Assembly: GCA_025450975.1 (NCBI GenBank)
Contig: JANWLI010000055.1
Span: 1-35,210, forward strand
Direction of reading: 5' to 3'
Source of the DNA: Candidatus Kapaibacterium sp.
GTDB taxonomy: Bacteria; Bacteroidota; Ignavibacteria; Palsa-1295
DNA: 35,210 bases
Shown: positions 1 through 35,210 of the stretch, one piece after another
Layout: the number at the start of each line of letters is the position of its first letter
Position numbering within the stretch: the first letter of the stretch is position 1
Position numbers and translations under genes: made by a program
Notes under the pieces: model-generated
What the model was told of the DNA's origin: nothing
The model's database searches: none
The model's input: only the letters and a program-made list of their open reading frames with translations

Positions 1-327
1 ATAGTGATCTTTGCCGCGCATGTAGATGAGCAAGTCATCGATGATGCCACCCTGCTCGTTCGTCATTGCGCTATACTGCGCCTTCCCCGGTTCGAGTGCG
101 GCGACGTCGTTGACGGTCAGATACTGCAGAAAGTCGAGCACTTCGGGACCTTCGACGTTGAACTCGCCCATATGCGAGACATCGAAGACGCCAACGCCGC
201 CATCGCGGACGATCTTATGCTCGGCGATGATGCCTTTCGTGTACTGCACGGGCATTTCAAAGCCGCCAAATTCGACGAGTTTGGCCCCAAGAGCCACGTG
301 TTTATCGTAAAACGGAGTTCTTTTCAC
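1..327 (-). CDS. gcvT: Aminomethyltransferase, glycine cleavage system T protein (N-terminal 109 codons; gene runs off the window start)
   Basis: Absent from the ORF track because it is open at the window edge. Reverse-strand reading from GTG (325-327) gives VKRTPFYDKHVALGAKLVEFGGFEMPVQYTKGIIAEHKIVRDGGVGVFDVSHMGEFNVEGPEVLDFLQYLTVNDVAALEPGKAQYSAMTNEQGGIIDDLLIYMRGKDHY, the conserved GcvT N-terminus (FDVSHMG block). An in-frame stop at 394-396 limits any 5' extension. The + strand ORFs 4..336 and 26..310 are its antisense shadows. Confidence 0.85.
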   Translation of the reverse strand, partial: MKRTPFYDKHVALGAKLVEFGGFEMPVQYTKGIIAEHKIVRDGGVGVFDVSHMGEFNVEGPEVLDFLQYLTVNDVAALEPGKAQYSAMTNEQGGIIDDLLIYMRGKDHY

Positions 328-473
328 TCGAGGTAAGGAAATCGAAACTGCAAAAATACGGCAGTAGAGGGGGCCAGCCCGCTAACTCCGCCCTATGCCC
401 GAATTGTTATAGGTCTAGAGGCGTTGCCACATAGACCTTTCAGAAGCATTTTTCACTTTTTTCGCATACTATT

Positions 474-1151
474 ATGAAGCACTTATCTATCGCTCGCATT
501 CGCTGGGCAACGCTGCTTGTCCTGGCATTCTCGTTCGTGACCTTCGACTCGTATGCTGCGCTTAACATGTATCTGAAGCTCAAAAGCCTTTCCGGCGGCA
601 AGACCTATACCTGCCAGTTGGATAATAATGGCAAGTTCTCATTTGAGAACGTCGAGCCCGGCACGTACGATCTCGTCTTTGTTCTCGATGGGAGCAGAAG
701 CCAGGATGACGGCACCATTCAATCGATCGAGATCAGCAGCTTTTCCTGGGGCGCTTCCAATACTGCAGGAAAGCAGGGAAAGTCGACACCGGTAACGCGA
801 TCGAATATTTCGAATAACCGGACGGGCTCCAACGATGGCGGTGATCCCAGCCCATCAGGAAAGCAAGGAAAGTCAACACCGGTAACACGCTCGAATATTT
901 CGAATAACCGATCGGCGACTGTCGACGCGCAGGGGCCATCCGTTACCTGCAACGGCAAAACTGTCGCCACGGGAGATCTCGATGGCGATGGAATAGCCGA
1001 CGAACTCTCTTCATCGGTGATCTGGTCGCCGAAGAGCAACATTCGTTCAACGTCTCCGGATGTCATTCTTCACGAGATCGTGGTGACGAGTGCCACCACA
1101 GCCGAAGGCAAACTCAAGGCGAGCTGGAATCTCAAAGAGAACGTTAAGTAA
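474..1151 (+). CDS. Exported Hcp-like (T6SS tube fold) hypothetical protein with an internal tandem duplication
   Basis: 225-aa ATG ORF. Residues 1-29 (MKHLSIARIRWATLLVLAFSFVTFDSYA) look like a Sec signal peptide. The mature part starts NMYLKLKSLSGGK, contains IEISSFSWGASN and DVILHEIVVTSATT, and ends KASWNLKENVK. These blocks follow the order of Hcp-family hallmarks. It also has a DNNGKFSFENVEPGTYDLVF hairpin-like insertion and a duplicated GKQGKSTPVTRSNISNNR segment. A strong terminator follows. Confidence 0.6.
   Translation: MKHLSIARIRWATLLVLAFSFVTFDSYAALNMYLKLKSLSGGKTYTCQLDNNGKFSFENVEPGTYDLVFVLDGSRSQDDGTIQSIEISSFSWGASNTAGKQGKSTPVTRSNISNNRTGSNDGGDPSPSGKQGKSTPVTRSNISNNRSATVDAQGPSVTCNGKTVATGDLDGDGIADELSSSVIWSPKSNIRSTSPDVILHEIVVTSATTAEGKLKASWNLKENVK
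766..910 (+). repeat. Two copies of a 55-nt coding repeat with a 90-nt period
   Basis: 766-820 (caggaaagcagggaaagtcgacaccggtaacgcgatcgaatatttcgaataaccg) and 856-910 differ at 4 positions. They encode the duplicated GKQGKSTPVTRSNISNNR peptide. Confidence 0.85.
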
Positions 1152-1178
1152 GAGTTACGCGGTATTTAGGTAACAGAG

Positions 1179-1208
1179 AGCAGCCTGAACAATCAGGCTG
1201 CTTTTTTA
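1179..1208 (+). terminator. Rho-independent terminator
   Basis: 10-bp stem agcagcctga / tcaggctgct with loop acaa, followed by a ttttttatt run, 28 nt after the stop at 1151. Confidence 0.8.
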
Positions 1209-1272
1209 TTGATCAAGTGAGAATCTTTCATCCGGTCAGTGACATGTACTGTTAAAAGTAGCTGTTAATTCG

Positions 1273-1794
1273 ATGCTTATTCATAGACTAGCCTGTTTCT
1301 TGCTTCTTGCGTTCTCTCCTAGTCTCCTATTTGGTCAGACTGTAGATAGCCAAATTGTATCACAGATAAAAGATACTACTCCTGATATTGTTTTGCAAGT
1401 TCTGGGTGGAGCTGCCACCATGACCGGCTGTTATTATGCATTGAATGGGAAATCAGACTTTAGTCTCTTCCCGCTTATAATGCCTGTTTTTACTGGAGCC
1501 GCTGTCGGTGCAATTGCAGAATTGACTACAGATCGACGGTCGGGTTCGTATTGGGCGAGCATAGGAGGAGCATTTGTGGGCACGGCAATTGGCGGGTTTA
1601 TCTATGGTCACTTGAAGAAGTCGGGTGTCGTTGACCTTATTAAAATTCCTTTGTTTGCTGCGCCGGTACTTACGTTGTCCTGTTTATTTTTCAATTCCAC
1701 GCTTGAGCCTTATTCTTTGCAGCAATATGGCCTTAGCATAATTCCATGGACAGATGCAACATCCAGTGGCATTTTTTTTCAACTGACTTATTAA
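1273..1794 (+). CDS. Hypothetical membrane protein (signal peptide plus Gly-rich transmembrane segments)
   Basis: 173-aa ORF. N-terminal MLIHRLACFLLLAFSPSLLFGQ leader and glycine-zipper-like hydrophobic stretches (GGAFVGTAIGGFIYG). Visibly more AT-rich than the neighbouring genes. No family recognised. Confidence 0.5.
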   Translation: MLIHRLACFLLLAFSPSLLFGQTVDSQIVSQIKDTTPDIVLQVLGGAATMTGCYYALNGKSDFSLFPLIMPVFTGAAVGAIAELTTDRRSGSYWASIGGAFVGTAIGGFIYGHLKKSGVVDLIKIPLFAAPVLTLSCLFFNSTLEPYSLQQYGLSIIPWTDATSSGIFFQLTY

Positions 1795-1859
1795 AGAATT
1801 AAGGAAATCTTCCTCGCAGTTTTTACATTTAGAAACCGGTTAATAATCACAATCTTTTC

Positions 1860-2345
1860 ATGCTACCAGTATTCAAATCCAAACCATCATTCCTCATCGC
1901 CGGCTTCGAGCGATATACGGAGAACGGCGTCCCATCGATCCGCGAAGCATGGGGTGAGTTCAGCAAGCGCCATCAGGAGATCCCGAATGCCGTCAGCCAC
2001 AACACCTGCTACGGCTTCGAAGATTATTCGCGCGACTTCGATATGAATAAAGGCGGATTCCCGAAGTATTACTATCTTGCCGGACACGAAGTATCAAGCT
2101 TAGACAGTTTGCCCGAAGGTATGAAAGGTAAGCAAGTGCCCGCTGCAGATTACGCAGTCTTCACCCATCAGGGACCGATCTCTATGCTACCGCAAGTCTT
2201 TCAGGAGATCTACGGTAAGTGGATGCCAACGTCAGGATACAAGATGGACCCGGCAATAAGCGCAGACTTCGAATTCTACCCGCAGCCAATGACCGATCAC
2301 GAGAATGCCCTCGTCGAGATCTGGGTGCCGGTGGTGAAAAGTTGA
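1860..2345 (+). CDS. GyrI-like / AraC-effector-binding-domain small-molecule binding protein
   Basis: 161 aa. The pattern FLIAGFE...W.EF...IPN......YGFEDYS ... AADYAVFTHQGP ... Y.KWMP.SGY ... DFEFYP ... VEIWVPV is typical of GyrI-like effector-binding domains. Confidence 0.65.
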   Translation: MLPVFKSKPSFLIAGFERYTENGVPSIREAWGEFSKRHQEIPNAVSHNTCYGFEDYSRDFDMNKGGFPKYYYLAGHEVSSLDSLPEGMKGKQVPAADYAVFTHQGPISMLPQVFQEIYGKWMPTSGYKMDPAISADFEFYPQPMTDHENALVEIWVPVVKS

Positions 2346-2373
2346 TAGTCGATAGTTGATAGTCGATAGTTAG
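2343..2373. repeat. Tandem heptamer array (YGATAGT x4)
   Basis: tgatagtcgatagt (2343-2356) is repeated exactly at 2357-2370, followed by tag. It overlaps the TGA stop of the upstream gene and sits in the 48-nt gap between two convergent genes. Confidence 0.85.
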
Positions 2374-2393
2374 ACGAGTGTGAGATAAAGATA

Positions 2394-4109
2394 TCAGCCA
2401 TGATGTTCCTTGTGCTCTTCCAACTCGTGCATTAACTCAATGAACTCCGGCATCTCACGGATCGGATCAAGATCAGGATCGACCTTGAAAATTTCGATGT
2501 GGCGGAAGCCGCTTCGGACGCAACGCACGAGCGTCGCCATCCCGCGCTGAGGCTGGTGAGAGAGCAAGTAGGTACATGCAAGGTTGTAGAGCGACGCAGC
2601 GTCGAGCGATTCGATCGCCGAAAGTTTATCAGCCTCGGCAATCGCTTCCGCTTCACGACCTGCCATGGAGTAGATATTTGCCAGGTTTACCATTTCATGG
2701 TAGTGATCGGGATTGAAACGGAGATGGCGTTGAAAGACGGGTATGGCTTTGTCGGCAGCAATTCGTAGTCTTTCGATGATCTCTGGCGAGGTGCCGAGTT
2801 CTTTAATATAGGTAAGATAGTTGAAATGACCTTGTGTGTCATTCTCCCGAAGTCGCACATACTCTTCGCGCGCGTTTACTGCATCCTCGGGTCGTTGGAG
2901 TGCTTGTAAGGCAAAGGCAAGTACGTCATAGCCAACACTGAACGTCGGATCGGTCGCGATCGAACGCTCGGCAAATCGTAGCGCACCTTCATAATCGTCC
3001 CGGGATAGATAGATTCTGCTCATTGCACAAAGATATTGTGGGGTCGGTCCCTCAAGCTCATGTACTTTTTCAGCGGCAGTTTCCGCACGATCGAGCAACG
3101 AAGTACTCTCCCTGTAATAACGATAGAGCACACGATAGGTGAGGGATAAGTCGGCATAAGCATTTGCAAACGTTGGATCGAGTCGCACCGCCTCCTCATA
3201 GAGACTAACCGCGCGTTCATAATCAGGTTTCGTATGCCGACTGTAGTATGCGTCGGCTTTCATCCAAAGCTCATATGCTTCGGCATTTTCTGTGCCACGC
3301 TCGCGGACCTTTTTCTTTTCCGTCGCACTAAGATGCACTTTCAACCCATCGACGATCTTCTGTGTTACTGTTTCCTGCAGATCGAAAATATCGTCCATGA
3401 CACCTTTGTACGAATCCTGCCAGAGATGTTCGTACGTCTCGATATCGATAAGTGAAGCAGCGATTTTTATTCGCTCGCCAAATTTTGTCACCGTTCCCTC
3501 GACAACGTACCGGGTATCATACGTCTGGGCGATTTCGCGGGTACTTTGTTTCACACCTCGTAACTCCATTGAACTCTTGTGATCGAGCACACGGAGCGAT
3601 TTCAGCGTACTAAGCGCGCCGATCAGCTCACCGGTAAGCCCATCGGCAAACCATTCGTTATCTTTTTGCGGAGAAAGGTCGCCGAACGGCAGGATGATGA
3701 GAGACTTACGAAGGTCGACTGACGACTTGCGGGCTACACCGCGCTGATGTGAGCGGATGATGGCATCATAGTCGGTGATCGCCACGTGCTGTATCCCGGC
3801 GATCTGATATTCAAATGAAGAGGGAAGAACGACTGGGGCAATCCGCACCGGCAGAATACGCTTCCCGCGTTCCGAAGCAAGGGAAAGTTCTTTCAACACA
3901 TTTGCGGACTCCACCGACGATGGAGATAAGAGTAAGAGAAACGTCGAGCATCCTCTGATCCCCTCAACGATCTCCGTCGCCCATTGCTCGGCGCCATCGA
4001 TGCCATGGCGATCGAGCCAAACGTTGAAATCATCGGCCTCGAGACGCTCGGCAAGCGCAAGGGCCTGTTCGGAATCCCGGCGCGAGTAGGAGATGAAGAT
4101 ATCAGCCAT
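2394..4109 (-). CDS. TIR domain protein with a central alpha/beta module and a C-terminal TPR-like array
   Basis: 571 aa. The N-terminus MADIFISYSRRD...NVWLD...FLLLLSPSSVESANVLKELSLA is a canonical bacterial TIR signature, including the conserved Glu (E74). The middle part (LIILPFGDLSPQKDNEWFADGLTGELIGALS...RYVVEGTV...IKIAASLID) is the module that usually precedes TPRs in cyclase/BTAD/CadC-type proteins. The last ~300 aa are TPR-like helical repeats. No transmembrane segment seen. Confidence 0.8.
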   Translation of the reverse strand: MADIFISYSRRDSEQALALAERLEADDFNVWLDRHGIDGAEQWATEIVEGIRGCSTFLLLLSPSSVESANVLKELSLASERGKRILPVRIAPVVLPSSFEYQIAGIQHVAITDYDAIIRSHQRGVARKSSVDLRKSLIILPFGDLSPQKDNEWFADGLTGELIGALSTLKSLRVLDHKSSMELRGVKQSTREIAQTYDTRYVVEGTVTKFGERIKIAASLIDIETYEHLWQDSYKGVMDDIFDLQETVTQKIVDGLKVHLSATEKKKVRERGTENAEAYELWMKADAYYSRHTKPDYERAVSLYEEAVRLDPTFANAYADLSLTYRVLYRYYRESTSLLDRAETAAEKVHELEGPTPQYLCAMSRIYLSRDDYEGALRFAERSIATDPTFSVGYDVLAFALQALQRPEDAVNAREEYVRLRENDTQGHFNYLTYIKELGTSPEIIERLRIAADKAIPVFQRHLRFNPDHYHEMVNLANIYSMAGREAEAIAEADKLSAIESLDAASLYNLACTYLLSHQPQRGMATLVRCVRSGFRHIEIFKVDPDLDPIREMPEFIELMHELEEHKEHHG

Positions 4110-4180
4110 GCTTCAGCCTTTGAGATGTTTTCGATAATATACTCGTACTCAGGCAGTTTGACTAATCGGGCTTACGTATG

Positions 4181-6013
4181 TTACTGTATCATTTCCGAAA
4201 GTGGACGTTTCCAAACGCCTCTGAAGTTTACACCACAAAACAGATGTGTCGGGCTTGCATACAATACACTGACCGGCAAACCGGCTGGTAAGCCGGCACT
4301 CACATTGACCCAAGTTGCACCGTTATCTTTCGTAAGAAAGACTCCGTCAATTGTTGTGGCGAACACATTCGTACCGATAACCAACAGGTTGTCCACATTT
4401 TTATCTGTCAAACCGGTATTTATTTCTTTCCATGAAGCGCCCTCATCGCTCGAAAGGTAAGCACCGTCCTGTGTCCCTGCAAACAGATTAGACCCCATCA
4501 CAGCGAGCGAGAGCACATACGATTTCACGTCGGGGATGTTGACGATCTTCCAGCGATTTCCTTCATCGGTCGAACGAAAGACGAGCCCGAACGAGCTTGA
4601 TGCAAACAGTGACGACCCCATCTCGGCAAAAGAAAAGATCGACTGCGAACCCGGATATATCTGCGACCATGACGTCAGAGCATTATTCGAGAAGAACACG
4701 TTATTGAGACCGAGCGAATCTGTGATGGTTGCAAACACCTTTGTGGAACCGACAGAAAAGATTTGCGAACTGTTGATAGTGCGACCCGGAAACAGATCAG
4801 TCCAGTTTATCCCATTATTGGTCGATCGGAAGATACTCCCTTCATACGTTGAAGCAGCAAACAGTGACCCCTTATATTGTATTAGGTCAATAAATTCCGA
4901 GATGAAGATGCCGTCACGAGTGAGTCCTGCATTCGATGGTATCCATTCATCCCCATCATTGGTGGTTCGGTAGATCCCTCTTCCTCTGGTCGTAACTACA
5001 AGTTCATCTCCGGCTTTCGCAAAAGCACTCACGGGCGTATAGTTGATGATACCCGAATTGGAGAATGTCCAATTACCCCCATTGTTCGAGCGGAACACGC
5101 CAATATCGGTCCCGACTAACAGATCGTTTCCTACGACAGCAAATCCATACCGGGCATCCTTGGTCACTAATCCCGTATTTGCTGCCGACCAACTTCTTCC
5201 TGAATCGGAGGAGACAAATACGCCACTATCGAATGTACAGGCAACGATCGCCGAGCCGATGCGCGCGTAGGAAAGCAGGTACTGGCCCTCGGACAGTCCC
5301 TGCCCGGAAAAACTCCATACTTTGCCCGAATCGAGAGAGACGAATACCCCGAAATTTGTTGAAGCAAACAGTCTGCTACCTACTGCACCTAACGTAGAGA
5401 CGGTTGTAAGTTTTGGAAGACTGTCTTTGACAATTGCCCAGGTCTGGCCTTTATCCGGTGAGCGGTAGAGGCTTGTATCCGTCGCAGCATACAGGTACCT
5501 CCCCATTGCCGCTGAAACCCAGACCTGTTCGTTGGCAGCCCATCCCTTCTTCGCGGCATTCCAGGTTGTCCCTTTATCGGTAGAAATATAAAACGTATTT
5601 GCAAATATTTCCTGAACACACAACGTGGTGTCGATCACTAAAAAGGCTGCATGATATTCATTTGGAGGAAGCCCTTTGGTGATGTTCTGCCACGTAATAC
5701 CGCTATCGAGCGAGCGATAGACGCTGTCCGAGGCTGCGGCAATGAGCGTGCCGCCCACCGTAGTCATGGCCGTCATGTAACGGACGCCGTGAAACCCATC
5801 CTGTCGCTTCCAGGTACTGCCATGATCGGTTGAAGAGAAGATGCCGTTGGTCGTTCCGGCGAACACGCGGTCGCCAACTACCGCAAAGGGCCCGACACTT
5901 CCGCCAAGGGGGCCGTTGGTTTGGACCCACTGCGCCTGAGTACCGGATACAAAAAATAGCAAACTGACAAGTGAGGCAACAGAGCGGAAGCAGCGGTGGG
6001 AATCGTGTTTCAT
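4181..6013 (-). CDS. Secreted BNR/Asp-box repeat beta-propeller protein
   Basis: Track ORF is 4181..6040. I prefer the ATG at 6013, which gives the signal peptide MKHDSHRCFRSVASLVSLLFFVSGTQAQ. About 12 Asp-box motifs (S-x-D-x-G-x-T/S-W): STDHGSTW, SLDSGITW, STDKGTTW, SPDKGQTW, SLDSGKVW, SSDSGRSW, SNNGGNW, TNDGDEW, STNNGINW, STDEGNRW, SSDEGASW, TKDNGATW. Confidence 0.75.
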   Translation of the reverse strand: MKHDSHRCFRSVASLVSLLFFVSGTQAQWVQTNGPLGGSVGPFAVVGDRVFAGTTNGIFSSTDHGSTWKRQDGFHGVRYMTAMTTVGGTLIAAASDSVYRSLDSGITWQNITKGLPPNEYHAAFLVIDTTLCVQEIFANTFYISTDKGTTWNAAKKGWAANEQVWVSAAMGRYLYAATDTSLYRSPDKGQTWAIVKDSLPKLTTVSTLGAVGSRLFASTNFGVFVSLDSGKVWSFSGQGLSEGQYLLSYARIGSAIVACTFDSGVFVSSDSGRSWSAANTGLVTKDARYGFAVVGNDLLVGTDIGVFRSNNGGNWTFSNSGIINYTPVSAFAKAGDELVVTTRGRGIYRTTNDGDEWIPSNAGLTRDGIFISEFIDLIQYKGSLFAASTYEGSIFRSTNNGINWTDLFPGRTINSSQIFSVGSTKVFATITDSLGLNNVFFSNNALTSWSQIYPGSQSIFSFAEMGSSLFASSSFGLVFRSTDEGNRWKIVNIPDVKSYVLSLAVMGSNLFAGTQDGAYLSSDEGASWKEINTGLTDKNVDNLLVIGTNVFATTIDGVFLTKDNGATWVNVSAGLPAGLPVSVLYASPTHLFCGVNFRGVWKRPLSEMIQ

Positions 6014-6042
6014 TGCTCGTTCGATAATGGTGATGAACATTC

Positions 6043-7740
6043 TTAGTGCGAAACGATAAATCGCTGTGCAGAACTCGAAGCGGTACCGGCTTGACGTATG
6101 GTATACACCCCATCCAAGAATTTACCGACATCGATCTGGCTATGGATGGTAGTGATGACACCGGACCAGCAGAGTCGTCCGGCAACATCGGTGATCTCAA
6201 GCATTGCCGGAGTGCCGGACAGCCCGTATACATAGAGCGTACTACCGGCAGGATTTGGGTAGACGCCGAAGGTTGCCGTATGCAGTGCTGGGTTGCCCGG
6301 TACGCTTGCGTGTTGTTCGTTCAAGGCAGCGTGCGCATTGATCCTCCCATAGCCATGGTACTTGTCCCATCCTGCAACATCTTCGGAGGCAAGGCCGACC
6401 ATGTCTTCTGCAGTGCGTGTGATGATCGCCGAGAGCGAATCGGCGGTGCGAGTCGGATCTTGCGCTAGCAGAAGCGATGCAAGCCCGCTGACGTATGCCG
6501 TCGACAGCGATGTCCCCCAGGAGAAGTAGTCGGGATGAGAATCGGATACATAGATGAGTCCATAAATAAAATTACCGGGAGCAACGACCTTAATATGCGG
6601 GCCGAAATTACTCCCGCCGCTTCCGCTATACGACGGGGAGCCAGCTGATCCGGTACGATGATCGTTCTCATTTGTCGAGCCAACTGCAAATGCATGGTCA
6701 CATGCCGCTGGGTAATAGGACGTGGAAGTATTGCTATTTGCCATTCCACACACGACAAGGACACCGGCGGCATGTGCGGCAGTGATGGCCTCCTGCATTG
6801 CCTGGTTCCTCACTGTTCCGGCGATAGAGATATTAATAATACGAGCCTTATTATCCACTGCGTAGTTGATCGCTTCGGCTACGCGCGAGAACGGCGTTCC
6901 ACCGTTCCTGTCGAGCACTTTGCAGATCATCAACTTGCATTTCCAATCGACACCTGCGTAGAGACCGCCATCGCCGCCATTGGCTGCAAGGACTCCCGTG
7001 ACGAATGTTCCATGTCCGTTGTCATCAATTGGCAGATTATCCTTATCGGCAAAATCCCATCCGACAACATCGTTCAGATATCCATTCGAATCATCATCGA
7101 TGCCGTTACCCGGTATTTCATCTGTATTGCGCCAGATCCTTCCTGTAAACGAAGGATGGTCGAACTTCAGCCCTGCATCGATGACGGCAACGATTACCGA
7201 AGAATCGCCGGTAGTGAGCTGCCAGGCTTCGGGCATATCTATATCGGCGTCGTAGGTGGCAGTTGCATTAAACGTACCATCGTTGTCAAACGCCCATTGC
7301 CTCTGAAAGTATTGGACATTCGGTGCAACGCCCTGAGGTAATTGTGCCGGAGAGGACAACGCATGTGCAAGCGCATCCTCTTCTACATATTCAAAAAGAT
7401 CGGTCTCAGTATACTCGGCAATCGCTCGTTCGATATCAACAGGATTCCGGAAGGTAAGCGAATAGGTTGTGCGGTAGTTTGCAGAGGTTGAATTGTGCGA
7501 ACTGATTTCGTGAATATCTGCAACACCGTATTCTTCACTCAAGATTTCAAACCGTGTAGCAGGCATCTTTATGGATGGTACGGACCCAACACCGACGGGA
7601 TTTGTGGAGTATGGCCGTTTGAATTTTACGATCAGGCGATCGCCCATCGCTCTGTCTTGTAATACCTGGGCAGAAAGCTGAGCGCCTAAGCATACAATTC
7701 CAGCAACGAAAAGAATTGAAACTGTGCGGAGTGAGTTCAT
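6043..7740 (-). CDS. Subtilisin-like serine protease (peptidase S8) with a T9SS C-terminal sorting domain
   Basis: Catalytic triad contexts are VAVIDAGL (Asp), DDNGHGTFVTG (His) and WGTSLSTAYVSGLASLL (Ser). The tail GVYPNPAGSTLYVYGL...GVYTIRQ...RFIVSH looks like a T9SS C-terminal sorting domain. Track ORF extends to 7803. The ATG at 7740 gives the signal peptide MNSLRTVSILFVAGIVCLGAQLSAQ. Confidence 0.85.
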   Translation of the reverse strand: MNSLRTVSILFVAGIVCLGAQLSAQVLQDRAMGDRLIVKFKRPYSTNPVGVGSVPSIKMPATRFEILSEEYGVADIHEISSHNSTSANYRTTYSLTFRNPVDIERAIAEYTETDLFEYVEEDALAHALSSPAQLPQGVAPNVQYFQRQWAFDNDGTFNATATYDADIDMPEAWQLTTGDSSVIVAVIDAGLKFDHPSFTGRIWRNTDEIPGNGIDDDSNGYLNDVVGWDFADKDNLPIDDNGHGTFVTGVLAANGGDGGLYAGVDWKCKLMICKVLDRNGGTPFSRVAEAINYAVDNKARIINISIAGTVRNQAMQEAITAAHAAGVLVVCGMANSNTSTSYYPAACDHAFAVGSTNENDHRTGSAGSPSYSGSGGSNFGPHIKVVAPGNFIYGLIYVSDSHPDYFSWGTSLSTAYVSGLASLLLAQDPTRTADSLSAIITRTAEDMVGLASEDVAGWDKYHGYGRINAHAALNEQHASVPGNPALHTATFGVYPNPAGSTLYVYGLSGTPAMLEITDVAGRLCWSGVITTIHSQIDVGKFLDGVYTIRQAGTASSSAQRFIVSH

Positions 7741-7844
7741 AGAGCCAAATCTACTGAATAAAAAGTAACTTGATCTAAAACAAGACTGTTCCTTGGCGTA
7801 CATAGTTGGAGGTATAGGCCATGGGGATGGGTTTAGGGATTAGG

Positions 7845-8071
7845 GGCCTCTATTCACAGATGCGGCAAGCAGCAGTGTCGGTACCTGCAAATGTTGCAGA
7901 AGGTATTGGACGAGATTCGCCAAGAAATTTATCCGCCATCTTTCAATCGCGAAAGGATCTTTGGCAGAGCTGGAAACACATATTACAATCGCAGCGAAGC
8001 TGCATTACATAAACCAAGATCAATTCAAGGCTGGGCGGACTCCAACGATCACTTACAGAAAAGCTCTCTAA
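7845..8071 (+). pseudogene. Four-helix-bundle protein (23S rRNA IVS protein / Avd family), N-terminally truncated and frameshifted
   Basis: Frame of ORF 7821..8012 reads GLYSQMRQAAVSVPANVAEGIGRDSPR. After a frame change near 7915-7925 a second frame reads KFIRHLSIAKGSLAELETHITIAAKLHYINQDQF...stop (8069-8071). Joined, these align with residues ~36-100 of the intact paralog at 14338..14700 (YGLTSQLRRASVSIPSNIAEGHGRRGSKELSHHLSIAKGSLCELETQILLSVRLHFLSKED). The first ~35 codons are missing. Confidence 0.65.
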
Positions 8072-8094
8072 CTCAAACCACTGACCACTAGCCC

Positions 8095-8715
8095 TTACCC
8101 GAGAAACTTATTCCTGGCCTGCTGCAGCTCTTTGAGCAGATACTTGATATTCGGATCTTCCGACTTTTCGGCAAGCGGAAAATAATGCTTCGTCGTTTCC
8201 ATCACATACTTGATGGGGTTACGCTTGACGTTAAACTCCAGACATCGGAACGTGTCAAGGCGGTCGCAGAGCTTAAGCATCTTTGCATCGTCGGTGGCGC
8301 CGGTTAGGCGTTCGACATACTCTTTTTCGATGATCTCACGCATCTCGCCCGAGGCTTTAATGTCTTTCGTCAACATCGAGACGAGGTAGCTTGTGTAGGC
8401 GCCGAAGTTGTACTCAAGGATCTCGGGTGTCAGGACCTGCGAATCTTCGAGGACGTCGTGCAGCAATGCTGCGCAGATGATCGAGATATCGCTGATACCG
8501 AGTTCGTCGACGATGATCTTGGCGACGCGGCTTGGATGCCAGAAATACGGCGTACCATCCGGCCGTTTCTGGAATTCGTGGACGCTTTCGGCCATATCGT
8601 AGGCGTCAAGTGTCACGTTCACATCAAGGGCAGTAAGGTTGCGTTCACGGAGCATCCGCTCCATCGCAGCGCGTTCGAGATACGTCTCGTTATATTTAAA
8701 GACTGGTAATTCCAA
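8095..8715 (-). CDS. HD-domain (p)ppGpp hydrolase-like protein (RelA/SpoT-type small alarmone hydrolase)
   Basis: 206 aa. The blocks H..RVAKIIVDELG...ICAALLHDVLEDS and AKMLKLCDRLDTFRCL match the HD/ED and KLADRLHNMR-type motifs of the SpoT/Mesh1 hydrolase domain. No synthetase domain. The annotated start is TTG, and an ATG (Met18) is an alternative. Confidence 0.75.
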   Translation of the reverse strand: MELPVFKYNETYLERAAMERMLRERNLTALDVNVTLDAYDMAESVHEFQKRPDGTPYFWHPSRVAKIIVDELGISDISIICAALLHDVLEDSQVLTPEILEYNFGAYTSYLVSMLTKDIKASGEMREIIEKEYVERLTGATDDAKMLKLCDRLDTFRCLEFNVKRNPIKYVMETTKHYFPLAEKSEDPNIKYLLKELQQARNKFLG

Positions 8716-8787
8716 GTATGCAAAAATACGACTATGGCGCCCGATAAACGCCGGAGAGAAAAATAGCCGTTCTAGTGCACGAATGCC

Positions 8788-10947
8788 TTAGCGGCCGACC
8801 GAGGGAGAGTAACTAAACCTGATATCCTCGCAATACATTTCAATCTTGATGCGGCGCTGCCCATCTGCGCCTGCGGGAAGCTGCGTGAGCTTACGAGGAC
8901 AGATCTTTGAAAGATCAAGCCTAAAGAGCTCTGCCGTGCCATCGTTAGCGAGGTAGATGAGCGATCCGGACTTTTCGAGCTGCGGCGTACAGCCTCCTGC
9001 GAGCCTGAAACTTTCAAAGTAATCGAGCCAGGGCTGCGCATCGGTTTGGGATAAAGTGAACGTCAGATTCGGATGATCGATCTTGCCGGGTTCCTTGAAA
9101 TAGTCCCTGCTATTATCGGCTGTTTGCTGTGTCGTCTTCTGCTTGAAGACGATCGACTCGACTTTGCTGACTTTCGCAGTGGGCAGACCGGCGATCTCGA
9201 GCTTGAAGTTCGCAGGCGACCATGTCTTCTGTGCAGTTGCCGGCGGTTCGATCTTTTTATTTGGCTCCGGCCTGACTTCGTGCATCGCTGCCGGCTGAAC
9301 CTTGATCGTCATGTATGCCGGATCCTTCGAGGCAGCATCGAGTGCGGGCATTTGGATCTCGGAAATGAGTGCAGCCTGGAATTCGCGGCGTGCACGCTCG
9401 TGAAAATTGAAGTCTTCCATGATGATCGCGCCACTCTTGCGCAAGTACTCTTTATTCCACGAGCTCTCGATCCAGTCATAGATCGCCGGCGTCATGCTCA
9501 GGCCCAATTGCATGGCGAAATCGCCTGCAACGCTTGGCGCTGTAGCCGCGCCTTGAAAACTCTGTAGATATCCTGCAGTTTTTCCGTCGATCTCTATGAG
9601 AAATTTGCCGGATACATAGCCGCGCCGGTTCGCATCGGAACTCCAGGTCGTTTCGGATTGCGACGCGCCTTCATCCCATTGGCGGCCGCCAATCCCACTT
9701 CCAGCGCTATCTTCGGATGACGGGCCCATAGCGATCGTGATCTCGTGATGGCCGAACTGTCCGTTCTTTTCGGCAACAAGTTTCAGAAAGTATGATTTAT
9801 TCGGTTTAGCTGTCCCCGGCGAAAGCCAGAGATTCGACGGGATCGGCTCTTTCTTGAGCGAGATGTAGCGTGGTGTGCCGACTTCGCGCAGATACCAATT
9901 GTAGTTGAACGGGCCACCGGTTGCCGAGCGTGCGCGGCCGGTGAATTCGTGCGGGGCGTCCGGATCGAGTGGCATCGTCTGCGGCGCAGTGATACGGACT
10001 TCGATCGGTGTCTTGACGACGATCGGTTCGCCGAGGCGATTGATATCGGGAATACCGTCGCCATCGATGTCGATATTGCCTTCGCCACAATCATCGGAAA
10101 CCGTAAACGAGAACGGTGTTGCCCAGCCATCCTGATAGCTTACCAACGGCCGTCCTTGAAAATCAAGTGCGCGGACGCTCCAGGCATAGCGCTTCCCTAC
10201 TTCGGGATAAAAATATTCGACGGGCCAGATCAGCTCCGTGAGTCCCATCAGTTCGCGCTCAAATACCGGGCGTGCACTGCGAAGCGCCGTCGATGGATTC
10301 TGTCCGGCGAGAACTTCGAAGACTGAGAGTCGGTAACGAACGGGCTCCATCGGAGCCGGAACCACGGGAGTCCAGCGGAACATCGGGCGCGGATTGCCGG
10401 AGTTCATCTCGATGACATTGTTCTGCCCAAGTTTGCACAGGACTGCCTGATCGGCAGGCAGGATCAGATATGGAGTCGTATAGGAAACGATCGTAACGCA
10501 CACCGGTGGCAAGAGTGCCAGTTGCTCGAGTGTCGTAGCATCAATGATCTTTATCGTGATGCAGATCGTGCCGTCGGGAATGCGCCCCGATCGCTTCGTG
10601 CTTTCGTCGAGGTTATCTTCGAAGTGCATGGCAGACATCGGTACGATATTCTCACCGTAGAAGGTGCGTATGCCAGGGTTAATCGTTTGCGGCTGCAACT
10701 TGTCGGCATTCGTGTAAGCGACAAGTTTGTTGTTATGCGAGATCTCGGCTAATATCTTCACATCGGTCGGAACCGATGGTGCATTCGTGACGATCAGCGT
10801 TACCGTATTAACACGCGATGACCAGTCCGAGAGATACGGCGACGGGTTCGGCGAAAAGATCAGCTGAGCAGACCATTGCGAGTAAGCAAACTGCGCTGCA
10901 AACGTGCAGACAAGGAAAATAGACTGTAGAAGGCGCTTTACGATCAT
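8788..10947 (-). CDS. Secreted 719-aa protein with two C-terminal tandem contractile-tail tube (Pvc1/Afp1/T4 gp19-like) domains
   Basis: Signal peptide MIVKRLLQSIFLVCTFAAQFAYSQ. The N-terminal ~440 aa are unassigned and contain an IDIDGDGIPD calcium-site-like motif. Residues ~443-556 read KFLIEIDGKTAGYLQSFQG...IYDWIESS...RKSGAIIMEDFNFHERARREFQAALISEIQMPALDAASKDPAYMTIKVQ. Residues ~578-715 read NFKLEIAGLPTAKVSKVESIVFKQK...EPGKIDHPNLTFTLSQTDAQPWLDYFESF...EKSGSLIYLANDGTAELFRLDLSKICPRKLT...IKIEMYCEDIRFSY. Both follow the tail-tube pattern block by block. Confidence 0.7.
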   Translation of the reverse strand: MIVKRLLQSIFLVCTFAAQFAYSQWSAQLIFSPNPSPYLSDWSSRVNTVTLIVTNAPSVPTDVKILAEISHNNKLVAYTNADKLQPQTINPGIRTFYGENIVPMSAMHFEDNLDESTKRSGRIPDGTICITIKIIDATTLEQLALLPPVCVTIVSYTTPYLILPADQAVLCKLGQNNVIEMNSGNPRPMFRWTPVVPAPMEPVRYRLSVFEVLAGQNPSTALRSARPVFERELMGLTELIWPVEYFYPEVGKRYAWSVRALDFQGRPLVSYQDGWATPFSFTVSDDCGEGNIDIDGDGIPDINRLGEPIVVKTPIEVRITAPQTMPLDPDAPHEFTGRARSATGGPFNYNWYLREVGTPRYISLKKEPIPSNLWLSPGTAKPNKSYFLKLVAEKNGQFGHHEITIAMGPSSEDSAGSGIGGRQWDEGASQSETTWSSDANRRGYVSGKFLIEIDGKTAGYLQSFQGAATAPSVAGDFAMQLGLSMTPAIYDWIESSWNKEYLRKSGAIIMEDFNFHERARREFQAALISEIQMPALDAASKDPAYMTIKVQPAAMHEVRPEPNKKIEPPATAQKTWSPANFKLEIAGLPTAKVSKVESIVFKQKTTQQTADNSRDYFKEPGKIDHPNLTFTLSQTDAQPWLDYFESFRLAGGCTPQLEKSGSLIYLANDGTAELFRLDLSKICPRKLTQLPAGADGQRRIKIEMYCEDIRFSYSPSVGR

Positions 10948-11110
10948 TATTGCCTTTCTTGGGCGTCCTGCGAATATACCACATCTTCATTAGAAGGACG
11001 TTGGCTTGGTGGCCTTTGTGACAAATGGGGCAAATATCGGTTCTCACGAAAACCTGTGGGGGCTGCAACGTGTTGTATTATCGTATTATTATCCAGGGTT
11101 GTTGTTGGTT

Positions 11111-12505
11111 ATGTATTTACGGTTCGTCGGATTCATCTTACTCTTCATTTCTGCTATTCCTCTCTTTGCTCAGGAGGATAGCCTGACTGTCATTGGCACG
11201 AAGGACGTTATTACCGGCCTCGATACTCCCTGGGAGATCCTTTGGGGACCGGATAATCATATATGGATGACAGAGCGCTATGGGCGTATCAGCCGTGTCA
11301 ACCCGGAAACAGGAGAACTTACGCCGCTCATCACCATGCCGGAAGTCTATGAGACGGCCGAGGCCGGACTTATGGGAATGACACTGCATCCGCATTTTCC
11401 CGATCCGCCTTATCTCTACACTGCCTATACCGGCAAGGTTGACGATTCAACTTACGGTGTTTACATTGTTCGCTTCACTTATGCGCGGGATACGCTGGTC
11501 GACAAGCAGATCCTGATCGATCCACGACGAATTATCGGTGGCACGATTCATGACGGCTGCCGCCTTCTGATCGATAGCAACGACATGACGATGTACGTCA
11601 CGACCGGCGATGGCGAGGATTATTGGTATCCGCAGACCGATTCCATTTATAATGGCAAGGTGCTCCGCATGAACCTCGATGGCTCGGTGCCGGACGACAA
11701 TCCCATTCCCGGCAGTCATGTATGGTCTAAAGGCCATCGGAATGCGCAAGGTCTTGCCTACGGACCGCATCACTTGATGTATACTACGATGCACGGCACC
11801 TTTGAGGAAGATGAGATCAACATCATTGTCAAAGACGGAAATTACGGTTGGCCGAATATCAACGGTAAAGCTGATTTTGGTGATGAAGTTGCGTTCGCTA
11901 GTGACTCATCGGCCATTGACCCGATCTATACCTGGACTCCGACGATCGCACCGGGCGGATGTCTGTACTACGACCACGAGGAATTCCCTCAACTCCGCAA
12001 TTCCCTGCTGATCGCCATCCTCAAAGGCGATGGCGACGGTAACAGCTATATGATAGCTGCGCATCTCGACAGTGCGGGGACTGCCGTGACCGATACCGTG
12101 CGCTACTTCTACGGAGAATACGGCAGGTTTCGGGATGTCGCTATCGCTCCCGATGGAAGAGTCTTCATCTCGACAAGCAATAGAGATTCAAAGGGATTTC
12201 CAAGACAGGACGACGATCGTATTCTCATGCTCTACGCTGCGCCCCAGGTATCGGTCGCAGTTGATGAGCAGTCCACGGTTTCGATCTCACCAAATCCAAT
12301 GACTGGTGCTGCTTCGTTCGTGACGCTGCCGCACGAATTTGTCGGCGCTTCGTATGATATCGTCGATGCCTTGGGGCGTATCGTTCGGACCGGGACCCTG
12401 GAGTTCACCCAATCGCGTATCGAGCGTGGCACGCTTGCCGAAGGCGTTTATATCCTCCGCGTGCAGGGCGATGTTCCCTGCTCTACGCGGTTCGTAGTTA
12501 ACTGA
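11111..12505 (+). CDS. PQQ-dependent sugar (glucose/sorbosone) dehydrogenase family protein with a T9SS C-terminal sorting domain
   Basis: GLDTPWEILWGPDNHIWMTER.GRI..V, GLMGMTLHP.F, SKGHRNAQGLAYGP and EDEINIIVKDGNYGWP are typical of soluble GSDH beta-propellers. The tail ISPNPMTGAASFVTL...GVYILRVQG...RFVVN is T9SS-sorting-domain-like. Track ORF starts at 11006. The ATG at 11111 gives the leader MYLRFVGFILLFISAIPLFAQ. Its stop overlaps the convergent stop of the next gene by 8 nt. Confidence 0.8.
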   Translation: MYLRFVGFILLFISAIPLFAQEDSLTVIGTKDVITGLDTPWEILWGPDNHIWMTERYGRISRVNPETGELTPLITMPEVYETAEAGLMGMTLHPHFPDPPYLYTAYTGKVDDSTYGVYIVRFTYARDTLVDKQILIDPRRIIGGTIHDGCRLLIDSNDMTMYVTTGDGEDYWYPQTDSIYNGKVLRMNLDGSVPDDNPIPGSHVWSKGHRNAQGLAYGPHHLMYTTMHGTFEEDEINIIVKDGNYGWPNINGKADFGDEVAFASDSSAIDPIYTWTPTIAPGGCLYYDHEEFPQLRNSLLIAILKGDGDGNSYMIAAHLDSAGTAVTDTVRYFYGEYGRFRDVAIAPDGRVFISTSNRDSKGFPRQDDDRILMLYAAPQVSVAVDEQSTVSISPNPMTGAASFVTLPHEFVGASYDIVDALGRIVRTGTLEFTQSRIERGTLAEGVYILRVQGDVPCSTRFVVN

Positions 12506-14219
12506 GTTTCTTGAGGATCGCTTCGAACTCCGGGAGGTTGCGCAGTGGATCGAGGTCGGGATCGGTGCGAATCAACTTCAGGTTGCCAAAGCCCTTGTCG
12601 ACAGCAAGAGCGATCGCCTTAATTCCGTCGTCTAGTTTTTTATGCCGAATGAGCATACAGCCGACATTGTAAAGACTAAGTCCATCGCTGTGAGAAGAAG
12701 CTAAGAGTCTGTTGACGATATTCAGAGCTTTTTCTGTTTCGTGAAGGTCGAAGTAAAAGCTCGCAAGCCCTGCCAGGAGGAATTGATCGTCGGGCTGAAG
12801 TTTGCGTCTGTGCTCGAAGAGCGGCAAGGCGCGCTCGGCAACGTACGTTTGTCCTTGTGTGTCGCCGGTTTTCGAATACTGCACATACAGATTCCAGAAA
12901 CCGAAGATATTTTCCGGATTGACTTCCGTGCACTTCTGATACCACTCAATAGCTTGGATCGTCTTTCCTGCCTGGGAGTAAACAAACCCCATGCTCAAGT
13001 AACCCCGGATGATATTGGGTTCGAGCTCGATAATTTTTTGGGAGGCATCGATCGCTGCATCGAAATTGCCGCGGATCGTCTCGAGCGTTGCAAGGGCATG
13101 ATAGGCAACTGTGATCGTATCATTGATCGCAAGCGACCTATCGATCAGTGCTGCGACTTCGTCAAGCCACTCTTTGCGCTGTTCGTAAACACGATAGAGG
13201 ACGAGCAATGCCGACGCCTTGATCGCCATAGCAGCAGCAAAGCCGGGATCAATAGTCAGCGCTTCGTCGAGCAACTCAAGGGCATGCGTAATCGCTTGCT
13301 TTGTGCTCTGTTCGATGAAGCTTCCGGCACGCATATAAAATTCATAGGCTTCGGCGCTTTCGGTCAGACGCGCGGTTAGCTTCTCTTTATCTATCAGCGA
13401 GAGTGTGACTTTCAGCGCATCGATGGTCTTTCGTGCAACGGCTTCCTGGATGTCAAAGATATCATCCATGACGCCGCGATGCGCCTCATTCCAGATATAC
13501 TCGGTCGAGCGCGAGTCGTAGAGAGCGACAGTGATCTTGATCTGCTCGCCGTGCTTGCGAACTGCACCTTCGATGCAGTAGCGGACTTTCAGCGCTTGTG
13601 CAATTGCCTGCAGGCTTCCCTTGTAGCCTTTGTAGCCCATGGCAGTGCGGCGATCGGTGACGCGAAGCGACTGGATGCCGGAGAGTGCGTTGATCAGTTC
13701 GTCGGCAAGGCCGTCGGCGAACCACTCGTTGTCCTTGCCTGCTGAGAGATCTTCGAATGGGAGAACGGACAGCGAGACGCGTTCGTCTTTCGGTGCAGGT
13801 TGCTGAGCGGGTTGTGGCGCAACGGGCGTCGAGCCCGCGACGGCGCCGATTCGATCAAGGCCTCGAAGAATACCGTCGAAGTCGGCGTACTTGACTCGCT
13901 GCAGACCCGCCAGTTGGTAGCGAAGGTCGGCAGTGAGGTCGACGTGTTCGAGGTCGACGGGGATGATGGTCTTGCGCGACTCCGATGCGAGTGAGACTTC
14001 TTTGACAACATTATGCGATGCGACGGAGCTTTCGGAGAGCAGAAGGAGCACTACCTTGCACGTATCGATAGCGGTGACGATCTCGCGGGACCAGCTCGTG
14101 GCCGCTTCGATGCCTTGCGTATCGATCCAGATCGAACATCCGGATGCTCGCAAGCGCTCTGCTAAGGAGAGCGCTTGTTCTTTATCGCGGCGTGAATATG
14201 ATATGAAGACGTCTGACAC
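12498..14219 (-). CDS. TIR domain protein with a central alpha/beta module and a C-terminal TPR-like array (paralog of 2394..4109)
   Basis: 573 aa with a GTG start. (M)SDVFISYSRRDKEQALSLAERL...SIWID...VLLLLSESSVASHNVVKEVSLA is a TIR domain with E74 conserved. LSVLPFEDLSAGKDNEWFADGLADELINALS...RYCIEGAV...IKITVALYD is the central module, followed by TPR-like repeats. By manual count 49 of the first 80 residues are identical to the 2394..4109 protein. Confidence 0.8.
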   Translation of the reverse strand: MSDVFISYSRRDKEQALSLAERLRASGCSIWIDTQGIEAATSWSREIVTAIDTCKVVLLLLSESSVASHNVVKEVSLASESRKTIIPVDLEHVDLTADLRYQLAGLQRVKYADFDGILRGLDRIGAVAGSTPVAPQPAQQPAPKDERVSLSVLPFEDLSAGKDNEWFADGLADELINALSGIQSLRVTDRRTAMGYKGYKGSLQAIAQALKVRYCIEGAVRKHGEQIKITVALYDSRSTEYIWNEAHRGVMDDIFDIQEAVARKTIDALKVTLSLIDKEKLTARLTESAEAYEFYMRAGSFIEQSTKQAITHALELLDEALTIDPGFAAAMAIKASALLVLYRVYEQRKEWLDEVAALIDRSLAINDTITVAYHALATLETIRGNFDAAIDASQKIIELEPNIIRGYLSMGFVYSQAGKTIQAIEWYQKCTEVNPENIFGFWNLYVQYSKTGDTQGQTYVAERALPLFEHRRKLQPDDQFLLAGLASFYFDLHETEKALNIVNRLLASSHSDGLSLYNVGCMLIRHKKLDDGIKAIALAVDKGFGNLKLIRTDPDLDPLRNLPEFEAILKKLS

Positions 14220-14243
14220 ATAGCAAAGTTACGGCAGGCGGAC

Positions 14244-14296
14244 GGGCAGACGGGCAGACGGTCAGACGTTCAGAGGGGGCGGACGGTCAGGCGTTC
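14244..14296. repeat. Left arm of the GC-rich short-period array flanking the four-helix-bundle gene
   Basis: Octamer-like units gacgggca gacgggca gacggtca gacgttca, then gagggggc ggacggtcaggcgttc. Imperfectly complementary to 14724-14775. Confidence 0.8.
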
Positions 14297-14337
14297 GAAT
14301 ACGTATGTTTGTAATCATTCATTAATCATTATAACAC

Positions 14338-14700
14338 ATGTCGAACATTACTACCTACCGTGACCTACTTGTGTGGCAAGAGGCAATGAACCTCTGCGAA
14401 CTTGTATATGAATTGACACATCGGTTTCCCGATAGAGAATTATATGGTTTAACTTCTCAATTGCGTCGAGCATCGGTTTCCATCCCTTCCAATATTGCCG
14501 AAGGACACGGAAGACGAGGTTCAAAAGAGTTGTCGCATCATCTTTCGATTGCAAAAGGATCACTTTGCGAACTCGAGACACAAATACTCTTGTCCGTTCG
14601 ACTGCATTTTCTTTCAAAGGAAGATGGAGACAGATTCTGGACTAAAGTTCAGGACGTTGGAAGATTGCTGAATGCCTTTATCAGATCTTTGCTACCGTAA
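14338..14700 (+). CDS. Four-helix-bundle protein (23S rRNA intervening-sequence protein / Avd family)
   Basis: 120 aa. YRDLLVWQEAMNLCELVYELTHRFPDRELYGLTSQLRRASVSIPSNIAEGHGRRGSKELSHHLSIAKGSLCELETQILLS is the hallmark of this family (W.KA..L....Y.....FP..E.Y.L..Q.RRA..SI..NIAEG.....). Confidence 0.85.
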   Translation: MSNITTYRDLLVWQEAMNLCELVYELTHRFPDRELYGLTSQLRRASVSIPSNIAEGHGRRGSKELSHHLSIAKGSLCELETQILLSVRLHFLSKEDGDRFWTKVQDVGRLLNAFIRSLLP

Positions 14701-14723
14701 TCGCGCAGCATCCATTTAGACCT

Positions 14724-14775
14724 GAACGTCTGATCGCCTGCCCCCTGCACGTCTGTCCGTCCGACCGTCTGCCCC
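14724..14775. repeat. Right arm of the GC-rich short-period array flanking the four-helix-bundle gene
   Basis: gaacgtctgatcgcctgccccctgcacgtctgtccgtccgaccgtctgcccc. Its reverse complement aligns with the left arm. Exact complementary blocks include gggcagacggtc (14252-14263) with gaccgtctgccc (14763-14774), and agggggc (14274-14280) with gccccct (14740-14746). Confidence 0.8.
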
Positions 14776-15623
14776 TAGCGCCTTCCCCACTGCATAAACC
14801 TGCCGCGCTGGATGTCGACCGTAGCTGTATCGCTGAAGGTCCCTTGCGGGTTCGTGCGCCAGATGATGAGCGTTGCCGTACCGTCGCCATTGAAGGTGGC
14901 GTCGACGTCGCGGACGATCGAGAGGCCGTTCTGGCCGGTGGCGGTGTAGTGCGAGGTGGCCGTGCCTGTCATCCAGATCGGGCTGTCCTTGTTGTCGCGG
15001 TGGAGTTCGTTGTTGTTGAAGGTGACGGTCTGCTCGACATTCACTTCCTTGCCGCCGGCAGCTGTGGTCAGTGTATGAACACCGCTGCGCCAGTAGGTGC
15101 CGTTGAGTGTTGGCGGAGCGCCGCCTGCGCCGAGGTTGGTCAACTCCCATGCGGCATGTGAAGTGTCGTTGAGGTCGATGCGTGGGCTTGTTGCCATTAG
15201 TCGGCCATCGACAGTCATCGCGATCTTCGTCGTTATGCCTTTGGTGAAATCGGCCGTTGCGATGGGGCCGGTGAAGAAATTGTAGCGATAGACGAGGCTT
15301 GCCGAGTAGCTCGAGTTATTGAACGTGCGTTCGCGGCTTAGGGTGATGATGTGCGTCTTCGTCGCGTCGTCGTAGGCGGAGTCGCGGGCCTGGACTTCGT
15401 TCTTGCCGGAAGCGAAGTTGCCGATGCTGAAGCCTTCGGCGAGGTTCGACGCATCGCCCATGGAGGCGCCGGCGCCGCCGGTTTCCGTGCCGATGATCGA
15501 GCCGAAGCCATCGGCCGCAGCCTCGGAGCCGTAATCGCCTTCGGAACTGGTGGAATCGTCCTTGCAGCCGGTAAGCGAAAACACGGCAAGCGATGCAATA
15601 AGAAGGGGGTGATAGAATTTCAT
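14775..15623 (-). CDS. Hypothetical lipoprotein
   Basis: Track ORF runs to 15674 (TTG start). The ATG at 15623 gives MKFYHPLLIASLAVFSLTGC with an L-T-G-C lipobox. The rest is Thr/Gly/Ala-rich beta-type sequence. No family recognised. Confidence 0.55.
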   Translation of the reverse strand: MKFYHPLLIASLAVFSLTGCKDDSTSSEGDYGSEAAADGFGSIIGTETGGAGASMGDASNLAEGFSIGNFASGKNEVQARDSAYDDATKTHIITLSRERTFNNSSYSASLVYRYNFFTGPIATADFTKGITTKIAMTVDGRLMATSPRIDLNDTSHAAWELTNLGAGGAPPTLNGTYWRSGVHTLTTAAGGKEVNVEQTVTFNNNELHRDNKDSPIWMTGTATSHYTATGQNGLSIVRDVDATFNGDGTATLIIWRTNPQGTFSDTATVDIQRGRFMQWGRR

Positions 15624-15723
15624 CGTAATACCCAAAGTTAAGTTAATGTCTATTGGAGACAGATAACACGTCAAGGTTTAATGAAATCCCGCTCACAAGA
15701 CTTGAATCTTCGGCCGATCGAAC

Positions 15724-16317
15724 CTATTTTATCGGGATTTTTGGATTGCCAAACGTCATGCACAGATGGAGAAACAAATCCGACTGAATGCTATTCACAT
15801 TTCCGCCGACGGCGAAACCCAGACCGATCCTTGATGTTTCGGTAAACCACGAAAAGATCTGCCATTGCCAGGGCATCCCGATGGTGCCTGAAGTCTCGGA
15901 CCCGTAAACATCGACCATATAAGAACCATAGTCTTGCTGGCCTCTCAGTATTCGCTTTTTTATCCGAATATAGGATAAGCCCACAGATAAGTTAAGAAAC
16001 CACAGGTTATTATCAATCGTGAAGCCATACATAGCCCCTATGTCTATGAATGCCGGACGTGGAAATCGGACCATATTATCGCCAATACCAGATGCAAACC
16101 TGCCTGTTATGAGATGATGTGATAATTTGCGTGAGAAGCTTGCCTGGAACGTGACAAAGTGATCATCGTAGTTTGTCACGTAACCGGCGCCAAATCCTAC
16201 GGTAACCCACCATTTATTTATTATCGTGTCTCGACCTGAAGCGGATACGCTATCAACGATCTGACTTTGAAGGGTCAGCGGGAAAGCGATACAGAGGATG
16301 AGAGCATATCGAAGCAT
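15724..16317 (-). CDS. Putative outer-membrane beta-barrel protein (hypothetical)
   Basis: 197 aa with signal peptide MLRYALILCIAFPLTLQSQ and alternating hydrophobic/aromatic beta-strand patterns (WWVTVGFGAGYV, FLNLSVGLSYIRI, IGLGFAVGGNV). Lies in an AT-rich patch. Confidence 0.45.
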   Translation of the reverse strand: MLRYALILCIAFPLTLQSQIVDSVSASGRDTIINKWWVTVGFGAGYVTNYDDHFVTFQASFSRKLSHHLITGRFASGIGDNMVRFPRPAFIDIGAMYGFTIDNNLWFLNLSVGLSYIRIKKRILRGQQDYGSYMVDVYGSETSGTIGMPWQWQIFSWFTETSRIGLGFAVGGNVNSIQSDLFLHLCMTFGNPKIPIK

Positions 16318-16337
16318 AGCGATTCAAACTTACAACA

Positions 16338-16883
16338 TTATGTACTAAAAAAAACTGTAGCCGAGACTGAGTCCGGCATTGTGTCGATATTCATTAAAGG
16401 TAAAGAATGGTGTATATCCCAGACGGAAGGTAAACCCACCGAAGTACGGCTGTATCTCACTCCTAAAAATACCGTGCCTTTCACCGGTGCACATGAGGTT
16501 GGCAATACCGTCGTGCCACAATCATCTCTTTTCAGTTCGGTTACTGTTCCAAGACCAACTTCAATATGTGATTGCTCCTTGAAAAACAGGTAATTGACCA
16601 TGGTGACGAGCACACCAAAAGTCTTCGGTCCGTTTTCTGCGTATGCTCCATAACCTGCTTTAAACGAAAGATGGGAAAACAGACGAACATCCAGGTTATA
16701 GGATAGCTGAACGCCGTTTCCGGCCAACTCGAAGTAAAGCGCGACATAATCGGTCTTTTTGCGACCCGGGTTTTCAAACAGCGTGTCGGAAGATTTTGGA
16801 GTGTGGACAGTCTTGGCAGAATCGGTCTGCGCGAATGCGGGATGGAAACTGATGACACAAAGGAGGAGTGTGAAGCGTAACAT
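16338..16883 (-). CDS. Putative outer-membrane beta-barrel protein with an apparent frameshift in the last ~40 codons
   Basis: Signal peptide MLRFTLLLCVISFHPAFAQ (ATG at 16883; track start is TTG at 16892). The annotated frame ends in non-barrel sequence. An alternative reverse frame (16345..16521) ends QPYFGGFTFRLGYTPFFTFNEYRHNAGLSLGYSFF-stop, a classical beta-barrel C-terminal signal. Confidence 0.5.
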   Translation of the reverse strand: MLRFTLLLCVISFHPAFAQTDSAKTVHTPKSSDTLFENPGRKKTDYVALYFELAGNGVQLSYNLDVRLFSHLSFKAGYGAYAENGPKTFGVLVTMVNYLFFKEQSHIEVGLGTVTELKRDDCGTTVLPTSCAPVKGTVFLGVRYSRTSVGLPSVWDIHHSLPLMNIDTMPDSVSATVFFST

Positions 16884-16947
16884 CCGGCTCAAAGTTACGA
16901 TAAATCTATTCTAAATGGTATCTTTGTACATTACAGAACACATCCTC

Positions 16948-18342
16948 ATGAAGTACCTAGTCATCCTACTCATTCTCGCAGGTGCGGCCCTTCCGGTCCT
17001 TGCTCAGGAAGTACAAGTGCCGTTCGATTCTGCCGGTAAGATCGAAGTGATTACGCGTGAGCTGGAAAAAAGCTATCGGCTGTTTCCGGAAATTACAAAT
17101 TTTCGCGATGCGATCCTGATTATGCGGCCCGATAGTACGTATCACATTGAGATCACGTACATCGAAGATGGGCAGATCAAGCGCATCAAACAGGATAAGA
17201 GCCAGGCGCAGATCGCCGTGTTGCGTCAGCGACTAACCGAACCGACATTCGACACACCTGCGCCGGCGAAACCTGGTGCGGGTCTCGATCAAACAGCGCG
17301 AACAAAGTTCATTACAGCTACGACGCTGCTGGCAACCTTTGCTTATGGGCCGCTCATTATCAGCTCACTCGATGGTGCCGGGGGCGGAGCTATTGCAGGA
17401 TTGGAATTGATCATTGGCGGCGCAGGATTTTTGCTTCCCTTGCTTGCGACCGAAGACCGCTCCGTCACACAAGCGGAAGCCTCGCTTGCTATCGGCGGCG
17501 CTGTTCTCGGCATTGGCCATGGCATGCTGCTCTCCTCACTGATCACCAATGGCGATGTCGGCAACGAATTCGGTATCATTGCCACTACGATGAGTGTTGG
17601 CGAAATGATCGCAGGCTATAACATCGCCCACGCAAATAATTTTAACGCCGGCAAATCCGACATTATCGTAACATACGGCCTTTATGGTATGGGGCAAGGT
17701 GCGCTGCTGCCTATAGTCGCTGCGGGGGATATTGACAATATTTCGAGCTCATGGGTGACCGGCTCGGCACTTGCCTTTTCAGCGCTTGGCTATTTCGCCG
17801 GCAATGCACTTTCAAATGCAACTCGCTATACGCGCGGCGATGCAACCGTTGCATCGACGACAGGCGGATTTGCGACACTGTGTATGCTTGGATTAGTGCT
17901 TCCGGCCCTGGAGAACTCAGGGGACGAAGGACTCCAGATCGCTGCTGCCTCGGCAATGGCAGGAAATATTGCCGGACTCTGGCTCGGTCATTATTTGGCC
18001 GAGAAAAAAGATCTTTCGGAGGACGAAGGTAATTACATCTCGCTCGGCACGTTTGCCGGATGTCTGATCGGTTCGGGCGTCGGGTTGATCCTAGCAACGG
18101 ATTTGGACAACATTACCGATATCTACCAATTCACGATCCCCGCGGTGCTTGGCACTGCCGGTGGCTTTGCGATCTCCTACCATGTCTTTGGCAAAGGTTC
18201 TGGCAGAGACGAGGGGTCCAATTGGGATGTGAACTTCAATCCCGGCGCGCTGATCGGCGGCTTAACTGAACAGCCACGATTGACCGCAGATGGAAGACCG
18301 CCACGGGTTTCTCCGGCGCTATCGGTGCAGTATCAGTGGTAA
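16948..18342 (+). CDS. Hypothetical polytopic membrane protein (Gly/Ala-rich transmembrane segments)
   Basis: Track ORF starts at 16915. The ATG at 16948 gives the leader MKYLVILLILAGAALPVLAQ. A ~110-aa soluble N-terminal region is followed by many Gly/Ala-rich hydrophobic segments (GGGAIAGLELIIGGAGFLLPLLA, LAIGGAVLGIGHGMLLSSLI and others). A strong terminator follows. Confidence 0.55.
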   Translation: MKYLVILLILAGAALPVLAQEVQVPFDSAGKIEVITRELEKSYRLFPEITNFRDAILIMRPDSTYHIEITYIEDGQIKRIKQDKSQAQIAVLRQRLTEPTFDTPAPAKPGAGLDQTARTKFITATTLLATFAYGPLIISSLDGAGGGAIAGLELIIGGAGFLLPLLATEDRSVTQAEASLAIGGAVLGIGHGMLLSSLITNGDVGNEFGIIATTMSVGEMIAGYNIAHANNFNAGKSDIIVTYGLYGMGQGALLPIVAAGDIDNISSSWVTGSALAFSALGYFAGNALSNATRYTRGDATVASTTGGFATLCMLGLVLPALENSGDEGLQIAAASAMAGNIAGLWLGHYLAEKKDLSEDEGNYISLGTFAGCLIGSGVGLILATDLDNITDIYQFTIPAVLGTAGGFAISYHVFGKGSGRDEGSNWDVNFNPGALIGGLTEQPRLTADGRPPRVSPALSVQYQW

Positions 18343-18361
18343 CGAATTTGATTTAAAGCTT

Positions 18362-18405
18362 CAGGTAGGGGCACTCCATGCAGTGCCCCTACCTGTTTTG
18401 TTTTT
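18362..18405 (+). terminator. Rho-independent terminator
   Basis: Perfect 14-bp stem caggtaggggcact / agtgcccctacctg with loop ccatgc, then ttttgttttt. Confidence 0.9.
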
Positions 18406-18444
18406 GATTCTTCGCTTCGCTCATTCTGCCGTAAATTTGCAGCC

Positions 18445-20229
<1,785 letters not shown>

Positions 20230-20238
<9 letters not shown>

Positions 20239-20430
20239 GATTTAAGATGTAAGATGTAAGAGTGGGATGCCGCGTACGGGAGTGCGCGGATTTTTTGTGA
20301 TGTAACAGTAAAGTGGGACGTTGTCGCTTCGCACTCATGCATCATAGTTTTGTGACGATGATTAGCAAATGTATCTGATAGCGCACATTCCGACGTTAAG
20401 TTAAATCTTACATCTTAAATCTTACATCTT
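20230..20430. repeat. Perfect 26-bp inverted repeat made of heptamer units, enclosing 149 bp
   Basis: The left arm aagatgtaagatttaagatgtaagat (20230-20255) includes the carB stop codon. The right arm atcttacatcttaaatcttacatctt (20405-20430) is its exact reverse complement. The unit is TAAGATK with a 7-nt period. Confidence 0.9.
20270..20297 (+). terminator. Probable carB terminator
   Basis: ccgcgtac / gtgcgcgg stem (8 bp including one G-U pair), loop ggga, then tttttt. Lies inside the inverted-repeat element. Confidence 0.6.
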
Positions 20431-20448
20431 TGCGCGTAGCGCTTTAAA

Positions 20449-20478
20449 TAAAAAAAAGGGGACCCGGAAGTAGTCCCC
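20449..20478 (-). terminator. Rho-independent terminator of the 20506..20931 gene
   Basis: On the minus strand: ggggac tacttccgg gtcccc followed by tttttttt. Confidence 0.65.
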
Positions 20479-20505
20479 TTCTTCTACAGAACTAAGACAA
20501 AAAAT

Positions 20506-20931
20506 TTACTTTACGACGGTGACCTTATCGGCTACCTGAACGCCGCCTTCGTACTTCGAGACGACGTAGTACATGCCGGGCCGGACTTTCTCAGAATCCA
20601 CCTTATAGGTATTGAGTCCGCTGCGTACTTTCCCTGCATGCAGGATAGCAATAACGTCACCACGTGAATTCAGCAATGTGACCTCGGCATAACCACTTTT
20701 CGCCGATACCATTTCAACGTTGAGCTTCTTAGATGTGCCTGGCACAATTTTGACCGTAAACGAGAGATCGTTTGTGCTGTCTGTGGCAGTACGTTCAGGT
20801 GCTGATTGCTTGGTGTCGTTTGATACATTGGCAGAAGTGTCGGAATTAGTAACACGAGCGGCCTGGGGCTGCGCGAAGGCGGCTCCGGCCACGAAAATCA
20901 CTAAAAACGCTATGTAAATTGCTCTACCCAC
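20506..20931 (-). CDS. Small secreted protein consisting of little more than a signal peptide and a T9SS C-terminal sorting domain
   Basis: 141 aa. Leader MGRAIYIAFLVIFVAGAAFAQ, then a ~35-aa low-complexity Ser/Thr/Asn linker. The rest is a sorting-domain-like beta sandwich (FTVKIVPG...AEVTLLNSRGDVIAIL...GLNTYKVD...PGMYYVVSKYEGGVQVADKVTVVK). Confidence 0.6.
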   Translation of the reverse strand: MGRAIYIAFLVIFVAGAAFAQPQAARVTNSDTSANVSNDTKQSAPERTATDSTNDLSFTVKIVPGTSKKLNVEMVSAKSGYAEVTLLNSRGDVIAILHAGKVRSGLNTYKVDSEKVRPGMYYVVSKYEGGVQVADKVTVVK

Positions 20932-21197
20932 TTTCTACCACTATTAACTCGTTTTTCAAGTAAAAGTTACACTCTCTGACTGAATTGACTAAATCGTAAT
21001 GGTGAGGAAATGTCGGAAACGACCCCCTGGCGGTGGTCTCTTAGCAATGGGCAAATCGATAAGAAAATGACACCATTGATATAACGTTTGGCAGGCAAGC
21101 CCCGTGACGGAGCGCATTATTACCTTCACGTTAAGTGCTTTATTTTGACGTATTTCCAAACTTTATTGAGCTTTCCGGTGGTTCTTGAATTCCTGCG

Positions 21198-22253
21198 ATG
21201 CCACTACTAAACGAATACGATTACGAGCTTCCCGACGAGCTTATTGCACGCTATCCTGCCGAGCGGCGGGAGGGGTCGCGGTTGCTGGTGGTTGGGCGGT
21301 CGGGCGTTCGGACGGACGGGCGTTCGGGGTTTGAGGATCGGAGGTTTACCGATCTTCCAGGGTATTTGCAGGCGGGTGATGTGCTGGTACTCAACGAGAC
21401 AAAGGTGATCCCTGCCCGGCTCGAAGGTACGAGAGAGTCTACCGGCGCAAAGGTCGAGATCTTTCTCCTGCATCGTCAGGCTGATCGGACCGATACGTGG
21501 CATGTGCTGGCTGCGCCGGCAAAGAAGGTAAAGACGGGCGAGACGATCCGGATCAATGATGAGCTTAGCTGTGAAGTCGTCGACGAGTTAGCCGAAGGCG
21601 AACGGATCGTTCGATTTGTATCGAGCGGCGATCTAGAAGCTGCGATCGAGCGCGCGGGCTCGATGCCAATACCTCCCTACCTCAAGCGCGAAAGCGATGC
21701 GACCGATCGCGAACGGTACCAGACGATCTTCGCGCGCGTACCTGGCGCCGTCGCTGCGCCAACGGCAAGTCTGCATTTTACCGACGAGCTCTTACGCGAG
21801 ATCGAAGCGAAGGGCATACGCATTGCACGTGTCGTACTGCATGTCGGTCTTGGGACGTTTCGTCCGGTTGAAGTTGAAGATGTGACGCAGCATAAGATGC
21901 ATGCGGAGTACTATGAAGTCTCGGAGGAAGCTTCGATAATCATTAACAATGCGCGAGCTGCAGACGGCAGGATCATCGCTGCGGGCACGACAGCTGCGCG
22001 GACACTGGAGACTGTTGCCGATGCTGACGGCACCGTACATCCGGGTAGTGGCGAGACCGCTATCTTTATCTATCCACCCTACAAGTTCAAGGCTGTTGAT
22101 GCGCTGGTGACGAACTTCCACCAGCCAAAGTCTACCTTACTGATGATGATCAGCGCGTTTGCGGGTGCGGAGAATATTCGTGAAGCCTATCAGCATGCGA
22201 TACGGGAGCGGTATCGGTTCTTAAGTTACGGCGATGCGATGCTGATTGTCTGA
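21198..22253 (+). CDS. queA: S-adenosylmethionine:tRNA ribosyltransferase-isomerase
   Basis: 351 aa. YDYELPDELIARYPAERREGSRLLVV, VLNETKVIPARL, MPIPPYLKRE..D.ERYQT.FA...GAVAAPTASLHFT, HVGLGTFRPV and FHQPKSTLLMMISAF are canonical QueA blocks. Confidence 0.92.
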   Translation: MPLLNEYDYELPDELIARYPAERREGSRLLVVGRSGVRTDGRSGFEDRRFTDLPGYLQAGDVLVLNETKVIPARLEGTRESTGAKVEIFLLHRQADRTDTWHVLAAPAKKVKTGETIRINDELSCEVVDELAEGERIVRFVSSGDLEAAIERAGSMPIPPYLKRESDATDRERYQTIFARVPGAVAAPTASLHFTDELLREIEAKGIRIARVVLHVGLGTFRPVEVEDVTQHKMHAEYYEVSEEASIIINNARAADGRIIAAGTTAARTLETVADADGTVHPGSGETAIFIYPPYKFKAVDALVTNFHQPKSTLLMMISAFAGAENIREAYQHAIRERYRFLSYGDAMLIV

Positions 22254-22256
22254 ACT

Positions 22257-22290
22257 GTGATTAGTGGGATTAAAGGGATTTGGGGGGATT
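22257..22290. repeat. G-rich short-period array (GGGATT-containing units, 9-10-nt spacing)
   Basis: gtgattagtgggattaaagggatttggggggatt lies immediately after the queA stop. gatt recurs at 22259, 22268, 22277 and 22287. Confidence 0.6.
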
Positions 22291-22370
22291 GTAACGCTTG
22301 GAGGTGTTCTGCAATGAACCGCATGGCGCAACATAAACTATTACGCAGGCTAAAGCCTGCGGCTATCGCC

Positions 22371-22405
22371 ATAATTCGTAATTCGTAAATCGTAATTCAT
22401 AATTT
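22371..22405. repeat. Tandem heptamer array (AATTCGT-like x4)
   Basis: ataattcgtaattcgtaaatcgtaattcataattt. cgt/cat recurs every 7 nt (22377, 22384, 22391, 22398). Confidence 0.8.
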
Positions 22406-22443
22406 AAAATAAAAAAGGCGGCCGATCTTCCGAATCGTCCGCC
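22405..22443 (-). terminator. Rho-independent terminator of the 22476..23138 gene
   Basis: On the minus strand: stem ggcggacgat / atcggccgcc (one mismatch), followed by a U-run (+ strand aaaataaaaaa). Confidence 0.65.
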
Positions 22444-22475
22444 CTCTCTGTTGAAGAGATAGCATGACATGAGGG

Positions 22476-23138
22476 CTACCTCACAACCGTCATGAGCCTC
22501 CGTTCGAGGGGCATTCCTGGCACTTGCAGGAACACCGGGTACGTACCGGACGGCATGTCATTCAACGTAACCGTTACGTTGTGCCAGCCGACCGTCGGGC
22601 TCGACGCTTCGAAAAGCGTCTGAATTTCGCTGCCCAACATGTCATAGAGTACCAGGCGAGCGCCGGCGTACTCATTGTCAAGATAGAAACGAAATGTGGA
22701 TTTCGCTCCGTAAGTTACCGGATTCGGGTAATTTTGTTCGAGCACCAACCCGGAGTTAAACTCCCGATCATTACCTGACGGACTAACATCGGCGGTTTGA
22801 TCGTTCTCGCCGTAGCCGACAAGCAGTGTGCCTTCGACAAACAAGTCTCCTTCATCAACAAAAAGAGAGCTTACGTGCATCGTTTCCCCTGCGGGAATGC
22901 GAATCGAGCTGCCGCCATCAATTATGACATGCACCTTCCTATTTTTCGCATCGCCAGGAAACGCGTTGTGTGTGGGTGCGAGCCAGATGCCACTCGCATT
23001 TACTTTCCAATTCTCCGAAGATGTCCAAAGCCCGCTACCGGATGTACGGAACGTCGTCTCATTTGTTTGGGCAATCAACGGGCTCACAAGTGACATAAAT
23101 GTCACTGCGGCAAAACCAAGTATGAGCCGTTTTATCAT
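22476..23138 (-). CDS. Hypothetical secreted protein with a T9SS C-terminal sorting domain
   Basis: Leader MIKRLILGFAAVTFMSLVSPLIAQ. The tail LEQNYPNPVTYGAKSTFRFYLDNEY...LVLYDMLGSEIQTLF...GTYPVFLQV...RRLMTVVR is T9SS-sorting-domain-like. Confidence 0.6.
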   Translation of the reverse strand: MIKRLILGFAAVTFMSLVSPLIAQTNETTFRTSGSGLWTSSENWKVNASGIWLAPTHNAFPGDAKNRKVHVIIDGGSSIRIPAGETMHVSSLFVDEGDLFVEGTLLVGYGENDQTADVSPSGNDREFNSGLVLEQNYPNPVTYGAKSTFRFYLDNEYAGARLVLYDMLGSEIQTLFEASSPTVGWHNVTVTLNDMPSGTYPVFLQVPGMPLERRLMTVVR

Positions 23139-23434
23139 TTTCTTCCTATATGTAACATGGATGAGGGGTCAGCAAATATAAGGGTAAATCCTGTAAATAC
23201 AACATTTCCACTGATTAATTTTTTAAGTTTTCCCTAACGTATTAACATCTAAGGGATTAGTATGTGGATTTCTTACCCACATTCCACCACATCCCTTATT
23301 TCCTCTCTACTTCGCCGCTCAATCCTGTCGGAATTTGATGAATAAGTATTCAGCATTGTGACATTAAACAATTTTGACTCGTAGAACTCTACTAATACAA
23401 AGAGACCAATTGTATCAACTGAAAGGGAAAAGAA

Positions 23435-23965
23435 ATGAAAGCAATTATTCGCACCGCAGTGATCTTCAGCCTGATGGCCATCGGCATCGGCGCCTTTGCT
23501 CATGAAGGAAAAGGCAAAGGAAGAGGCAATGCCCAAAACATGGGCAAGCATATCGAGAAGATCAAAACAGAGCTTGGACTGACCGAAGCGCAGTCAGCGC
23601 AGATCCGGTCGATCATCGAATCGTCGAAAGCCGAAATGAAGGCAGACGTCGAAGCGATGAAGAGCGCCGACACGAAGGACGAAAAAGCCGCAGCAAAAGC
23701 CGAACTGAAGAAAGATCAGCAGGCGATGCGCGAGAGAATCCTGTCGGTCTTAACACCGGAGCAGCGTGCTAAAGCTGAAAACATGCGCGGCCTCTTCAAA
23801 GAGAAGATGAAAGGTAAGCGCGGCAACAAGGGCGGCAAGCATCGTGGCGACGTCGATGACGACGGCACGGCACCGGCACCTTCCGGCGGCACCCCGAAGT
23901 CGACTCCGCCAAGCGGCGGCACCGACAAATCGAGTAGTGGTTCACAGGGAAAGACAAAGATCTAA
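23435..23965 (+). CDS. Spy/CpxP-family periplasmic chaperone-like protein (LTxxQ motifs)
   Basis: Leader MKAIIRTAVIFSLMAIGIGAFA. Two LTxxQ motifs (LTEAQSAQI, LTPEQRAKA) sit in Lys/Glu-rich helical sequence, and the C-terminal tail is basic and Gly/Ser-rich. Confidence 0.6.
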   Translation: MKAIIRTAVIFSLMAIGIGAFAHEGKGKGRGNAQNMGKHIEKIKTELGLTEAQSAQIRSIIESSKAEMKADVEAMKSADTKDEKAAAKAELKKDQQAMRERILSVLTPEQRAKAENMRGLFKEKMKGKRGNKGGKHRGDVDDDGTAPAPSGGTPKSTPPSGGTDKSSSGSQGKTKI

Positions 23966-24044
23966 CGACAGGGAAGATAACCGTTAAGGGACAAGTAAAA
24001 GACAAAGAACTAAGAAGAGAAACATCCTCCCAAAGTGAATGAAG

Positions 24045-24069
24045 AACCCGGCCTATGCCGGGTTTTTTT
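24045..24069 (+). terminator. Rho-independent terminator (shared convergent junction)
   Basis: aacccggc ctat gccgggtt followed by tttttt. Overlaps the stop codon (24068-24070) of the convergent giant gene. Confidence 0.75.
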
Positions 24070-27000
24070 ATTGGCGAATCAGGTGCAGCACAGAGGTGCC
24101 ACGCATGGTCTCGATCCGAAGCATGTAGGCGCCGCTTGCGATATGCTCAAGGGATAGCGTTTGCGGCCTTCCCTTTCCGAGCGTGCATTGTCTGGTAAGA
24201 ACGACCTTGCCAAAGACATCGAAAAGTTGTATCTGGGCCTCTACATCATCATCCGAAGAGATGATTACTTTGTTATCGGCAGGATTCGGATGAATAGTAA
24301 ACTTGGGGCGCTCGCCGAGATGCATGAACCGGGAGATGATCTCTGCGCCGCATCCCGCAGGTGGTGTGATGCTACTTATGCCGACAACGGGCATACTATA
24401 CCTGCAGAATGAATTGACCCATGCCGAGTCGAAGGTAACAAGACGATCGCCGACAGAGTCAACGAAAACATTGAAGTACGCATAGCCGAGCAGTGGATTT
24501 CCCTGTGTATACTGCCCCTTGATCTTTGTACGACCTTTCCATTGGCTGTTTGGGATGTCGAGCGAAGTACCGGTTTCGCTGAACGAGCCAATGTAGTCGA
24601 GCTGCGGATCGTAGGTAATGACCAGTTCGACCATCTCATCGGTGACGAGGCCGCGGACGGTGATCGGCAATCGTACCGTGCCGCCAATTGTATCGGCAAT
24701 AACATTTGTCGATTCGAACGAGAGCGGCAACAGTGGATGCGAGCTACCAAGGAGACGTATCGTATCCCGTTGGCCATTCGAGCCTTCGACGATCAATATA
24801 GCATCATGCTCATGGCTAAGATCTGTTGAAAATGCAACTTCGATCAGATCGGGAGCTACGCGCACGATGCGATACCGAGCACTATCCGGACCGACAATGC
24901 GGAGTTGATCTAGTGAGGGGAATACACAACCGGTACGTGCGATCGAGATACTACGGAAAATTGTGTCGCACCGAACGGTGTCTAGCCGGAAGAGCTCGGT
25001 TGTTGAATACTGCAGCGTTCCGGCCGGGATATCTGCAGCACCGAAGAGCTCGATCGTATCGCGTTGACCATTTGTCCCTTCGATAACGATGCGTCCGGAA
25101 TGCTCGCCGCCTCTTGTCGAAGTGAAGGAAACGAAGATCGAATCGCTTGTCACATTTTCAAGCGTATAGCTTGCACTATCCGGACCGGAAATATGCAGTG
25201 AGTCGATCTGCGGCAAGATGCATCCTAGTCTCTTAATACTGATGCTGCGAAAAACCGTATCTGAACAATCGATCGTATCGGTACGGAAAAGATCGTGCGT
25301 GGAGTATTCGAGCGAGCCGGGTGGAAATGTAGCTTCACCAAACAAGTCTATTGTATCGATCTGGCCGTTCGTCGCTTCAACGATGAGATATCCTTCATGC
25401 GAGCGTAGATGCGTGCCGGCAAACGAGATATGAATTGAATCTCCGGACGAACCTATCACCTGATAACTTGCACTGTCCGGACCGATGATCTTTATCATGC
25501 TGATGTCCGGAGGAATACAGCCAACTCGTTTAAGCACGATAGCACGATATAGCGTATCATCACAATCAACTGTGTCGGTACCGAAGAGCTCTCGTGGTGT
25601 ATAGGAAATACTATCCGGAGGCAGAACTGCCGTTCCTGATAGCAGGATCGTATCGCGCTGACCGTTCGTGCCTTCGACAATGATAAATCCCTGATGATCG
25701 CGCTCTGTATTCGATGAGAAGGAAATTCGAATCGAATCAGCGTTGTATCCTGCGAGATGGTAGTTGCTACTATCTGAGCCACCGATCGTAATCGATTTAA
25801 TCCCCGGCAACACACAACCCAAACGCTGGAGCGTGATCGTCCGAAGGAGTGTGTCGTTACATCCGACTGTATCGGCTTGAAATAAATTGCGTGTCGAGTA
25901 CGTGATCGTATCCGGTGGAACGATCGCATTGCCAAAGAGCCTGATCGTATCTCGTTGGACATTCGAACCTTCAATAATGACAAAGCCAGTGTGGCTGCCC
26001 AGCTTATCAGTTGAAAATGCGATGCTGATCGTGTCGTTCGATGCGCCGATGAGCTTGTAGCGTGCGCTGTCCGGGCCGGTGATCTTAATCGATTTTACCG
26101 TCGGCCGCAGACAACCAAGACGAGACACGACAACTGTCCGAACGAGTGTGTCATCACAGTGCAGAGTATCTGTCTTGAATAACTCTTGTGGGGAGTATCG
26201 GAGAGTGTCCGGCTGAACTCTCGACGTACCGAAGAGCTGGATCGTATCGAGCTGACCGTCCGAAGCCTGAATCACCATAAATCCCCGATGCGACCGATTA
26301 AGATCGGAAGCAAATGCGATAGTGATCGAGTCATTATCGTACGCGATAGTATCGTAGCGATACTTATCAGTGCCTAATATCCAGATCTTCAGGATGCCGG
26401 GAGGATTACAAGAAGGCTTTGCAATGTGAATAGTACGCTTAACCGTATCATTGCAGCCCATCGTATCGGTACGAAACAACTCTTGCGCATCGTAGCTGAG
26501 TGTCTTTGGCGTATTGATAAAGCTTCCGCCGGCATTCGTCGTTTTCCAGACACTTCCCTGGTCGGAAAGTGTGAAGACGATATTGTCATTAATGCAGGCG
26601 ATCGCGCGTGCATCGTACTTGCTTGGCGGACCTGCTTGTTGTGTCCAGGTGATTCCCTGATCGGTAGATCGAAGTACGGTATTACTCAGCGTGCCGGCAT
26701 AGAGTGTTCTTTGTGTTCCGGTGATCGAGCCGGAAATATAGGGGATTGTCCGTCCGAACATGGTCTGCCACGTAACACCATCATCGGTTGATTTATAGAT
26801 CTCCGAGATACCATTATCCGGTACGGCCTTATCCTCATTTGCAAGGTAGAGGACGTCGGGAGTGCATGGATCGGCAAAGATCGAAAAGCAATCGCCGTCT
26901 ACAAGACCCGAACGATGGACCCAGTTCAGGCCATCGTCATTGGACACGGCCACCCATCCGTCGGATAGACCGGGACTTTGAAAACTACCACCGAAAACAT

Positions 27001-27496
27001 AGAGCTTGCCGTGAGCGCGCACCATCGAGAGACCAAAACTCATAGGGTTGAGGCCGGCAGAGATCCACGTTAACCCACCGTCAAAGCTGGTATAGACTCT
27101 GCTGAAGCCGGTGAGAATATGGATGATGTTCGATTGGCTGCCAAAAGCAACCGAGTAGTTTTGTCGATTGCTGATCTGATTCCATGTGAAGCCGCCATTA
27201 ACCGTTTTGAAAACCCGGTCGAATGTGGTCAGCAAGCCATTCATCTTGTCAAAGAAGACGATCTCACATACTTGCTCGCCGGGAAATGCGGCGCGCTGGA
27301 TCCACGTCCTTCCGGAATCGTGTGAGGAAAACAGATCTTCGGCTCCGGCCCAGAGCACGCCATAACTGAAATGCATCGTCCCGCCGAAGGTGTAGGTATT
27401 CTGAATCAGATTTGGGACAGCGTTCGACCACTGGCTTCGTCCGGGGGAAGCGCAAATTGCGAAAAATAACAGGACCCAAATGTAACGCAGTTTCAT
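24068..27496 (-). CDS. 1142-aa secreted multidomain protein: BNR/Asp-box propeller, six 99-aa Cys-containing repeats, cohesin-like module and T9SS sorting domain
   Basis: Leader MKLRYIWVLLFFAICASPGRSQ. Asp-boxes are SHDSGRTW, TVNGGFTW, SFDGGLTW, SNDDGLNW, STDDGVTW and STDQGITW. Residues 329-921 hold six tandem repeats (consensus PPD(T/S)l.YS..ELF.TDT..C.DT..R.i...R.GC..P.i.si.I.GPDSA.Y.l......SI.isF......H.G.iIvEGtNGQRDTI.LfG). Residues ~922-1030 are cohesin-like (VRLPITVRGLV...VELVITYDPQLDYIG). The tail IHPNPADNKVIISS...GAYMLRIET...LHLIRQ is T9SS-sorting-domain-like. Confidence 0.75.
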   Translation of the reverse strand: MKLRYIWVLLFFAICASPGRSQWSNAVPNLIQNTYTFGGTMHFSYGVLWAGAEDLFSSHDSGRTWIQRAAFPGEQVCEIVFFDKMNGLLTTFDRVFKTVNGGFTWNQISNRQNYSVAFGSQSNIIHILTGFSRVYTSFDGGLTWISAGLNPMSFGLSMVRAHGKLYVFGGSFQSPGLSDGWVAVSNDDGLNWVHRSGLVDGDCFSIFADPCTPDVLYLANEDKAVPDNGISEIYKSTDDGVTWQTMFGRTIPYISGSITGTQRTLYAGTLSNTVLRSTDQGITWTQQAGPPSKYDARAIACINDNIVFTLSDQGSVWKTTNAGGSFINTPKTLSYDAQELFRTDTMGCNDTVKRTIHIAKPSCNPPGILKIWILGTDKYRYDTIAYDNDSITIAFASDLNRSHRGFMVIQASDGQLDTIQLFGTSRVQPDTLRYSPQELFKTDTLHCDDTLVRTVVVSRLGCLRPTVKSIKITGPDSARYKLIGASNDTISIAFSTDKLGSHTGFVIIEGSNVQRDTIRLFGNAIVPPDTITYSTRNLFQADTVGCNDTLLRTITLQRLGCVLPGIKSITIGGSDSSNYHLAGYNADSIRISFSSNTERDHQGFIIVEGTNGQRDTILLSGTAVLPPDSISYTPRELFGTDTVDCDDTLYRAIVLKRVGCIPPDISMIKIIGPDSASYQVIGSSGDSIHISFAGTHLRSHEGYLIVEATNGQIDTIDLFGEATFPPGSLEYSTHDLFRTDTIDCSDTVFRSISIKRLGCILPQIDSLHISGPDSASYTLENVTSDSIFVSFTSTRGGEHSGRIVIEGTNGQRDTIELFGAADIPAGTLQYSTTELFRLDTVRCDTIFRSISIARTGCVFPSLDQLRIVGPDSARYRIVRVAPDLIEVAFSTDLSHEHDAILIVEGSNGQRDTIRLLGSSHPLLPLSFESTNVIADTIGGTVRLPITVRGLVTDEMVELVITYDPQLDYIGSFSETGTSLDIPNSQWKGRTKIKGQYTQGNPLLGYAYFNVFVDSVGDRLVTFDSAWVNSFCRYSMPVVGISSITPPAGCGAEIISRFMHLGERPKFTIHPNPADNKVIISSDDDVEAQIQLFDVFGKVVLTRQCTLGKGRPQTLSLEHIASGAYMLRIETMRGTSVLHLIRQ
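24734..26512 (-). repeat. Six tandem ~297-nt coding repeats
   Basis: Protein-level period of 99 aa (repeat boundaries PD/PPD at residues 429, 527, 626, 725 and 824). The copies are diverged, so similarity is visible mainly at protein level. Confidence 0.7.
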
Positions 27497-27652
27497 AGGA
27501 TTGACCGACGAATACGCAACAAATATAAGTCTTCCCCGACAAAAATCCTAACAATCCCGCGACCTAAAAATTGCCCTGAAAAATACGTAACAATTGCCAC
27601 AACCGGAAGTTACTCCGGGTGTTGACCTCTAAAACCCGTCAACCCTACTTGT

Positions 27653-28429
27653 ATGCGCTACATTTTACTCCTTACCCTCCTTCCCCTGGCAGCCACGGCT
27701 CAGCTGAAGATCGACTCGATCCGGATCACGCAGGAATTGATGCCATATAGTGGTACCGACGGCACCGGACTGTCGTCCTGGAGCAGGACGATCATTCCGA
27801 TAAATGACACCGTCGTCTTCGATGAGTCCAATGGGATCATGCATTACTCCACGTCCACATCGATGGGAAGTGTATCCTTCGCGCATGACAGCAATGCGCA
27901 AACGGTTCACTCCTTTACACTTACTACTAGTACCGGCCATCCCGATGATATTCAGGGTTACTCCGGAATGAACTGGGGATTTTTAAAAGACACCATCGTT
28001 CGTGAAGGAAGGGATTTTCGAATTTTCCTCTACAGTGAAGAGCTTAAGCCTGATAATTTCGGCTTTTCCGGAATAGACAAAGTGCGTATCGGCCCTGGTC
28101 AATATACAGAAAGCACCTCCTATAGCACGCTTCCGATAGCAGGTTCATGGGTTGAGGTTACCATCTTCGGATCTGTCCCGCTTGATGTCGCAATCCCAGA
28201 ACGTCCTTTGTTTGCAGTCTATCCGAATCCGGCATCGCAGATCATTATCATTGCTGGGATATTAGAGACCCAGCCGATCAGGATATTCGATCTTACCGGC
28301 CGTGAGTGCGATCTTCCAAGAATAATAGCAGCTGAGAACGAGACAAGCCTTGATATTTCACAGTTGCGAAATGGTATCTACTGGTTGCAGGCCGGAGTAC
28401 AATCGCAGAAACTTGTCGTGGCGAAGTAA
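27653..28429 (+). CDS. Hypothetical secreted protein with a T9SS C-terminal sorting domain
   Basis: Leader MRYILLLTLLPLAATAQ. The tail AVYPNPASQIIIIAG...IRIFDLTGRE...GIYWLQAGVQSQKLVVAK is T9SS-sorting-domain-like. Confidence 0.6.
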   Translation: MRYILLLTLLPLAATAQLKIDSIRITQELMPYSGTDGTGLSSWSRTIIPINDTVVFDESNGIMHYSTSTSMGSVSFAHDSNAQTVHSFTLTTSTGHPDDIQGYSGMNWGFLKDTIVREGRDFRIFLYSEELKPDNFGFSGIDKVRIGPGQYTESTSYSTLPIAGSWVEVTIFGSVPLDVAIPERPLFAVYPNPASQIIIIAGILETQPIRIFDLTGRECDLPRIIAAENETSLDISQLRNGIYWLQAGVQSQKLVVAK

Positions 28430-28432
28430 GAC

Positions 28433-29329
28433 CTACAGCTTCCCGACGTAGATGATCTGGTCCGCTGTCGGTGTTGCTGAGCCACCAGCTTTTTCTATCG
28501 AGATCGCGAATGCATCCGTCTCCGCTGAGGCGAGATCGAAGGTATACATCATCTGGCGCGAGTTTGCGTTCGGGTTGAAGATGCCGATCGGGATCGGCGC
28601 TTCGGATCCTCTGATCTGCCAGAGTTCATAGGTCTTCGTCGAATCGAGTGCGGGCAGGTCGCCACGCATAACAAACACTTTCTTCATCTTCCGGCTAAAA
28701 AGCATCATCTGCTCTTCAGGCTTTGGCGCGCCGGCTTTTGCGAGCGTGATCATCGTCGGCATTTCCTCGCCGAACATAGCAACAAGCGCACGCGAGGCGG
28801 AGTCGCTCTTCATCAGGTCGGCAACCATCACACCGAGCGAGTCGCGCTGATGTGATGCCTTGCGGACTTCCATGGCCGATAGATCGTACTGCCAGCTTCG
28901 CGACACATAGAGCGAAGTCATCGTCACCAGAAGCACTGCTAAGATCGAAGAGATAATAACGGTCTGCCGGGTACGTTTCTTGAGACGTTTCTCGAGATCA
29001 GTGACGCGCGGGATAGGCGCCGTATCGCCGGCGTAACGGGCAGCGTAGAAATTGCCAAGGTCGCCAGTTTCGATGGCATTAATGCGTTCGAAGAGTTCGA
29101 CCTTCGCTTTTTCCGGAGCATCGACCTGCGGAGCGGCTTCGGCAAGCACCGTTGCCGAGGTCAGCATTGACTCCAGCGTTTCAGAAAAGAACGTATCGCC
29201 GGAAGCAAGCAGCGTTTCGAATTCGCTCCACCCCGGATCTCCTTCTGTGAGCGATCCGAGCGCGTACGCCGCACAGAGCTCTTCGATGCGCTCGCGTTCT
29301 TGCTGGCTATATGTCCGTTCGTCGGTCAC
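28433..29329 (-). CDS. Anti-sigma factor (RskA-like C-terminal domain)
   Basis: The N-terminal ELCAAYALGSL motif is typical of zinc-finger-type anti-sigma domains. It has one central transmembrane segment (VIISSILAVLLVTMTSLYV). The C-terminus YELWQIRGSEAPIPIGIFNP......AFAISIEKAGGSATPTADQIIYVG is RskA-like. It starts 1 nt after the sigma gene stop. Confidence 0.7.
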   Translation of the reverse strand: MTDERTYSQQERERIEELCAAYALGSLTEGDPGWSEFETLLASGDTFFSETLESMLTSATVLAEAAPQVDAPEKAKVELFERINAIETGDLGNFYAARYAGDTAPIPRVTDLEKRLKKRTRQTVIISSILAVLLVTMTSLYVSRSWQYDLSAMEVRKASHQRDSLGVMVADLMKSDSASRALVAMFGEEMPTMITLAKAGAPKPEEQMMLFSRKMKKVFVMRGDLPALDSTKTYELWQIRGSEAPIPIGIFNPNANSRQMMYTFDLASAETDAFAISIEKAGGSATPTADQIIYVGKL

Positions 29330-29330
29330 G

Positions 29331-29987
29331 TTAGATCAAGTCTCCTAAAATTTCTTTGAGCTTCAACATTCCCTGCCGCATGCGCGTCTTGATCGTCCCC
29401 AGTGGAACATCAAGACGTTCGGCGATCTCGGATTGCGAGAGGCCTTCGTAGTATGCAAGTATCAGTGCCTGGCGCTGGGCTTCCGGGATCTGGCGAAGCG
29501 CTTCGAGCACTTGCGTGCGCGCATCGTCTGCGATCTGTTCCGAAAGCGGGGTGCGCGTATCGGTTGCTGCGTCGCCTGCCCACTTTACGATGTCGTCGGC
29601 ATCGCCACGATTTTCGAGCGCTCGCTTCTTATATGCTTTCGAGCGCAGCGTGTTGATGGCCTTATTATGTGCAAGGGTCAGCAACCATGTATTGAAGTTG
29701 CCGCGATCCTGATCGAAAAGATCGGCCTTCTGCCATACCTGCACAAATACGTCCTGCAGCAATTCCGAGGCTTCGTCTTCATCGCGCACGATCCGGAGCA
29801 CAAGCGAGTACACGACGCGTTGATATTTTGCATACAACGTTTCGAGTGCTTTCTGGTCCTTTTGTGATACTTGCGCGAGCAATGCAAGGTCTTCGGAATT
29901 GGACGCCTCATTGGGTATACGTACGCGCGAACCCGTTCGGATTGCTCCGTTGGTCGGAATCGGGGTATTTGTAGCGCGTTCGTCCAA
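29331..29987 (-). CDS. ECF-type RNA polymerase sigma-70 factor
   Basis: Region 2 reads LYAKYQRVVYSLVLRIVRDEDEASELLQDVFVQVWQKADLFD...NFNTWLLTLAHNKAINTLRS. Region 4 reads QRQALILAYYEGLSQSEIAERLDVPLGTIKTRMRQGMLKLK. The ~45-aa N-terminal extension is of uncertain reality. Confidence 0.85.
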   Translation of the reverse strand: MDERATNTPIPTNGAIRTGSRVRIPNEASNSEDLALLAQVSQKDQKALETLYAKYQRVVYSLVLRIVRDEDEASELLQDVFVQVWQKADLFDQDRGNFNTWLLTLAHNKAINTLRSKAYKKRALENRGDADDIVKWAGDAATDTRTPLSEQIADDARTQVLEALRQIPEAQRQALILAYYEGLSQSEIAERLDVPLGTIKTRMRQGMLKLKEILGDLI

Positions 29988-30188
29988 AAAAATCTTCCTT
30001 CGTAAGGTAAGAGCTGCAAATATACGGGCTCAGCAGACATGCCTCTCGGGGGTCATGAAAGACAAATTTTCAGGCAAAATGTGGATTTTTAGCCGTTAAA
30101 CGGCCAAAAACGTAAAAAATCCCGAAATCGGGTAAAAAAAGTGATATTTTTGAGAATCCACAAACGCGATTTCGTGTTAGTGACGCAT

Positions 30189-30656
30189 ATGACAGAATCT
30201 GTGACTGAATCTAAGACCGAACCGATGACTGAAACAGCTACTTTTACTCCAACCGAACATATTGTTCGACCGGCGACTATTCGCCGCGAAACGCAAGGGC
30301 AGCGCATGCGCCGCCTGCGCGATGAAAAAGGCTTACGTCAGGGCTATATTGCCGACCGCTCGGGCATTACCCAGGCCCACCTCTCGCGCATCGAGAACGA
30401 CGAATCAGGCGTAACCAAGAACACGCTCCGCAAGATCGCAGAAGCGATGGGCGTTTCCTACGAAGATCTCTACGTCCCCCGTGACGGCAAAGAGCCCGAA
30501 GGACCGCGCGTTGTCGATATTGACGACGTTCTCGAAAGCGATGCACTGATGATCCGTTTTATGGGCGCAGAACGCACCGATCCGGCAACACTCGAATGGG
30601 TACGCCGCTCGCTTGCAGTGCTCCGTAACGAGATCCGCAGACGCCGCGATTATTAA
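30189..30656 (+). CDS. XRE-family helix-turn-helix transcriptional regulator
   Basis: RMRRLRDEKGLRQGYIADRSGITQAHLSRIENDESGVTKNTLRKIAEAMGVSYEDLY is a classical HTH_3 domain. Track ORF begins at GTG 30141, and I prefer ATG 30189 (MTESVTESK...). The ~60-aa C-terminal extension is unassigned. Confidence 0.8.
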   Translation: MTESVTESKTEPMTETATFTPTEHIVRPATIRRETQGQRMRRLRDEKGLRQGYIADRSGITQAHLSRIENDESGVTKNTLRKIAEAMGVSYEDLYVPRDGKEPEGPRVVDIDDVLESDALMIRFMGAERTDPATLEWVRRSLAVLRNEIRRRRDY

Positions 30657-30675
30657 GCAAATTTAGTTACTTTTT

Positions 30676-30709
30676 AAGGCCGAGGTCCATTTGGATTTCG
30701 GCCTTTTTT
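30676..30709 (+). terminator. Rho-independent terminator
   Basis: aaggccga ... tcggcctt stem (8 bp) followed by ttttttg, 20 nt after the XRE stop. Confidence 0.7.
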
Positions 30710-30800
30710 GTATTAGTTTTGCGACTGAGCATTCCCCATCACAGAAGATATTAGGGATACTCCACTCTTTGAAACGGACCTTATCAGCGAGGGAGGAAAT

Positions 30801-31094
30801 ATGAGAACGGAAGACCTTTCACAGCGCGCAAAAGATATTCTCGTCGAGGCATCCCGATCGGATGACGGCATGGTATACATGACCAACTTTCTCGGCAACT
30901 CGTTTGTCGCGGCAAATCATCGCAGCTTCGGCGACGGCACATCAATTTCGAACACAGAGAATACATCGGCGATCGACGAACTCTTATCGTACGGCTTCGT
31001 CACGCACGAAACCGAAAGCAGCTCGCGCCGCGGGTATAAACTCGCTGCCGGCGGTTACGTCGCTGCGCAGGAGTTGACCGAAGCCGTTCATTAA
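30801..31094 (+). CDS. Hypothetical small protein (possible winged-helix-like C-terminus)
   Basis: 97 aa, preceded by ggaggaaat, one of the few clear Shine-Dalgarno-like sites in the window. AIDELLSYGFVTHE...RRGYKLAAGGYVAAQEL resembles the recognition-helix/wing pattern also seen in the 32589 and 33022 proteins. Confidence 0.5.
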   Translation: MRTEDLSQRAKDILVEASRSDDGMVYMTNFLGNSFVAANHRSFGDGTSISNTENTSAIDELLSYGFVTHETESSSRRGYKLAAGGYVAAQELTEAVH

Positions 31095-31186
31095 ATCTAC
31101 ATTGTACTCGCACGCACGAACTGAAATTCGGATTCTAATTTATTTGTTGAACTACTCTTCTCCCGTTTCCCTTTTTCCATTCTCGA

Positions 31187-31214
31187 TTTTTACTTTTAAC
31201 TTTTTACTTTTTAC
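31187..31214. repeat. Tandem heptamer array (TTTTWAC x4)
   Basis: tttttac ttttaac tttttac tttttac, ending 6 nt upstream of the rnhB GTG start. Confidence 0.8.
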
Positions 31215-31220
31215 TTTCCC

Positions 31221-31925
31221 GTGCTTTCCTGGAAGAACGAGCGGCGCCTCTACAAAGACGGGCTCCGCCTTATTTGTGGCGTCGATGAAGCCGGGCGCGG
31301 ACCGCTCGCAGGTCCGGTCGTCGCAGCTGCCGTCGTGCTTCCGATCGGACCTCCGCTTCCGCGGGATTGCTACTGCCTTAACGACTCCAAGAAACTCCAG
31401 CCGGATGTCCGCGAAGAACTCTTCGACAAAGTAAAGTCTGTCGCGCTTGCCTATGGCATCGGCATCGTTACGCACGAGGAGATCGATAAGATCAACATCC
31501 TGCAGGCGACGATGCGGGCGATGACGGCGGCCGTCCGCGAAGTCGAGCAGAAGCTGCAGCCCGAAATGCTCGTTATTGACGGCAATTATTTCCGGACCGA
31601 GCTTCGGTACCCGTTCGAATGTATCGTCGATGGCGATGCGATCTCGCCGAGTATTGCCGCTGCGTCGATCTTAGCAAAAGTTACGCGTGACAGGATCATG
31701 CGCGAATTCGATAGTGTGTATCCGCAATACGGCTTCGCTCGGCATAAGGGGTACGCAACGAGGGAGCATCGGAAGATGATACATGAGTTCGGTTTTTCAC
31801 CGATCCATCGTCTCACCTTCGGTGTAGACGATCCGAATCAAGGGGAGCTCTTCGAAGAAGAGGCCGTGACCTCTAGCACTCTTCTTCGCAGCTCACCTTC
31901 TTTAATTCTGTCCATGGATGAATAA
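31221..31925 (+). CDS. rnhB: Ribonuclease HII
   Basis: 234 aa with a GTG start. ICGVDEAGRGPLAGPVVAAAVVL, DSKKL, ASI.AKV.RD..M and YGF..HKGY.T..H are canonical RNase HII blocks. It has a ~25-aa C-terminal extension. Confidence 0.9.
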   Translation: MLSWKNERRLYKDGLRLICGVDEAGRGPLAGPVVAAAVVLPIGPPLPRDCYCLNDSKKLQPDVREELFDKVKSVALAYGIGIVTHEEIDKINILQATMRAMTAAVREVEQKLQPEMLVIDGNYFRTELRYPFECIVDGDAISPSIAAASILAKVTRDRIMREFDSVYPQYGFARHKGYATREHRKMIHEFGFSPIHRLTFGVDDPNQGELFEEEAVTSSTLLRSSPSLILSMDE

Positions 31926-32253
31926 GCAGATCGAATAGTCTGCCCTGTTTGCCTGTTGTGCAATCCACAACCATGGTAAGATGAAATGCTTCAGGTATGA
32001 CGCCGTCGACCATGAATGTCACGCCCGATCCGTCTTCGTATGTTAGGGAGTAACATGTATTTGGTTTAAATGGCATGGCGTATAATTTGGCAAACAGTAT
32101 GCCAAAAAATCGCGCTTTACAATCCGCATTTCCATCTTCGATCGCACTTTGCGGATTTCTCGGTTTTCCAAAATGTTAGAGTCCCTCATTTCGTCGACAT
32201 GAATATCCTACTGATGTGATGGTGGAACATCGTAGAAAGCAAATGCTAGCACA

Positions 32254-32280
32254 AATAAAAAAGGAGCGCTGAGCGCTCCT
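32254..32280 (-). terminator. Orphan rho-independent terminator on the minus strand
   Basis: On the minus strand: aggagcgc tca gcgctcct (8-bp stem) followed by ttttttatt. No convincing protein gene lies upstream of it. Confidence 0.6.
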
Positions 32281-32588
32281 GTGATAGGTAGAGAAAAAAA
32301 ATGAAGATCAGGAAATCCTAAGACAGTCCTCCCCATAAAACTGGCTCCGGATCTCAACCGATCTTCGAGTGCAAACTTACTGCGGCCAGACATCTGTACT
32401 TTTACATTATTATCAGATTGCTTTGTAATATTTTCCGATGTTCGATTTTTTCCGATTTAGGGATTTCTTTATTCTTTTAGAGCATTTTACCACCTGACTT
32501 TTTAGCATCCGACGCATACATCTCCCCTAAGAGATTTTCTACTGCCGTTTCGATAAATTGGAAGAGGCGGAAAACGTATGACTTACCC

Positions 32589-32909
32589 ATGGAAAAAATT
32601 GAAGAGATCATTATTGTAGGATTATACAGGCACGGAAAAAAGAAAACATTTGCGGAGATCCTGCTCGAAGAGGGTAATACGCAGGTCGATAAAACCAAAC
32701 GCATGGACCTTGCCGGCGAACTTGAGGCCAAAGGCTATATTCAGGATGTGACCTATCAGCTTCCGTTTGCGATCCGCGCGCGCCTTACGCCCAGCGGCGA
32801 AGCGTTTGCCCGCTCCCTTGGGGCCGGCCGCAGTGAAGAGCAAAGCCGCGGAAGCGTAGGCCTCCAGAGTTTGATGATATTTTTACAACTAAATCTGGCA
32901 ATCGTATAA
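32589..32909 (+). CDS. Hypothetical small protein, paralog of 33022..33354
   Basis: 106 aa. IIIVGLYRHGKKKTFAEILLEEG....D.TKRMDLAGELEAKGYIQDVTYQLPFAIRARLTPSGEAFARSL aligns colinearly with the next ORF. Confidence 0.55.
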   Translation: MEKIEEIIIVGLYRHGKKKTFAEILLEEGNTQVDKTKRMDLAGELEAKGYIQDVTYQLPFAIRARLTPSGEAFARSLGAGRSEEQSRGSVGLQSLMIFLQLNLAIV

Positions 32910-33021
32910 GAGGATAACCTGCGGACCGAGTTAACTTTGCCCCCGACTCTCTTACGCACACAATAGAAGATCCCGGCTCTCGCGAGATCGCCCACCCGGC
33001 TACGGCTCCCTCCCGATAGTT

Positions 33022-33354
33022 ATGAAAACGAGAACGCAAGGAATTATCCCTTATATTGCACCAGATAGTATAGAAGCAATTATTCTTATGGGACTACGCA
33101 CCTACGGCAGAAAGAAGACCTTCGCCGAGATCCTCGACGAAGCAGGCATTGCTAACGACGATACCAGGCGCCTCGAAGCGGCGACGTCGCTCGAAGCTTC
33201 CGGACTGATCGAAGAAGTATCGTATCAGCTGCCGGTAACGATCCGCGCAAACCTCACCTCGGCCGGATGGGATGCCGTCAACCAACTGCAAAAAGATAAT
33301 CCGCCGCCCAAGTTCTCCATCCGCAACTGGGGAGCAAGGTGGGGATTGTTCTAA
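33022..33354 (+). CDS. Hypothetical small protein, paralog of 32589..32909
   Basis: 110 aa. AIILMGLRTYGRKKTFAEILDEAG...DDTRRLEAATSLEASGLIEEVSYQLPVTIRANLTSAGWDAVNQL. A terminator follows. Confidence 0.55.
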   Translation: MKTRTQGIIPYIAPDSIEAIILMGLRTYGRKKTFAEILDEAGIANDDTRRLEAATSLEASGLIEEVSYQLPVTIRANLTSAGWDAVNQLQKDNPPPKFSIRNWGARWGLF

Positions 33355-33386
33355 GAGTTATCTCGCAACCAGAATTTTCCCTATAG

Positions 33387-33415
33387 AGACGCGACCCACG
33401 GCGCGTCTTTTTTTT
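33387..33415 (+). terminator. Rho-independent terminator
   Basis: agacgcg acccacgg cgcgtct (7-bp stem) followed by tttttttt. Confidence 0.75.
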
Positions 33416-33459
33416 ATCAATCCGTATATTCGTACAGCACTGCACTCATGTAGAACATT

Positions 33460-33999
33460 ATGAAGCCGCTCGTTCTTGGATTGATCTTGCTATTGATTAG
33501 CTGTTTTCCGAGGTCTACTTTCTCACAAGCGAGAGATACAACTACGCGCCCAGATGGCAAAGTTACTCTCGAAGAATTTAGGGAAGCCCTCTCCGACGAC
33601 TCACGCATTATCTACATAAGAACGATAACAGACTCTTTGACCGAGTGTGTTATTAGTTATAGTAATTCAAAATTTTATTTAGAAGATTCCTCATCAATCG
33701 GGCGCAACATTGCCAAGACCATCACTGAGCACTGGACGTACGCAAATCGAGGAGCGATGTACGGTGCGATCGGAGGCGTTTTGATCGGAGGGATTATCTC
33801 TGCTATTATCTTAATGCGCGATAATGAAGAGGGCTCTTCTTCTGGAGGCGACACTTCTAATTCACAAGGTTTTCTCGGGCCAGCTTTCCTTATTGGAGGC
33901 AGCGTTTCACTTGCACTGCCTGGGCTCATCATTGGAGCAATAATCGGCAGCAAATTTGAGCGGGGATATCATTTCCCGGTTAATGCACTTGAAGAATAG
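33460..33999 (+). CDS. Hypothetical lipoprotein/membrane protein with glycine-zipper segments
   Basis: 179 aa. MKPLVLGLILLLISC has a lipobox-like L-I-S-C. There are two Gly-rich hydrophobic segments (GAMYGAIGGVLIGGIISAIILM and GPAFLIGGSVSLALPGLIIGAIIGS). AT-rich gene. Confidence 0.5.
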   Translation: MKPLVLGLILLLISCFPRSTFSQARDTTTRPDGKVTLEEFREALSDDSRIIYIRTITDSLTECVISYSNSKFYLEDSSSIGRNIAKTITEHWTYANRGAMYGAIGGVLIGGIISAIILMRDNEEGSSSGGDTSNSQGFLGPAFLIGGSVSLALPGLIIGAIIGSKFERGYHFPVNALEE

Positions 34000-34012
34000 C
34001 TAACAGTTGGGG

Positions 34013-34033
34013 TGTGGATAACTCTGTGGATAA
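34013..34033. promoter_or_regulatory. Two perfect consensus DnaA boxes in direct orientation
   Basis: TGTGGATAA at 34013-34021 and again at 34025-34033 (reverse complement of TTATCCACA), in an AT-rich 300-bp intergenic region upstream of the portal gene. Confidence 0.6.
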
Positions 34034-34301
34034 ATTGTTAACAGAAAGTTAACCGGGCACCTTGCAAATGCCTCGACTTTTTATTATATTTGTAGTGTAA
34101 GGTTTGATGTATCTATAAAAATGCTGGATTTATGGCATTATAGGGACATCTGTATACATACGCTGAATCTGGGAGGATTCTCGACAAAACGGGCAGTTTC
34201 TTATCAATTATAGCATCTAGAGGCCTCGCCGTCCTGGCAGGCTAACGGCAATTCCGTCCACATCCGGTTGCCACTCGTCTCAACAGTTAAGGTAACACAC
34301 C

Positions 34302-35210
34302 ATGCAGATCACACTCGGCAAGTTACGACTACGTATAGGAAAAAAATCGCCGCCGCCATCCTCATCAACGGCACGACTGCGCATCGCCTCGGGCAGCGAA
34401 ACGGGGATCGCGCAACTCTTCAACCGCTACGACAATCCGCGGGAAAATCTCACCTACATCCGCGAGACGGTCGCCGCCGCCATGCACGCACGATCGGAAG
34501 CGATCGGCAAAGGCAGATTCCGTATCTATGAAGCAACAGCATCGGCAAACGGCAAGCCGACGCAGCGCGAGCTTGGGCACGATCACGAACTTGCGCGCCT
34601 GCTCGATACGCCGAATCCGCTCATCGATGGCTCGGAGTTACTCGAACTCATCAGCCAGTGGCTCGATGCAACAGGCAACGCACTTCTATTAAAGGTACGC
34701 AACACGCAGGGCAAGGTGATCGAACTCTGGCCGCTGCCGGCGACGAGCTTCTTCATCGAGAAAGCAAGCGACGAACTTCCTGCGCGCTACCGCTTCATGC
34801 CGTCGAACACTGCAGTGCCGGGCGAAGACATCATCCATATTAAGCGGCCCGATATTCGGACGAGTCCGTTCTACGGACATGCGATCCTCAGCGACGTGAT
34901 CGAGACGGCGAAGACCGACGCGGCGCTGCGCCTCTATCAGCAGCGCTTCTTCGATAACGATGCAATGCCGCGTGCAGTCCTGCGTTGGCCGTCGGGGACG
35001 CTGATCACCGAAGAGCAGATGACGGAGATCCGCAACGCCTGGGAAGAGCGCTACCGCGGCGCGGCGAATGCATCGAAGCTCGCCATCCTTCCCGATGGCG
35101 GAGAACTGCAGCCGCTGACTTCGGGCAAGGAGCTGGACTTCTCGAAGTCGCGCCTGATGCTGCGCGATGCGATCCGCGAAGCATTCAGGATTCCGAAGAT
35201 CGTCCTCGGC
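34302..35210 (+). CDS. Phage portal protein, HK97 family (N-terminal 303 codons; runs off the window end)
   Basis: Absent from the ORF track because it is open at the edge. From ATG 34302 the frame reads MQITLGKLRL...YIRETVAAAMHARSEAIGKGRFRIYE...HELARLLDTPNPLIDGSELLELISQWLDATGNALLLKVRN.QGKVIELWPLP...IIHIKRPDIRTSPFYGHAILSDVIETAKTDAALRLYQQRFFDNDAMPRAVLRWP...EEQMTEIRNAWEERYRG..NASKLAILPDGGELQPL. This follows the HK97-type portal pattern (H.L..LL..PN...s..e........l.GNa......, G.S......i......e.y...ff.N.a.P..vl). Confidence 0.8.
   Translation, partial: MQITLGKLRLRIGKKSPPPSSSTARLRIASGSETGIAQLFNRYDNPRENLTYIRETVAAAMHARSEAIGKGRFRIYEATASANGKPTQRELGHDHELARLLDTPNPLIDGSELLELISQWLDATGNALLLKVRNTQGKVIELWPLPATSFFIEKASDELPARYRFMPSNTAVPGEDIIHIKRPDIRTSPFYGHAILSDVIETAKTDAALRLYQQRFFDNDAMPRAVLRWPSGTLITEEQMTEIRNAWEERYRGAANASKLAILPDGGELQPLTSGKELDFSKSRLMLRDAIREAFRIPKIVLG

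What the first reader, a model, noticed from the sequence alone, without database searches (positions are those of the whole stretch)
474..1151. Hcp-like tube-fold protein that carries a Sec signal peptide
Seen directly: after a textbook leader (MKHLSIARIRWATLLVLAFSFVTFDSYA) the mature sequence begins NMYLKLKSLSGGK. It then has IQSIEISSFSWGASN and DVILHEIVVTSATT, and it terminates KLKASWNLKENVK. As I recall Hcp1 of P. aeruginosa, its blocks are MAVDMFIKIGDVKGES, IDVLAWSWGMSQ, YLIITLKEVLVSSVST and C-terminal VKYGWNIRQNVQA. The same four blocks occur here in the same order, so I infer a T6SS-tube (Hcp) fold. Hcp proteins are normally leaderless cytoplasmic proteins exported through the T6SS. Here there is a Sec leader, a 37-aa inserted hairpin (DNNGKFSFENVEPGTYDLVF) and a recently duplicated loop (55-nt repeat, 4 mismatches). 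No T6SS gene lies within 35 kb. A second exported tube-fold protein lies at 8788-10947.
Basis: partly seen in the sequence, partly recalled or inferred. Interest (0 to 1): 0.6.

Follow-up and report, generated by a model that had tools for sequence, protein, structure and literature searches.

The report
Sec-exported, remodelled Hcp relative without T6SS
This gene encodes a much-altered relative of Hcp, the tube protein of the bacterial type VI secretion "nano-syringe"; it carries an ordinary export signal and belongs to a family of at least 13 copies in a bacterium whose relatives have no such syringe, so the protein has apparently been put to another, still unknown, use outside the cytoplasm.

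Summary
ORF 474-1151 (225 aa) is a real gene under purifying selection (dN/dS 0.14). It has a conserved signal-peptide-like leader, the quoted Hcp-like blocks, a 55-nt repeat with 4 mismatches, its own terminator, and no T6SS gene in the 35-kb window.

Homology to Hcp is firm but only visible with profiles. The query's own subtype against canonical leaderless Hcps gives hhalign 98.5 %, E 2.3e-15. The query alone misses PF05638 (E 0.29). Two AlphaFold models with a confident core (pLDDT above 90) find no Hcp match by Foldseek. So this is a remodelled Hcp derivative, not a demonstrated tube fold.

Compared with canonical Hcp it has:
- a prealbumin-like hairpin inserted after strand 1;
- a duplicated, strongly conserved polar loop motif (TRSNISNN);
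- a DxDGDGxxD calcium-loop-like module;
- one core strand missing.

The family is a lineage-specific expansion (Kapaibacterium-type, by homologue labels). The MAG holds at least 13 leader-bearing paralogues. The family occurs in 17 of 23 genomes of the taxonomic family, while TssC occurs in 0 of 23 (TssF in 0 of 19 sampled). Met32 is unique to this gene, so the leader is made.

Best reading: a Sec-exported, T6SS-independent Hcp descendant. Function and ring formation remain unknown.

The parts
474..1151 (+). Complete ORF, 225 aa plus stop: a leader-bearing, remodelled Hcp-family protein.
   Evidence: ORF list. dN/dS is 0.14 against L015. 30 homologues were found.
474..557 (+). Signal-peptide-like leader, residues 1-28 (MKHLSIARIRWATLLVLAFSFVTFDSYA). 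The predicted SPase I site lies between A28 and A29.
   Evidence: Present in every family member. Position -3 is S or T in 29 of 31, -1 is A in 27 of 31, +1 is an invariant Ala. KD10 is 2.57 against below 1.0 in canonical Hcps. The start ATG and first 9 codons are conserved in L015. SignalP was not available.
561..587 (+). Equivalent of Hcp strand 1 (LNMYLKLKS), starting 2 residues after the predicted cleavage site.
   Evidence: Aligns with 'IYMKIEGVDGE' and 'DYLLEIDGIKGE' of complete and canonical members. Strand 31-38 has pLDDT about 92.
594..716 (+). Inserted prealbumin/CarboxypepD_reg-like beta module (residues 41-81, three strands).
   Evidence: PF13620 E 1.9e-5, profile positions 21-64 of 82, below the cut-off. 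Matches repeats of NOMO2 and SdrD and thousands of giant repeat proteins. Absent from canonical Hcps.
717..761 (+). Hcp signature strand IQSIEISSFSWGASN (residues 82-96), the most conserved block of the family.
   Evidence: I85, I87, S89, F90, S91, W92 and G93 are at least 90 % conserved across 59 sequences including canonical Hcps. This is the only part the PF05638 model touches (696-785, E 0.29).
762..929 (+). Extended loop (residues 97-152) carrying two copies of GKQGKSTPVTRSNISNNR. The DNA direct repeat is 766-825 / 856-915.
   Evidence: Repeat. pLDDT is below 50, yet dN/dS is 0.09. The motif is in 33 of 59 aligned sequences, and in the genome it occurs only in paralogues of this family.
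972..1001 (+). GDLDGDGIAD: a DxDGDGxxD calcium-binding-loop-like motif, inside a structured module (about residues 153-190) that replaces the Hcp strand-3/helix region.
   Evidence: D168, G171, D172, G173 and D176 are invariant in the 22-sequence subtype alignment. FG-GAP PF01839 E 0.0028, below the cut-off. pLDDT is 80-90. Calcium binding is inferred, not tested.
1059..1148 (+). C-terminal Hcp strands DVILHEIVVTSATT ... KLKASWNLKENVK.
   Evidence: The canonical Hcp P0043 ends '...AIKASWNLKENVK'. hhalign aligns this stretch with the canonical C-terminus. Strands 196-204 and 208-218 fall in blocks of pLDDT 80-94.
1175..1212 (+). Intrinsic terminator: a hairpin followed by a U-run, 24 nt after the stop codon.
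   Evidence: dG -21.6 kcal/mol, z -6.1, and 0 of 200 shuffles fold as well. The pattern scanner missed it.
8788..10947 (-). The second exported tube-domain protein named in the finding: 719 aa, leader-like N-terminus, C-terminal gp19-type tail-tube domain(s). It is a separate gene, not shown to act together with the ORF.
   Evidence: PF06841 E 3.8e-12, two stretches. Similar large gp19-bearing proteins occur in G018, G016, G006, G002 and G001.

Best explanation
ORF 474-1151 encodes a Sec-exported, T6SS-independent and strongly remodelled descendant of the Hcp tube protein. It is one member of a lineage-specific paralogue family; homologues come from MAGs labelled Kapaibacterium, Kapabacteria, Ignavibacteriota or Bacteroidota.

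Shown:
- It is homologous to Hcp.
- The N-terminal leader is conserved, and the mature end starts right at Hcp strand 1.
- A prealbumin-like beta module is inserted in the strand 1-2 loop.
- An enlarged loop carries a conserved, here duplicated, polar motif.
- A DxDGDGxxD module sits where Hcp has strand 3 and its helix.
- One core strand is lost.
- The gene is a single unit with its own terminator.
- TssC was absent from all 23 sampled genomes of the taxonomic family and TssF from all 19 tested.

Inferred mechanism:
- The pre-protein is exported by Sec and cut by signal peptidase I between A28 and A29.
- The mature protein of about 197 aa folds in the periplasm or beyond into a compact beta-sandwich, probably stabilised by calcium.
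- It presents the flexible, selectively constrained Asn/Ser/Arg-rich loop as its working (ligand-contacting) surface.
- It therefore acts as an extracytoplasmic binding or structural protein, not as the inner tube of a contractile machine.
- I consider ring or tube assembly unlikely for this subtype (about 0.2), though possible for the 'complete' paralogues on contig C179.
For: Homology to Hcp:
- hhalign of the query subtype (A3, no member that hits PF05638 on its own at E <= 0.01) against canonical leaderless Hcps (A4): 98.5 %, E 2.3e-15, template columns 3-160.
- Family profile against 1y12: E 1.2e-6.
- 9 of 31 members hit PF05638, best E 3.6e-31.
- The profile search reaches 160-aa Hcps.
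- The same-genome paralogue C179:3249-3866 hits 1y12 at E 5e-20 and has the same leader and insert.

Leader is real and is made:
- Conserved in all members, with an AXA-like site.
- Hydrophobicity is bimodal against canonical Hcps.
- ATG 474 and the first codons are conserved in L015.
- Met32 occurs in 1 of 31 members.
- Leader dN/dS is 0.50 with the frame intact, against 0.09 for the mature part.

No T6SS:
- The window has none.
- TssC is in 0 of 19 and TssF in 0 of 19 family genomes.
- At class level TssC is in 0 of 23 against the Hcp-like family in 17 of 23.
- In the six T6SS-bearing genomes of the class, the Hcp matches found (five of the six) cover only the Hcp core (no leader or insert) and lie beside TssC. 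G028's TssD is 155 aa and leaderless.

Not tied to the eCIS: a sheath and gp19 tubes are in 4 of 19 family genomes and bring their own tubes.

Remodelling:
- Alignment.
- Confident AF2 core without any Hcp match.

Extracytoplasmic flavour (suggestive only): DxDGDGxxD is invariant in the subtype, and the insert is of a type common in giant surface repeat proteins.

Standalone transcription unit: terminator.
Against: - Export and cleavage are therefore inferred.
- The MAG is only 67.5 % complete, so absence of T6SS in this genome rests mainly on its relatives.
- Only TssC and TssF were searched as T6SS markers.
- The AF2 models are monomer models built from shallow alignments (31 and 59 sequences). 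Foldseek may miss a fold interrupted by two large insertions, so loss of the Hcp barrel is not proven.
- The function (binding or structural) has no direct evidence.
- The two cysteines (C47, C159) are not conserved across the family, so they give no support for a disulfide.
- The protein has no T9SS C-terminal sorting domain, although neighbouring exported proteins do. Its final location (periplasm, surface or medium) is open.
Confidence: 0.8

Rival explanations
1. It still builds Hcp-like hexameric rings or tubes, but outside the cytoplasm. This would be an exported ring scaffold or conduit assembled in the periplasm or on the surface, and is the first reader's implied reading.
For: - Hcp homology spans the whole domain.
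- 'Complete' leader-bearing paralogues with all Hcp strands exist in the same genome and in tandem arrays.
- Single-chain proteins with six tandem Hcp domains behind an export-like N-terminus exist elsewhere, which suggests exported rings are viable.
Against: - This subtype lacks the 'PMESLSLNFTKI' strand and the helix region.
- Two confident-core models show no Hcp similarity.
- The enlarged loops sit where ring contacts are made in Hcp1; this rests on my knowledge of 1y12 and was not tested.
- No multimer prediction was possible.
Confidence: 0.15
2. It is an ordinary T6SS tube protein (TssD). Translation starts at Met32, and the T6SS locus lies in the unassembled third of the MAG.
For: - The MAG is 67.5 % complete.
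- An in-frame ATG exists at 567.
- Databases label some relatives 'type VI secretion system tube protein Hcp'.
Against: - Met32 is unique to this gene: Ala in 22 of 31, Met in 1 of 31.
- The leader is conserved in all homologues and paralogues.
- TssC is absent from 23 of 23 and TssF from 19 of 19 genomes of the family, most of them at least 95 % complete, while the Hcp-like family is in 17 of 23.
- The real T6SS Hcps found in the class lie next to TssC, and their matches cover only the Hcp core; G028's is leaderless.
Confidence: 0.02
3. It is not Hcp-related. It would be an ordinary secreted prealbumin-like plus FG-GAP-like beta protein whose Hcp-like blocks are chance resemblance.
For: - On its own the protein hits only CarboxypepD_reg, SdrD_B and FG-GAP profiles, all below threshold.
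- It has no PDB sequence hit.
- Foldseek finds no Hcp.
- One relative is named 'FG-GAP repeat protein'.
Against: - hhalign 98.5 %, E 2.3e-15, using a profile without any member that hits PF05638 by itself.
- There is a continuous series of intermediates to bona fide Hcps with the same leader and insert.
- The C-terminal motif KASWNLKENVK is identical to that of canonical Hcp P0043.
Confidence: 0.03
4. It is a tube or adaptor component of the eCIS-like contractile system encoded on contig C106 of the same genome.
For: The genome has a PF04984 sheath followed by two gp19 tube genes at C106:7469-9055.
Against: - That locus has its own two tube genes.
- A sheath is present in only 4 of 19 family genomes, and genomes rich in Hcp-like genes (G005, G015, G002, G003) lack it.
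- A Sec leader does not fit cytoplasmic assembly of a contractile particle.
- None of the paralogues lies near C106.
Confidence: 0.02

Closest known systems
Hcp / TssD, the T6SS inner-tube protein (Pfam PF05638; for example P. aeruginosa Hcp1 PA0085, PDB 1y12)
   Same: - Homologous over the whole Hcp domain at profile level.
- Shares strand 1 at the mature N-terminus, the IEISSFSWG signature, the V-L-x-D/E-I-x-V-S/T-S strand and the C-terminal SWNLKENVK strand.
- Its closest canonical relatives are the 'DYLLEIDGIKGES' type of about 160 aa.
   Different: - Carries a Sec-type leader.
- About 32 extra residues form a prealbumin-like module in the strand 1-2 loop.
- The loop after the signature strand is enlarged and repetitive.
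- The helix region is replaced by a DxDGDGxxD module, and one core strand is lost.
- No T6SS is found in the lineage.
- Below the PF05638 threshold on its own, and the predicted fold is not recognised as Hcp.
T6SS-iii TssD of Bacteroidota (represented here by the G028 protein next to TssC and TssF)
   Same: Same bacterial class and same superfamily.
   Different: - The G028 TssD is 155 aa, leaderless and sits inside a T6SS locus.
- The window's family is closer in sequence to the proteobacterial-type Hcps than to this protein. In the tree G028_TssD sits on a very long branch (2.5).
Leader-bearing Hcps without T6SS seen elsewhere: P0047, P0054, P0056 and P0057 here, plus earlier unchecked notes of this scan in Acidobacteriota, Chloroflexota, Actinomycetota, CPR and archaea
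   Same: An Hcp homologue behind an export signal, with no T6SS context. I found no description in the searched literature.
   Different: - Those are otherwise canonical Hcp domains, and they nest inside the canonical clade.
- The window's family additionally has the insert, the loop motif, a remodelled core and a large paralogue expansion.
CarboxypepD_reg / prealbumin-like beta-sandwich repeats (PF13620, SdrD_B PF17210)
   Same: Residues 36-79 match the central strands (D..G.F.F..V.PG.Y.L).
   Different: Only about half a domain (profile positions 21-64 of 82), below the cut-off, and embedded in an Hcp loop rather than standing as a separate domain.
Exported gp19-type tail-tube domain proteins (window 8788-10947; PF06841)
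   Same: Another contractile-tail tube family placed behind a leader in the same window and lineage.
   Different: A different tube family, in a large multidomain protein. No evidence of a functional link with the ORF.

Membership tests
Hcp/TssD (PF05638, T6SS inner tube) | The protein itself scores above the curated PF05638 threshold. | tested here: not met
   12.2 bits, E 0.29, against a cut-off of 23.5, covering only 696-785. Not listed at E <= 1 in hmmscan.
Hcp/TssD (PF05638, T6SS inner tube) | Common ancestry with Hcp, shown by profile-profile or transitive homology. | tested here: met
   hhalign 98.5 %, E 2.3e-15. Profile against 1y12 E 1.2e-6. 9 of 31 family members are above E 0.01 for PF05638.
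Hcp/TssD (PF05638, T6SS inner tube) | Leaderless cytoplasmic protein of about 160 aa. | tested here: not met
   28-residue conserved leader and a mature length of about 197 aa.
Hcp/TssD (PF05638, T6SS inner tube) | The genome encodes the T6SS sheath and baseplate (TssC, TssF), usually near hcp. | tested here: not met
   None in the window. TssC 0 of 23 and TssF 0 of 19 in the taxonomic family. The window's own MAG is 67.5 % complete.
Hcp/TssD (PF05638, T6SS inner tube) | Hcp beta-barrel fold. | tested here: not met
   Two AF2 models (pLDDT 66 and 71, core above 90). Foldseek against PDB and BFVD has best E 0.35-0.54 and no Hcp in the top 50 rows printed for each of the three searches. Caveat: these are predicted monomers, and the fold is interrupted by insertions.
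Hcp/TssD (PF05638, T6SS inner tube) | Hexameric ring that stacks into a tube. | not testable with these tools
   No multimer prediction or experiment was available.
Sec (SPase I) secretory pre-proteins | A basic n-region, a hydrophobic h-region, small residues at -3 and -1, and no lipobox cysteine. | tested here: met
   K2, R8, R10. KD10 2.57. S26 and A28, with family-wide S/T in 29 of 31 and A in 27 of 31. No Cys at +1. This is a rule-based check only; SignalP was not run.
CarboxypepD_reg / prealbumin-like domain (PF13620) | A full domain above the curated threshold. | tested here: not met
   25.4 bits against 32.3, profile positions 21-64 of 82 only.
FG-GAP repeat (PF01839) | A repeat above threshold, normally several copies forming a propeller. 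| tested here: not met
   17.9 bits against 22.1, a single 16-residue stretch. Only the DxDGDG loop is shared.
T9SS cargo (Por_Secre_tail, PF18962) | A C-terminal sorting domain. | tested here: not met
   No hit for the ORF, while five other proteins of the window have it.

The most novel reading that the evidence does not exclude
Contractile-tail tube folds have been recruited in this lineage into a Sec-dependent extracytoplasmic repertoire. Both the Hcp type (at least 13 copies) and the gp19 type (8788-10947) are present in this one genome. The Hcp-derived paralogues would act as periplasmic or surface traps or scaffolds. One possibility is decoys that capture effectors delivered by competitors' T6SS, using the ancestral cargo-binding surface of Hcp. 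Their expansion, tandem arrays and fast-changing loops would then reflect an arms race. Nothing here tests this. It is merely not excluded.
Probability: 0.1. Interest if true: 0.85.

Novelty: new variant of a known kind. Interest (0 to 1): 0.55.

Why it matters
Hcp is treated as the hallmark of T6SS: a leaderless protein whose presence in supernatants is the standard assay for a working system. Annotation pipelines name any PF05638 hit a 'T6SS tube protein'. A conserved family of Hcp descendants with a Sec leader, in genomes without sheath or baseplate genes, has three consequences:

- Such annotations can be wrong, so genome surveys that count hcp may over-call T6SS.
- The tail-tube fold can be reused outside the cytoplasm.
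- The fold can be heavily rebuilt (insert, lost strand, new calcium-loop-like module) while keeping its signature strands.

The family gives a tractable set of small proteins, both 'complete' and remodelled paralogues from one genome. They can be used to ask what an exported Hcp does and whether it still forms rings.

Tried and rejected
- Structure route: two AlphaFold2 runs (alignments of 31 and 59 sequences) and three Foldseek searches (PDB twice, BFVD once) gave no significant neighbour. Model coordinates are not exposed, so I could not cut out the loops or superpose on 1y12.
- Single-sequence searches of the query against Pfam, NCBIfam and PDB sequences give no Hcp hit.
- Conserved-neighbourhood idea: GyrI-like and TIR-TPR genes lie beside the Hcp-like gene in the window and in two other contigs. 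I do not rely on it. Other paralogues have unrelated neighbours. L015 has different downstream genes.
- PADLOC: no known defence system includes the ORF.
- Disulfide as evidence of export: cysteine counts are not consistently even across the family, so I dropped it.
- N-glycosylation sequon reading of SNISNNRT: the Ser is Gln in several members (SRSNIQNN), so I dropped it.
- hhalign paired the last insert strand (YDLVFVLDG) with Hcp strand 1. I rejected that register because complete members and type-D paralogues have an unmistakable 'DYLLEIEGIKGE' or 'IYMKIEGVDGE' before the insert.
- The genome-contig scan returned only one locus because its patterns were saturated by canonical Hcps.
- The terminator scanner missed the hairpin; direct folding found it.
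- Literature: five searches found no description of Sec-leader Hcps. The library lacks most subscription-journal papers.
Full report
**Observation**

The ORF at 474-1151 (+) is present as described, 225 aa with every quoted block. The DNA repeat is real. The tool's extended version is 60 nt at 90 %. It duplicates the peptide GKQGKSTPVTRSNISNNR. A hairpin of -21.6 kcal/mol (z = -6.1) followed by a U-run lies 24 nt after the stop, so the gene ends its own transcript. Upstream lies a divergent gcvT. The same arrangement is seen in the closest homologue's contig, L015.

**Is it a real gene, and where does it start?**

Against L015, which encodes a 225-aa protein about 90 % identical, there are no indels. 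dS is 0.50 and dN/dS is 0.14. By region, dN/dS is 0.09 for the mature part, 0.09 for the "disordered" repeat loop and 0.50 for the leader.

The L015 frame opens with the same MKHLSIARI from an ATG preceded by a conserved upstream sequence; the gene caller had chosen an internal Met there. In the 31-sequence alignment, Met32 is unique to the window's gene (Ala in 22 of 31). By contrast, -3 is S or T in 29, -1 is A in 27, and +1 is an invariant Ala.

A crude hydropathy scan separates the proteins cleanly. Canonical Hcps have a maximal 10-residue KD score below 1.0 in the first 60 residues. All leader-bearing proteins score 2.1-3.5, with basic residues before the hydrophobic stretch. I conclude that the leader is translated and looks like a Sec/SPase I signal peptide.

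**Is it Hcp?**

On its own the protein does not reach PF05638: E 0.29 and 12.2 bits against a cut-off of 23.5, touching only the IEISSFSWG block. It also has no PDB sequence hit. At family level the link is firm:

- The database holds 30 homologues of 190-225 aa. All have leaders, and 9 of the 31 aligned sequences hit PF05638 individually (best E 3.6e-31).
- The family profile matches P. aeruginosa Hcp1 (1y12) over residues 16-162 at E 1.2e-6.
- It recovers canonical 160-aa Hcps at E 1e-10 to 1e-4 in 5.8 billion sequences.
- The stricter test used a profile of only the query's subtype, 22 sequences, none hitting PF05638 at E <= 0.01. Against a profile of 12 canonical leaderless Hcps, hhalign gives 98.5 % and E 2.3e-15 across template columns 3-160.
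- The canonical Hcp P0043 ends "...KASWNLKENVK", as the query does.

**Is it still an Hcp fold?**

This could not be confirmed. The first AlphaFold2 model had pLDDT 66. The second, from a deeper alignment, had pLDDT 71, all five runs at 67-71, and 76 residues at pLDDT 90 or higher. Both show a beta core made of residues 31-72, 82-91 and 155-218, with a disordered loop at 96-152. Foldseek found nothing significant in PDB (best E 0.54 and 0.50) or in BFVD (0.35), and no Hcp or tail-tube chain in the top 50 rows printed for each of the three searches.

Alignment with "complete" family members (P0030, P0041, C179:3249-3866) explains why:

- The query keeps strand 1, the signature strand, the VILHEIVVTS strand and the C-terminal strand.
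- It lacks the PMESLSLNFTKI strand.
- Hcp's strand 3 and helix are replaced by a module containing GDLDGDGIAD.
- It carries a prealbumin-like module of about 32 residues after strand 1.

The insert's sequence type is the one repeated tens of times in giant surface proteins. That is why the representative search returned 5,338 hits, dominated by such proteins. The "tube fold" is therefore ancestry, not a demonstrated property.

**The family**

The MAG is 2.33 Mb in 194 contigs and 67.5 % complete. It holds at least 13 paralogues: C55, C163, three on C114, four in tandem on C179, two on C187, C191 and C189, plus a fragment on C33. All paralogues whose N-terminus is on the contig have a leader and the insert. 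One of them, C179:3249-3866, is a bona fide Hcp by Pfam (108 bits) and by phmmer against 1y12 (E 5e-20). G005 has a similar four-gene tandem array.

A quick maximum-likelihood tree places all leader-plus-insert proteins outside a clade of canonical Hcps supported at 95 % SH-aLRT. Five leader-only Hcps from elsewhere (P0047, P0051, P0054, P0056, P0057) nest inside the canonical clade, so they gained leaders independently. My regex labels there mis-assigned five insert-bearing rows, which I corrected by eye.

The loop motif (S/T)(R/K)SN(I/V)xNN is present in 33 of 59 aligned sequences. In the window's genome it occurs only in these paralogues. It has been duplicated in at least two separate clades, and it is as constrained as the core. 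Its role is unexplained.

**T6SS or other machines**

Pfam scans of 24 ORFs in the window show no T6SS gene. They show T9SS-sorted enzymes, two TIR-TPR proteins, an ECF sigma/anti-sigma pair, housekeeping genes and a phage portal at the 3' edge.

Across 31 relatives, TssC and TssF occur only in G028, which belongs to another family. There they flank a 155-aa leaderless TssD. In a 201-genome class sample, the Hcp-like family is in 17 of 23 genomes of the window's taxonomic family and TssC is in 0 of 23. TssC is in six genomes of other families. In four of these (G070, G167, G183, G190) the profile hit covers only the Hcp core and lies beside TssC.

An eCIS-like locus, with a sheath and two gp19 tubes, exists on C106. 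Such loci occur in only 4 of 19 family genomes, and their presence does not track that of the Hcp-like genes.

**Interpretation**

The best-supported reading is a Sec-exported, T6SS-independent and remodelled Hcp descendant that works in the periplasm or beyond. The invariant DxDGDGxxD loop and the adhesin-type insert fit an extracytoplasmic, possibly calcium-stabilised, binding or structural protein. The constrained flexible loop is the likeliest contact surface. These functional steps are inference. Ring formation is possible for the complete paralogues but doubtful for this subtype.

**Comparison with what is known**

I found no description of leader-bearing Hcps in five full-text searches. 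The library omits most subscription journals. Earlier notes of this scan (AI leads, unchecked) report exported Hcps without T6SS in about 30 other genomes from many phyla. My own data independently show leader-only Hcps and single-chain six-domain Hcp proteins.

What is particular here is the combination of leader, insert, remodelled core, conserved loop motif and a large paralogue expansion. In addition, an exported gp19-type tube protein lies in the same window. I rate it a new variant of a known kind and moderately interesting.

Noticed in passing
window 8788-10947 (-): A 719-aa protein with a leader-like N-terminus, an IDIDGDGIPD motif and C-terminal gp19-type tail-tube domain(s) (PF06841 E 3.8e-12, two stretches). 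Similar large gp19-bearing ORFs occur in G018 (696 aa), G016 (1971 aa, three domains), G006 (1385 aa), G002 and G001.
   Followed up: partly
P0100, P0111, P0112 (also P0103, P0118, P0128, P0176): Proteins of about 1,050-1,150 aa with six tandem Hcp domains in one chain, possibly a covalent pseudo-hexamer. They sit behind an N-terminal 'RRRLxxExLExRxLLA' motif, which I recall from Planctomycetes exported proteins. No context or taxonomy was checked.
   Followed up: partly
window 2394-4109 (-) and 12498-14219 (-); L010; P0005 contig: TIR_2 + TPR proteins of about 575 aa. They occur in tandem arrays of 3-5 next to Hcp-like genes in two other contigs, and a GyrI-like gene is also a neighbour twice. 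The linkage may simply reflect the high copy number of the TIR family. PADLOC gives only generic TIR-domain matches.
   Followed up: partly
G000 contig C106:7469-9055 (locus L013): An eCIS- or phage-tail-like locus in the same genome: a PF04984 sheath (533-aa frame) followed by two gp19 tube genes (E 1e-37 to 1e-40). Equivalent loci are in G001, G012, G014 and G023.
   Followed up: no
window 34302-35210 (+), runs off the end: Phage portal protein (PF04860, E 2.3e-40) at the 3' edge of the window. A prophage or tail-like element may begin here.
   Followed up: no
G000 contigs C179:2511-5372, C114:939-2800, C187:9998-11474: Tandem arrays of 4, 3 and 2 leader-bearing Hcp-like paralogues of different subtypes. 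Some carry a repeated 'GAGKVS.QDFHF' strand or 'APRDVATGQSSGKR' repeats. None has T6SS neighbours.
   Followed up: partly
L015:2508-3209: The gene caller started P0001 at an internal Met (215 aa). The frame actually opens with the same MKHLSIARI as the window's gene. Database entries of this family may be N-terminally truncated, which hides the leader.
   Followed up: yes
window 1175-1212: scan_promoters_terminators reported no terminator in 300-1300, although a 14-bp hairpin plus U-run is present (dG -21.6 kcal/mol, z -6.1).
   Followed up: yes
P0047, P0051, P0054, P0056, P0057: Otherwise canonical Hcp domains with N-terminal leaders or anchors and no insert. They nest inside the canonical Hcp clade, so leaders were gained independently several times.
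   Followed up: partly
window 1273-1794 (+): A 173-aa protein immediately downstream with a leader-like N-terminus and weak glycine-zipper hits (E 0.004-0.04). It is not conserved next to homologues in L015 or L010.
   Followed up: no

Follow-up and report, generated by a model that had tools for sequence, protein, structure and literature searches.

Bacterial TIR domains have so far been understood almost wholly through phage-defense operons: Thoeris, CBASS, pAgo, and Avs. Cat1, SARM1, AbTir, PdTIR, and TIR-APAZ cleave NAD and are mostly activated by oligomerization. In SARM1, a helical-repeat domain on the same polypeptide controls the TIR NADase, which is activated via TIR packing. A TIR-like domain combined with TPR repeats, in a single protein or as a pair, is reported to confer NADase-dependent anti-phage activity (PMC11350192, for TIR-II; 10.1101/2023.05.26.542521). 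For TIR-II, BcTir/BcTpr, and the ThsI-type N-glycosidase-TPR proteins, activity needs the catalytic residues, and the TIR and TPR are sometimes one protein (PMC11350192; 10.1101/2023.05.26.542521; 10.64898/2025.12.03.692087). Approximately 30% of TIR-II systems contain an Avs-like ATPase (PMC11350192). A recent systematic survey explicitly left aside stand-alone TIR proteins (10.64898/2025.12.03.692087).

Here we describe a protein that joins a TIR domain to a CadC-type sensor and a TPR solenoid, encoded on contig JANWLI010000055.1 of Candidatus Kapaibacterium sp. We refer to the whole stretch of DNA analyzed, 35,210 nucleotides, as the window, and to this gene (2394..4109, minus strand) as copy 1. 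The TIR + CadC-type sensor family to which it belongs is apparently new to the literature; searches for the family, for TolB-like/COG5616 proteins with cyclases, for TIR domains as one-component outputs, and for bacterial transmembrane (TM) TIR receptors returned no description of it.

Architecture of copy 1

Copy 1 is an intact open reading frame of 571 amino acids that encodes a soluble protein and matches its family profile over the full length (858 bits). Three parts are visible in the AlphaFold2 model (pLDDT 92.1, pTM 0.73). HMM searches, in which TIR_2 and TPR models both matched, and the model together bear out the three-part TIR, alpha/beta, and TPR architecture proposed in the preliminary description of this DNA. 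These observations, and those below on copy 2 and the genes upstream, are beyond chance.

The first part, a TIR domain, spans residues 1-123 (3741..4109, minus strand). Pfam TIR_2 (PF13676) matched residues 4-112 (E 7.8e-23; 81.7 bits, cut-off 28), and the model has a beta-alpha fold over residues 4-123. When the TIR profile of the family was compared with the PDB, the best matches were Cat1, SARM1, AbTir, PdTIR, and TIR-APAZ. The putative catalytic residue, Glu74, is encoded by a GAA codon at exactly the position first assigned to it (3888..3890, minus strand) and is a catalytic-type glutamate conserved in the family. It aligns with the glutamate in the WVHKEI sequence of SARM1, which we take to be the catalytic E642, and with that in the CWDEL sequence of Cat1. 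Glu74 is invariant, both in the full-length family members (130/130) and in alignments A1 and A2. In sequence, the domain lies nearer the effector TIRs that deplete NAD than the ThsB-type TIRs that produce signals. Judged from these comparisons, the TIR domain of copy 1 is probably NAD-cleaving. Although SARM1 is among the nearest solved TIRs by sequence, with its catalytic glutamate aligned, copy 1 has no SAM oligomerization domain, the domain order is reversed, with the TIR at the N terminus, and the regulatory repeats are CadC-like/TPR rather than ARM.

A flexible linker follows (residues 124-134; 3708..3740, minus strand), with pLDDT <50 at residues 127-130. This is the site of the TM helix in TM-anchored paralogs. 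By hydropathy, neither of the two family copies in the window has a TM helix separating its output from its sensor: over 19 residues, the highest Kyte-Doolittle score was 1.12 for copy 1 and 1.57 for copy 2, compared to 2.2-2.6 for TM-bearing paralogs. The cytoplasmic location proposed earlier for copy 1 fits this lack of a TM-grade hydrophobic stretch.

Residues 135-255 (3345..3707, minus strand) form an alpha/beta module of FlgO / TolB_N / CadC_C1-like type, assigned from weak NCBIfam matches and its fold. It contains the sequence DNEWFADGL (residues 150-158; 3636-3662, minus strand) within a LPFxDLSxxxDNEWFADGL motif. No Pfam model matched this module directly. The weak NCBIfam matches were to CadC, HilA, and mod_pep_cyc regions (CadC: E 6.7e-7 for copy 1, 1.6e-13 for copy 2), and relatives matched Pfam FlgO, TolB_N, and CadC_C1. 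The remainder, residues 256-571 (2397..3344, minus strand), is an all-helical TPR solenoid, recognized by TPR Pfam models and NF047558 and modeled as helices over residues 262-570. Several Pfam TPR models matched residues 296-503, and a TPR_END_plus cap (NCBIfam) lies at residues 507-560 (2430-2591, minus strand). The solenoid is the putative variable ligand-binding part.

A Foldseek search showed that the sensor resembles the CadC periplasmic domain, which was the top non-generic fold match of the copy-1 model. The alpha/beta module and the following helices aligned to this domain (3ly7) with a TM-score of 0.67 on the target (rmsd 4.5 Å, 298 columns, 12% identity). As in CadC/ToxR-like proteins (E. 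coli CadC, 3LY7), the sensor has two parts, an alpha/beta subdomain and then a helical bundle, and the TM-anchored paralogs share the CadC order of cytoplasmic output, one TM helix, and outside sensor. Copy 1 differs from CadC in that its output is a TIR, not an OmpR-type wHTH (wHTH versions are separate relatives), in that it is cytoplasmic and has no TM helix, and in that its helical part continues as a long TPR solenoid capped by TPR_END.

Searching with the sensor only, we found that the best 120 relatives included 46 with Pkinase, 32 with Trans_reg_C (wHTH), 24 with TIR_2, and 6 with Guanylate_cyc domains. Homology to the kinase, wHTH, and cyclase receptors, with the TIR excluded, was significant at E 1e-36 to 1e-28. 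The expectation that this scaffold is usually joined to cyclase or DNA-binding outputs was therefore confirmed, with kinases also among the best 120. At E <= 1e-10, the sensor family comprises >34,000 representative clusters, with TIR-only matches included in that number. Like the kinase, wHTH, and class III cyclase "TolB-like + TPR" receptors (COG5616-type; TIGR04510 mod_pep_cyc), copy 1 has a single, homologous sensor with an interchangeable N-terminal output. The differences are the output domain and the arrays, the at least 20 copies, and the shuffling seen in the TIR subfamily, the one subfamily examined. The TIR therefore takes the place of the output on a one-component receptor scaffold that is widespread. 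Taken as a whole, the interpretation in the preliminary description is partly supported. Giant multi-match proteins from an exhaustive search were considered as fused TIR arrays, but some were BTAD/wHTH regulators in which 4-5 sensor units are concatenated, and the others were multi-TIR proteins unrelated to the family.

The likeness of copy 1 to known TIR defense systems is narrower. TIR and TPR occur together, as they do in TIR-II (one protein or a gene pair), at the domain level only: what copy 1 shares with the TIR-II, BcTir/BcTpr, and ThsI-type group is a TIR or TIR-like domain of NAD-processing type and generic TPRs. Those proteins have no FlgO/TolB_N/CadC-like module and are found in defense contexts in Proteobacteria and Firmicutes. 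With Thoeris ThsB and TIR-STAND proteins (Avs / TIR-NLR), copy 1 shares the TIR domain, as reflected in domain-level PADLOC matches to ThsB, Aga_TIR, SAVED_TIR, and TIR-NLR; the TIR-NLR match covers the TIR alone (E 0.003). The NCBIfam model ThcB4 scored 42 bits against copy 1, compared to a cut-off of 220. No Thoeris effector gene (SIR2/SLOG, Macro, TM, or similar) was present in the window, and none recurred among 114 array-flanking genes. The STAND NTPase that lies between TIR and repeats in Avs/TIR-NLR proteins is absent, as residues 135-255 had no NTPase match. Pfam, NCBIfam, and the model showed no enzymatic middle domain (STAND, SIR2, or other). Profile searches and hydropathy thus agree with the earlier reading that the TIR has no STAND, SIR2, or TM partner.

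Paralogs, arrays, and genomic setting

The same architecture occurs twice within 12 kb, as the preliminary description had noted. The second gene, copy 2 (12498..14219, minus strand; GTG start), encodes a paralog of 573 amino acids whose domains were assigned with Pfam and NCBIfam (TIR_2, 81.8 bits); its Glu74 codon is at 13998-14000 (minus strand). Aligned end to end, copies 1 and 2 share 38% identity (BLASTP E 1e-130), with values of 0.54 in the TIR, 0.54 in the middle module, and 0.21 in the TPR part.

At the other end of copy 1, at its stop codon (2394-2396), is a 9-codon relic, ATGGCTGATATCTTTATCTCACACTCG (MADIFISHS; 2375..2401, minus strand). The relic start sits at the canonical ATGGCTGA-type 8-nt overlap, the dominant array junction. 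A 20-mer of the relic had a single match elsewhere in the window, at the start of copy 1 (0 expected by chance), and tblastn revealed 8/9 identity. The relic marks a downstream paralog since lost from the array. No other family fragments were detected in the window by tblastn.

Across genomes, the family consists of 20 or more shuffled, tandemly arrayed paralogs per genome in Kapaibacteria-type bacteria, with at least 23 copies in one metagenome-assembled genome (MAG). It was seen only in Kapaibacteria/Ignavibacteriota MAGs, a restriction that comes from pattern-based scans and has few source names behind it. Arrays are same-strand and contain a maximum of 8 genes in a row. The 8-nt ATGGCTGA overlap occurs at 37 of 77 array junctions, which argues that array members are co-expressed.

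The output is conserved across the family and the sensor is variable. Mean pairwise identity was 61% for the TIR and 62% for the middle module, compared to 34% for the TPR part (336-562). The TIR, middle, and TPR segments also have discordant histories: some within-genome pairs have a TIR identity of 0.97 yet a TPR identity of only 0.19-0.29, and one pair shows the reverse (TIR 0.49, TPR 0.85). Six of 130 paralogs (L005, L011, L012, L022, L061, and L065) have a TIR-TM-sensor topology, and soluble and TM-anchored members are encoded together in the same arrays. A TIR-sensor-TM-sensor fusion recurs (L012, P0243), and one variant, P0293, contains TIR, cyclase, and sensor. A Macro-domain gene adjoins P0293 (a single case). 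The family also includes pseudogenes, and one orthologous site holds from 1 to 5 copies.

Some arrays occupy housekeeping sites that are kept across species, such as mnmE-mnmG-murQ in 7 and lexA in 6. The preliminary description had set an island-associated gene against a conserved core gene with fixed housekeeping neighbors; our data approach the second picture, but for some arrays only. The defense setting it had in mind was not found. When we ran PADLOC on the two copies, the 27 other window ORFs, and the 114 flanking genes, we obtained only TIR-domain-level matches or generic singletons, and neither the window nor the flanking genes point to a defense island. The 114 flanking genes included no recurring partner gene. 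The window contains no integrase, transposase, or tRNA, and its uncharacterized neighboring genes had no PHROG matches. A phage or prophage origin was rejected, as matches in a viral-contig scan were at the TIR level only (residues 1-110). The gene family looks more like a repertoire of receptors than like a standard phage-defense gene.

Candidate mechanisms and roles

We put at slightly better than even the chance that copy 1 is a cytoplasmic, single-chain, ligand-gated TIR enzyme built on a one-component receptor scaffold and belonging to a co-expressed, recombining repertoire. The scaffold would run from an output domain through an optional TM helix and the FlgO/TolB_N/CadC-like alpha/beta module to the TPR solenoid, with a TIR of the NAD-cleaving class substituting for the kinase, wHTH, or cyclase output. 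The variable TPR/CadC-like sensor may keep the TIR inactive pending a cue. Binding of the cue would alter the oligomeric state, allowing the TIRs to pack and form composite active sites, at which Glu74 could cleave NAD+, either lowering NAD+ or making an ADP-ribose-derived nucleotide. The paralogs, mostly soluble and some membrane-anchored, probably differ in sensor specificity. The data show the architecture, the fold, the invariant glutamate, the shared scaffold, the arrays, their mosaicism, and the lack of a fixed partner; we infer NADase activity, ligand-driven oligomerization, and the biological role. A ligand-gated TIR NADase is the likeliest mechanism for copy 1, and the earlier suggestion of a one-protein sensor-effector is plausible as a mechanism. 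For the role of the repertoire, we lean toward danger or non-self sensing of an immunity-like kind. If so, the repertoire would be one held at stable chromosomal sites, not in mobile defense islands.

Several observations run counter to this explanation. We saw no association with defense islands, mobile elements, or viruses, and the location of arrays at housekeeping sites is atypical of known anti-phage systems. Also, at least 20 co-expressed NADases per cell would require very tight autoinhibition. Finally, the sibling outputs are all classical signaling domains, and together with the TIR/cyclase variant they suit physiological signaling equally well or better.

Such signaling, in which the TIR would respond to environmental or metabolic ligands by making a nucleotide second messenger (e.g., a cADPR isomer) and have no part in conflict or immunity, is to our minds a real but rather unlikely alternative. 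The kinase, wHTH, and cyclase outputs on the same sensor scaffold, the dual-output P0293, the TM-anchored members with an extracytoplasmic sensor, the arrays at stable core-genome sites beside housekeeping genes, and the absence of defense context from the window and the 114 flanking genes are all consistent with it. The Macro-domain gene by P0293 could, in this single case, encode a protein that reads or erases ADP-ribose products. However, no downstream receptor or effector gene is conserved near the arrays, the TIR is nearer to NAD-depleting effectors than to ThsB-type proteins (42 bits with the Thoeris model, cut-off 220), and conflict genes are the more typical setting for tandem birth-and-death, shuffled segments, and pseudogenes.

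It is less likely again that the arrays are a bacterial counterpart of the Toll-like receptor system with NAD+ cleavage as the readout. Membrane-anchored members, with an outside solenoid, one TM helix, and a cytoplasmic TIR, would be the receptors, and co-translated soluble paralogs such as copy 1 would serve as cytoplasmic receptors or as adaptors or amplifiers in heterotypic TIR assemblies. New sensor/TIR combinations would keep arising as paralogs exchange segments, giving a germline-encoded, recombining innate repertoire. The likeness to plant TNL and animal TLR clusters is one of analogy only: both comprise receptors with a TIR and a solenoid-repeat sensor, arranged in tandem clusters that undergo birth-and-death and domain-wise recombination, and the TM-anchored members share the order of outside solenoid, TM helix, and inside TIR. 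The repeat type differs, there is no NB-ARC, the domain order is opposite, and evidence for common descent is confined to the TIR domain.

Stand-alone anti-phage abortive infection, in which the TPR part would recognize, within the cytoplasm, a protein of the phage and the TIR would deplete NAD+, overlaps in mechanism with the ligand-gated enzyme we favor and differs in the claimed role only; as the role, we consider it improbable. A diversified sensor fused to a TIR with an invariant glutamate is compatible with it, as are the phage defense provided by E. coli TIR-II (TIR + TPR; PMC11350192) and SpbK, a single-protein TIR sensor-effector (PMC12847820). Nonetheless, defense genes are not enriched around 79 related loci or in the window, which also has no mobile elements or tRNA. 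Arrays occupy vertically inherited syntenic positions, known defense genes occur in far fewer copies than the at least 20 per genome found for this family, and some members of the family sense outside the cytoplasm.

We give little credence to a non-enzymatic scaffold, which would act through TIR-TIR assembly only, as in TLR/MyD88, and tie membrane receptors to other proteins. Soluble and TM-anchored members share arrays, and fusions of the two kinds exist, as such a scaffold might predict. Yet the catalytic-type glutamate is kept in 130/130 members despite otherwise free divergence, and the nearest solved relatives are enzymes. Scaffold-only TIRs are not known to retain the catalytic glutamate.

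Upstream of copy 1 are genes for a BNR/sortilin propeller (4181-6040, minus strand) and an S8 protease with a T9SS tail (6043-7803, minus strand), 2 nt apart. The 71-nt spacer between the propeller gene and copy 1 (4110..4180, minus strand) has no terminator-like site and contains one weak sigma-70-like match (4164-4136, 9/12) that is within shuffle expectation. Across 1800-8800, promoter and terminator matches were no more numerous than in shuffles. The protease-propeller gene string in the preliminary description stands as to the shared strand and the 71-nt gap, but not as a functional context. S8 genes were near the family in 0/79 related loci, and propellers were near arrays in 13 loci, at varying orientation and distance and with sizes of 409-1338 amino acids. 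Because the S8 and BNR proteins have signal-peptide-like N termini and S8 has a T9SS tail, both are expected to be exported. T9SS cargo, common throughout these genomes, accounts for ~5 of the ~30 window genes, so a TIR gene beside such cargo is expected by chance. Thus, although the three genes share a strand and close spacing, and no terminator-like site was found in the gap, an operon in which S8, BNR, and TIR act as a functional unit is the least credible reading, contradicted by the non-recurrent S8, the loosely recurrent propellers, the separation of two exported proteins from a cytoplasmic one, and the chance level of the adjacency.

In this family, a probably enzymatic TIR is the output of an ordinary one-component scaffold, beside kinase, cyclase, and DNA-binding versions. 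Its membrane-spanning members would link an outside cue to NAD+ chemistry within the cell. Should the TIR prove active, NAD+ cleavage would be a general signaling output in bacteria, and these arrays would offer a tractable bacterial case in which TIR receptors form a clustered, recombining repertoire, an organization hitherto tied to plant and animal innate immunity. Since the sensors would be swappable onto reporter outputs, they may also provide a practical means of finding the ligands that this very large family of sensors recognizes.

Domain organization and sensor fold

The TIR gene, copy 1, occupies 2394..4109 (minus strand) as an intact reading frame of 571 codons. It had been described as a TIR domain joined to an alpha/beta module and TPRs, and this architecture was recovered by Pfam, NCBIfam and AlphaFold2. 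Pfam TIR_2 spans residues 4-112 (E 7.8e-23; 81.7 bits, cut-off 28), several Pfam TPR models match residues 296-503, and an NCBIfam TPR end-of-group cap lies at residues 507-560. The AlphaFold2 model was confident (pLDDT 92.1, pTM 0.73; 119 homologs in the alignment) and placed the TIR fold at residues 1-123, a flexible linker at 124-134 (pLDDT <50 at 127-130), the alpha/beta module at 135-255 and an uninterrupted helical solenoid at 262-570. The DNEWFADGL motif occupies residues 150-158 (3636-3662, minus strand). The second copy mentioned in the preliminary description maps to 12498..14219 on the minus strand; it starts with GTG, encodes 573 aa and is 38% identical to copy 1 end to end. No TM segment had been visible in copy 1, and neither copy contains a hydrophobic stretch of TM grade: Kyte-Doolittle means over 19 residues reach 1.12 and 1.57 at best, compared to 2.2-2.6 in TM-bearing relatives.

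The conserved Glu74 reported earlier is encoded by GAA at 3888-3890 (minus strand). It aligns with the glutamate in CWDEL of Cat1 and with that in WVHKEI of SARM1, the catalytic residue E642 of that enzyme. The equivalent residue is kept in all 130 full-length family members from the species genomes, and likewise in both protein alignments. In a search with a family TIR profile, the nearest solved TIRs were Cat1 (7e-9), SARM1 (6e-8), AbTir (4e-7), PdTIR and TIR-APAZ. Thoeris ThsB-type models matched far under their cut-offs. Judged by sequence, the copy 1 TIR is of the enzymatic kind.

A PDB structure search with the copy 1 model returned one non-generic match, the CadC periplasmic sensor 3ly7 (target-normalised TM 0.67, rmsd 4.5 Å, ~300 columns); the remainder were consensus TPRs, OGT and APC/C. 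This fold match agrees with the NCBIfam results, in which the same region weakly matches CadC, HilA/EilA and the TIGR04510 cyclase, and with Pfam matches to CadC_C1, FlgO and TolB_N in relatives.

We searched 5.8 billion proteins with the TM segment and sensor of a TM-bearing paralog, omitting the TIR, and counted output domains from the precomputed Pfam column. The best 120 matches comprised 46 proteins with Pkinase, 32 with Trans_reg_C (wHTH), 24 with TIR_2 and 6 with Guanylate_cyc; no output domain was listed for the other 12. A step in E-value separated the TIR group (1e-76 or better) from all others (1e-36 or worse). Proteins combining Pkinase, FlgO/TolB_N and TPRs, as well as multi-sensor proteins with BTAD, CadC_C1 and FlgO, were confirmed independently using hmmscan. 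The tally bears out the earlier expectation that this scaffold is usually joined to cyclase or DNA-binding outputs, to which kinases must be added. TIR takes the place of the output domain in a family of one-component receptors.

Three giant regulators, P0241 (2837 aa), P0245 (2283 aa) and P0257 (1894 aa), lack a TIR and have a wHTH/BTAD at the N terminus, then 4-5 sensor units in series; they show that the alpha/beta and helical sensor unit can multiply within a single chain. Some multi-TIR proteins match the family at the TIR level only and are unrelated: P0351 (956 aa) and P0366 (610 aa), with three and four Pfam TIR_2 stretches, and P0282 (2023 aa), with seven matched stretches and, by eye from the sequence, a TM segment plus a WD40-like propeller at the C terminus.

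Family distribution, tandem arrays and variation

The first homology search identified at least 728 homologous proteins at E <= 1e-10, the closest 58% identical and nearly all 560-590 aa long; the few named homologs were from Ignavibacteriota or Candidatus Kapabacteria MAGs. Because an exhaustive search for TIR and module together (E <= 1e-30) gave 420 representative clusters, the family is diverse rather than peculiar to one genome. Scanning one genome per species, we confirmed 110 family places in 25 assemblies labelled Kapaibacterium, Ignavibacteriota/Ignavibacteriae or unclassified Bacteroidota/Bacteroidetes, with one unclassified 'bacterium' MAG as the exception; this lineage restriction derives from scans seeded with patterns and from the sparse naming of sources. 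Within ±6 kb of 77 places there were 152 members, including at least 23 in the top MAG, 18 in the second and 13 in the third; copy numbers from these MAGs are lower bounds. Public annotation goes no further than 'TIR domain-containing protein' or 'TolB-like protein', and in some cases is wrong ('adenylate cyclase').

Family genes are arrayed in tandem on one strand, the longest arrays having 8 (L021), 7 (L005) and 6 (L010) genes. At 37 of 77 array junctions the genes overlap by 8 nt, with the upstream stop TGA lying within ATG GCT GAy, the 'MAD' start of the next gene. Larger apparent overlaps arose because a simple longest-ORF caller set the starts at related loci. The 8-nt overlaps imply that array genes would be co-transcribed, probably with coupled translation.

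The stop of copy 1 retains such a junction: CAT GGC TGA overlaps ATG GCT GAT ATC TTT ATC TCA CAC TCG. This relic (MADIFISHS, 2401..2375, minus strand) consists of the canonical junction and nine codons that open another family member, and family similarity stops after the ninth. Its 20-mer has one further match in the window, the copy 1 start with one mismatch, and had no matches over 100 shuffles. The relic argues that a downstream paralog was once present, and that the two dispersed window copies are a remnant of, or scattered from, arrays.

Six intergenic sites in the window carry short tandem repeats with a period of 7-8, 4-6 copies each and a unit that differs per site: 2340-2371 (AGTCGAT, directly after the relic), 14237-14290 (GGCAGACG/GACGGTCA, directly upstream of copy 2), 20230-20261 (AAGATGT), 20401-20430 (TTAAATC), 22372-22404 (TAATTCG) and 31187-31217 (TTTTTAC). 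They are similar to the STRR heptamer repeats found in cyanobacteria.

Mean pairwise identity within the family is 61% for the TIR, 62% for the alpha/beta module, 47% for the first helices and 34% for the remaining TPRs. Within genomes, L061:9679 and L022:2407, as well as L014:6001 and L061:4471, share TIR identities of 0.97 and TPR identities of 0.19-0.29, whereas L010:6001 and L010:4260 have values of 0.49 for the TIR and 0.37 for the middle, yet 0.85 for the TPRs. These discordant identities point to segment exchange between paralogs. At an orthologous site in seven species, mnmE-mnmG-murQ is followed by an array with 1, 1, 2, 2, 2, 2 or 5 family ORFs, one of the 2-ORF counts (L045) being one frameshifted gene; another conserved array site adjoins lexA in six species. 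Two frameshifted members, L045 6001-7737 and L072 6001-7794, comprise 2-3 ORFs each in otherwise normal loci and are probably pseudogenes, with MAG assembly errors as the alternative.

A clear TM helix is present in the TIR-sensor linker of 6 of the 130 full-length members, a lower bound since the scan patterns came from soluble members. Their predicted topology places the TIR in the cytoplasm and the sensor outside, and all six lie within arrays, adjoining soluble members. In L012:6465-9680 (1071 aa) and its relative P0243 (1063 aa), a full soluble TIR-sensor-TPR unit precedes a TM helix and then an additional sensor, a fusion that suggests that soluble and membrane forms may act jointly. Another composite, P0293 (751 aa; L088 8001-10256, on a 67-kb contig), contains TIR_2 at 4-120, a class III cyclase at 144-305 and then the family sensor. 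In this single case a 177-aa Macro-domain gene lies divergently upstream (L088 7370-7903); its product could read or erase ADP-ribose products.

Genomic surroundings

Two same-strand genes lie upstream of copy 1. The first (6043-7803) encodes an S8 peptidase that ends in a T9SS sorting tail; the second (4181-6040) encodes a BNR/sortilin propeller and is separated from the TIR gene by a 71-nt spacer, as the preliminary description had stated. Comparison across loci did not support this string as functional context: S8 did not recur beside the family in 79 loci, and propellers lay near arrays in 13 of the 79, in mixed orientation and with sizes of 409-1338 aa. Both upstream products look exported, and a second window propeller (24068-27496) is distant from both TIR genes. 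T9SS C-terminal sorting domains occur in five proteins encoded within the 35 kb (6043-7803, 11006-12505, 20506-20931, 24068-27496 and 27653-28429). The great abundance of exported cargo in this genome accounts for its repeated occurrence beside TIR arrays.

The window also encodes a CarB-like enzyme, QueA, RNase HII, an ECF sigma/anti-sigma pair, an HTH protein and an HD_4 hydrolase; it contains no integrase, transposase or tRNA. PADLOC found no known defence system among all window ORFs, with subtilase- and HTH-level matches only, and among 114 array-flanking genes only generic IscS-like and MotB-like singletons. The commonest Pfam domains in these flanks were Por_Secre_tail (12), MurQ-type SIS (7), sortilin/BNR (5), LexA (4) and DegT (4). 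Viral contigs gave TIR-level matches only. These surroundings offer no support for a defence island or for an S8/BNR link.

Several neighbors have features of their own. The 719-aa product of 8788-10947 (minus strand) has a signal-peptide-like N terminus and, in its C-terminal half, two stretches resembling phage T4 gp19 or contractile-injection tubes. It has no PHROG match, other injection-system genes are absent nearby, and it appears to be an exported tube-domain protein standing alone as an orphan. The HD_4 (RelA/SpoT-type HD) hydrolase (8095-8715, minus strand; 206 aa) is small-alarmone-hydrolase-like and lies between the two TIR copies. Divergent from copy 2, 14338-14700 (plus strand) encodes a 23S rRNA intervening-sequence four-helix-bundle protein (E 6e-37) with a weak bAvd-like match; the window contains no reverse transcriptase. 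The carbamoyl-phosphate-synthase large-chain-like product of 18445-20238 (plus strand; 597 aa), about half the usual CarB length, consists of one ATP-grasp half and an MGS domain.

Novelty and possible function

CadC/ToxR one-component receptors are a known kind of protein, as are kinase, cyclase and wHTH 'TolB-like + TPR' proteins. Combinations of a TIR or TIR-like domain with TPRs are known too: E. coli TIR-II, an anti-phage defence with TIR and TPR at times in a single protein (PMC11350192), and BcTpr and ThsI, in which a TIR-like N-glycosidase is joined to TPRs (10.1101/2023.05.26.542521; 10.64898/2025.12.03.692087). A 2025 survey of bacterial TIR systems left out stand-alone TIR proteins by design (10.64898/2025.12.03.692087). 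In the literature searched, we found no description of TIR on a CadC/TolB-like sensor scaffold, of TM-anchored TIR receptors or the TIR+cyclase form, or of arrays with at least 20 recombining TIR paralogs.

From its sequence, copy 1 is predicted to be cytoplasmic; it combines an enzymatic-type TIR with a CadC-type sensor and a TPR part that varies across the family, lacks a partner gene and is apparently co-expressed with paralogs. SARM1, Cat1, TIR-APAZ, AbTir and plant TIRs require TIR-TIR packing for activity. By analogy, the sensor would hold the TIR apart or occluded, cue binding would alter the oligomeric state so that TIR domains assemble, and Glu74 would cleave NAD+, resulting in either NAD+ depletion or a nucleotide signal.

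Pure second-messenger signalling is a possible, though not a likely, role: the sibling outputs on the scaffold are all signalling domains, the family includes a TIR+cyclase variant, part of its sensors are extracytoplasmic, and its genes occupy stable core-genome sites. That copy 1 is a canonical phage abortive-infection gene we consider improbable, and we give little weight to a non-enzymatic TIR scaffold, given the invariant glutamate, or to an operon function with the S8/BNR genes. We lean modestly toward the family proteins being ligand-gated NADase receptors that may serve an immunity-like role, since the diversified sensor, birth-and-death turnover, shuffling of segments and a TIR whose subtype is nearest to that of depleting effectors all speak for such a role.

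Follow-up and report, generated by a model that had tools for sequence, protein, structure and literature searches.

The window analysed here is an entire contig, the 35,210-nucleotide JANWLI010000055.1 of Candidatus Kapaibacterium sp. (GCA_025450975.1). An ORF on its minus strand (8788-10947) encodes a 719-aa protein, of which residues 443-715 correspond exactly to the segment 8803-9621, where the initial annotation had placed two tandem tail-tube domains. The features of the gene and of its downstream neighbour are listed in Table 1. The reading frame is intact, AF2 modelled the full-length protein with a pLDDT of 86.3 and, in a comparison with the 86%-identical orthologue in locus L061, the whole gene had a dN/dS of 0.14. 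Purifying selection acts on this tandem-tube fusion gene.

Table 1. Features of the tandem-tube fusion gene and its neighbour, in window positions.
Feature	Residues	Position	Strand	Evidence
Whole gene: leader, three beta-sandwich domains, linker and tandem tube module		8788..10947	-	ORF list, AF2, dN/dS
Predicted Sec-type signal peptide, predicted cleavage between AYS and Q	1-23	10879..10947	-	Rule-based features, AF2, conservation
Beta-sandwich domain 1 of module A	25-153	10489..10875	-	AF2, Foldseek
Beta-sandwich domain 2 of module A	161-283	10099..10467	-	AF2; best-conserved part of the protein
Third FN3/Ig-like beta-sandwich domain	316-407	9727..10002	-	AF2 strands 316-407, Foldseek FN3 arrays
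Disordered Ser/Gly/Glu-rich linker	415-443	9619..9705	-	pLDDT < 50 at 415-443
Tube domain 1 (BD1), long beta2-beta3 hairpin truncated	444-561	9265..9618	-	HMM, AF2 strands 448-558
Position at which ~20 residues of the BD1 hairpin are missing, FQGAATAPSVAGDF	464-477	9517..9558	-	Alignment A1, HMM gap
Tube domain 2 (BD2), complete fold including hairpin	574-715	8803..9228	-	PF06841, BD2 HMM, AF2 strands 581-713
HD_4 (RelA/SpoT-type HD) gene, directly downstream		8095..8715	-	Pfam PF13328

No sheath, baseplate, spike, cap or phage genes were found on the 35-kb contig with Pfam, PHROGs and HMMs derived from the CIS loci of Myxococcota, and the earlier observation that no other tail or CIS genes lie nearby is therefore upheld for this contig. 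The protein encoded at 474-1151, previously described as exported and Hcp-like, had only sub-threshold matches to CarboxypepD_reg and FG-GAP and matched neither TssD/Hcp nor any tube HMM, and this assignment was dropped. The HD_4 gene is present in four of the five loci with the fusion and absent from the Kapaibacterium fusion locus L055. A functional operon with HD_4 was considered and judged to be lineage synteny instead, since its product is 84% identical to the copy in L049, whereas the tube proteins are only 36-39% identical, and since L055 lacks it. No informative sigma-70-like promoter or terminator signals were identified. The HD_4 gene is a syntenic neighbour that probably plays no functional part, and no conserved partner genes pointing to a pathway were detected.

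The leader, MIVKRLLQSIFLVCTFAAQFAYS followed by Q, has the features of a Sec-type signal peptide according to rule-based criteria: two basic residues (K4 and R5), a 16-residue hydrophobic core (residues 6-21, mean Kyte-Doolittle value 1.74) and an A-x-S site followed by Q. Residues 2-20 were modelled as a helix by AF2, and the leader had a dN/dS of 0.09 (window vs L061). Among the homologues of the N-terminal module (hereafter module A), which is preceded by a signal peptide in every case, A23 is nearly invariant and Q24, the +1 Gln, is invariant. The mature protein contains no further membrane-like segment past the leader. Export of the window protein through Sec is a prediction, in agreement with the previous placing of both tube domains behind a Sec-type leader. 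The window protein had no match to the C-terminal sorting domain of type IX secretion (Por_Secre_tail). This domain was present in at least four other proteins of the window.

The region between leader and tube domains, initially described as ~440 aa long and unassigned, does lie behind the leader (~420 residues), but it can now be assigned to three FN3/Ig-like beta-sandwich domains on the basis of AF2 and Foldseek, which matched the N-terminal domains to tandem FN3/Ig/MG arrays. Arrays of this kind are a typical feature of proteins located outside the cytoplasm. Domain 1 matched no Pfam or NCBIfam family and is common to many large exported proteins. Domain 2 (dN/dS of 0.05, window vs L061) is 80% identical to that of P0003 and 56% identical to that of P0005, as opposed to 33-44% for the tube domains, and the identity of the linker to these two proteins is only 26%. 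In relatives, HYDIN/ASH-type Ig domains occupy the position of the third sandwich domain.

As the initial annotation had claimed, the two domains at the C-terminus are true tube domains of the contractile-tail/CIS type. The protein matched Pfam PF06841 (T4 gp19 tail tube) with an E value of 3.8e-12 and a bit score of 46.6, the curated cutoff being 28.2; the match was in two stretches, the best of which covered residues 579-689. BD1 was weakly matched by NCBIfam TIGR02241 and the CIS1/CIS5 families (residues 478-551). With HMMs built from the family described below, the whole protein gave E values of 1.2e-42 for BD1 and 5.6e-50 for BD2, and BD2 matched over residues 574-715 with a value of 2.3e-50, figures that are partly circular, as the underlying alignment includes the window sequence. 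A sequence search with the full protein against PDB chains returned only chance matches to DnaK, and the CIS tubes were reached only with the family profile (Streptomyces CIS tube, 7e-11; Afp1, 1.7e-3; Pvc1, 2.2e-3). The AF2 model of residues 430-719 (pLDDT 89.4, pTM 0.86) contains two domains with the tube fold, which consists of a beta-sandwich, a flanking helix and a long beta-hairpin. In Foldseek searches of the PDB, the duplicated tail-tube proteins matched over their full length were the T5 tail tip 7qg9_G (5e-9), 8xan_A (7e-9, TM 0.61/0.58), P74-26 8ed0_A (TM 0.60) and T5 pb6, in alignments with an identity of 7-12% and an RMSD of 6-10 A, which makes the match an approximate one; in BFVD, the tandem pair matched PhiCbK-like and other major tail proteins. 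Single domains matched Afp1/Afp5, Pvc1, AlgoCIS, the Anabaena and Streptomyces CIS tubes, T4 gp19 and Hcp, with TM values of 0.74-0.80 for BD2 against the tubes of Afp1, AlgoCIS, Anabaena and Streptomyces.

The first tube copy had been noted as the shorter of the two, and this difference can be traced to the missing tip of the long beta2-beta3 hairpin of BD1, a deletion of ~20 residues around positions 464-477. The BD1 HMM matches in two pieces (444-473 and 476-561), with HMM positions 32-52 skipped. At columns 121-140 of alignment A1, most family members have AEVxxExxGxxxxxxKHIGxVKYxD, which is absent from the window protein, P0003 and P0017, and the short hairpin sequence of BD1 is common to P0002 and the window protein. 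T5 pb6, like other tube proteins, no longer forms tubes after deletion or substitution of the long loops (PMC5717097). The loss of the long hairpin of BD1 makes it possible, by analogy, that proteins of the window lineage form rings or short stacks rather than long tubes.

The tandem-tube unit defines a large family of proteins of ~300-360 aa, found in at least 10 phyla. Residues 444-715 of the window protein align end to end with 83 members, with 30-42% identity over ~275 residues, and the family motifs PALDAASKD..., QKxW.P.NF and EMYCE were all located in it. Sixty-three of the best 156 cluster representatives matched the tandem tube only. The members are named 'phage tail protein' by NCBI, with MAGs from Verrucomicrobiota, Symbiobacteriaceae and Actinomycetota among their sources. 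The tandem tube unit is not peculiar to the window gene but belongs to a large pre-existing family. In Kapabacteria and other Bacteroidota, the tandem unit is fused behind the conserved exported module A. This fusion was found in five independent assemblies, namely the window, L061 (Logan), P0003 (JGI), L049/P0005 and L055 (NCBI MAGs), and among the best 156 cluster representatives, 12 combine module A with tube domains. Several of the 12 are giant proteins with the domain order CIS_tube, gp19, BD1, BD2, the final CIS_tube HMM having been built without long sequences.

The genomic setting of the family is twofold. In 13 loci from Myxococcota, a leaderless member lies inside a real CIS operon in the main-tube slot, with sheath genes on either side and genes for a Pvc16-type cap, a gp19-type tube, CIS_tube and a GPD hub adjoining; judging by their sequences and neighbours, these leaderless members are ordinary components of CIS operons. 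Elsewhere, members are orphans, mostly with Sec or twin-arginine leaders; P0163 and P0192 are examples of exported stand-alone members that have both hairpins, and relatives are known from Fimbriimonas, Symbiobacteriaceae and Akkermansiaceae. The related loci that could be classified include 14 with Sec-type leaders and 11 with canonical [S/T/D]RRxF[LIM] Tat leaders, none of which has a sheath gene beside the leader-bearing homologue, and the spread of leaders across 118 database members is similar to that among the loci. These observations lend comparative support to the extracytoplasmic role that had previously been suggested. The conservation profiles of exported and CIS-embedded members are correlated (r = 0.74), and the consensus is kept at 132 of 182 columns conserved in the CIS members. 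For the tandem module, neighbour-joining gave a tree too star-like to indicate whether the exported members are monophyletic, or how often and in which direction CIS-to-exported transitions occurred.

The window protein can be compared with three kinds of known tube. The inner tubes of CIS (Cis1/Afp1/Pvc1, PF06841) have sequence homology to its tube domains and the same fold. The subunits of these tubes are leaderless single-domain proteins of ~150 aa; their genes adjoin those for sheath and baseplate, and they form hexamers inside the sheath in the cytoplasm. The window protein, in contrast, has two fused domains, one with a truncated hairpin, at the C-terminal end of a 719-aa chain with a Sec-type leader, and no CIS gene lies on its contig. 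T5 pb6, the P74-26 TTP and PhiCbK-like tube proteins also have two tube subdomains per chain, placed in much the same way relative to each other (TM about 0.6). However, the window family has no detectable sequence relationship to these fused tubes of siphophages and was not found in phage collections; its tandem duplication is therefore probably independent of theirs, as judged at the sequence level. T5 pb6 forms trimeric pseudo-hexameric rings and carries an Ig-like decoration domain (PMC5717097), whereas the decoration of the window protein is N-terminal and three domains long. Siphophage tubes assemble in the cytoplasm, with a tape-measure protein at their core, unlike the window protein, for which Sec export is predicted. 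Hcp (TssD) shares the tube fold at the structure level (Foldseek matches to Hcp from Bacteroides and Flavobacterium), but the Hcp/TssD profiles PF05638 and PF17642 had no match in the window protein at E <= 10. Hcp is leaderless and exits through the T6SS, and its extensions are C-terminal toxins; such fusions provide an earlier example of extra domains on a tube subunit, although those of the window protein form an N-terminal FN3 array. With respect to the stand-alone ~300-360-aa proteins, which have the same tandem tube and many of which are orphans with Sec or Tat leaders, the window protein additionally has module A and a third sandwich domain and has lost the BD1 hairpin. A phage origin was also considered and rejected, with no tblastn match in 50,697 INPHARED phage records, no relative in IMG/VR and no PHROG match.

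Taken together, the interpretation given in the initial annotation is partly supported: the tube domains, the leader and the isolation of the gene hold, whereas the Hcp-like neighbour and the peculiarity of the gene do not. The roles suggested there, as a pore, an adhesin or a scaffold, are hypothetical. The explanation that we favour, and to which we would give an even chance as a whole, is that the family originated as a duplicated and fused inner-tube subunit of CIS, that the product of the window gene would be a soluble Sec-exported protein consisting of an FN3/Ig-like string, a flexible linker of ~30 residues and a tube pair of Cis1/Afp1 type, and that this tube module would have been co-opted for an extracytoplasmic assembly, probably of trimeric pseudo-hexameric rings. 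This reading combines sequence features, structure models and the analogy with fused phage tubes.

The tube pair could instead be a stable beta-sandwich module for binding or adhesion, acting as a monomer or as an oligomer other than a ring in the periplasm or at the surface, a reading that we regard as possible but rather doubtful. It would suit the deletion of the BD1 hairpin, given that loss of a long loop abolishes pb6 tubes (PMC5717097), and the divergence of the window protein, which keeps just 79 of the 147 positions conserved among exported members. Of all the folded regions of the protein, the tube domains also evolve most rapidly, outpacing the FN3 domains in this lineage, and elsewhere module A precedes many unrelated C-terminal passengers (DUF4214 and SusE-like domains, for example), which suggests a general display scaffold. 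Nevertheless, both tube domains are under purifying selection (dN/dS of 0.14 for BD1 and 0.20 for BD2, window vs L061), PALDAASKDPAY and other strongly conserved motifs of the family are kept, and the predicted arrangement of the two domains is that of ring-forming duplicated tubes, with a TM of about 0.6 over both. In addition, several kinds of tube domain have repeatedly been joined to module A in a fixed order, which would be hard to account for if they were generic filler.

According to a second alternative, the protein is a component or cargo of a CIS or T6SS encoded off the locus, an 'evolved tube' resembling the Hcp-toxin fusions, with a leader that is not used for export. The rooting of the family in CIS operons is consistent with this, as is the existence of leaderless multidomain relatives resembling tube-fused effectors, such as P0079, in which the tandem tube is combined with subtilase, amidase, peptidoglycan-binding and PLD domains; moreover, the inspected portion of the genome is a single 35-kb contig. 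We nevertheless consider it improbable. The leader is canonical for Sec and conserved under purifying selection, and the invariant Gln following the cleavage site is common to all module-A proteins. CIS particles assemble in the cytoplasm, where a cleaved and exported subunit would be unavailable, and three FN3 domains per chain would presumably find little room in the lumen or in the space that separates tube from sheath. Finally, the lack of an adjoining sheath gene extends to all leader-bearing homologues, including the 11 with Tat leaders.

A role in defence, in which the protein would sit in the envelope as a decoy or blocker and capture incoming phage, CIS or T6SS tubes by their tips, appears very improbable. 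The tube module does diverge fast while the adjoining housekeeping-like gene remains 84% identical, the tube gene has TIR-TPR genes on either side at a distance of a few kb, and the orphan in locus L004 adjoins TIR, SLATT and LSDAT genes. However, the window protein matched no PADLOC family at E <= 1e-3, and a known anti-phage defence system was accordingly rejected; the TIR-TPR proteins match defence models through their generic TIR domain only, clustering of the neighbourhoods of 58 loci revealed no recurrent defence gene beside family members, and dN/dS is well under 1. An artefact, either a chimeric assembly of an FN3 protein with a tube gene, as might be suspected from a metagenome-type contig with a low-complexity linker (415-443) at the junction, or a decaying pseudogene, is effectively refuted by the presence of the same architecture in five independent assemblies, which also disposes of the misassembled junction raised in the initial annotation, and by an intact frame with a dN/dS of 0.14 over all domains.

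The co-option of a CIS tube module for an extracytoplasmic ring assembly would involve the following steps. The fusion protein would be exported through Sec, as predicted from its leader, and the two tube domains of each chain would pack side by side, as they do in T5 pb6 and P74-26 and as predicted with high confidence in the model. Outside the cytoplasm, three chains may then form a pseudo-hexameric ring, with the FN3 arrays projecting outward in the manner of the Ig decorations of siphophage tubes. Such rings or short stacks could serve as a scaffold or binding platform of the cell envelope or surface, rather than as a projectile. In many lineages, the family would have become detached from sheath and baseplate genes and acquired Sec or Tat leaders.

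To our knowledge, the folding and assembly of all the characterised tail-tube proteins, whether from phage tails, tailocins, eCIS or T6SS, take place in the cytoplasm, within a multi-gene machine. The phylogenetically broad set of leader-bearing tube proteins without sheath or baseplate partners, mounted on FN3 arrays in the window lineage, suggests a second life of the tube module outside the cytoplasm. On a wider scale, we tentatively propose, as a conjecture that may well prove wrong, that tube subunits have repeatedly been turned into Sec- or Tat-exported proteins that would self-assemble into sheath-less rings or tubes in the periplasm or at the cell surface in at least 10 phyla, displayed on FN3 arrays in Bacteroidota and Kapabacteria, and that in the giant chains the initiator-, adaptor- and main-tube-type domains are ordered as the layers of a tail are stacked. 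In the full-text literature, subscription-only papers aside, we found no description of Sec- or Tat-exported tail-tube proteins, nor of fused-dimer CIS tubes. If rings or tubes do form outside the cytoplasm, they would represent a new phage-derived structure of the cell envelope and a naturally secreted self-assembling nanotube. The CIS operons with a fused-dimer main tube, for which trimeric rings are predicted, and the giant exported proteins in which several tube paralogues follow one another are likewise undescribed, and the label 'phage tail protein' carried by all of these would mislead surveys of prophages and CIS.

The protein encoded by the tube gene carries a genuine tandem Cis1-type tube module. 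The region 8803-9621, highlighted in the initial annotation, corresponds exactly to residues 443-715 of this 719-aa ORF, and PF06841 (T4 gp19 tail tube) matched the protein in two stretches (Pfam; best residues 579-689, E = 3.8e-12, 46.6 bits, curated cutoff 28.2 bits). The first, shorter tube domain (BD1) was weakly detected by TIGR02241 and the CIS1/CIS5 families of NCBIfam (residues 478-551). HMMs from family alignments gave residues 444-561 for BD1 (E = 1e-42) and 574-715 for the second domain, BD2 (E = 6e-50), and since these alignments include the window sequence itself, the independent evidence for a tube is that from Pfam and structure. In a Foldseek search of the PDB with the AlphaFold2 model of residues 430-719 (84 sequences, pLDDT 89.4, pTM 0.86), the top full-length matches were tail-tube proteins that likewise consist of a fused duplication: a tail-tip protein of T5 (7qg9_G, 5e-9), the major tail protein of SH-Ab15497 (8xan_A, TM 0.61), the tail tube protein of P74-26 (TM 0.60) and T5 pb6. 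Single tube domains resembled Afp1/Afp5, Pvc1, T4 gp19, Hcp and the tubes of the AlgoCIS, Anabaena and Streptomyces contractile injection systems (CIS), with TM <= 0.80 over all single-domain PDB matches; BFVD matches, including a PhiCbK-like tail subunit, agreed. The family profile reached the Streptomyces CIS tube (7e-11), Afp1 and Pvc1 from sequence alone. Given the Pfam, Foldseek and profile matches, the previously claimed block-by-block likeness to Pvc1 is therefore real.

The protein also has a Sec-type leader and an FN3-array N-terminus. Its first residues (MIVKRLLQSIFLVCTFAAQFAYS, then Q after the predicted cleavage site) match a Sec signal peptide in charge, hydrophobic core and A-x-S site, and no further membrane-like segment was found in the mature protein. 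In the full-length model (pLDDT 86.3), a leader helix is followed by three beta-sandwich domains, a disordered linker and the two tube domains. The N-terminal part resembles tandem FN3/Ig/macroglobulin-type arrays by structure match, and no family was found for it in Pfam or NCBIfam. Within the exported N-terminal module (module A), the Gln directly after the predicted cleavage site is invariant, and an SPxPSPYxSDW motif is also present.

Features of the window and of related loci (L046, L055, L013)
Feature	Position	Strand	Remark
Tube gene	8788-10947	-	719 aa
Module A	10099-10947 (residues 1-283)		leader and two beta-sandwich domains, unannotated
Beta-sandwich domains	residues 25-153, 161-283, 316-407		full-length model
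Disordered linker	residues 415-443		full-length model
Formerly "Hcp-like" protein	474-1151	+	
TIR_2 + TPR paralogue	2394-4109	-	571 aa
TIR_2 + TPR paralogue	12498-14219	-	573 aa
Subtilase	6043-7803		type IX sorting-domain match just under Pfam cutoff
HD_4 gene	8095-8715	-	RelA/SpoT-type HD hydrolase, after tube gene
Glucose/sorbosone dehydrogenase	11006-12505		type IX sorting-domain match just under Pfam cutoff
ORF upstream of CarB-like ORF	16915-18342		475 aa, no Pfam match
CarB-like ORF	18445-20238	+	597 aa
Sortilin-like protein	24068-27496		1,142 aa, type IX sorting-domain match
258-aa protein	27653-28429		type IX sorting-domain match
PD40 beta-propeller gene	L046:12371-13543	-	Bacteroidota/Kapaibacterium locus
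PD40 beta-propeller gene	L055:10929-12116	-	Bacteroidota/Kapaibacterium locus
Giant concatenate P0011	L046:6446-12304		
Myxococcota CIS example	L013:8076-18914		tandem main tube

The contig is chromosomal, with genes for carbamoyl-phosphate synthase, QueA, RNase HII and an ECF sigma/anti-sigma pair. As initially noted, it encodes no other tail or CIS genes: searches with Pfam, PHROGs and HMMs from real CIS loci found no gene for a sheath, baseplate, spike or cap, and no phage gene. The supposedly Hcp-like protein matched neither Hcp nor any tube HMM, and its Hcp identity was rejected, its matches being non-tube and sub-threshold (CarboxypepD_reg, fn3_3, SdrD_B, FG-GAP). Several type IX secretion cargo proteins are encoded on the contig, the C-terminal sorting domain being matched by four window proteins; Pfam did not find this domain in the tube protein. 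The four matches mark the organism as belonging to the Bacteroidota-related group. The TIR_2 + TPR paralogues flank the region, and their defence-model matches are limited to the TIR domain. The CarB-like ORF, about half of a normal carbamoyl-phosphate synthase large chain, covers the second ATP-grasp and MGS domains. The HD_4 gene follows the tube gene in 4/5 loci encoding module A and the tandem tube in one protein; its window and L049 copies share 84% identity, the tube proteins 36-39%. The closeness of the two HD_4 copies puts the window near the Kapabacteria. A TAnnTTTG-like motif (TATTTTTG) lies directly upstream of the HD_4 start and, were promoters of the Bacteroidota type in use in this organism, would point to a separate HD_4 promoter.

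When 1.84 billion cluster representatives were searched exhaustively, 3,595 hits were obtained, and two independent modules were evident among them. Module A (residues ~1-290) forms the N-terminus of many large exported proteins from Bacteroidota- and Gemmatimonadota-like genomes, whose C-termini vary and are unrelated to one another (homologues P0006-P0010 and P0275-P0294). The tandem-tube module (residues ~436-716) is found for the most part in stand-alone proteins of 290-370 aa, with 30-46% identity across both domains, named 'phage tail protein' wherever the source gives a name. Of the 156 best representatives, 80 contain just module A, 63 just the tandem tube and 12 both. About one third of 118 stand-alone members are leaderless (MADRSYVAGNF...), the remainder having largely Sec-type or twin-arginine-type leaders. 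No relatives were found in phage and viral collections.

A scan of species-representative genomes yielded 55 loci, in Myxococcota, Symbiobacteriaceae, Armatimonadota, Verrucomicrobiota, Acidobacteriota, Gemmatimonadota, Chloroflexota, Actinomycetota, Nitrospirota, Bacteroidota and Candidatus Kapaibacterium. Neighbour-gene clustering placed a leaderless tandem tube within a genuine CIS operon at 13 Myxococcota loci (L013, and the same type at L008, L011, L012, L014, L017, L018, L020, L022, L026, L034, L035 and L052), in the order Pvc16-type cap, sheath, tandem tube, 128-aa protein, second sheath, gp19-type tube, ~1,100-aa protein, CIS_tube and GPD hub. By this position, the tandem tube therefore occupies the Afp1/Cis1 slot. 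At these 13 loci, the main tube consists of two tube domains fused into a dimer (~310 aa), which predicts that the inner tube of such a CIS would be trimeric and pseudo-hexameric. No sheath gene was found at any of the other loci of the scan, which include 14 with Sec-type leaders, 11 with canonical [S/T/D]RRxF[LIM] Tat leaders, 9 orphans lacking a leader and the fusion proteins; members on three long contigs (230-395 kb), inspected separately, were likewise orphans. The family thus spans components of CIS operons as well as many orphans with leaders.

The conservation pattern is common to exported and CIS-embedded members (r = 0.74), the former keeping the same consensus residue at 132/182 CIS-conserved columns. 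This suggests that structural constraints of a similar kind still act on exported members, plausibly those on assembly interfaces among them. In comparison with the L061 orthologue, dN/dS was 0.14 overall (leader 0.09, beta-sandwich domains 0.05-0.12, BD1 0.14, BD2 0.20). Three features mark the window lineage as derived. Its tube domains have diverged more rapidly than the FN3 domains, the window protein keeps only 79/147 positions conserved among exported members, and BD1 is missing ~20 residues, those that form the tip of its beta2-beta3 hairpin. T5 pb6 and further tube proteins no longer form tubes when their long loops are deleted or substituted (PMC5717097). The strongest rival to a ring is an adhesin using the tube fold in non-ring form.

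In larger relatives, tube paralogues are strung together and the same order recurs: module A, Ig, CIS_tube (Cis7-like), gp19 (Cis5-like), BD1 and BD2 (P0012, P0015, P0126, P0154, P0011/L046). The Myxococcota operon encodes these tube paralogues as separate genes. P0011 adds a second BD1-BD2 pair and DUF4214; P0131, P0034 and P0013 are further giants, and most giants have leaders. A PD40 beta-propeller gene (~390 aa) lies convergent, directly downstream of the tube-fusion gene in two loci, and was not found in the window. P0079 (2774 aa), P0091, P0126 and P0131 are leaderless multidomain proteins with an embedded tandem tube, in P0079 among subtilase, amidase_2, peptidoglycan-binding and PLD domains; they resemble CIS effectors fused to a tube. 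A further rival is that the window protein is an off-locus CIS component or cargo, and another a decoy or defence role. As for an artefact, the fusion of module A to the tandem tube recurs in L061 (86% identity to the window), P0003 (JGI) and the Candidatus Kapaibacterium MAGs L049/P0005 and L055, and mis-assembly is therefore ruled out.

Full-text literature, with most subscription journals outside coverage, yielded no account of tail-tube proteins exported via Sec/Tat, of CIS with a fused-dimer main tube or of giant multi-tube exported proteins, which is absence of evidence only. The tube fold and protein superfamily are known; the predicted cellular compartment, the architecture and the genomic setting are undescribed. 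We propose that the window protein would be exported and that its two tube domains would lie side by side, three chains closing a pseudo-hexameric ring, as modelled on T5 pb6, in which three two-domain chains close the ring. The FN3 arrays would project outward, the loss of one hairpin may limit stacking, and the assembly would serve as an envelope or surface scaffold rather than a projectile.

What the first reader, a model, noticed from the sequence alone, without database searches (positions are those of the whole stretch)
12498..14219. Second TIR / alpha-beta module / TPR paralog, with stop codon overlapping a convergent gene
It has the same three-part architecture as 2394-4109. By manual count 49 of the first 80 residues are identical, and E74 is conserved (codon 13998-14000). 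The central module is very similar (DNEWFADGL, GVMDDIFD(L/I)QE), whereas the TPR portions look much more diverged. That is the pattern expected if the repeat arrays recognise different ligands. This interpretation is inference. The gene uses a GTG start. Its stop overlaps the stop of the convergent PQQ-dehydrogenase gene by 8 nt (12498-12505) and no terminator lies between them.
Basis: partly seen in the sequence, partly recalled or inferred. Interest (0 to 1): 0.6.

Follow-up and report, generated by a model that had tools for sequence, protein, structure and literature searches.

The report
TIR enzyme with swappable TPR sensor
This is a real gene for a soluble protein that joins a probable NAD-cleaving TIR head to a CadC-type sensor body, one of at least seven old copies in this genome, and its TPR repeat array differs sharply between close relatives at the same chromosomal site, as a specificity-determining part would.

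Summary
ORF 12498-14219(-) encodes 573 aa: a TIR domain, a disordered linker, an alpha/beta module and a TPR solenoid. It is 38% identical to 2394-4109 (TIR 53%, module 54%, TPR 24%). The E74 codon, the GTG start and the 8-nt stop overlap are all as described.

It is not simply a second copy. This incomplete genome holds at least 7 copies, and related genomes hold 0-26, often in tandem arrays. The module plus TPR folds like the CadC periplasmic sensor. The same cassette also sits behind kinase, cyclase and DNA-binding heads.

The new result comes from three syntenic orthologs. TIR plus module are 92-97% identical, with synonymous divergence like the flanking genes and dN/dS about 0.05. The TPR array (about aa 265-540) is only 42-65% identical and has 2-5 times higher synonymous divergence. 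This points to a deeply diverged, exchangeable allele cassette. It is not drift, and dN/dS above 1 was not shown.

E74 is invariant, but the canonical WxxxE tryptophan is an invariant Asn, so NADase chemistry is unproven. A defence role is inference; ordinary signalling remains a serious rival.

The parts
12498..14219 (-). Complete gene, 573 aa plus stop, GTG start: TIR / CadC-like alpha-beta module / TPR protein (P0001)
   Evidence: AF2 model pLDDT 90.2
13851..14219 (-). TIR domain, aa 1-123 (Pfam TIR_2 E 7e-23). The BB loop, aa 33-42, has low confidence in the model.
13998..14000 (-). Codon of Glu74, the putative catalytic Glu in helix alpha-C. It is invariant in 68/68 family members and aligns with the WxxxE Glu of Cat1 and PdTIR.
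14010..14012 (-). Codon of Asn70, which occupies the position of the canonical WxxxE tryptophan. It is invariant in the family.
   Evidence: PMC10641520
13782..13850 (-). Disordered Pro/Gln/Ala-rich linker, aa 124-146. No transmembrane segment.
13410..13781 (-). Central alpha/beta module, aa 147-270 ('TolB-like'/COG5616 type; first subdomain of the CadC-type sensor). 21 invariant columns, including LPFxDLS and DNEWFADGL.
12600..13427 (-). Hyperdivergent TPR segment, about aa 265-540. It is 42-65% identical among syntenic orthologs whose N-halves are 92-97% identical. Differences at 4-fold synonymous sites are 0.54-0.82, against 0.26-0.39 in the N-half.
12501..12674 (-). C-terminal cap, aa 516-573 (NCBIfam TPR_END_plus E 5e-17). 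In the last 30 aa, identity among orthologs returns to about 70%.
12498..12505 (.). 8-nt overlap (TTAACTGA) of the two convergent stop regions. The overlap is conserved in orthologous loci as 8 or 4 nt.
11111..12505 (+). Convergent PQQ-type glucose/sorbosone dehydrogenase with a T9SS sorting tail. The likely true start is Met36 of the listed ORF, by comparison with the L011 ortholog.
14224..14231 (-). TAACTTTG box (matches the Bacteroidota -7 consensus TAnnTTTG, from my own knowledge) 4 nt before the GTG. The 14-nt string CGTAACTTTGCTAT is identical in window, L011 and L012, with one mismatch in L013. A similar box lies 5-9 nt before the ATG of three other paralogs.
   Evidence: promoter function is inferred
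14237..14775 (.). Upstream intergenic hairpin. Its arms are 8-nt tandem arrays (14237-14296 and 14722-14775). In this genome the loop carries an inserted 23S_rRNA_IVP/bAvd-like gene (14338-14700, +).

Best explanation
The gene encodes a soluble, cytoplasmic, single-chain sensor-effector. An N-terminal TIR domain retains the catalytic Glu (E74), within an NxxxE rather than WxxxE motif. A flexible linker ties it to a CadC/HilA-type regulatory body made of a highly conserved alpha/beta module and a fixed-length TPR solenoid of about 9 hairpins. The body is a widely used input cassette; elsewhere it carries Ser/Thr kinase, class III cyclase, wHTH or SARP heads. In this protein the TPR array is the specificity determinant. 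At this syntenic locus it exists as deeply diverged, exchangeable alleles between conserved flanks (the module on one side, the C-terminal cap and the dehydrogenase gene on the other). The protein is one of at least 7 ancient paralogs, each with a different TPR surface, in a family that has expanded and turns over rapidly in this Kapabacteria-type lineage.

Inferred mechanism: a ligand, most likely a protein or peptide, binds the TPR/module body and relieves autoinhibition or drives oligomerisation. TIR domains then come together to form composite active sites that cleave NAD+ or a related nucleotide, either depleting it or producing a signal.

Inferred role: a repertoire of intracellular recognition receptors involved in conflict with phages, mobile elements or competitors.

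Shown here: the architecture, fold, conservation pattern, copy-number dynamics and allelic hyperdivergence. Inferred: the enzymatic activity, the activation mode and the biological role.
For: Domains: TIR_2 E 7e-23, TPRs and TPR_END_plus. The AF2 model has pLDDT 90.2, with only the BB loop and linker disordered. Foldseek finds the CadC periplasmic domain 3LY7/8/9/A at target-normalised TM-score 0.65-0.68, rmsd 4.2-4.6 A over about 300 columns, E 4e-9. Profile hits to CadC and HilA cover aa 140-452. There is no TM segment. The same cassette sits behind kinase, cyclase, wHTH and SARP heads.

E74 and 17 other TIR columns are invariant, as are 21 module columns, against only 4 in the TPR half. E74 aligns with the WxxxE Glu of Cat1 and PdTIR.

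This genome has 7 copies, and they are its only TIR domains. Relatives hold 0-26 copies, in tandem arrays of 8-9, with two interrupted copies and presence/absence within a genus.

Orthologs share the convergent dehydrogenase neighbour. Their N-halves are 92-97% identical with dN/dS 0.03-0.06, while their TPRs are 42-65% identical. Against L013, differences at 4-fold sites are 0.37 in the N-half, 0.30-0.35 in flanking genes and 0.71 in the C-half (Fisher p 5e-9). All six ortholog pairs show the same excess. The genome closer in its flanks (L013, 88-91% aa) carries the more distant TPR (45%). The more distant genome (L011, 74-80% aa) carries the closer TPR (65%).
Against: The WxxxE tryptophan, which contacts the substrate in AbTir (PMC10641520), is an invariant Asn here, so canonical NADase or cyclase activity may be altered or lost. 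No copy lies in a recognisable defence island. Neighbours are housekeeping or secreted-protein genes. PADLOC matches only the TIR domain, and no phage carries a homolog. The same cassette is also multiplied in rhizobial cyclases, which are ordinary signalling proteins, so expansion alone does not indicate immunity. Average dN/dS in the TPR is below 1. The excess synonymous divergence rests on 50-80 four-fold sites per pair and on four sequences.
Confidence: 0.48

Rival explanations
1. This is an ordinary one-component signal transducer. The CadC-type cassette senses a cellular or environmental cue, such as a metabolite or stress signal. The TIR head is a regulated NAD-consuming or signal-producing output, equivalent to the kinase, cyclase and DNA-binding heads found on the same cassette. 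The paralogs are a sensory repertoire and not immune receptors.
For: The cassette is shared with kinase, cyclase, wHTH and SARP heads. Rhizobial megaplasmids carry up to 10 cyclase-cassette genes each. Neighbours are housekeeping genes with no defence genes among them. The paralogs in this genome are old: about 50% nt identity, with no shared exact stretch longer than 15 nt. TIR and module are under strong purifying selection. An earlier agent reached this view for another genome (e1-1208047, unchecked).
Against: Copy number runs from 0 to 26 between genomes of one family, and even within one genus, with interrupted copies. The TPR alleles at a syntenic locus are far older than their flanks, which is unusual for a sensor of a fixed physiological cue. 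No partner gene that could read a TIR-made signal lies nearby.
Confidence: 0.3
2. The protein is a non-enzymatic scaffold. The TIR acts only as a homotypic interaction domain and the TPR as an adaptor platform. The protein assembles complexes without cleaving nucleotides.
For: The substrate-contacting Trp of WxxxE is replaced by Asn in all 68 members (PMC10641520). TPRs are generic protein-interaction platforms.
Against: Glu74 and the surrounding S68-x-N70-V71-x-x-E74 motif are invariant across a family whose other parts diverge freely. That degree of conservation fits an active site better than an interface. Most bacterial TIRs examined so far are enzymes (established knowledge, not tested here).
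Confidence: 0.1
3. The TPR hyperdivergence is produced by a local mutagenic or conversion mechanism. Candidates are a diversity-generating retroelement, suggested by the adjacent bAvd-like gene, or patchwise gene conversion from other paralogs. Under this view it is not due to old alleles and recombination between genomes.
For: A 23S_rRNA_IVP/bAvd-like gene lies directly upstream. One reverse transcriptase with nearby 110-170-nt repeats exists on contig C7. Post-hoc AU tests indicate module exchange elsewhere in the family: P0118 was rejected reciprocally, at p 5.8e-8 and 0.0098.
Against: The IVP gene is absent from the orthologous loci, which show the same TPR divergence. There is no similarity between the C7 element and any TIR gene beyond chance. 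Differences are spread over about 830 nt and include third-codon positions, unlike adenine-targeted DGR changes. No exact matches above 15 nt occur between paralogs. The closest relatives of the P0007 TPR in 5.8 billion proteins are its own orthologs (64% and 47%), followed by 34% or less. The orthogroup is monophyletic for both halves, with support of 99 and 100.
Confidence: 0.07

Closest known systems
E. coli CadC (ToxR-like one-component receptor), periplasmic sensor domain, PDB 3LY7
   Same: Both have an alpha/beta subdomain followed by a helical TPR-like bundle. Foldseek target-normalised TM-score 0.65-0.68 over about 300 residues. The profile hit NF007540 maps aa 163-430 to positions 221-482. 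Output domain and sensor lie in one chain.
   Different: The output here is a TIR domain, not a wHTH DNA-binding domain. There is no transmembrane helix, so the sensor is cytoplasmic. The TPR region is about 120 aa longer. The profile score of 50 bits is far below the 400-bit family cut-off.
HilA/EilA-type soluble regulators and the kinase-, cyclase- and SARP-headed 'TolB-like + TPR' proteins (for example rhizobial adenylate/guanylate cyclases)
   Same: They share the same input cassette. Soluble versions exist, and multi-copy expansions occur within one replicon (up to 10 per megaplasmid).
   Different: The head domain differs. None of these carries a TIR. Identity is 25-45% in the cassette only. 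Their biological inputs are also mostly unknown.
Enzymatic bacterial TIR proteins (AbTir, PdTIR, Thoeris ThsB, CRISPR-associated Cat1, TIR-STING, SPARTA TIR-APAZ)
   Same: The TIR_2 fold is shared. The alpha-C Glu is conserved and aligns with the Glu of Cat1 and PdTIR. By analogy, activation would depend on assembly.
   Different: The WxxxE Trp is replaced by Asn70. There is no partner gene (ThsA, Ago, STING, CARF) and no known defence-system model covers the whole protein. The fusion to a CadC-type cassette is, as far as my searches show, undescribed.
TIR-NLR / STAND-type receptors (plant TNLs, bacterial Avs and bNACHT)
   Same: A TIR effector head sits on a repeat-array sensor. Both are lineage-specific repertoires with tandem arrays and a variable repeat domain.
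   Different: There is no NTPase (NB-ARC/NACHT) switch module. A conserved alpha/beta module occupies that position.

Membership tests
TIR domain (Pfam TIR_2 PF13676) | Match to the family HMM above the gathering score | tested here: met
   81.8 bits against a cut-off of 28, aa 4-115
NADase-competent TIR | Catalytic Glu in helix alpha-C | tested here: met
   E74 aligns with the Glu of Cat1 'WDEL' and PdTIR 'KE'. It is invariant in 68/68 members.
NADase-competent TIR | Trp of the WxxxE motif, four residues before the Glu, which contacts the substrate in AbTir | tested here: not met
   The position is Asn70, invariant in the family. No Trp occurs between aa 44 and 165 (PMC10641520).
NADase-competent TIR | Measured NAD+ cleavage that depends on the Glu | not testable with these tools
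   Needs biochemistry
CadC / ToxR-like receptors | Periplasmic-domain fold (alpha/beta subdomain plus helical bundle) | tested here: met
   3LY7/8/9/A, target-normalised TM-score 0.65-0.68, rmsd 4.2-4.6 A
CadC / ToxR-like receptors | N-terminal wHTH DNA-binding domain and a single TM helix | tested here: not met
   The N-terminus is a TIR domain. No hydrophobic segment reaches the TM threshold. NF007540 scores 50 bits against a cut-off of 400.
Thoeris (ThsB + ThsA) | TIR protein adjacent to a ThsA-type effector; ThsB model above cut-off | tested here: not met
   ThsB_TIR scores 17 bits, below the cut-off of 21.2. NF058526 scores 32.7 against 220. Neighbours are a dehydrogenase, a lipoprotein and an IVP protein.
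STAND / TIR-NLR receptors | Central NB-ARC/NACHT NTPase domain | tested here: not met
   No NTPase family appears in the Pfam or NCBIfam output. In the model the central region is a small alpha/beta module.
DGR target protein | Nearby reverse transcriptase and a template repeat matching the variable region | tested here: not met
   The only RT is on contig C7, with no similarity to any TIR gene. Orthologous loci lack the bAvd-like gene.

The most novel reading that the evidence does not exclude
Kapabacteria-type bacteria maintain an NTPase-less repertoire of intracellular TIR receptors. In each, the TPR array is an exchangeable specificity cassette kept as ancient, recombining alleles by diversifying or balancing selection. 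This would be a bacterial counterpart of polymorphic immune-receptor loci, built on a CadC-type sensor instead of an NLR, and using a variant (NxxxE) TIR chemistry.
Probability: 0.3. Interest if true: 0.8.

Novelty: new variant of a known kind. Interest (0 to 1): 0.58.

Why it matters
TIR domains are the shared enzymatic core of plant, animal and bacterial immunity. All well-studied bacterial examples are coupled to known partners such as ThsA, Ago, STING, CARF or NLR. This family couples a TIR to the input cassette of classical one-component regulators. It also shows, at a single syntenic locus, a conserved enzyme head next to a deeply diverged, exchangeable recognition array, which is the population-genetic pattern of a specificity locus.

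If the family is immune, it adds an NTPase-free receptor design and a natural set of allele swaps for mapping what TPR sensors recognise. If it is ordinary signalling, it would make regulated NAD cleavage a routine bacterial output domain. Either outcome is informative. The invariant Asn in place of the WxxxE Trp is a direct test of what that residue does.

Tried and rejected
- **Pairwise dN/dS between the two window paralogs.** I used syntenic orthologs instead.
- **DGR origin of the variation.** Rejected.
- **Recent gene conversion among paralogs in this genome.** No exact shared stretch longer than 15 nt.
- **A donor paralog for the divergent TPR allele.** None found among 5.8 billion proteins.
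- **Membrane or periplasmic topology.** No TM segment or signal peptide.
- **Membership of a known defence system.** PADLOC hits cover the TIR domain only.
- **Carriage on phages.** None found.
- **Conserved partner gene.** The immediate neighbours of all six loci are unrelated to one another.
- **Assembly chimera as the cause of the TPR island.** Unlikely. Both flanks match within one contig, and the same pattern appears in contigs from independent samples.
- **Literature.** Three searches found no description of the TIR + CadC/TolB-like + TPR architecture.
- **AU tests of module exchange.** The clades were named after the trees had been seen, so those p-values are optimistic.
Full report
**1. 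The observation**

The ORF 12498-14219 on the minus strand is open for 573 codons from a GTG. It aligns end to end with the ORF 2394-4109: 38% identity, E 6e-131, 19 gap positions. Glu74 is encoded by GAA at 13998-14000 and is Glu in both copies. The motifs KDNEWFADGL and GVMDDIFD(I/L)QE are present in both.

The gene's stop region shares 8 nt (TTAACTGA, 12498-12505) with the stop of a convergent gene. That gene is a PF07995 glucose/sorbosone (PQQ-type) dehydrogenase with a type IX secretion tail. No terminator-like hairpin lies near the junction.

The GTG is the first possible start in the open frame. It aligns exactly with the initiator of all other copies and homologs, which begin M-x-D-[IV]-F-I-S-Y, and three orthologs also use GTG. 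The source's own gene call (551 aa, from a TTG at codon 23) would delete the first beta-strand of the TIR domain and is very likely wrong.

**2. Anatomy**

- Pfam finds TIR_2 at aa 4-115 (E 7e-23) and TPR families from about aa 294 to 540. NCBIfam finds a TPR end-cap at 516-570.
- An AlphaFold2 model built on 68 family members is confident: pLDDT 90.2, pTM 0.72. Only the TIR BB loop (37-42) and the linker (130-142) are disordered.
- The model shows a TIR fold (1-123), a Pro/Gln/Ala linker, a small alpha/beta module (147-270) and about 18 helices of TPR solenoid.
- Foldseek against the PDB gives generic TPR proteins and, as the only compact match, the periplasmic sensor domain of E. coli CadC (3LY7/8/9/A; target-normalised TM-score 0.65-0.68, rmsd 4.2-4.6 A, about 300 columns, E 4e-9 to 3e-8).
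- Profile hits to CadC (aa 163-430, E 1.6e-13) and HilA/EilA (aa 140-452) agree with this but lie far below the family cut-offs.
- There is no hydrophobic segment or signal peptide, so the whole protein is cytoplasmic.

**3. The input cassette is shared**

A search with aa 146-300 alone, and another with an ortholog's TPR half, find the same module plus TPR behind several heads: Ser/Thr kinases, class III cyclases, wHTH (Trans_reg_C) and SARP domains. Some of these have a transmembrane helix between head and cassette and some do not. One TIR version has such a helix. Rhizobial megaplasmids carry up to 10 cyclase-cassette genes each, at 25-28% identity over aa 146-573. The body is therefore a general signal-input device, and TIR is one of several interchangeable outputs.

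**4. The TIR active site**

Glu74 aligns with the Glu of the alpha-C WxxxE motif in Cat1 and PdTIR and is invariant in 68/68 members. The tryptophan of that motif is highly conserved in NADase TIRs and contacts the substrate analogue in AbTir (PMC10641520). Here it is an invariant Asn (N70), giving the motif S68-x-N70-V71-x-x-E74. The catalytic-Glu criterion is met and the Trp criterion is not. An enzyme with altered pocket chemistry is the most likely reading, but activity is unproven.

**5. A family, not a pair**

- This genome is a MAG of 2.33 Mb at 67.5% completeness. It has six full-length copies and one copy cut by a contig end. These are its only TIR domains.
- Of 24 genomes in the same GTDB family, 22 carry the family, with 1-26 copies. 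Arrays of 8-9 genes in tandem occur, and two copies are interrupted by stops. Within one genus, counts include both 0 and 11.
- Outside that family it is rare: 4 of 16 genomes of the class.
- Public names are 'TIR domain-containing protein [Candidatus Kapabacteria]', 'adenylate cyclase' or 'TolB-like'.
- At 50% clustering, 614 representatives match the TIR plus module half at E 1e-30 or better.
- The copies within this genome are old. They share about 50% nt identity and no exact stretch longer than 15 nt. Their neighbours are unrelated housekeeping or secreted-protein genes: cyclophilin, methyltransferase, LexA, alcohol dehydrogenase, dehydrogenase and lipoprotein.
- PADLOC matches only the TIR domain. 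No phage record carries a homolog.

**6. Is divergence concentrated in the TPR?**

Between the two window paralogs, identity is TIR 53%, module 54%, TPR 24% and cap 33%. The mean over all pairs in the genome is 52/47/32/31. Across 68 members, 18 TIR columns and 21 module columns are invariant, against 4 in the TPR half. The proposed dN/dS test fails at this distance because synonymous sites are saturated.

**7. The decisive comparison: syntenic orthologs**

Four metagenomic proteins are 68-79% identical overall. DNA was available for three of them: L011, L012 and L013. For L011, L013 and the contig carrying P0005 the convergent dehydrogenase neighbour is conserved, with an 8- or 4-nt overlap. 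The L012 contig is too short to show this.

| Measure | N-half (TIR + module) | TPR / C-half | Flanking genes |
|---|---|---|---|
| Protein identity to P0001 | TIR 92-97%, module 91-95% | TPR 65, 66, 45, 45%; cap 47-67% | see below |
| NG86 | dS 0.64-0.68, dN/dS about 0.06 (0.03-0.04 within the domains) | dN 0.24-0.48, pS at saturation | not computed |
| 4-fold-site differences in identical-aa codons, vs L013 | 0.37 | 0.71 | 0.35 and 0.30 |

Sources.

The L013 flanking genes used are the upstream lipoprotein (91% aa) and a 466-aa gene (88% aa). The L013 C-half differs from its flanks at p 5e-9, while the N-half does not (p 0.25). All six ortholog pairs show the excess: 0.26-0.39 in the N-part against 0.54-0.82 in the TPR.

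The divergent island runs from about aa 265 to 540. In the last 30 residues identity returns to about 70%.

TPR similarity runs opposite to genome relatedness. L013 is the closer genome in its flanks but carries the more distant TPR (45%). L011 is more distant in its flanks (dehydrogenase 74% aa, 4-fold differences 0.52; next gene 80%) but carries the closer TPR (65%).

The orthogroup is monophyletic in trees of both halves, with support 99 and 100. The nearest relatives of the L013 TPR in 5.8 billion proteins are its own orthologs at 64% and 47%, then 34% or less. The island therefore does not come from a sampled paralog.

The simplest reading is that the TPR array at this locus exists as old allele classes that are exchanged between related genomes by recombination in the conserved flanks. 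Local hypermutation is the alternative. Average dN/dS in the TPR is roughly 0.15-0.25, so pervasive positive selection is not shown. Part of the contrast comes from very strong constraint on TIR and module.

Elsewhere in the family, post-hoc AU tests indicate at least one exchange of halves between members: P0118 is rejected reciprocally at p 5.8e-8 and 0.0098. Those clades were chosen after seeing the trees.

**8. Rejected mechanisms**

The upstream 23S_rRNA_IVP/bAvd-like gene raised the possibility of a diversity-generating retroelement. Three observations argue against it:

- That gene is absent from the orthologous loci, which show the same TPR divergence.
- The genome's only reverse transcriptase is on another contig and shares nothing with the TIR genes.
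- Differences span about 830 nt and include third-codon positions.

**9. Locus organisation**

Upstream of the GTG lies a 14-nt string, CGTAACTTTGCTAT. It is identical in the window, L011 and L012 and differs at one base in L013. It contains TAACTTTG, which matches the Bacteroidota -7 promoter consensus TAnnTTTG (my own knowledge, not tested). Three other paralogs have such a box 5-9 nt before their ATG. This suggests a near-leaderless, monocistronic transcript.

Further upstream is a hairpin whose arms are short tandem arrays. In the orthologs its loop is 23 nt. Here it holds the IVP gene. The stop overlap with the dehydrogenase is conserved but is ordinary gene packing.

**10. Verdict**

The gene is real and constrained. 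Its architecture (TIR on a soluble CadC-type cassette) is not covered by any defence or family model I could query, and I found no description of it in the literature.

The best-supported mechanism is a ligand-gated, assembly-activated TIR enzyme whose TPR array sets specificity. Whether the repertoire serves conflict or ordinary sensing is open. For conflict: copy-number volatility, tandem arrays and the allelic TPR island. For signalling: the shared cassette, similar expansions in rhizobial cyclases and the lack of defence neighbours.

Two earlier notes of this scan reached similar structural conclusions for other copies and disagreed on this point. I re-derived the fold and family results independently.

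Noticed in passing
window 14237-14775: The 23S_rRNA_IVP/bAvd-like gene (14338-14700, +) sits in the loop of a long hairpin. The arms are 8-nt tandem arrays (14237-14296 and 14722-14775; 34 nt, 85% complementary). Orthologous loci L011, L012 and L013 have the same kind of array-armed hairpin with only a 23-nt palindromic loop. The four-helix-bundle gene therefore looks like an insertion into a hairpin loop, much as IVS elements sit in 23S rRNA helices.
   Followed up: partly
window 14224-14231; G000 C118, C41, C129 upstream of their TIR genes: A TAnnTTTG box (Bacteroidota -7 type) lies 4-9 nt before the start codon in 4 of the 6 independently promoted copies. This implies near-leaderless mRNAs, and here one that starts with GTG.
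   Followed up: partly
window 8788-10947 (-): A 719-aa protein with a signal-peptide-like N-terminus has a C-terminal Phage_T4_gp19 tail-tube-like domain (E 3.8e-12). It is conserved next to the dehydrogenase in L011 (80% aa).
   Followed up: no
G000 C7:1424-3916: The genome's only reverse transcriptase (C7:3434-3916, PF00078 E 2.8e-21) has three 110-170-nt repeats nearby, 88-91% identical (about 1424-1549, 2322-2510 and 3083-3259). This looks like a genuine DGR with template and variable repeats. It is unrelated to the TIR genes.
   Followed up: partly
G000 C163:6628-7248 and window 474-1151: Two paralogous secreted Ig-like/CarboxypepD_reg proteins each lie within about 1.3 kb of a TIR paralog (C163 copy and 2394-4109). 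This may be the remnant of a segmental duplication.
   Followed up: no
proteins P0188, P0189, P0196, P0210 and others: Giant predicted proteins of 1000-2800 aa contain 3-7 copies of the central alpha/beta module. They could be real multi-module proteins or fused calls across tandem arrays.
   Followed up: no
protein P0177: This is a TIR version of the family with a transmembrane-like segment (aa 156-186) between the TIR and the cassette. That gives a ToxR/CadC-like topology with a TIR head.
   Followed up: no
G000 C41:7631-11049: A tandem pair of TIR copies, whose ORFs overlap by 8 nt, lies directly next to a divergently oriented LexA gene.
   Followed up: no
window 12498-14219, source annotation (P0003): The source's gene call starts at a TTG 22 codons downstream of the true GTG start. 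This truncates the TIR domain.
   Followed up: yes

Follow-up and report, generated by a model that had tools for sequence, protein, structure and literature searches.

The function and origin of the intervening sequences (IVSs) of 23S rRNA have been described as unclear (PMC4990558). In Coxiella burnetii, the IVS has a 28-bp terminal stem and tandem heptamers before the ATG of S23p, and RNase III cuts at the first repeat; the S23p protein is apparently not made and its ORF is decaying (PMC4990558). Short tandem units are also known from dispersed arrays, such as GGGNATC in Xanthomonas and Nostoc, the four tandem heptanucleotide sites of Geobacter and the cyanobacterial STRR, which hold about four units in about 30 nt, are located between aligned ORFs and are often convergent (PMC4692102, PMC2700814). 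Small genes framed by a dispersed repeat include RAYT among REP elements and ssnA among NTS repeats. The repeats of RAYT genes are reportedly matched to the lineage of the gene. We know of no established nucleic-acid-binding motif in the PF05635 family, the protein family of the locus described here, outside Avd of the diversity-generating retroelements (DGRs). On this family a literature search returned two items, the paper on the Coxiella IVS and a review of DGRs, and no paper linking such arrays to it outside rRNA.

The locus lies in a 35,210-nt stretch of Candidatus Kapaibacterium sp. DNA (contig JANWLI010000055.1, hereafter the window), and the source assembly is a 2.33-Mb metagenome-assembled genome (MAG), 67.5% complete and in 194 contigs. 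The features of the locus, by position in the window, are:

12498-14219, minus strand: TIR-TPR gene, the downstream host gene, with its GTG start at 14217-14219, 16 nt from the left arm
14236-14296, no strand: left arm, a bipartite array of 8-nt units, G-rich on the plus strand (direct-repeat family D1)
14304-14311, plus strand: TATGTTTG, a promoter-like box located within the arms, 26 nt ahead of the ATG, and matching TAnnTTTG, the Bacteroidota -7 consensus
14326-14334, plus strand: TCATTATAA, leader box, 3 nt before the ATG
14338-14700, plus strand: four-helix-bundle protein gene (PF05635 / TIGR02436), intact, 120 aa plus stop
14722-14775, no strand: right arm, C-rich on the plus strand, with the array type of the left arm in reverse complement (family D2)
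14775-15674, minus strand: lipoprotein-like gene, the upstream host gene, 299 aa, no Pfam match, with its stop (14775-14777) abutting the right arm

The rRNA IVS is the closest described relative of this locus, and here, too, duplexes formed on read-through may well be cut by RNase III. The resemblance to ORF-bearing IVSs (Coxiella burnetii, Leptospira, Xanthomonas-type S23p), pointed out in a first-pass annotation of the sequence, is real: both have the same protein family, a terminal inverted-repeat stem and tandem units before the ATG (7-nt GACAGAT in Coxiella, the 8-mer GGNCAGAC in the window), and both have been proposed to be selfish or mobile (PMC4990558). Unlike an IVS, the window cassette is located between protein-coding genes, antisense to both, and not in rRNA; as that annotation had held, no rRNA is involved, since no Rfam family reached its gathering score anywhere in the window, and the cassette is thus in neither helix 25 nor helix 45 of 23S rRNA. 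Unlike the Coxiella ORF, which is decaying and apparently untranslated, the window gene is intact, has a candidate promoter box of its own and, as judged by comparison with an 80%-identical relative (dN 0.15; pS 0.79, saturated), is under purifying selection.

The locus resembles the REP/REPIN-RAYT system in having one small gene flanked by an inverted short repeat that is dispersed in the genome and matched to the gene lineage. Unlike RAYT (TnpA-REP), however, the window protein is a four-helix bundle without an HUH/Y1 or other catalytic motif, its Pfam search having matched only PF05635 and bAvd and no Y1 HUH transposase, and unlike REP palindromes, the window repeats are tandem arrays of 7-9-nt units, whose relocation is putative. 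The Ssn (GIY-YIG) nucleases are likewise encoded by a small gene framed by a dispersed repeat (NTS/SRM) that the product binds, such binding being putative for the window protein; Ssn is a site-specific ssDNA nuclease (PMC11893778), whereas the window protein has no nuclease fold and the repeat architecture differs.

Avd, a pentameric nucleic-acid-associated ring, belongs to the same fold superfamily as the window protein. Identity of the locus with a DGR was ruled out by Avd model scores below the cut-offs (NF033474, 25.2 bits against 80; PF22296, 24.3 bits against 40), by the lack of a reverse transcriptase domain in the neighbours (TIR-TPR, lipoprotein, GSDH and other proteins) and by the lack of a template/variable repeat (TR/VR) pair, the arm arrays being the only repeats found at the cassette in the repeat search. 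The domain and repeat searches thereby confirm the first-pass statement that neither a reverse transcriptase nor such a repeat pair is present. Finally, the window arrays share unit number, length and location with the dispersed arrays named above, but unlike those, for which PMC4692102 and PMC2700814 make no link to PF05635, arrays of the window type frame and track PF05635 genes.

Anatomy of the cassette and its insertion site

The assignment of the gene to the IVS/Avd family in the first-pass annotation is borne out by a PF05635 match that spans the whole model (positions 1-106 of 106) at 126.6 bits, the cut-off being 33.8 (E 6e-37), and by a TIGR02436 score of 121.9 bits (cut-off 24), and its description as an intact plus-strand gene between two minus-strand genes, now recognised as the TIR-TPR and lipoprotein-like genes, was correct. 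A phmmer search with the window protein retrieved PDB 2gsc (X. campestris XCC0516, five chains; E 7.7e-28, residues 9-116), which is a pentameric toroid (Lin 2006, as cited in PMC4990558). Judged by this alignment, the window protein is a close relative of that toroid. An exact-sequence look-up found no identical copy of the protein on record. The G+C content of the ORF is 39-46%, against about 60% in the flanks.

The left arm consists, in order, of GGCGGACG GGCAGACG GGCAGACG GTCAGACG TTCAGA, a GGGGG spacer and CGGACG GTCAGGCG TTC, and holds five copies of an 8-nt unit of the GGGCAGAC/GGTCAGAC type; TRF reported arrays here at C55:14237-14268 and 14241-14290, and the unit of this cassette lineage in the window is the 8-mer given above. 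The right arm shares its last base with the stop codon of the neighbouring gene (1-base overlap). Inverted pairs I1-I12 connect the two arms, the best colinear one covering 34 nt at 85% (14244-14277 with 14741-14774), and others covering 23 nt at 83% (14274-14296 with 14724-14746) and 22 nt at 91%. The first-pass estimate that about four fifths of arm positions are complementary agrees with the 83-91% in these colinear pairs; its right-hand ends for the two arms (14296 and 14775) also hold, while the arms start slightly earlier than it had placed them, at 14236 and 14722.

The inverted arms of the window are real and not a product of chance. Local alignment of one flank against the other gave a score of 54, compared with a 99th percentile of 29 and a maximum of 38 among 600 controls, in each of which the upstream flank of one family gene was combined with the downstream flank of another. 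Folding of positions 14230-14790 gave -200.3 kcal/mol for the plus strand against -157.4 +/- 7.5 for shuffles (z -5.69), and -203.4 kcal/mol (z -5.95) for the minus strand; in the predicted RNA fold both arms pair as one long stem enclosing the ORF, and the hairpin that the first-pass annotation had proposed withstands this comparison, as 0 of 100 shuffles folded as well as the plus strand. No Rfam family, Gut-1 included, matched the arms (14100-14900) at E<=1. Copies of the unit inside the ORF were also considered and set aside as marginal (p 0.02-0.08), the strong matches being overlaps with the arm at the 3' end of the ORF.

The -7 box suggests that the four-helix-bundle gene is transcribed from a promoter located within the arms. 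Among armed cassettes of relatives, TAnnTTTG occurs between arm and ATG in 13 of 57 on the sense strand and in 0 of 57 on the antisense strand, whereas shuffles averaged 2.2 and never exceeded 8. An mRNA of the gene started from this box, which comes after the left arm and ahead of the ATG, would be without the 5' arm, and in the window only an antisense operon transcript would carry both arms on one RNA. The leader box is a 9-mer with 20 occurrences in the 2.33-Mb genome, four of them just upstream of the four intact PF05635 genes, and it is also present in the closest relatives of the cassette (L230 and L231). A TAACTTTG box is found on the minus strand at 14224-14231, ahead of the TIR-TPR gene; outward-facing promoter boxes as a general cassette trait were rejected, as their frequency of 2 in 141 flanks is at chance level.

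The two host genes are 555 nt apart in the window and the cassette occupies almost the whole gap. An empty counterpart of this site is present in a genome of the same family but another genus (G010), in which a lipoprotein homologue (47% identity) ends with TAA and the GTG of a TIR homologue (63% identity) follows 6 nt on, with no hairpin at the site. Conversely, the closest protein in a large protein database (P0002, 80% identity) is encoded by a cassette (L230) on a contig with unrelated flanks, and this cassette keeps the bipartite arm (array, G-run, array), the leader box and the 8-mer, here GGTCAGTC, 1 nt different. Window and L230 are 78% identical in the left arm, 85% in the leader and 65% in the right arm, all of which are far above shuffles; by this comparison the arm sequence itself, beyond its pairing, is conserved past synonymous saturation (pS 0.79).

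The 555 bp between the host genes are best read as an insertion, a single copy of a widespread cassette in which a four-helix-bundle gene is armed with arrays. The empty site in G010 and the same lineage in another context (L230) fit the first-pass suggestion of a cassette that is possibly mobile; a single filled/empty pair looks the same after gain as after precise loss, and the term 'mobile' rests only on the comparison of sites. Neither a target-site duplication nor a conserved target motif was found, the longest direct repeat at the outer junctions averaging 3.89 nt over 111 cassettes against 3.76 nt in mismatched controls, and no recombinase or transposase domain was found in the neighbouring genes. 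The flanking ORFs are clear for 108 cassettes. Of these, 64 have the orientation of both neighbours and 8, including the one in the window, are antisense to both; the neighbours diverge around 19 and converge around 17.

Recurrence of the arms and the genome-wide array population

The MAG contains six PF05635 loci, four of them intact and two decayed. Arms are present in all four intact paralogues, and no two of these share a unit (GGGGGTTC, GCGAATA/G, ACGAATT and GGNCAGAC). Their flank scores range from 43 to 55, all above the control maximum of 38. The reading of the window cassette in the first-pass annotation, for which paralogues with bare flanks would have been damaging, is therefore left standing, every intact copy having complementary flanks. 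One of the decayed copies is truncated at about residue 60 and lies between recA and recX, the other is a frameshifted remnant at 7845-8044 of the window, and in both, one flank still carries G-rich units and the opposite flank C-rich ones. Paralogue and array counts cover the assembled part of the MAG, which is 67.5% complete.

A census pooled 100 family loci from 40 relatives with the copies of the MAG and comprised 101 loci with both flanks long enough. The flank score exceeded the 99th percentile of the mismatched controls in 69 of the 101 loci and all 600 controls in 54. Of the 73 armed loci, 62 have a period of 7 nt, 10 have one of 8 nt and one has one of 6 nt; the median arm is 32 nt. 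A cross-phylum set comprised the 80 closest homologues from other phyla (45-59% identical), of which 77 had sufficient flanks. Of these 77, 45 had a flank score of at least 30, a cut-off for 'armed' that lies just under the 95th percentile of the controls (31; 99th percentile 41); the mismatched control is higher in this set because many of these homologues share unit types. The armed homologues are mostly of the AGGGGCT/AGGGACT type, and units of the AGGGGCT type accompany proteins of 50-57% identity in Acidobacteriota, Proteobacteria and Verrucomicrobiota. The upstream arm is the G-rich one in 70 of 73 cassettes, and this was considered as a sign of gene polarity and rejected, given that a foldback with a G-rich 5' arm and a C-rich 3' arm reads the same on both strands and that the G-rich arm is 5' in 25 of the 27 foldbacks of the MAG, gene-less ones too; the bias is thus a property of foldbacks and not of gene polarity.

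Looking across the whole MAG, TRF detected 183 arrays in which a unit of 7-9 nt is repeated at least 3 times, and their length peaks at 30-33 nt whatever the period, so that an array of constant length (about 32 nt) holds about 3.5-4.7 units. The idea of one unit per pentamer subunit was discarded on this account. About 125 of the 183 arrays are solo, and their orientation relative to co-directional host transcription is 23:23; the arm type of the window itself recurs as solo arrays at C9:16667-16699 and C191:13598-13619. The arrays also form 27 foldback pairs, 20 of which are gene-less with loops of 1-139 nt, the others having gene-sized loops, one of which (C39:4088-4561) contains a GxxExxY (TIGR04256) gene and not a four-helix-bundle gene. 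In some genomes many arrays of a family are present although no cognate cassette was detected, for example AGTCGAT and AGGCGGAT in the MAG and AGTAACG and AGTGCTK in two other genomes (G012 and G017). In a search for four units over 41 genomes, with the cassette's own arms subtracted, at least 9 further array matches were found in 9 of 11 cassette-bearing genome/unit pairs compared with 16 of 153 pairs without a cassette, these genomes being related and the cassette census incomplete.

Explanations of the arms

Protein identity and unit distance are correlated (Spearman -0.32), and 0 of 1000 permutations reach that value. The unit is shared to within one base in 45% of protein pairs at 60-80% identity, and in about 0-1% of those below 40%. 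In an exploratory test, a change of unit was accompanied by changes in alignment columns that cluster in two regions, residues 58-77 (helix 3 and the loop leading to it from helix 2) and 107-119. These covariation tests compare related genomes and are uncorrected for phylogeny, and co-inheritance alone can produce both covariation and co-occurrence.

The explanation that we favour, at what we regard as an even balance of probabilities, is an inserted cassette whose protein would recognise its own flanking arrays, much as RAYT genes relate to REP elements. It draws on the recurrence of arms with different units, the insertion, the constraint on arm sequence, the tracking of the protein by the unit and the co-occurrence of cassettes with further arrays, and also on the solo arrays in either orientation, the lack of a G:U excess in the arms (see below) and the kinship with a pentameric toroid. 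Against it we count the arrays without a detected cassette, the misfit between units per array and a pentamer, and the lack of a target-site duplication or recombinase. The homologous S23p of Coxiella, which is apparently not made, and the want of a known nucleic-acid-binding motif in the family outside Avd also weigh against it.

Under this explanation the cassette would consist of the PF05635 gene with its own putative promoter and leader and, on either side, one of two convergent arrays, in which a short unit specific to the cassette lineage is repeated about 4 to 7 times. The presumably ring-forming four-helix-bundle protein would be a sequence-specific binder of its own array type, so that the gene would sit between the sites of its product, as RAYT does between REP elements and ssnA among NTS repeats. 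Gene, leader and arms would be inherited together and presumably relocated as a unit. Where host read-through covers both arms, which in the window would give an antisense operon RNA, the transcript would fold into a long duplex, and RNase III would probably cut it, as has been shown for rRNA IVSs. Such cutting would be a consequence that makes the insertion tolerable, and not the reason for the arrays.

An alternative that we consider unlikely is an RNA element of the IVS type, in which the purpose of the arms is a long duplex that encloses the ORF. RNase III would cut this duplex, either to remove the cassette RNA from host transcripts or to mature the four-helix-bundle mRNA, and tandem units would only be a convenient way of building and keeping a stem. 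Such an element would account for the strong stem predicted on both strands, for the Coxiella 23S rRNA case, in which a 28-bp stem with tandem heptamers around a gene of the same family is cut by RNase III (PMC4990558), and for the array length of about 32 nt regardless of the unit, as a stem-length constraint predicts. An RNase III gene is present in the genome (C48:8611-8991), and where the host genes on both sides run in one direction (72 cassettes), 64 cassettes share that direction, so that read-through would carry both arms. The arms do not, however, bear the mark of selection on an RNA stem: their mismatches are 61 of the G:U type against 89 of the A:C type in the host's direction, and 72 against 78 in the gene's sense (59:50 in an earlier count), so that G:U wobble asymmetry was rejected as a sign of such selection in either direction. 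The promoter boxes inside the arms, the solo state of most genome arrays, which are unable to form such a stem, and the conservation of arm sequence beyond pairing and past synonymous saturation are further points against it, and a stem alone leaves the tracking of protein by unit unexplained. The claim of the first-pass annotation that the arms are made for an RNA stem was accordingly not borne out, in view of the promoter box inside the arms, the missing G:U excess and the share of arrays that are solo.

It is also improbable, in our estimation, that the gene is a passenger, i.e., that tandem-unit foldbacks are a class of host repeats, the arms being host DNA, into whose loops small genes such as those for four-helix-bundle and GxxExxY proteins insert or in which they survive best. 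The 20 gene-less foldbacks and many solo arrays of the MAG, the unrelated GxxExxY gene in the same kind of arms, the genomes with arrays but no cognate genes and the location of rRNA IVSs at helix tips would all be expected of such repeats. Arms, leader and gene are, however, found together in another context at 80% protein identity, the unit correlates with protein lineage across phyla, and the empty site in G010 is without any hairpin, all of which speaks for arms that belong to the cassette.

Very improbable is a third alternative, in which host regulatory or structural repeats (G-quadruplex or terminator-like) merely adjoin the gene and their inverted symmetry is incidental, for although comparable repeats between aligned ORFs, with about four heptamers each and often paired in convergent orientation, have been described as G4-forming in Xanthomonas and Nostoc (PMC4692102) and those of Geobacter as putative sites of a global regulator (PMC2700814), the arms are cassette-specific, with matched flanks scoring far above mismatched ones, and travel with the gene, and many units (AATTACG, AGTCGAT, AAGATGT) are incapable of forming G4, the lack of G runs in many units also being the ground on which G-quadruplexes were rejected as a general explanation.

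Meaning for the PF05635 family

Recognition of its own arrays by the cassette protein can be extended to a broader proposal, which we offer tentatively and at somewhat less than an even chance of being right. PF05635 rings would be sequence-specific readers of tandem 7-9-nt units, and the rings and the arrays that flank their genes would be the counterpart of REPIN/RAYT, pan-bacterial but without an enzyme. The ORF-bearing 23S rRNA IVSs, the dispersed heptamer and octamer arrays (Xanthomonas GGGNATC, the Geobacter H4 sites, cyanobacterial STRR) and the cassettes at operon junctions would then be one system, with specificity residing mainly in residues 58-77, which cover helix 3 and the loop between it and helix 2, and in the C-terminal helix.

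PF05635/TIGR02436 is a very large family of unknown function, with 4943 matches at E<=1e-20 among the candidates scored with the window query alone, and dispersed heptamer arrays have been noted for decades without explanation. The architecture of a gene with its cognate array provides one testable hypothesis, that the protein binds the array, for the family, the arrays and the IVSs alike. If it is true, the family would provide small natural proteins that differ in the short repeat they are specific for, and the cassettes and arrays would mark sites of insertion and rearrangement inside operons.

Paired and unpaired arrays in the window

The window harbors a second PF05635 copy besides the main four-helix-bundle (4HB) cassette, together with several arrays that enclose no gene.

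Further array-associated features of the window
7820-8097: decayed PF05635 copy, between two minus-strand genes
20230-20430: foldback without a gene, AAGATGT-unit arrays of 32 nt and 30 nt, reverse complements of each other
2340-2370, 21290-21328, 22372-22404, 31187-31217: solo (unpaired) arrays of about 30 nt, from the unit families AGTCGAT, GGTCGGGC, AATTACG and TTTTTAC

Pfam matches to the decayed copy are split over two frames (7845-7931 and 7919-8044), which indicates a frameshift. It is preceded by GGGNTTA-type units (GGGGATGGGTTTAGGGATTAGGGG) and followed by C-rich units (CCACTGACCACTAGCCCTTACCC), and these arms no longer give a positive result in inverted-repeat scoring (score 15). The foldback scores 55, with a loop of 139 nt between its arrays. 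Three-unit matches to two of the solo families recur in the genome, 34 times for AATTACG and 22 times for AGTCGAT.

Other contents of the arrays and their expansion

Elsewhere in the same metagenome-assembled genome (MAG), a GxxExxY gene (TIGR04256, PD-(D/E)xK-like; contig C39:4088-4561) lies between inverted arrays whose unit (TGGAATTTT) is 9 nt long, packaged identically to the four-helix-bundle genes. Array pairs at C114:12232-12626 and C142:9424-10483 enclose loops in which no convincing ORF was found and which are rich in GGTGTAAAT(T) copies; genome-wide, GTGTAAAT occurs 123 times and GGTGTAAATT 39 times. In another genome (G020), two perfect AGTAACG arrays (C25:27966-28091 and C26:12090-12215) are very long: with about 18 units each, they far exceed the usual length of about 32 nt. 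Expansion of the arrays is evidently possible.

Possible rearrangement, and occupancy, among relatives

The two closest metagenomic relatives, L230 (1436-2700) and L231 (3-1349), have in common an 800-nt flank beside the cassette with 80% identity. Relative to this flank the orientation of the cassette is inverted, and the opposite flank is dissimilar, an arrangement that suggests rearrangement at the arrays. At the recA-recX junction the MAG has a truncated 4HB cassette (C63:4339-4600). Four genomes of another genus (L201, L202, L209 and L212) have a solo array of AATGTAA type there that is conserved among them, and most other relatives have a short, empty junction.

Possible signals adjacent to coding regions

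Two short motifs accompany the main cassette.

14224-14231, minus strand: TAACTTTG, matching the -7 promoter consensus
14326-14334: TCATTATAA, upstream of the intact PF05635 gene

The first lies 4 nt upstream of the GTG start of the TIR-TPR gene, within the 16 nt that separate this codon from the left arm, and the 6-nt empty junction of the relative G010 contains no box of this kind. Outward-facing boxes, counted in 2 of 141 flanks, are no general feature of cassettes.

The MAG contains just 20 copies of the 9-mer TCATTATAA, and four of them (that in the window and those at C191:17895, C84:2289 and C86:20175) stand just upstream of the start codons of the four intact PF05635 genes. The encoded proteins are very divergent, yet the 9-mer precedes all four genes. 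Beyond this genome it was found in L230 and L231 and was absent from other genera. It may represent a common regulatory or leader signal.
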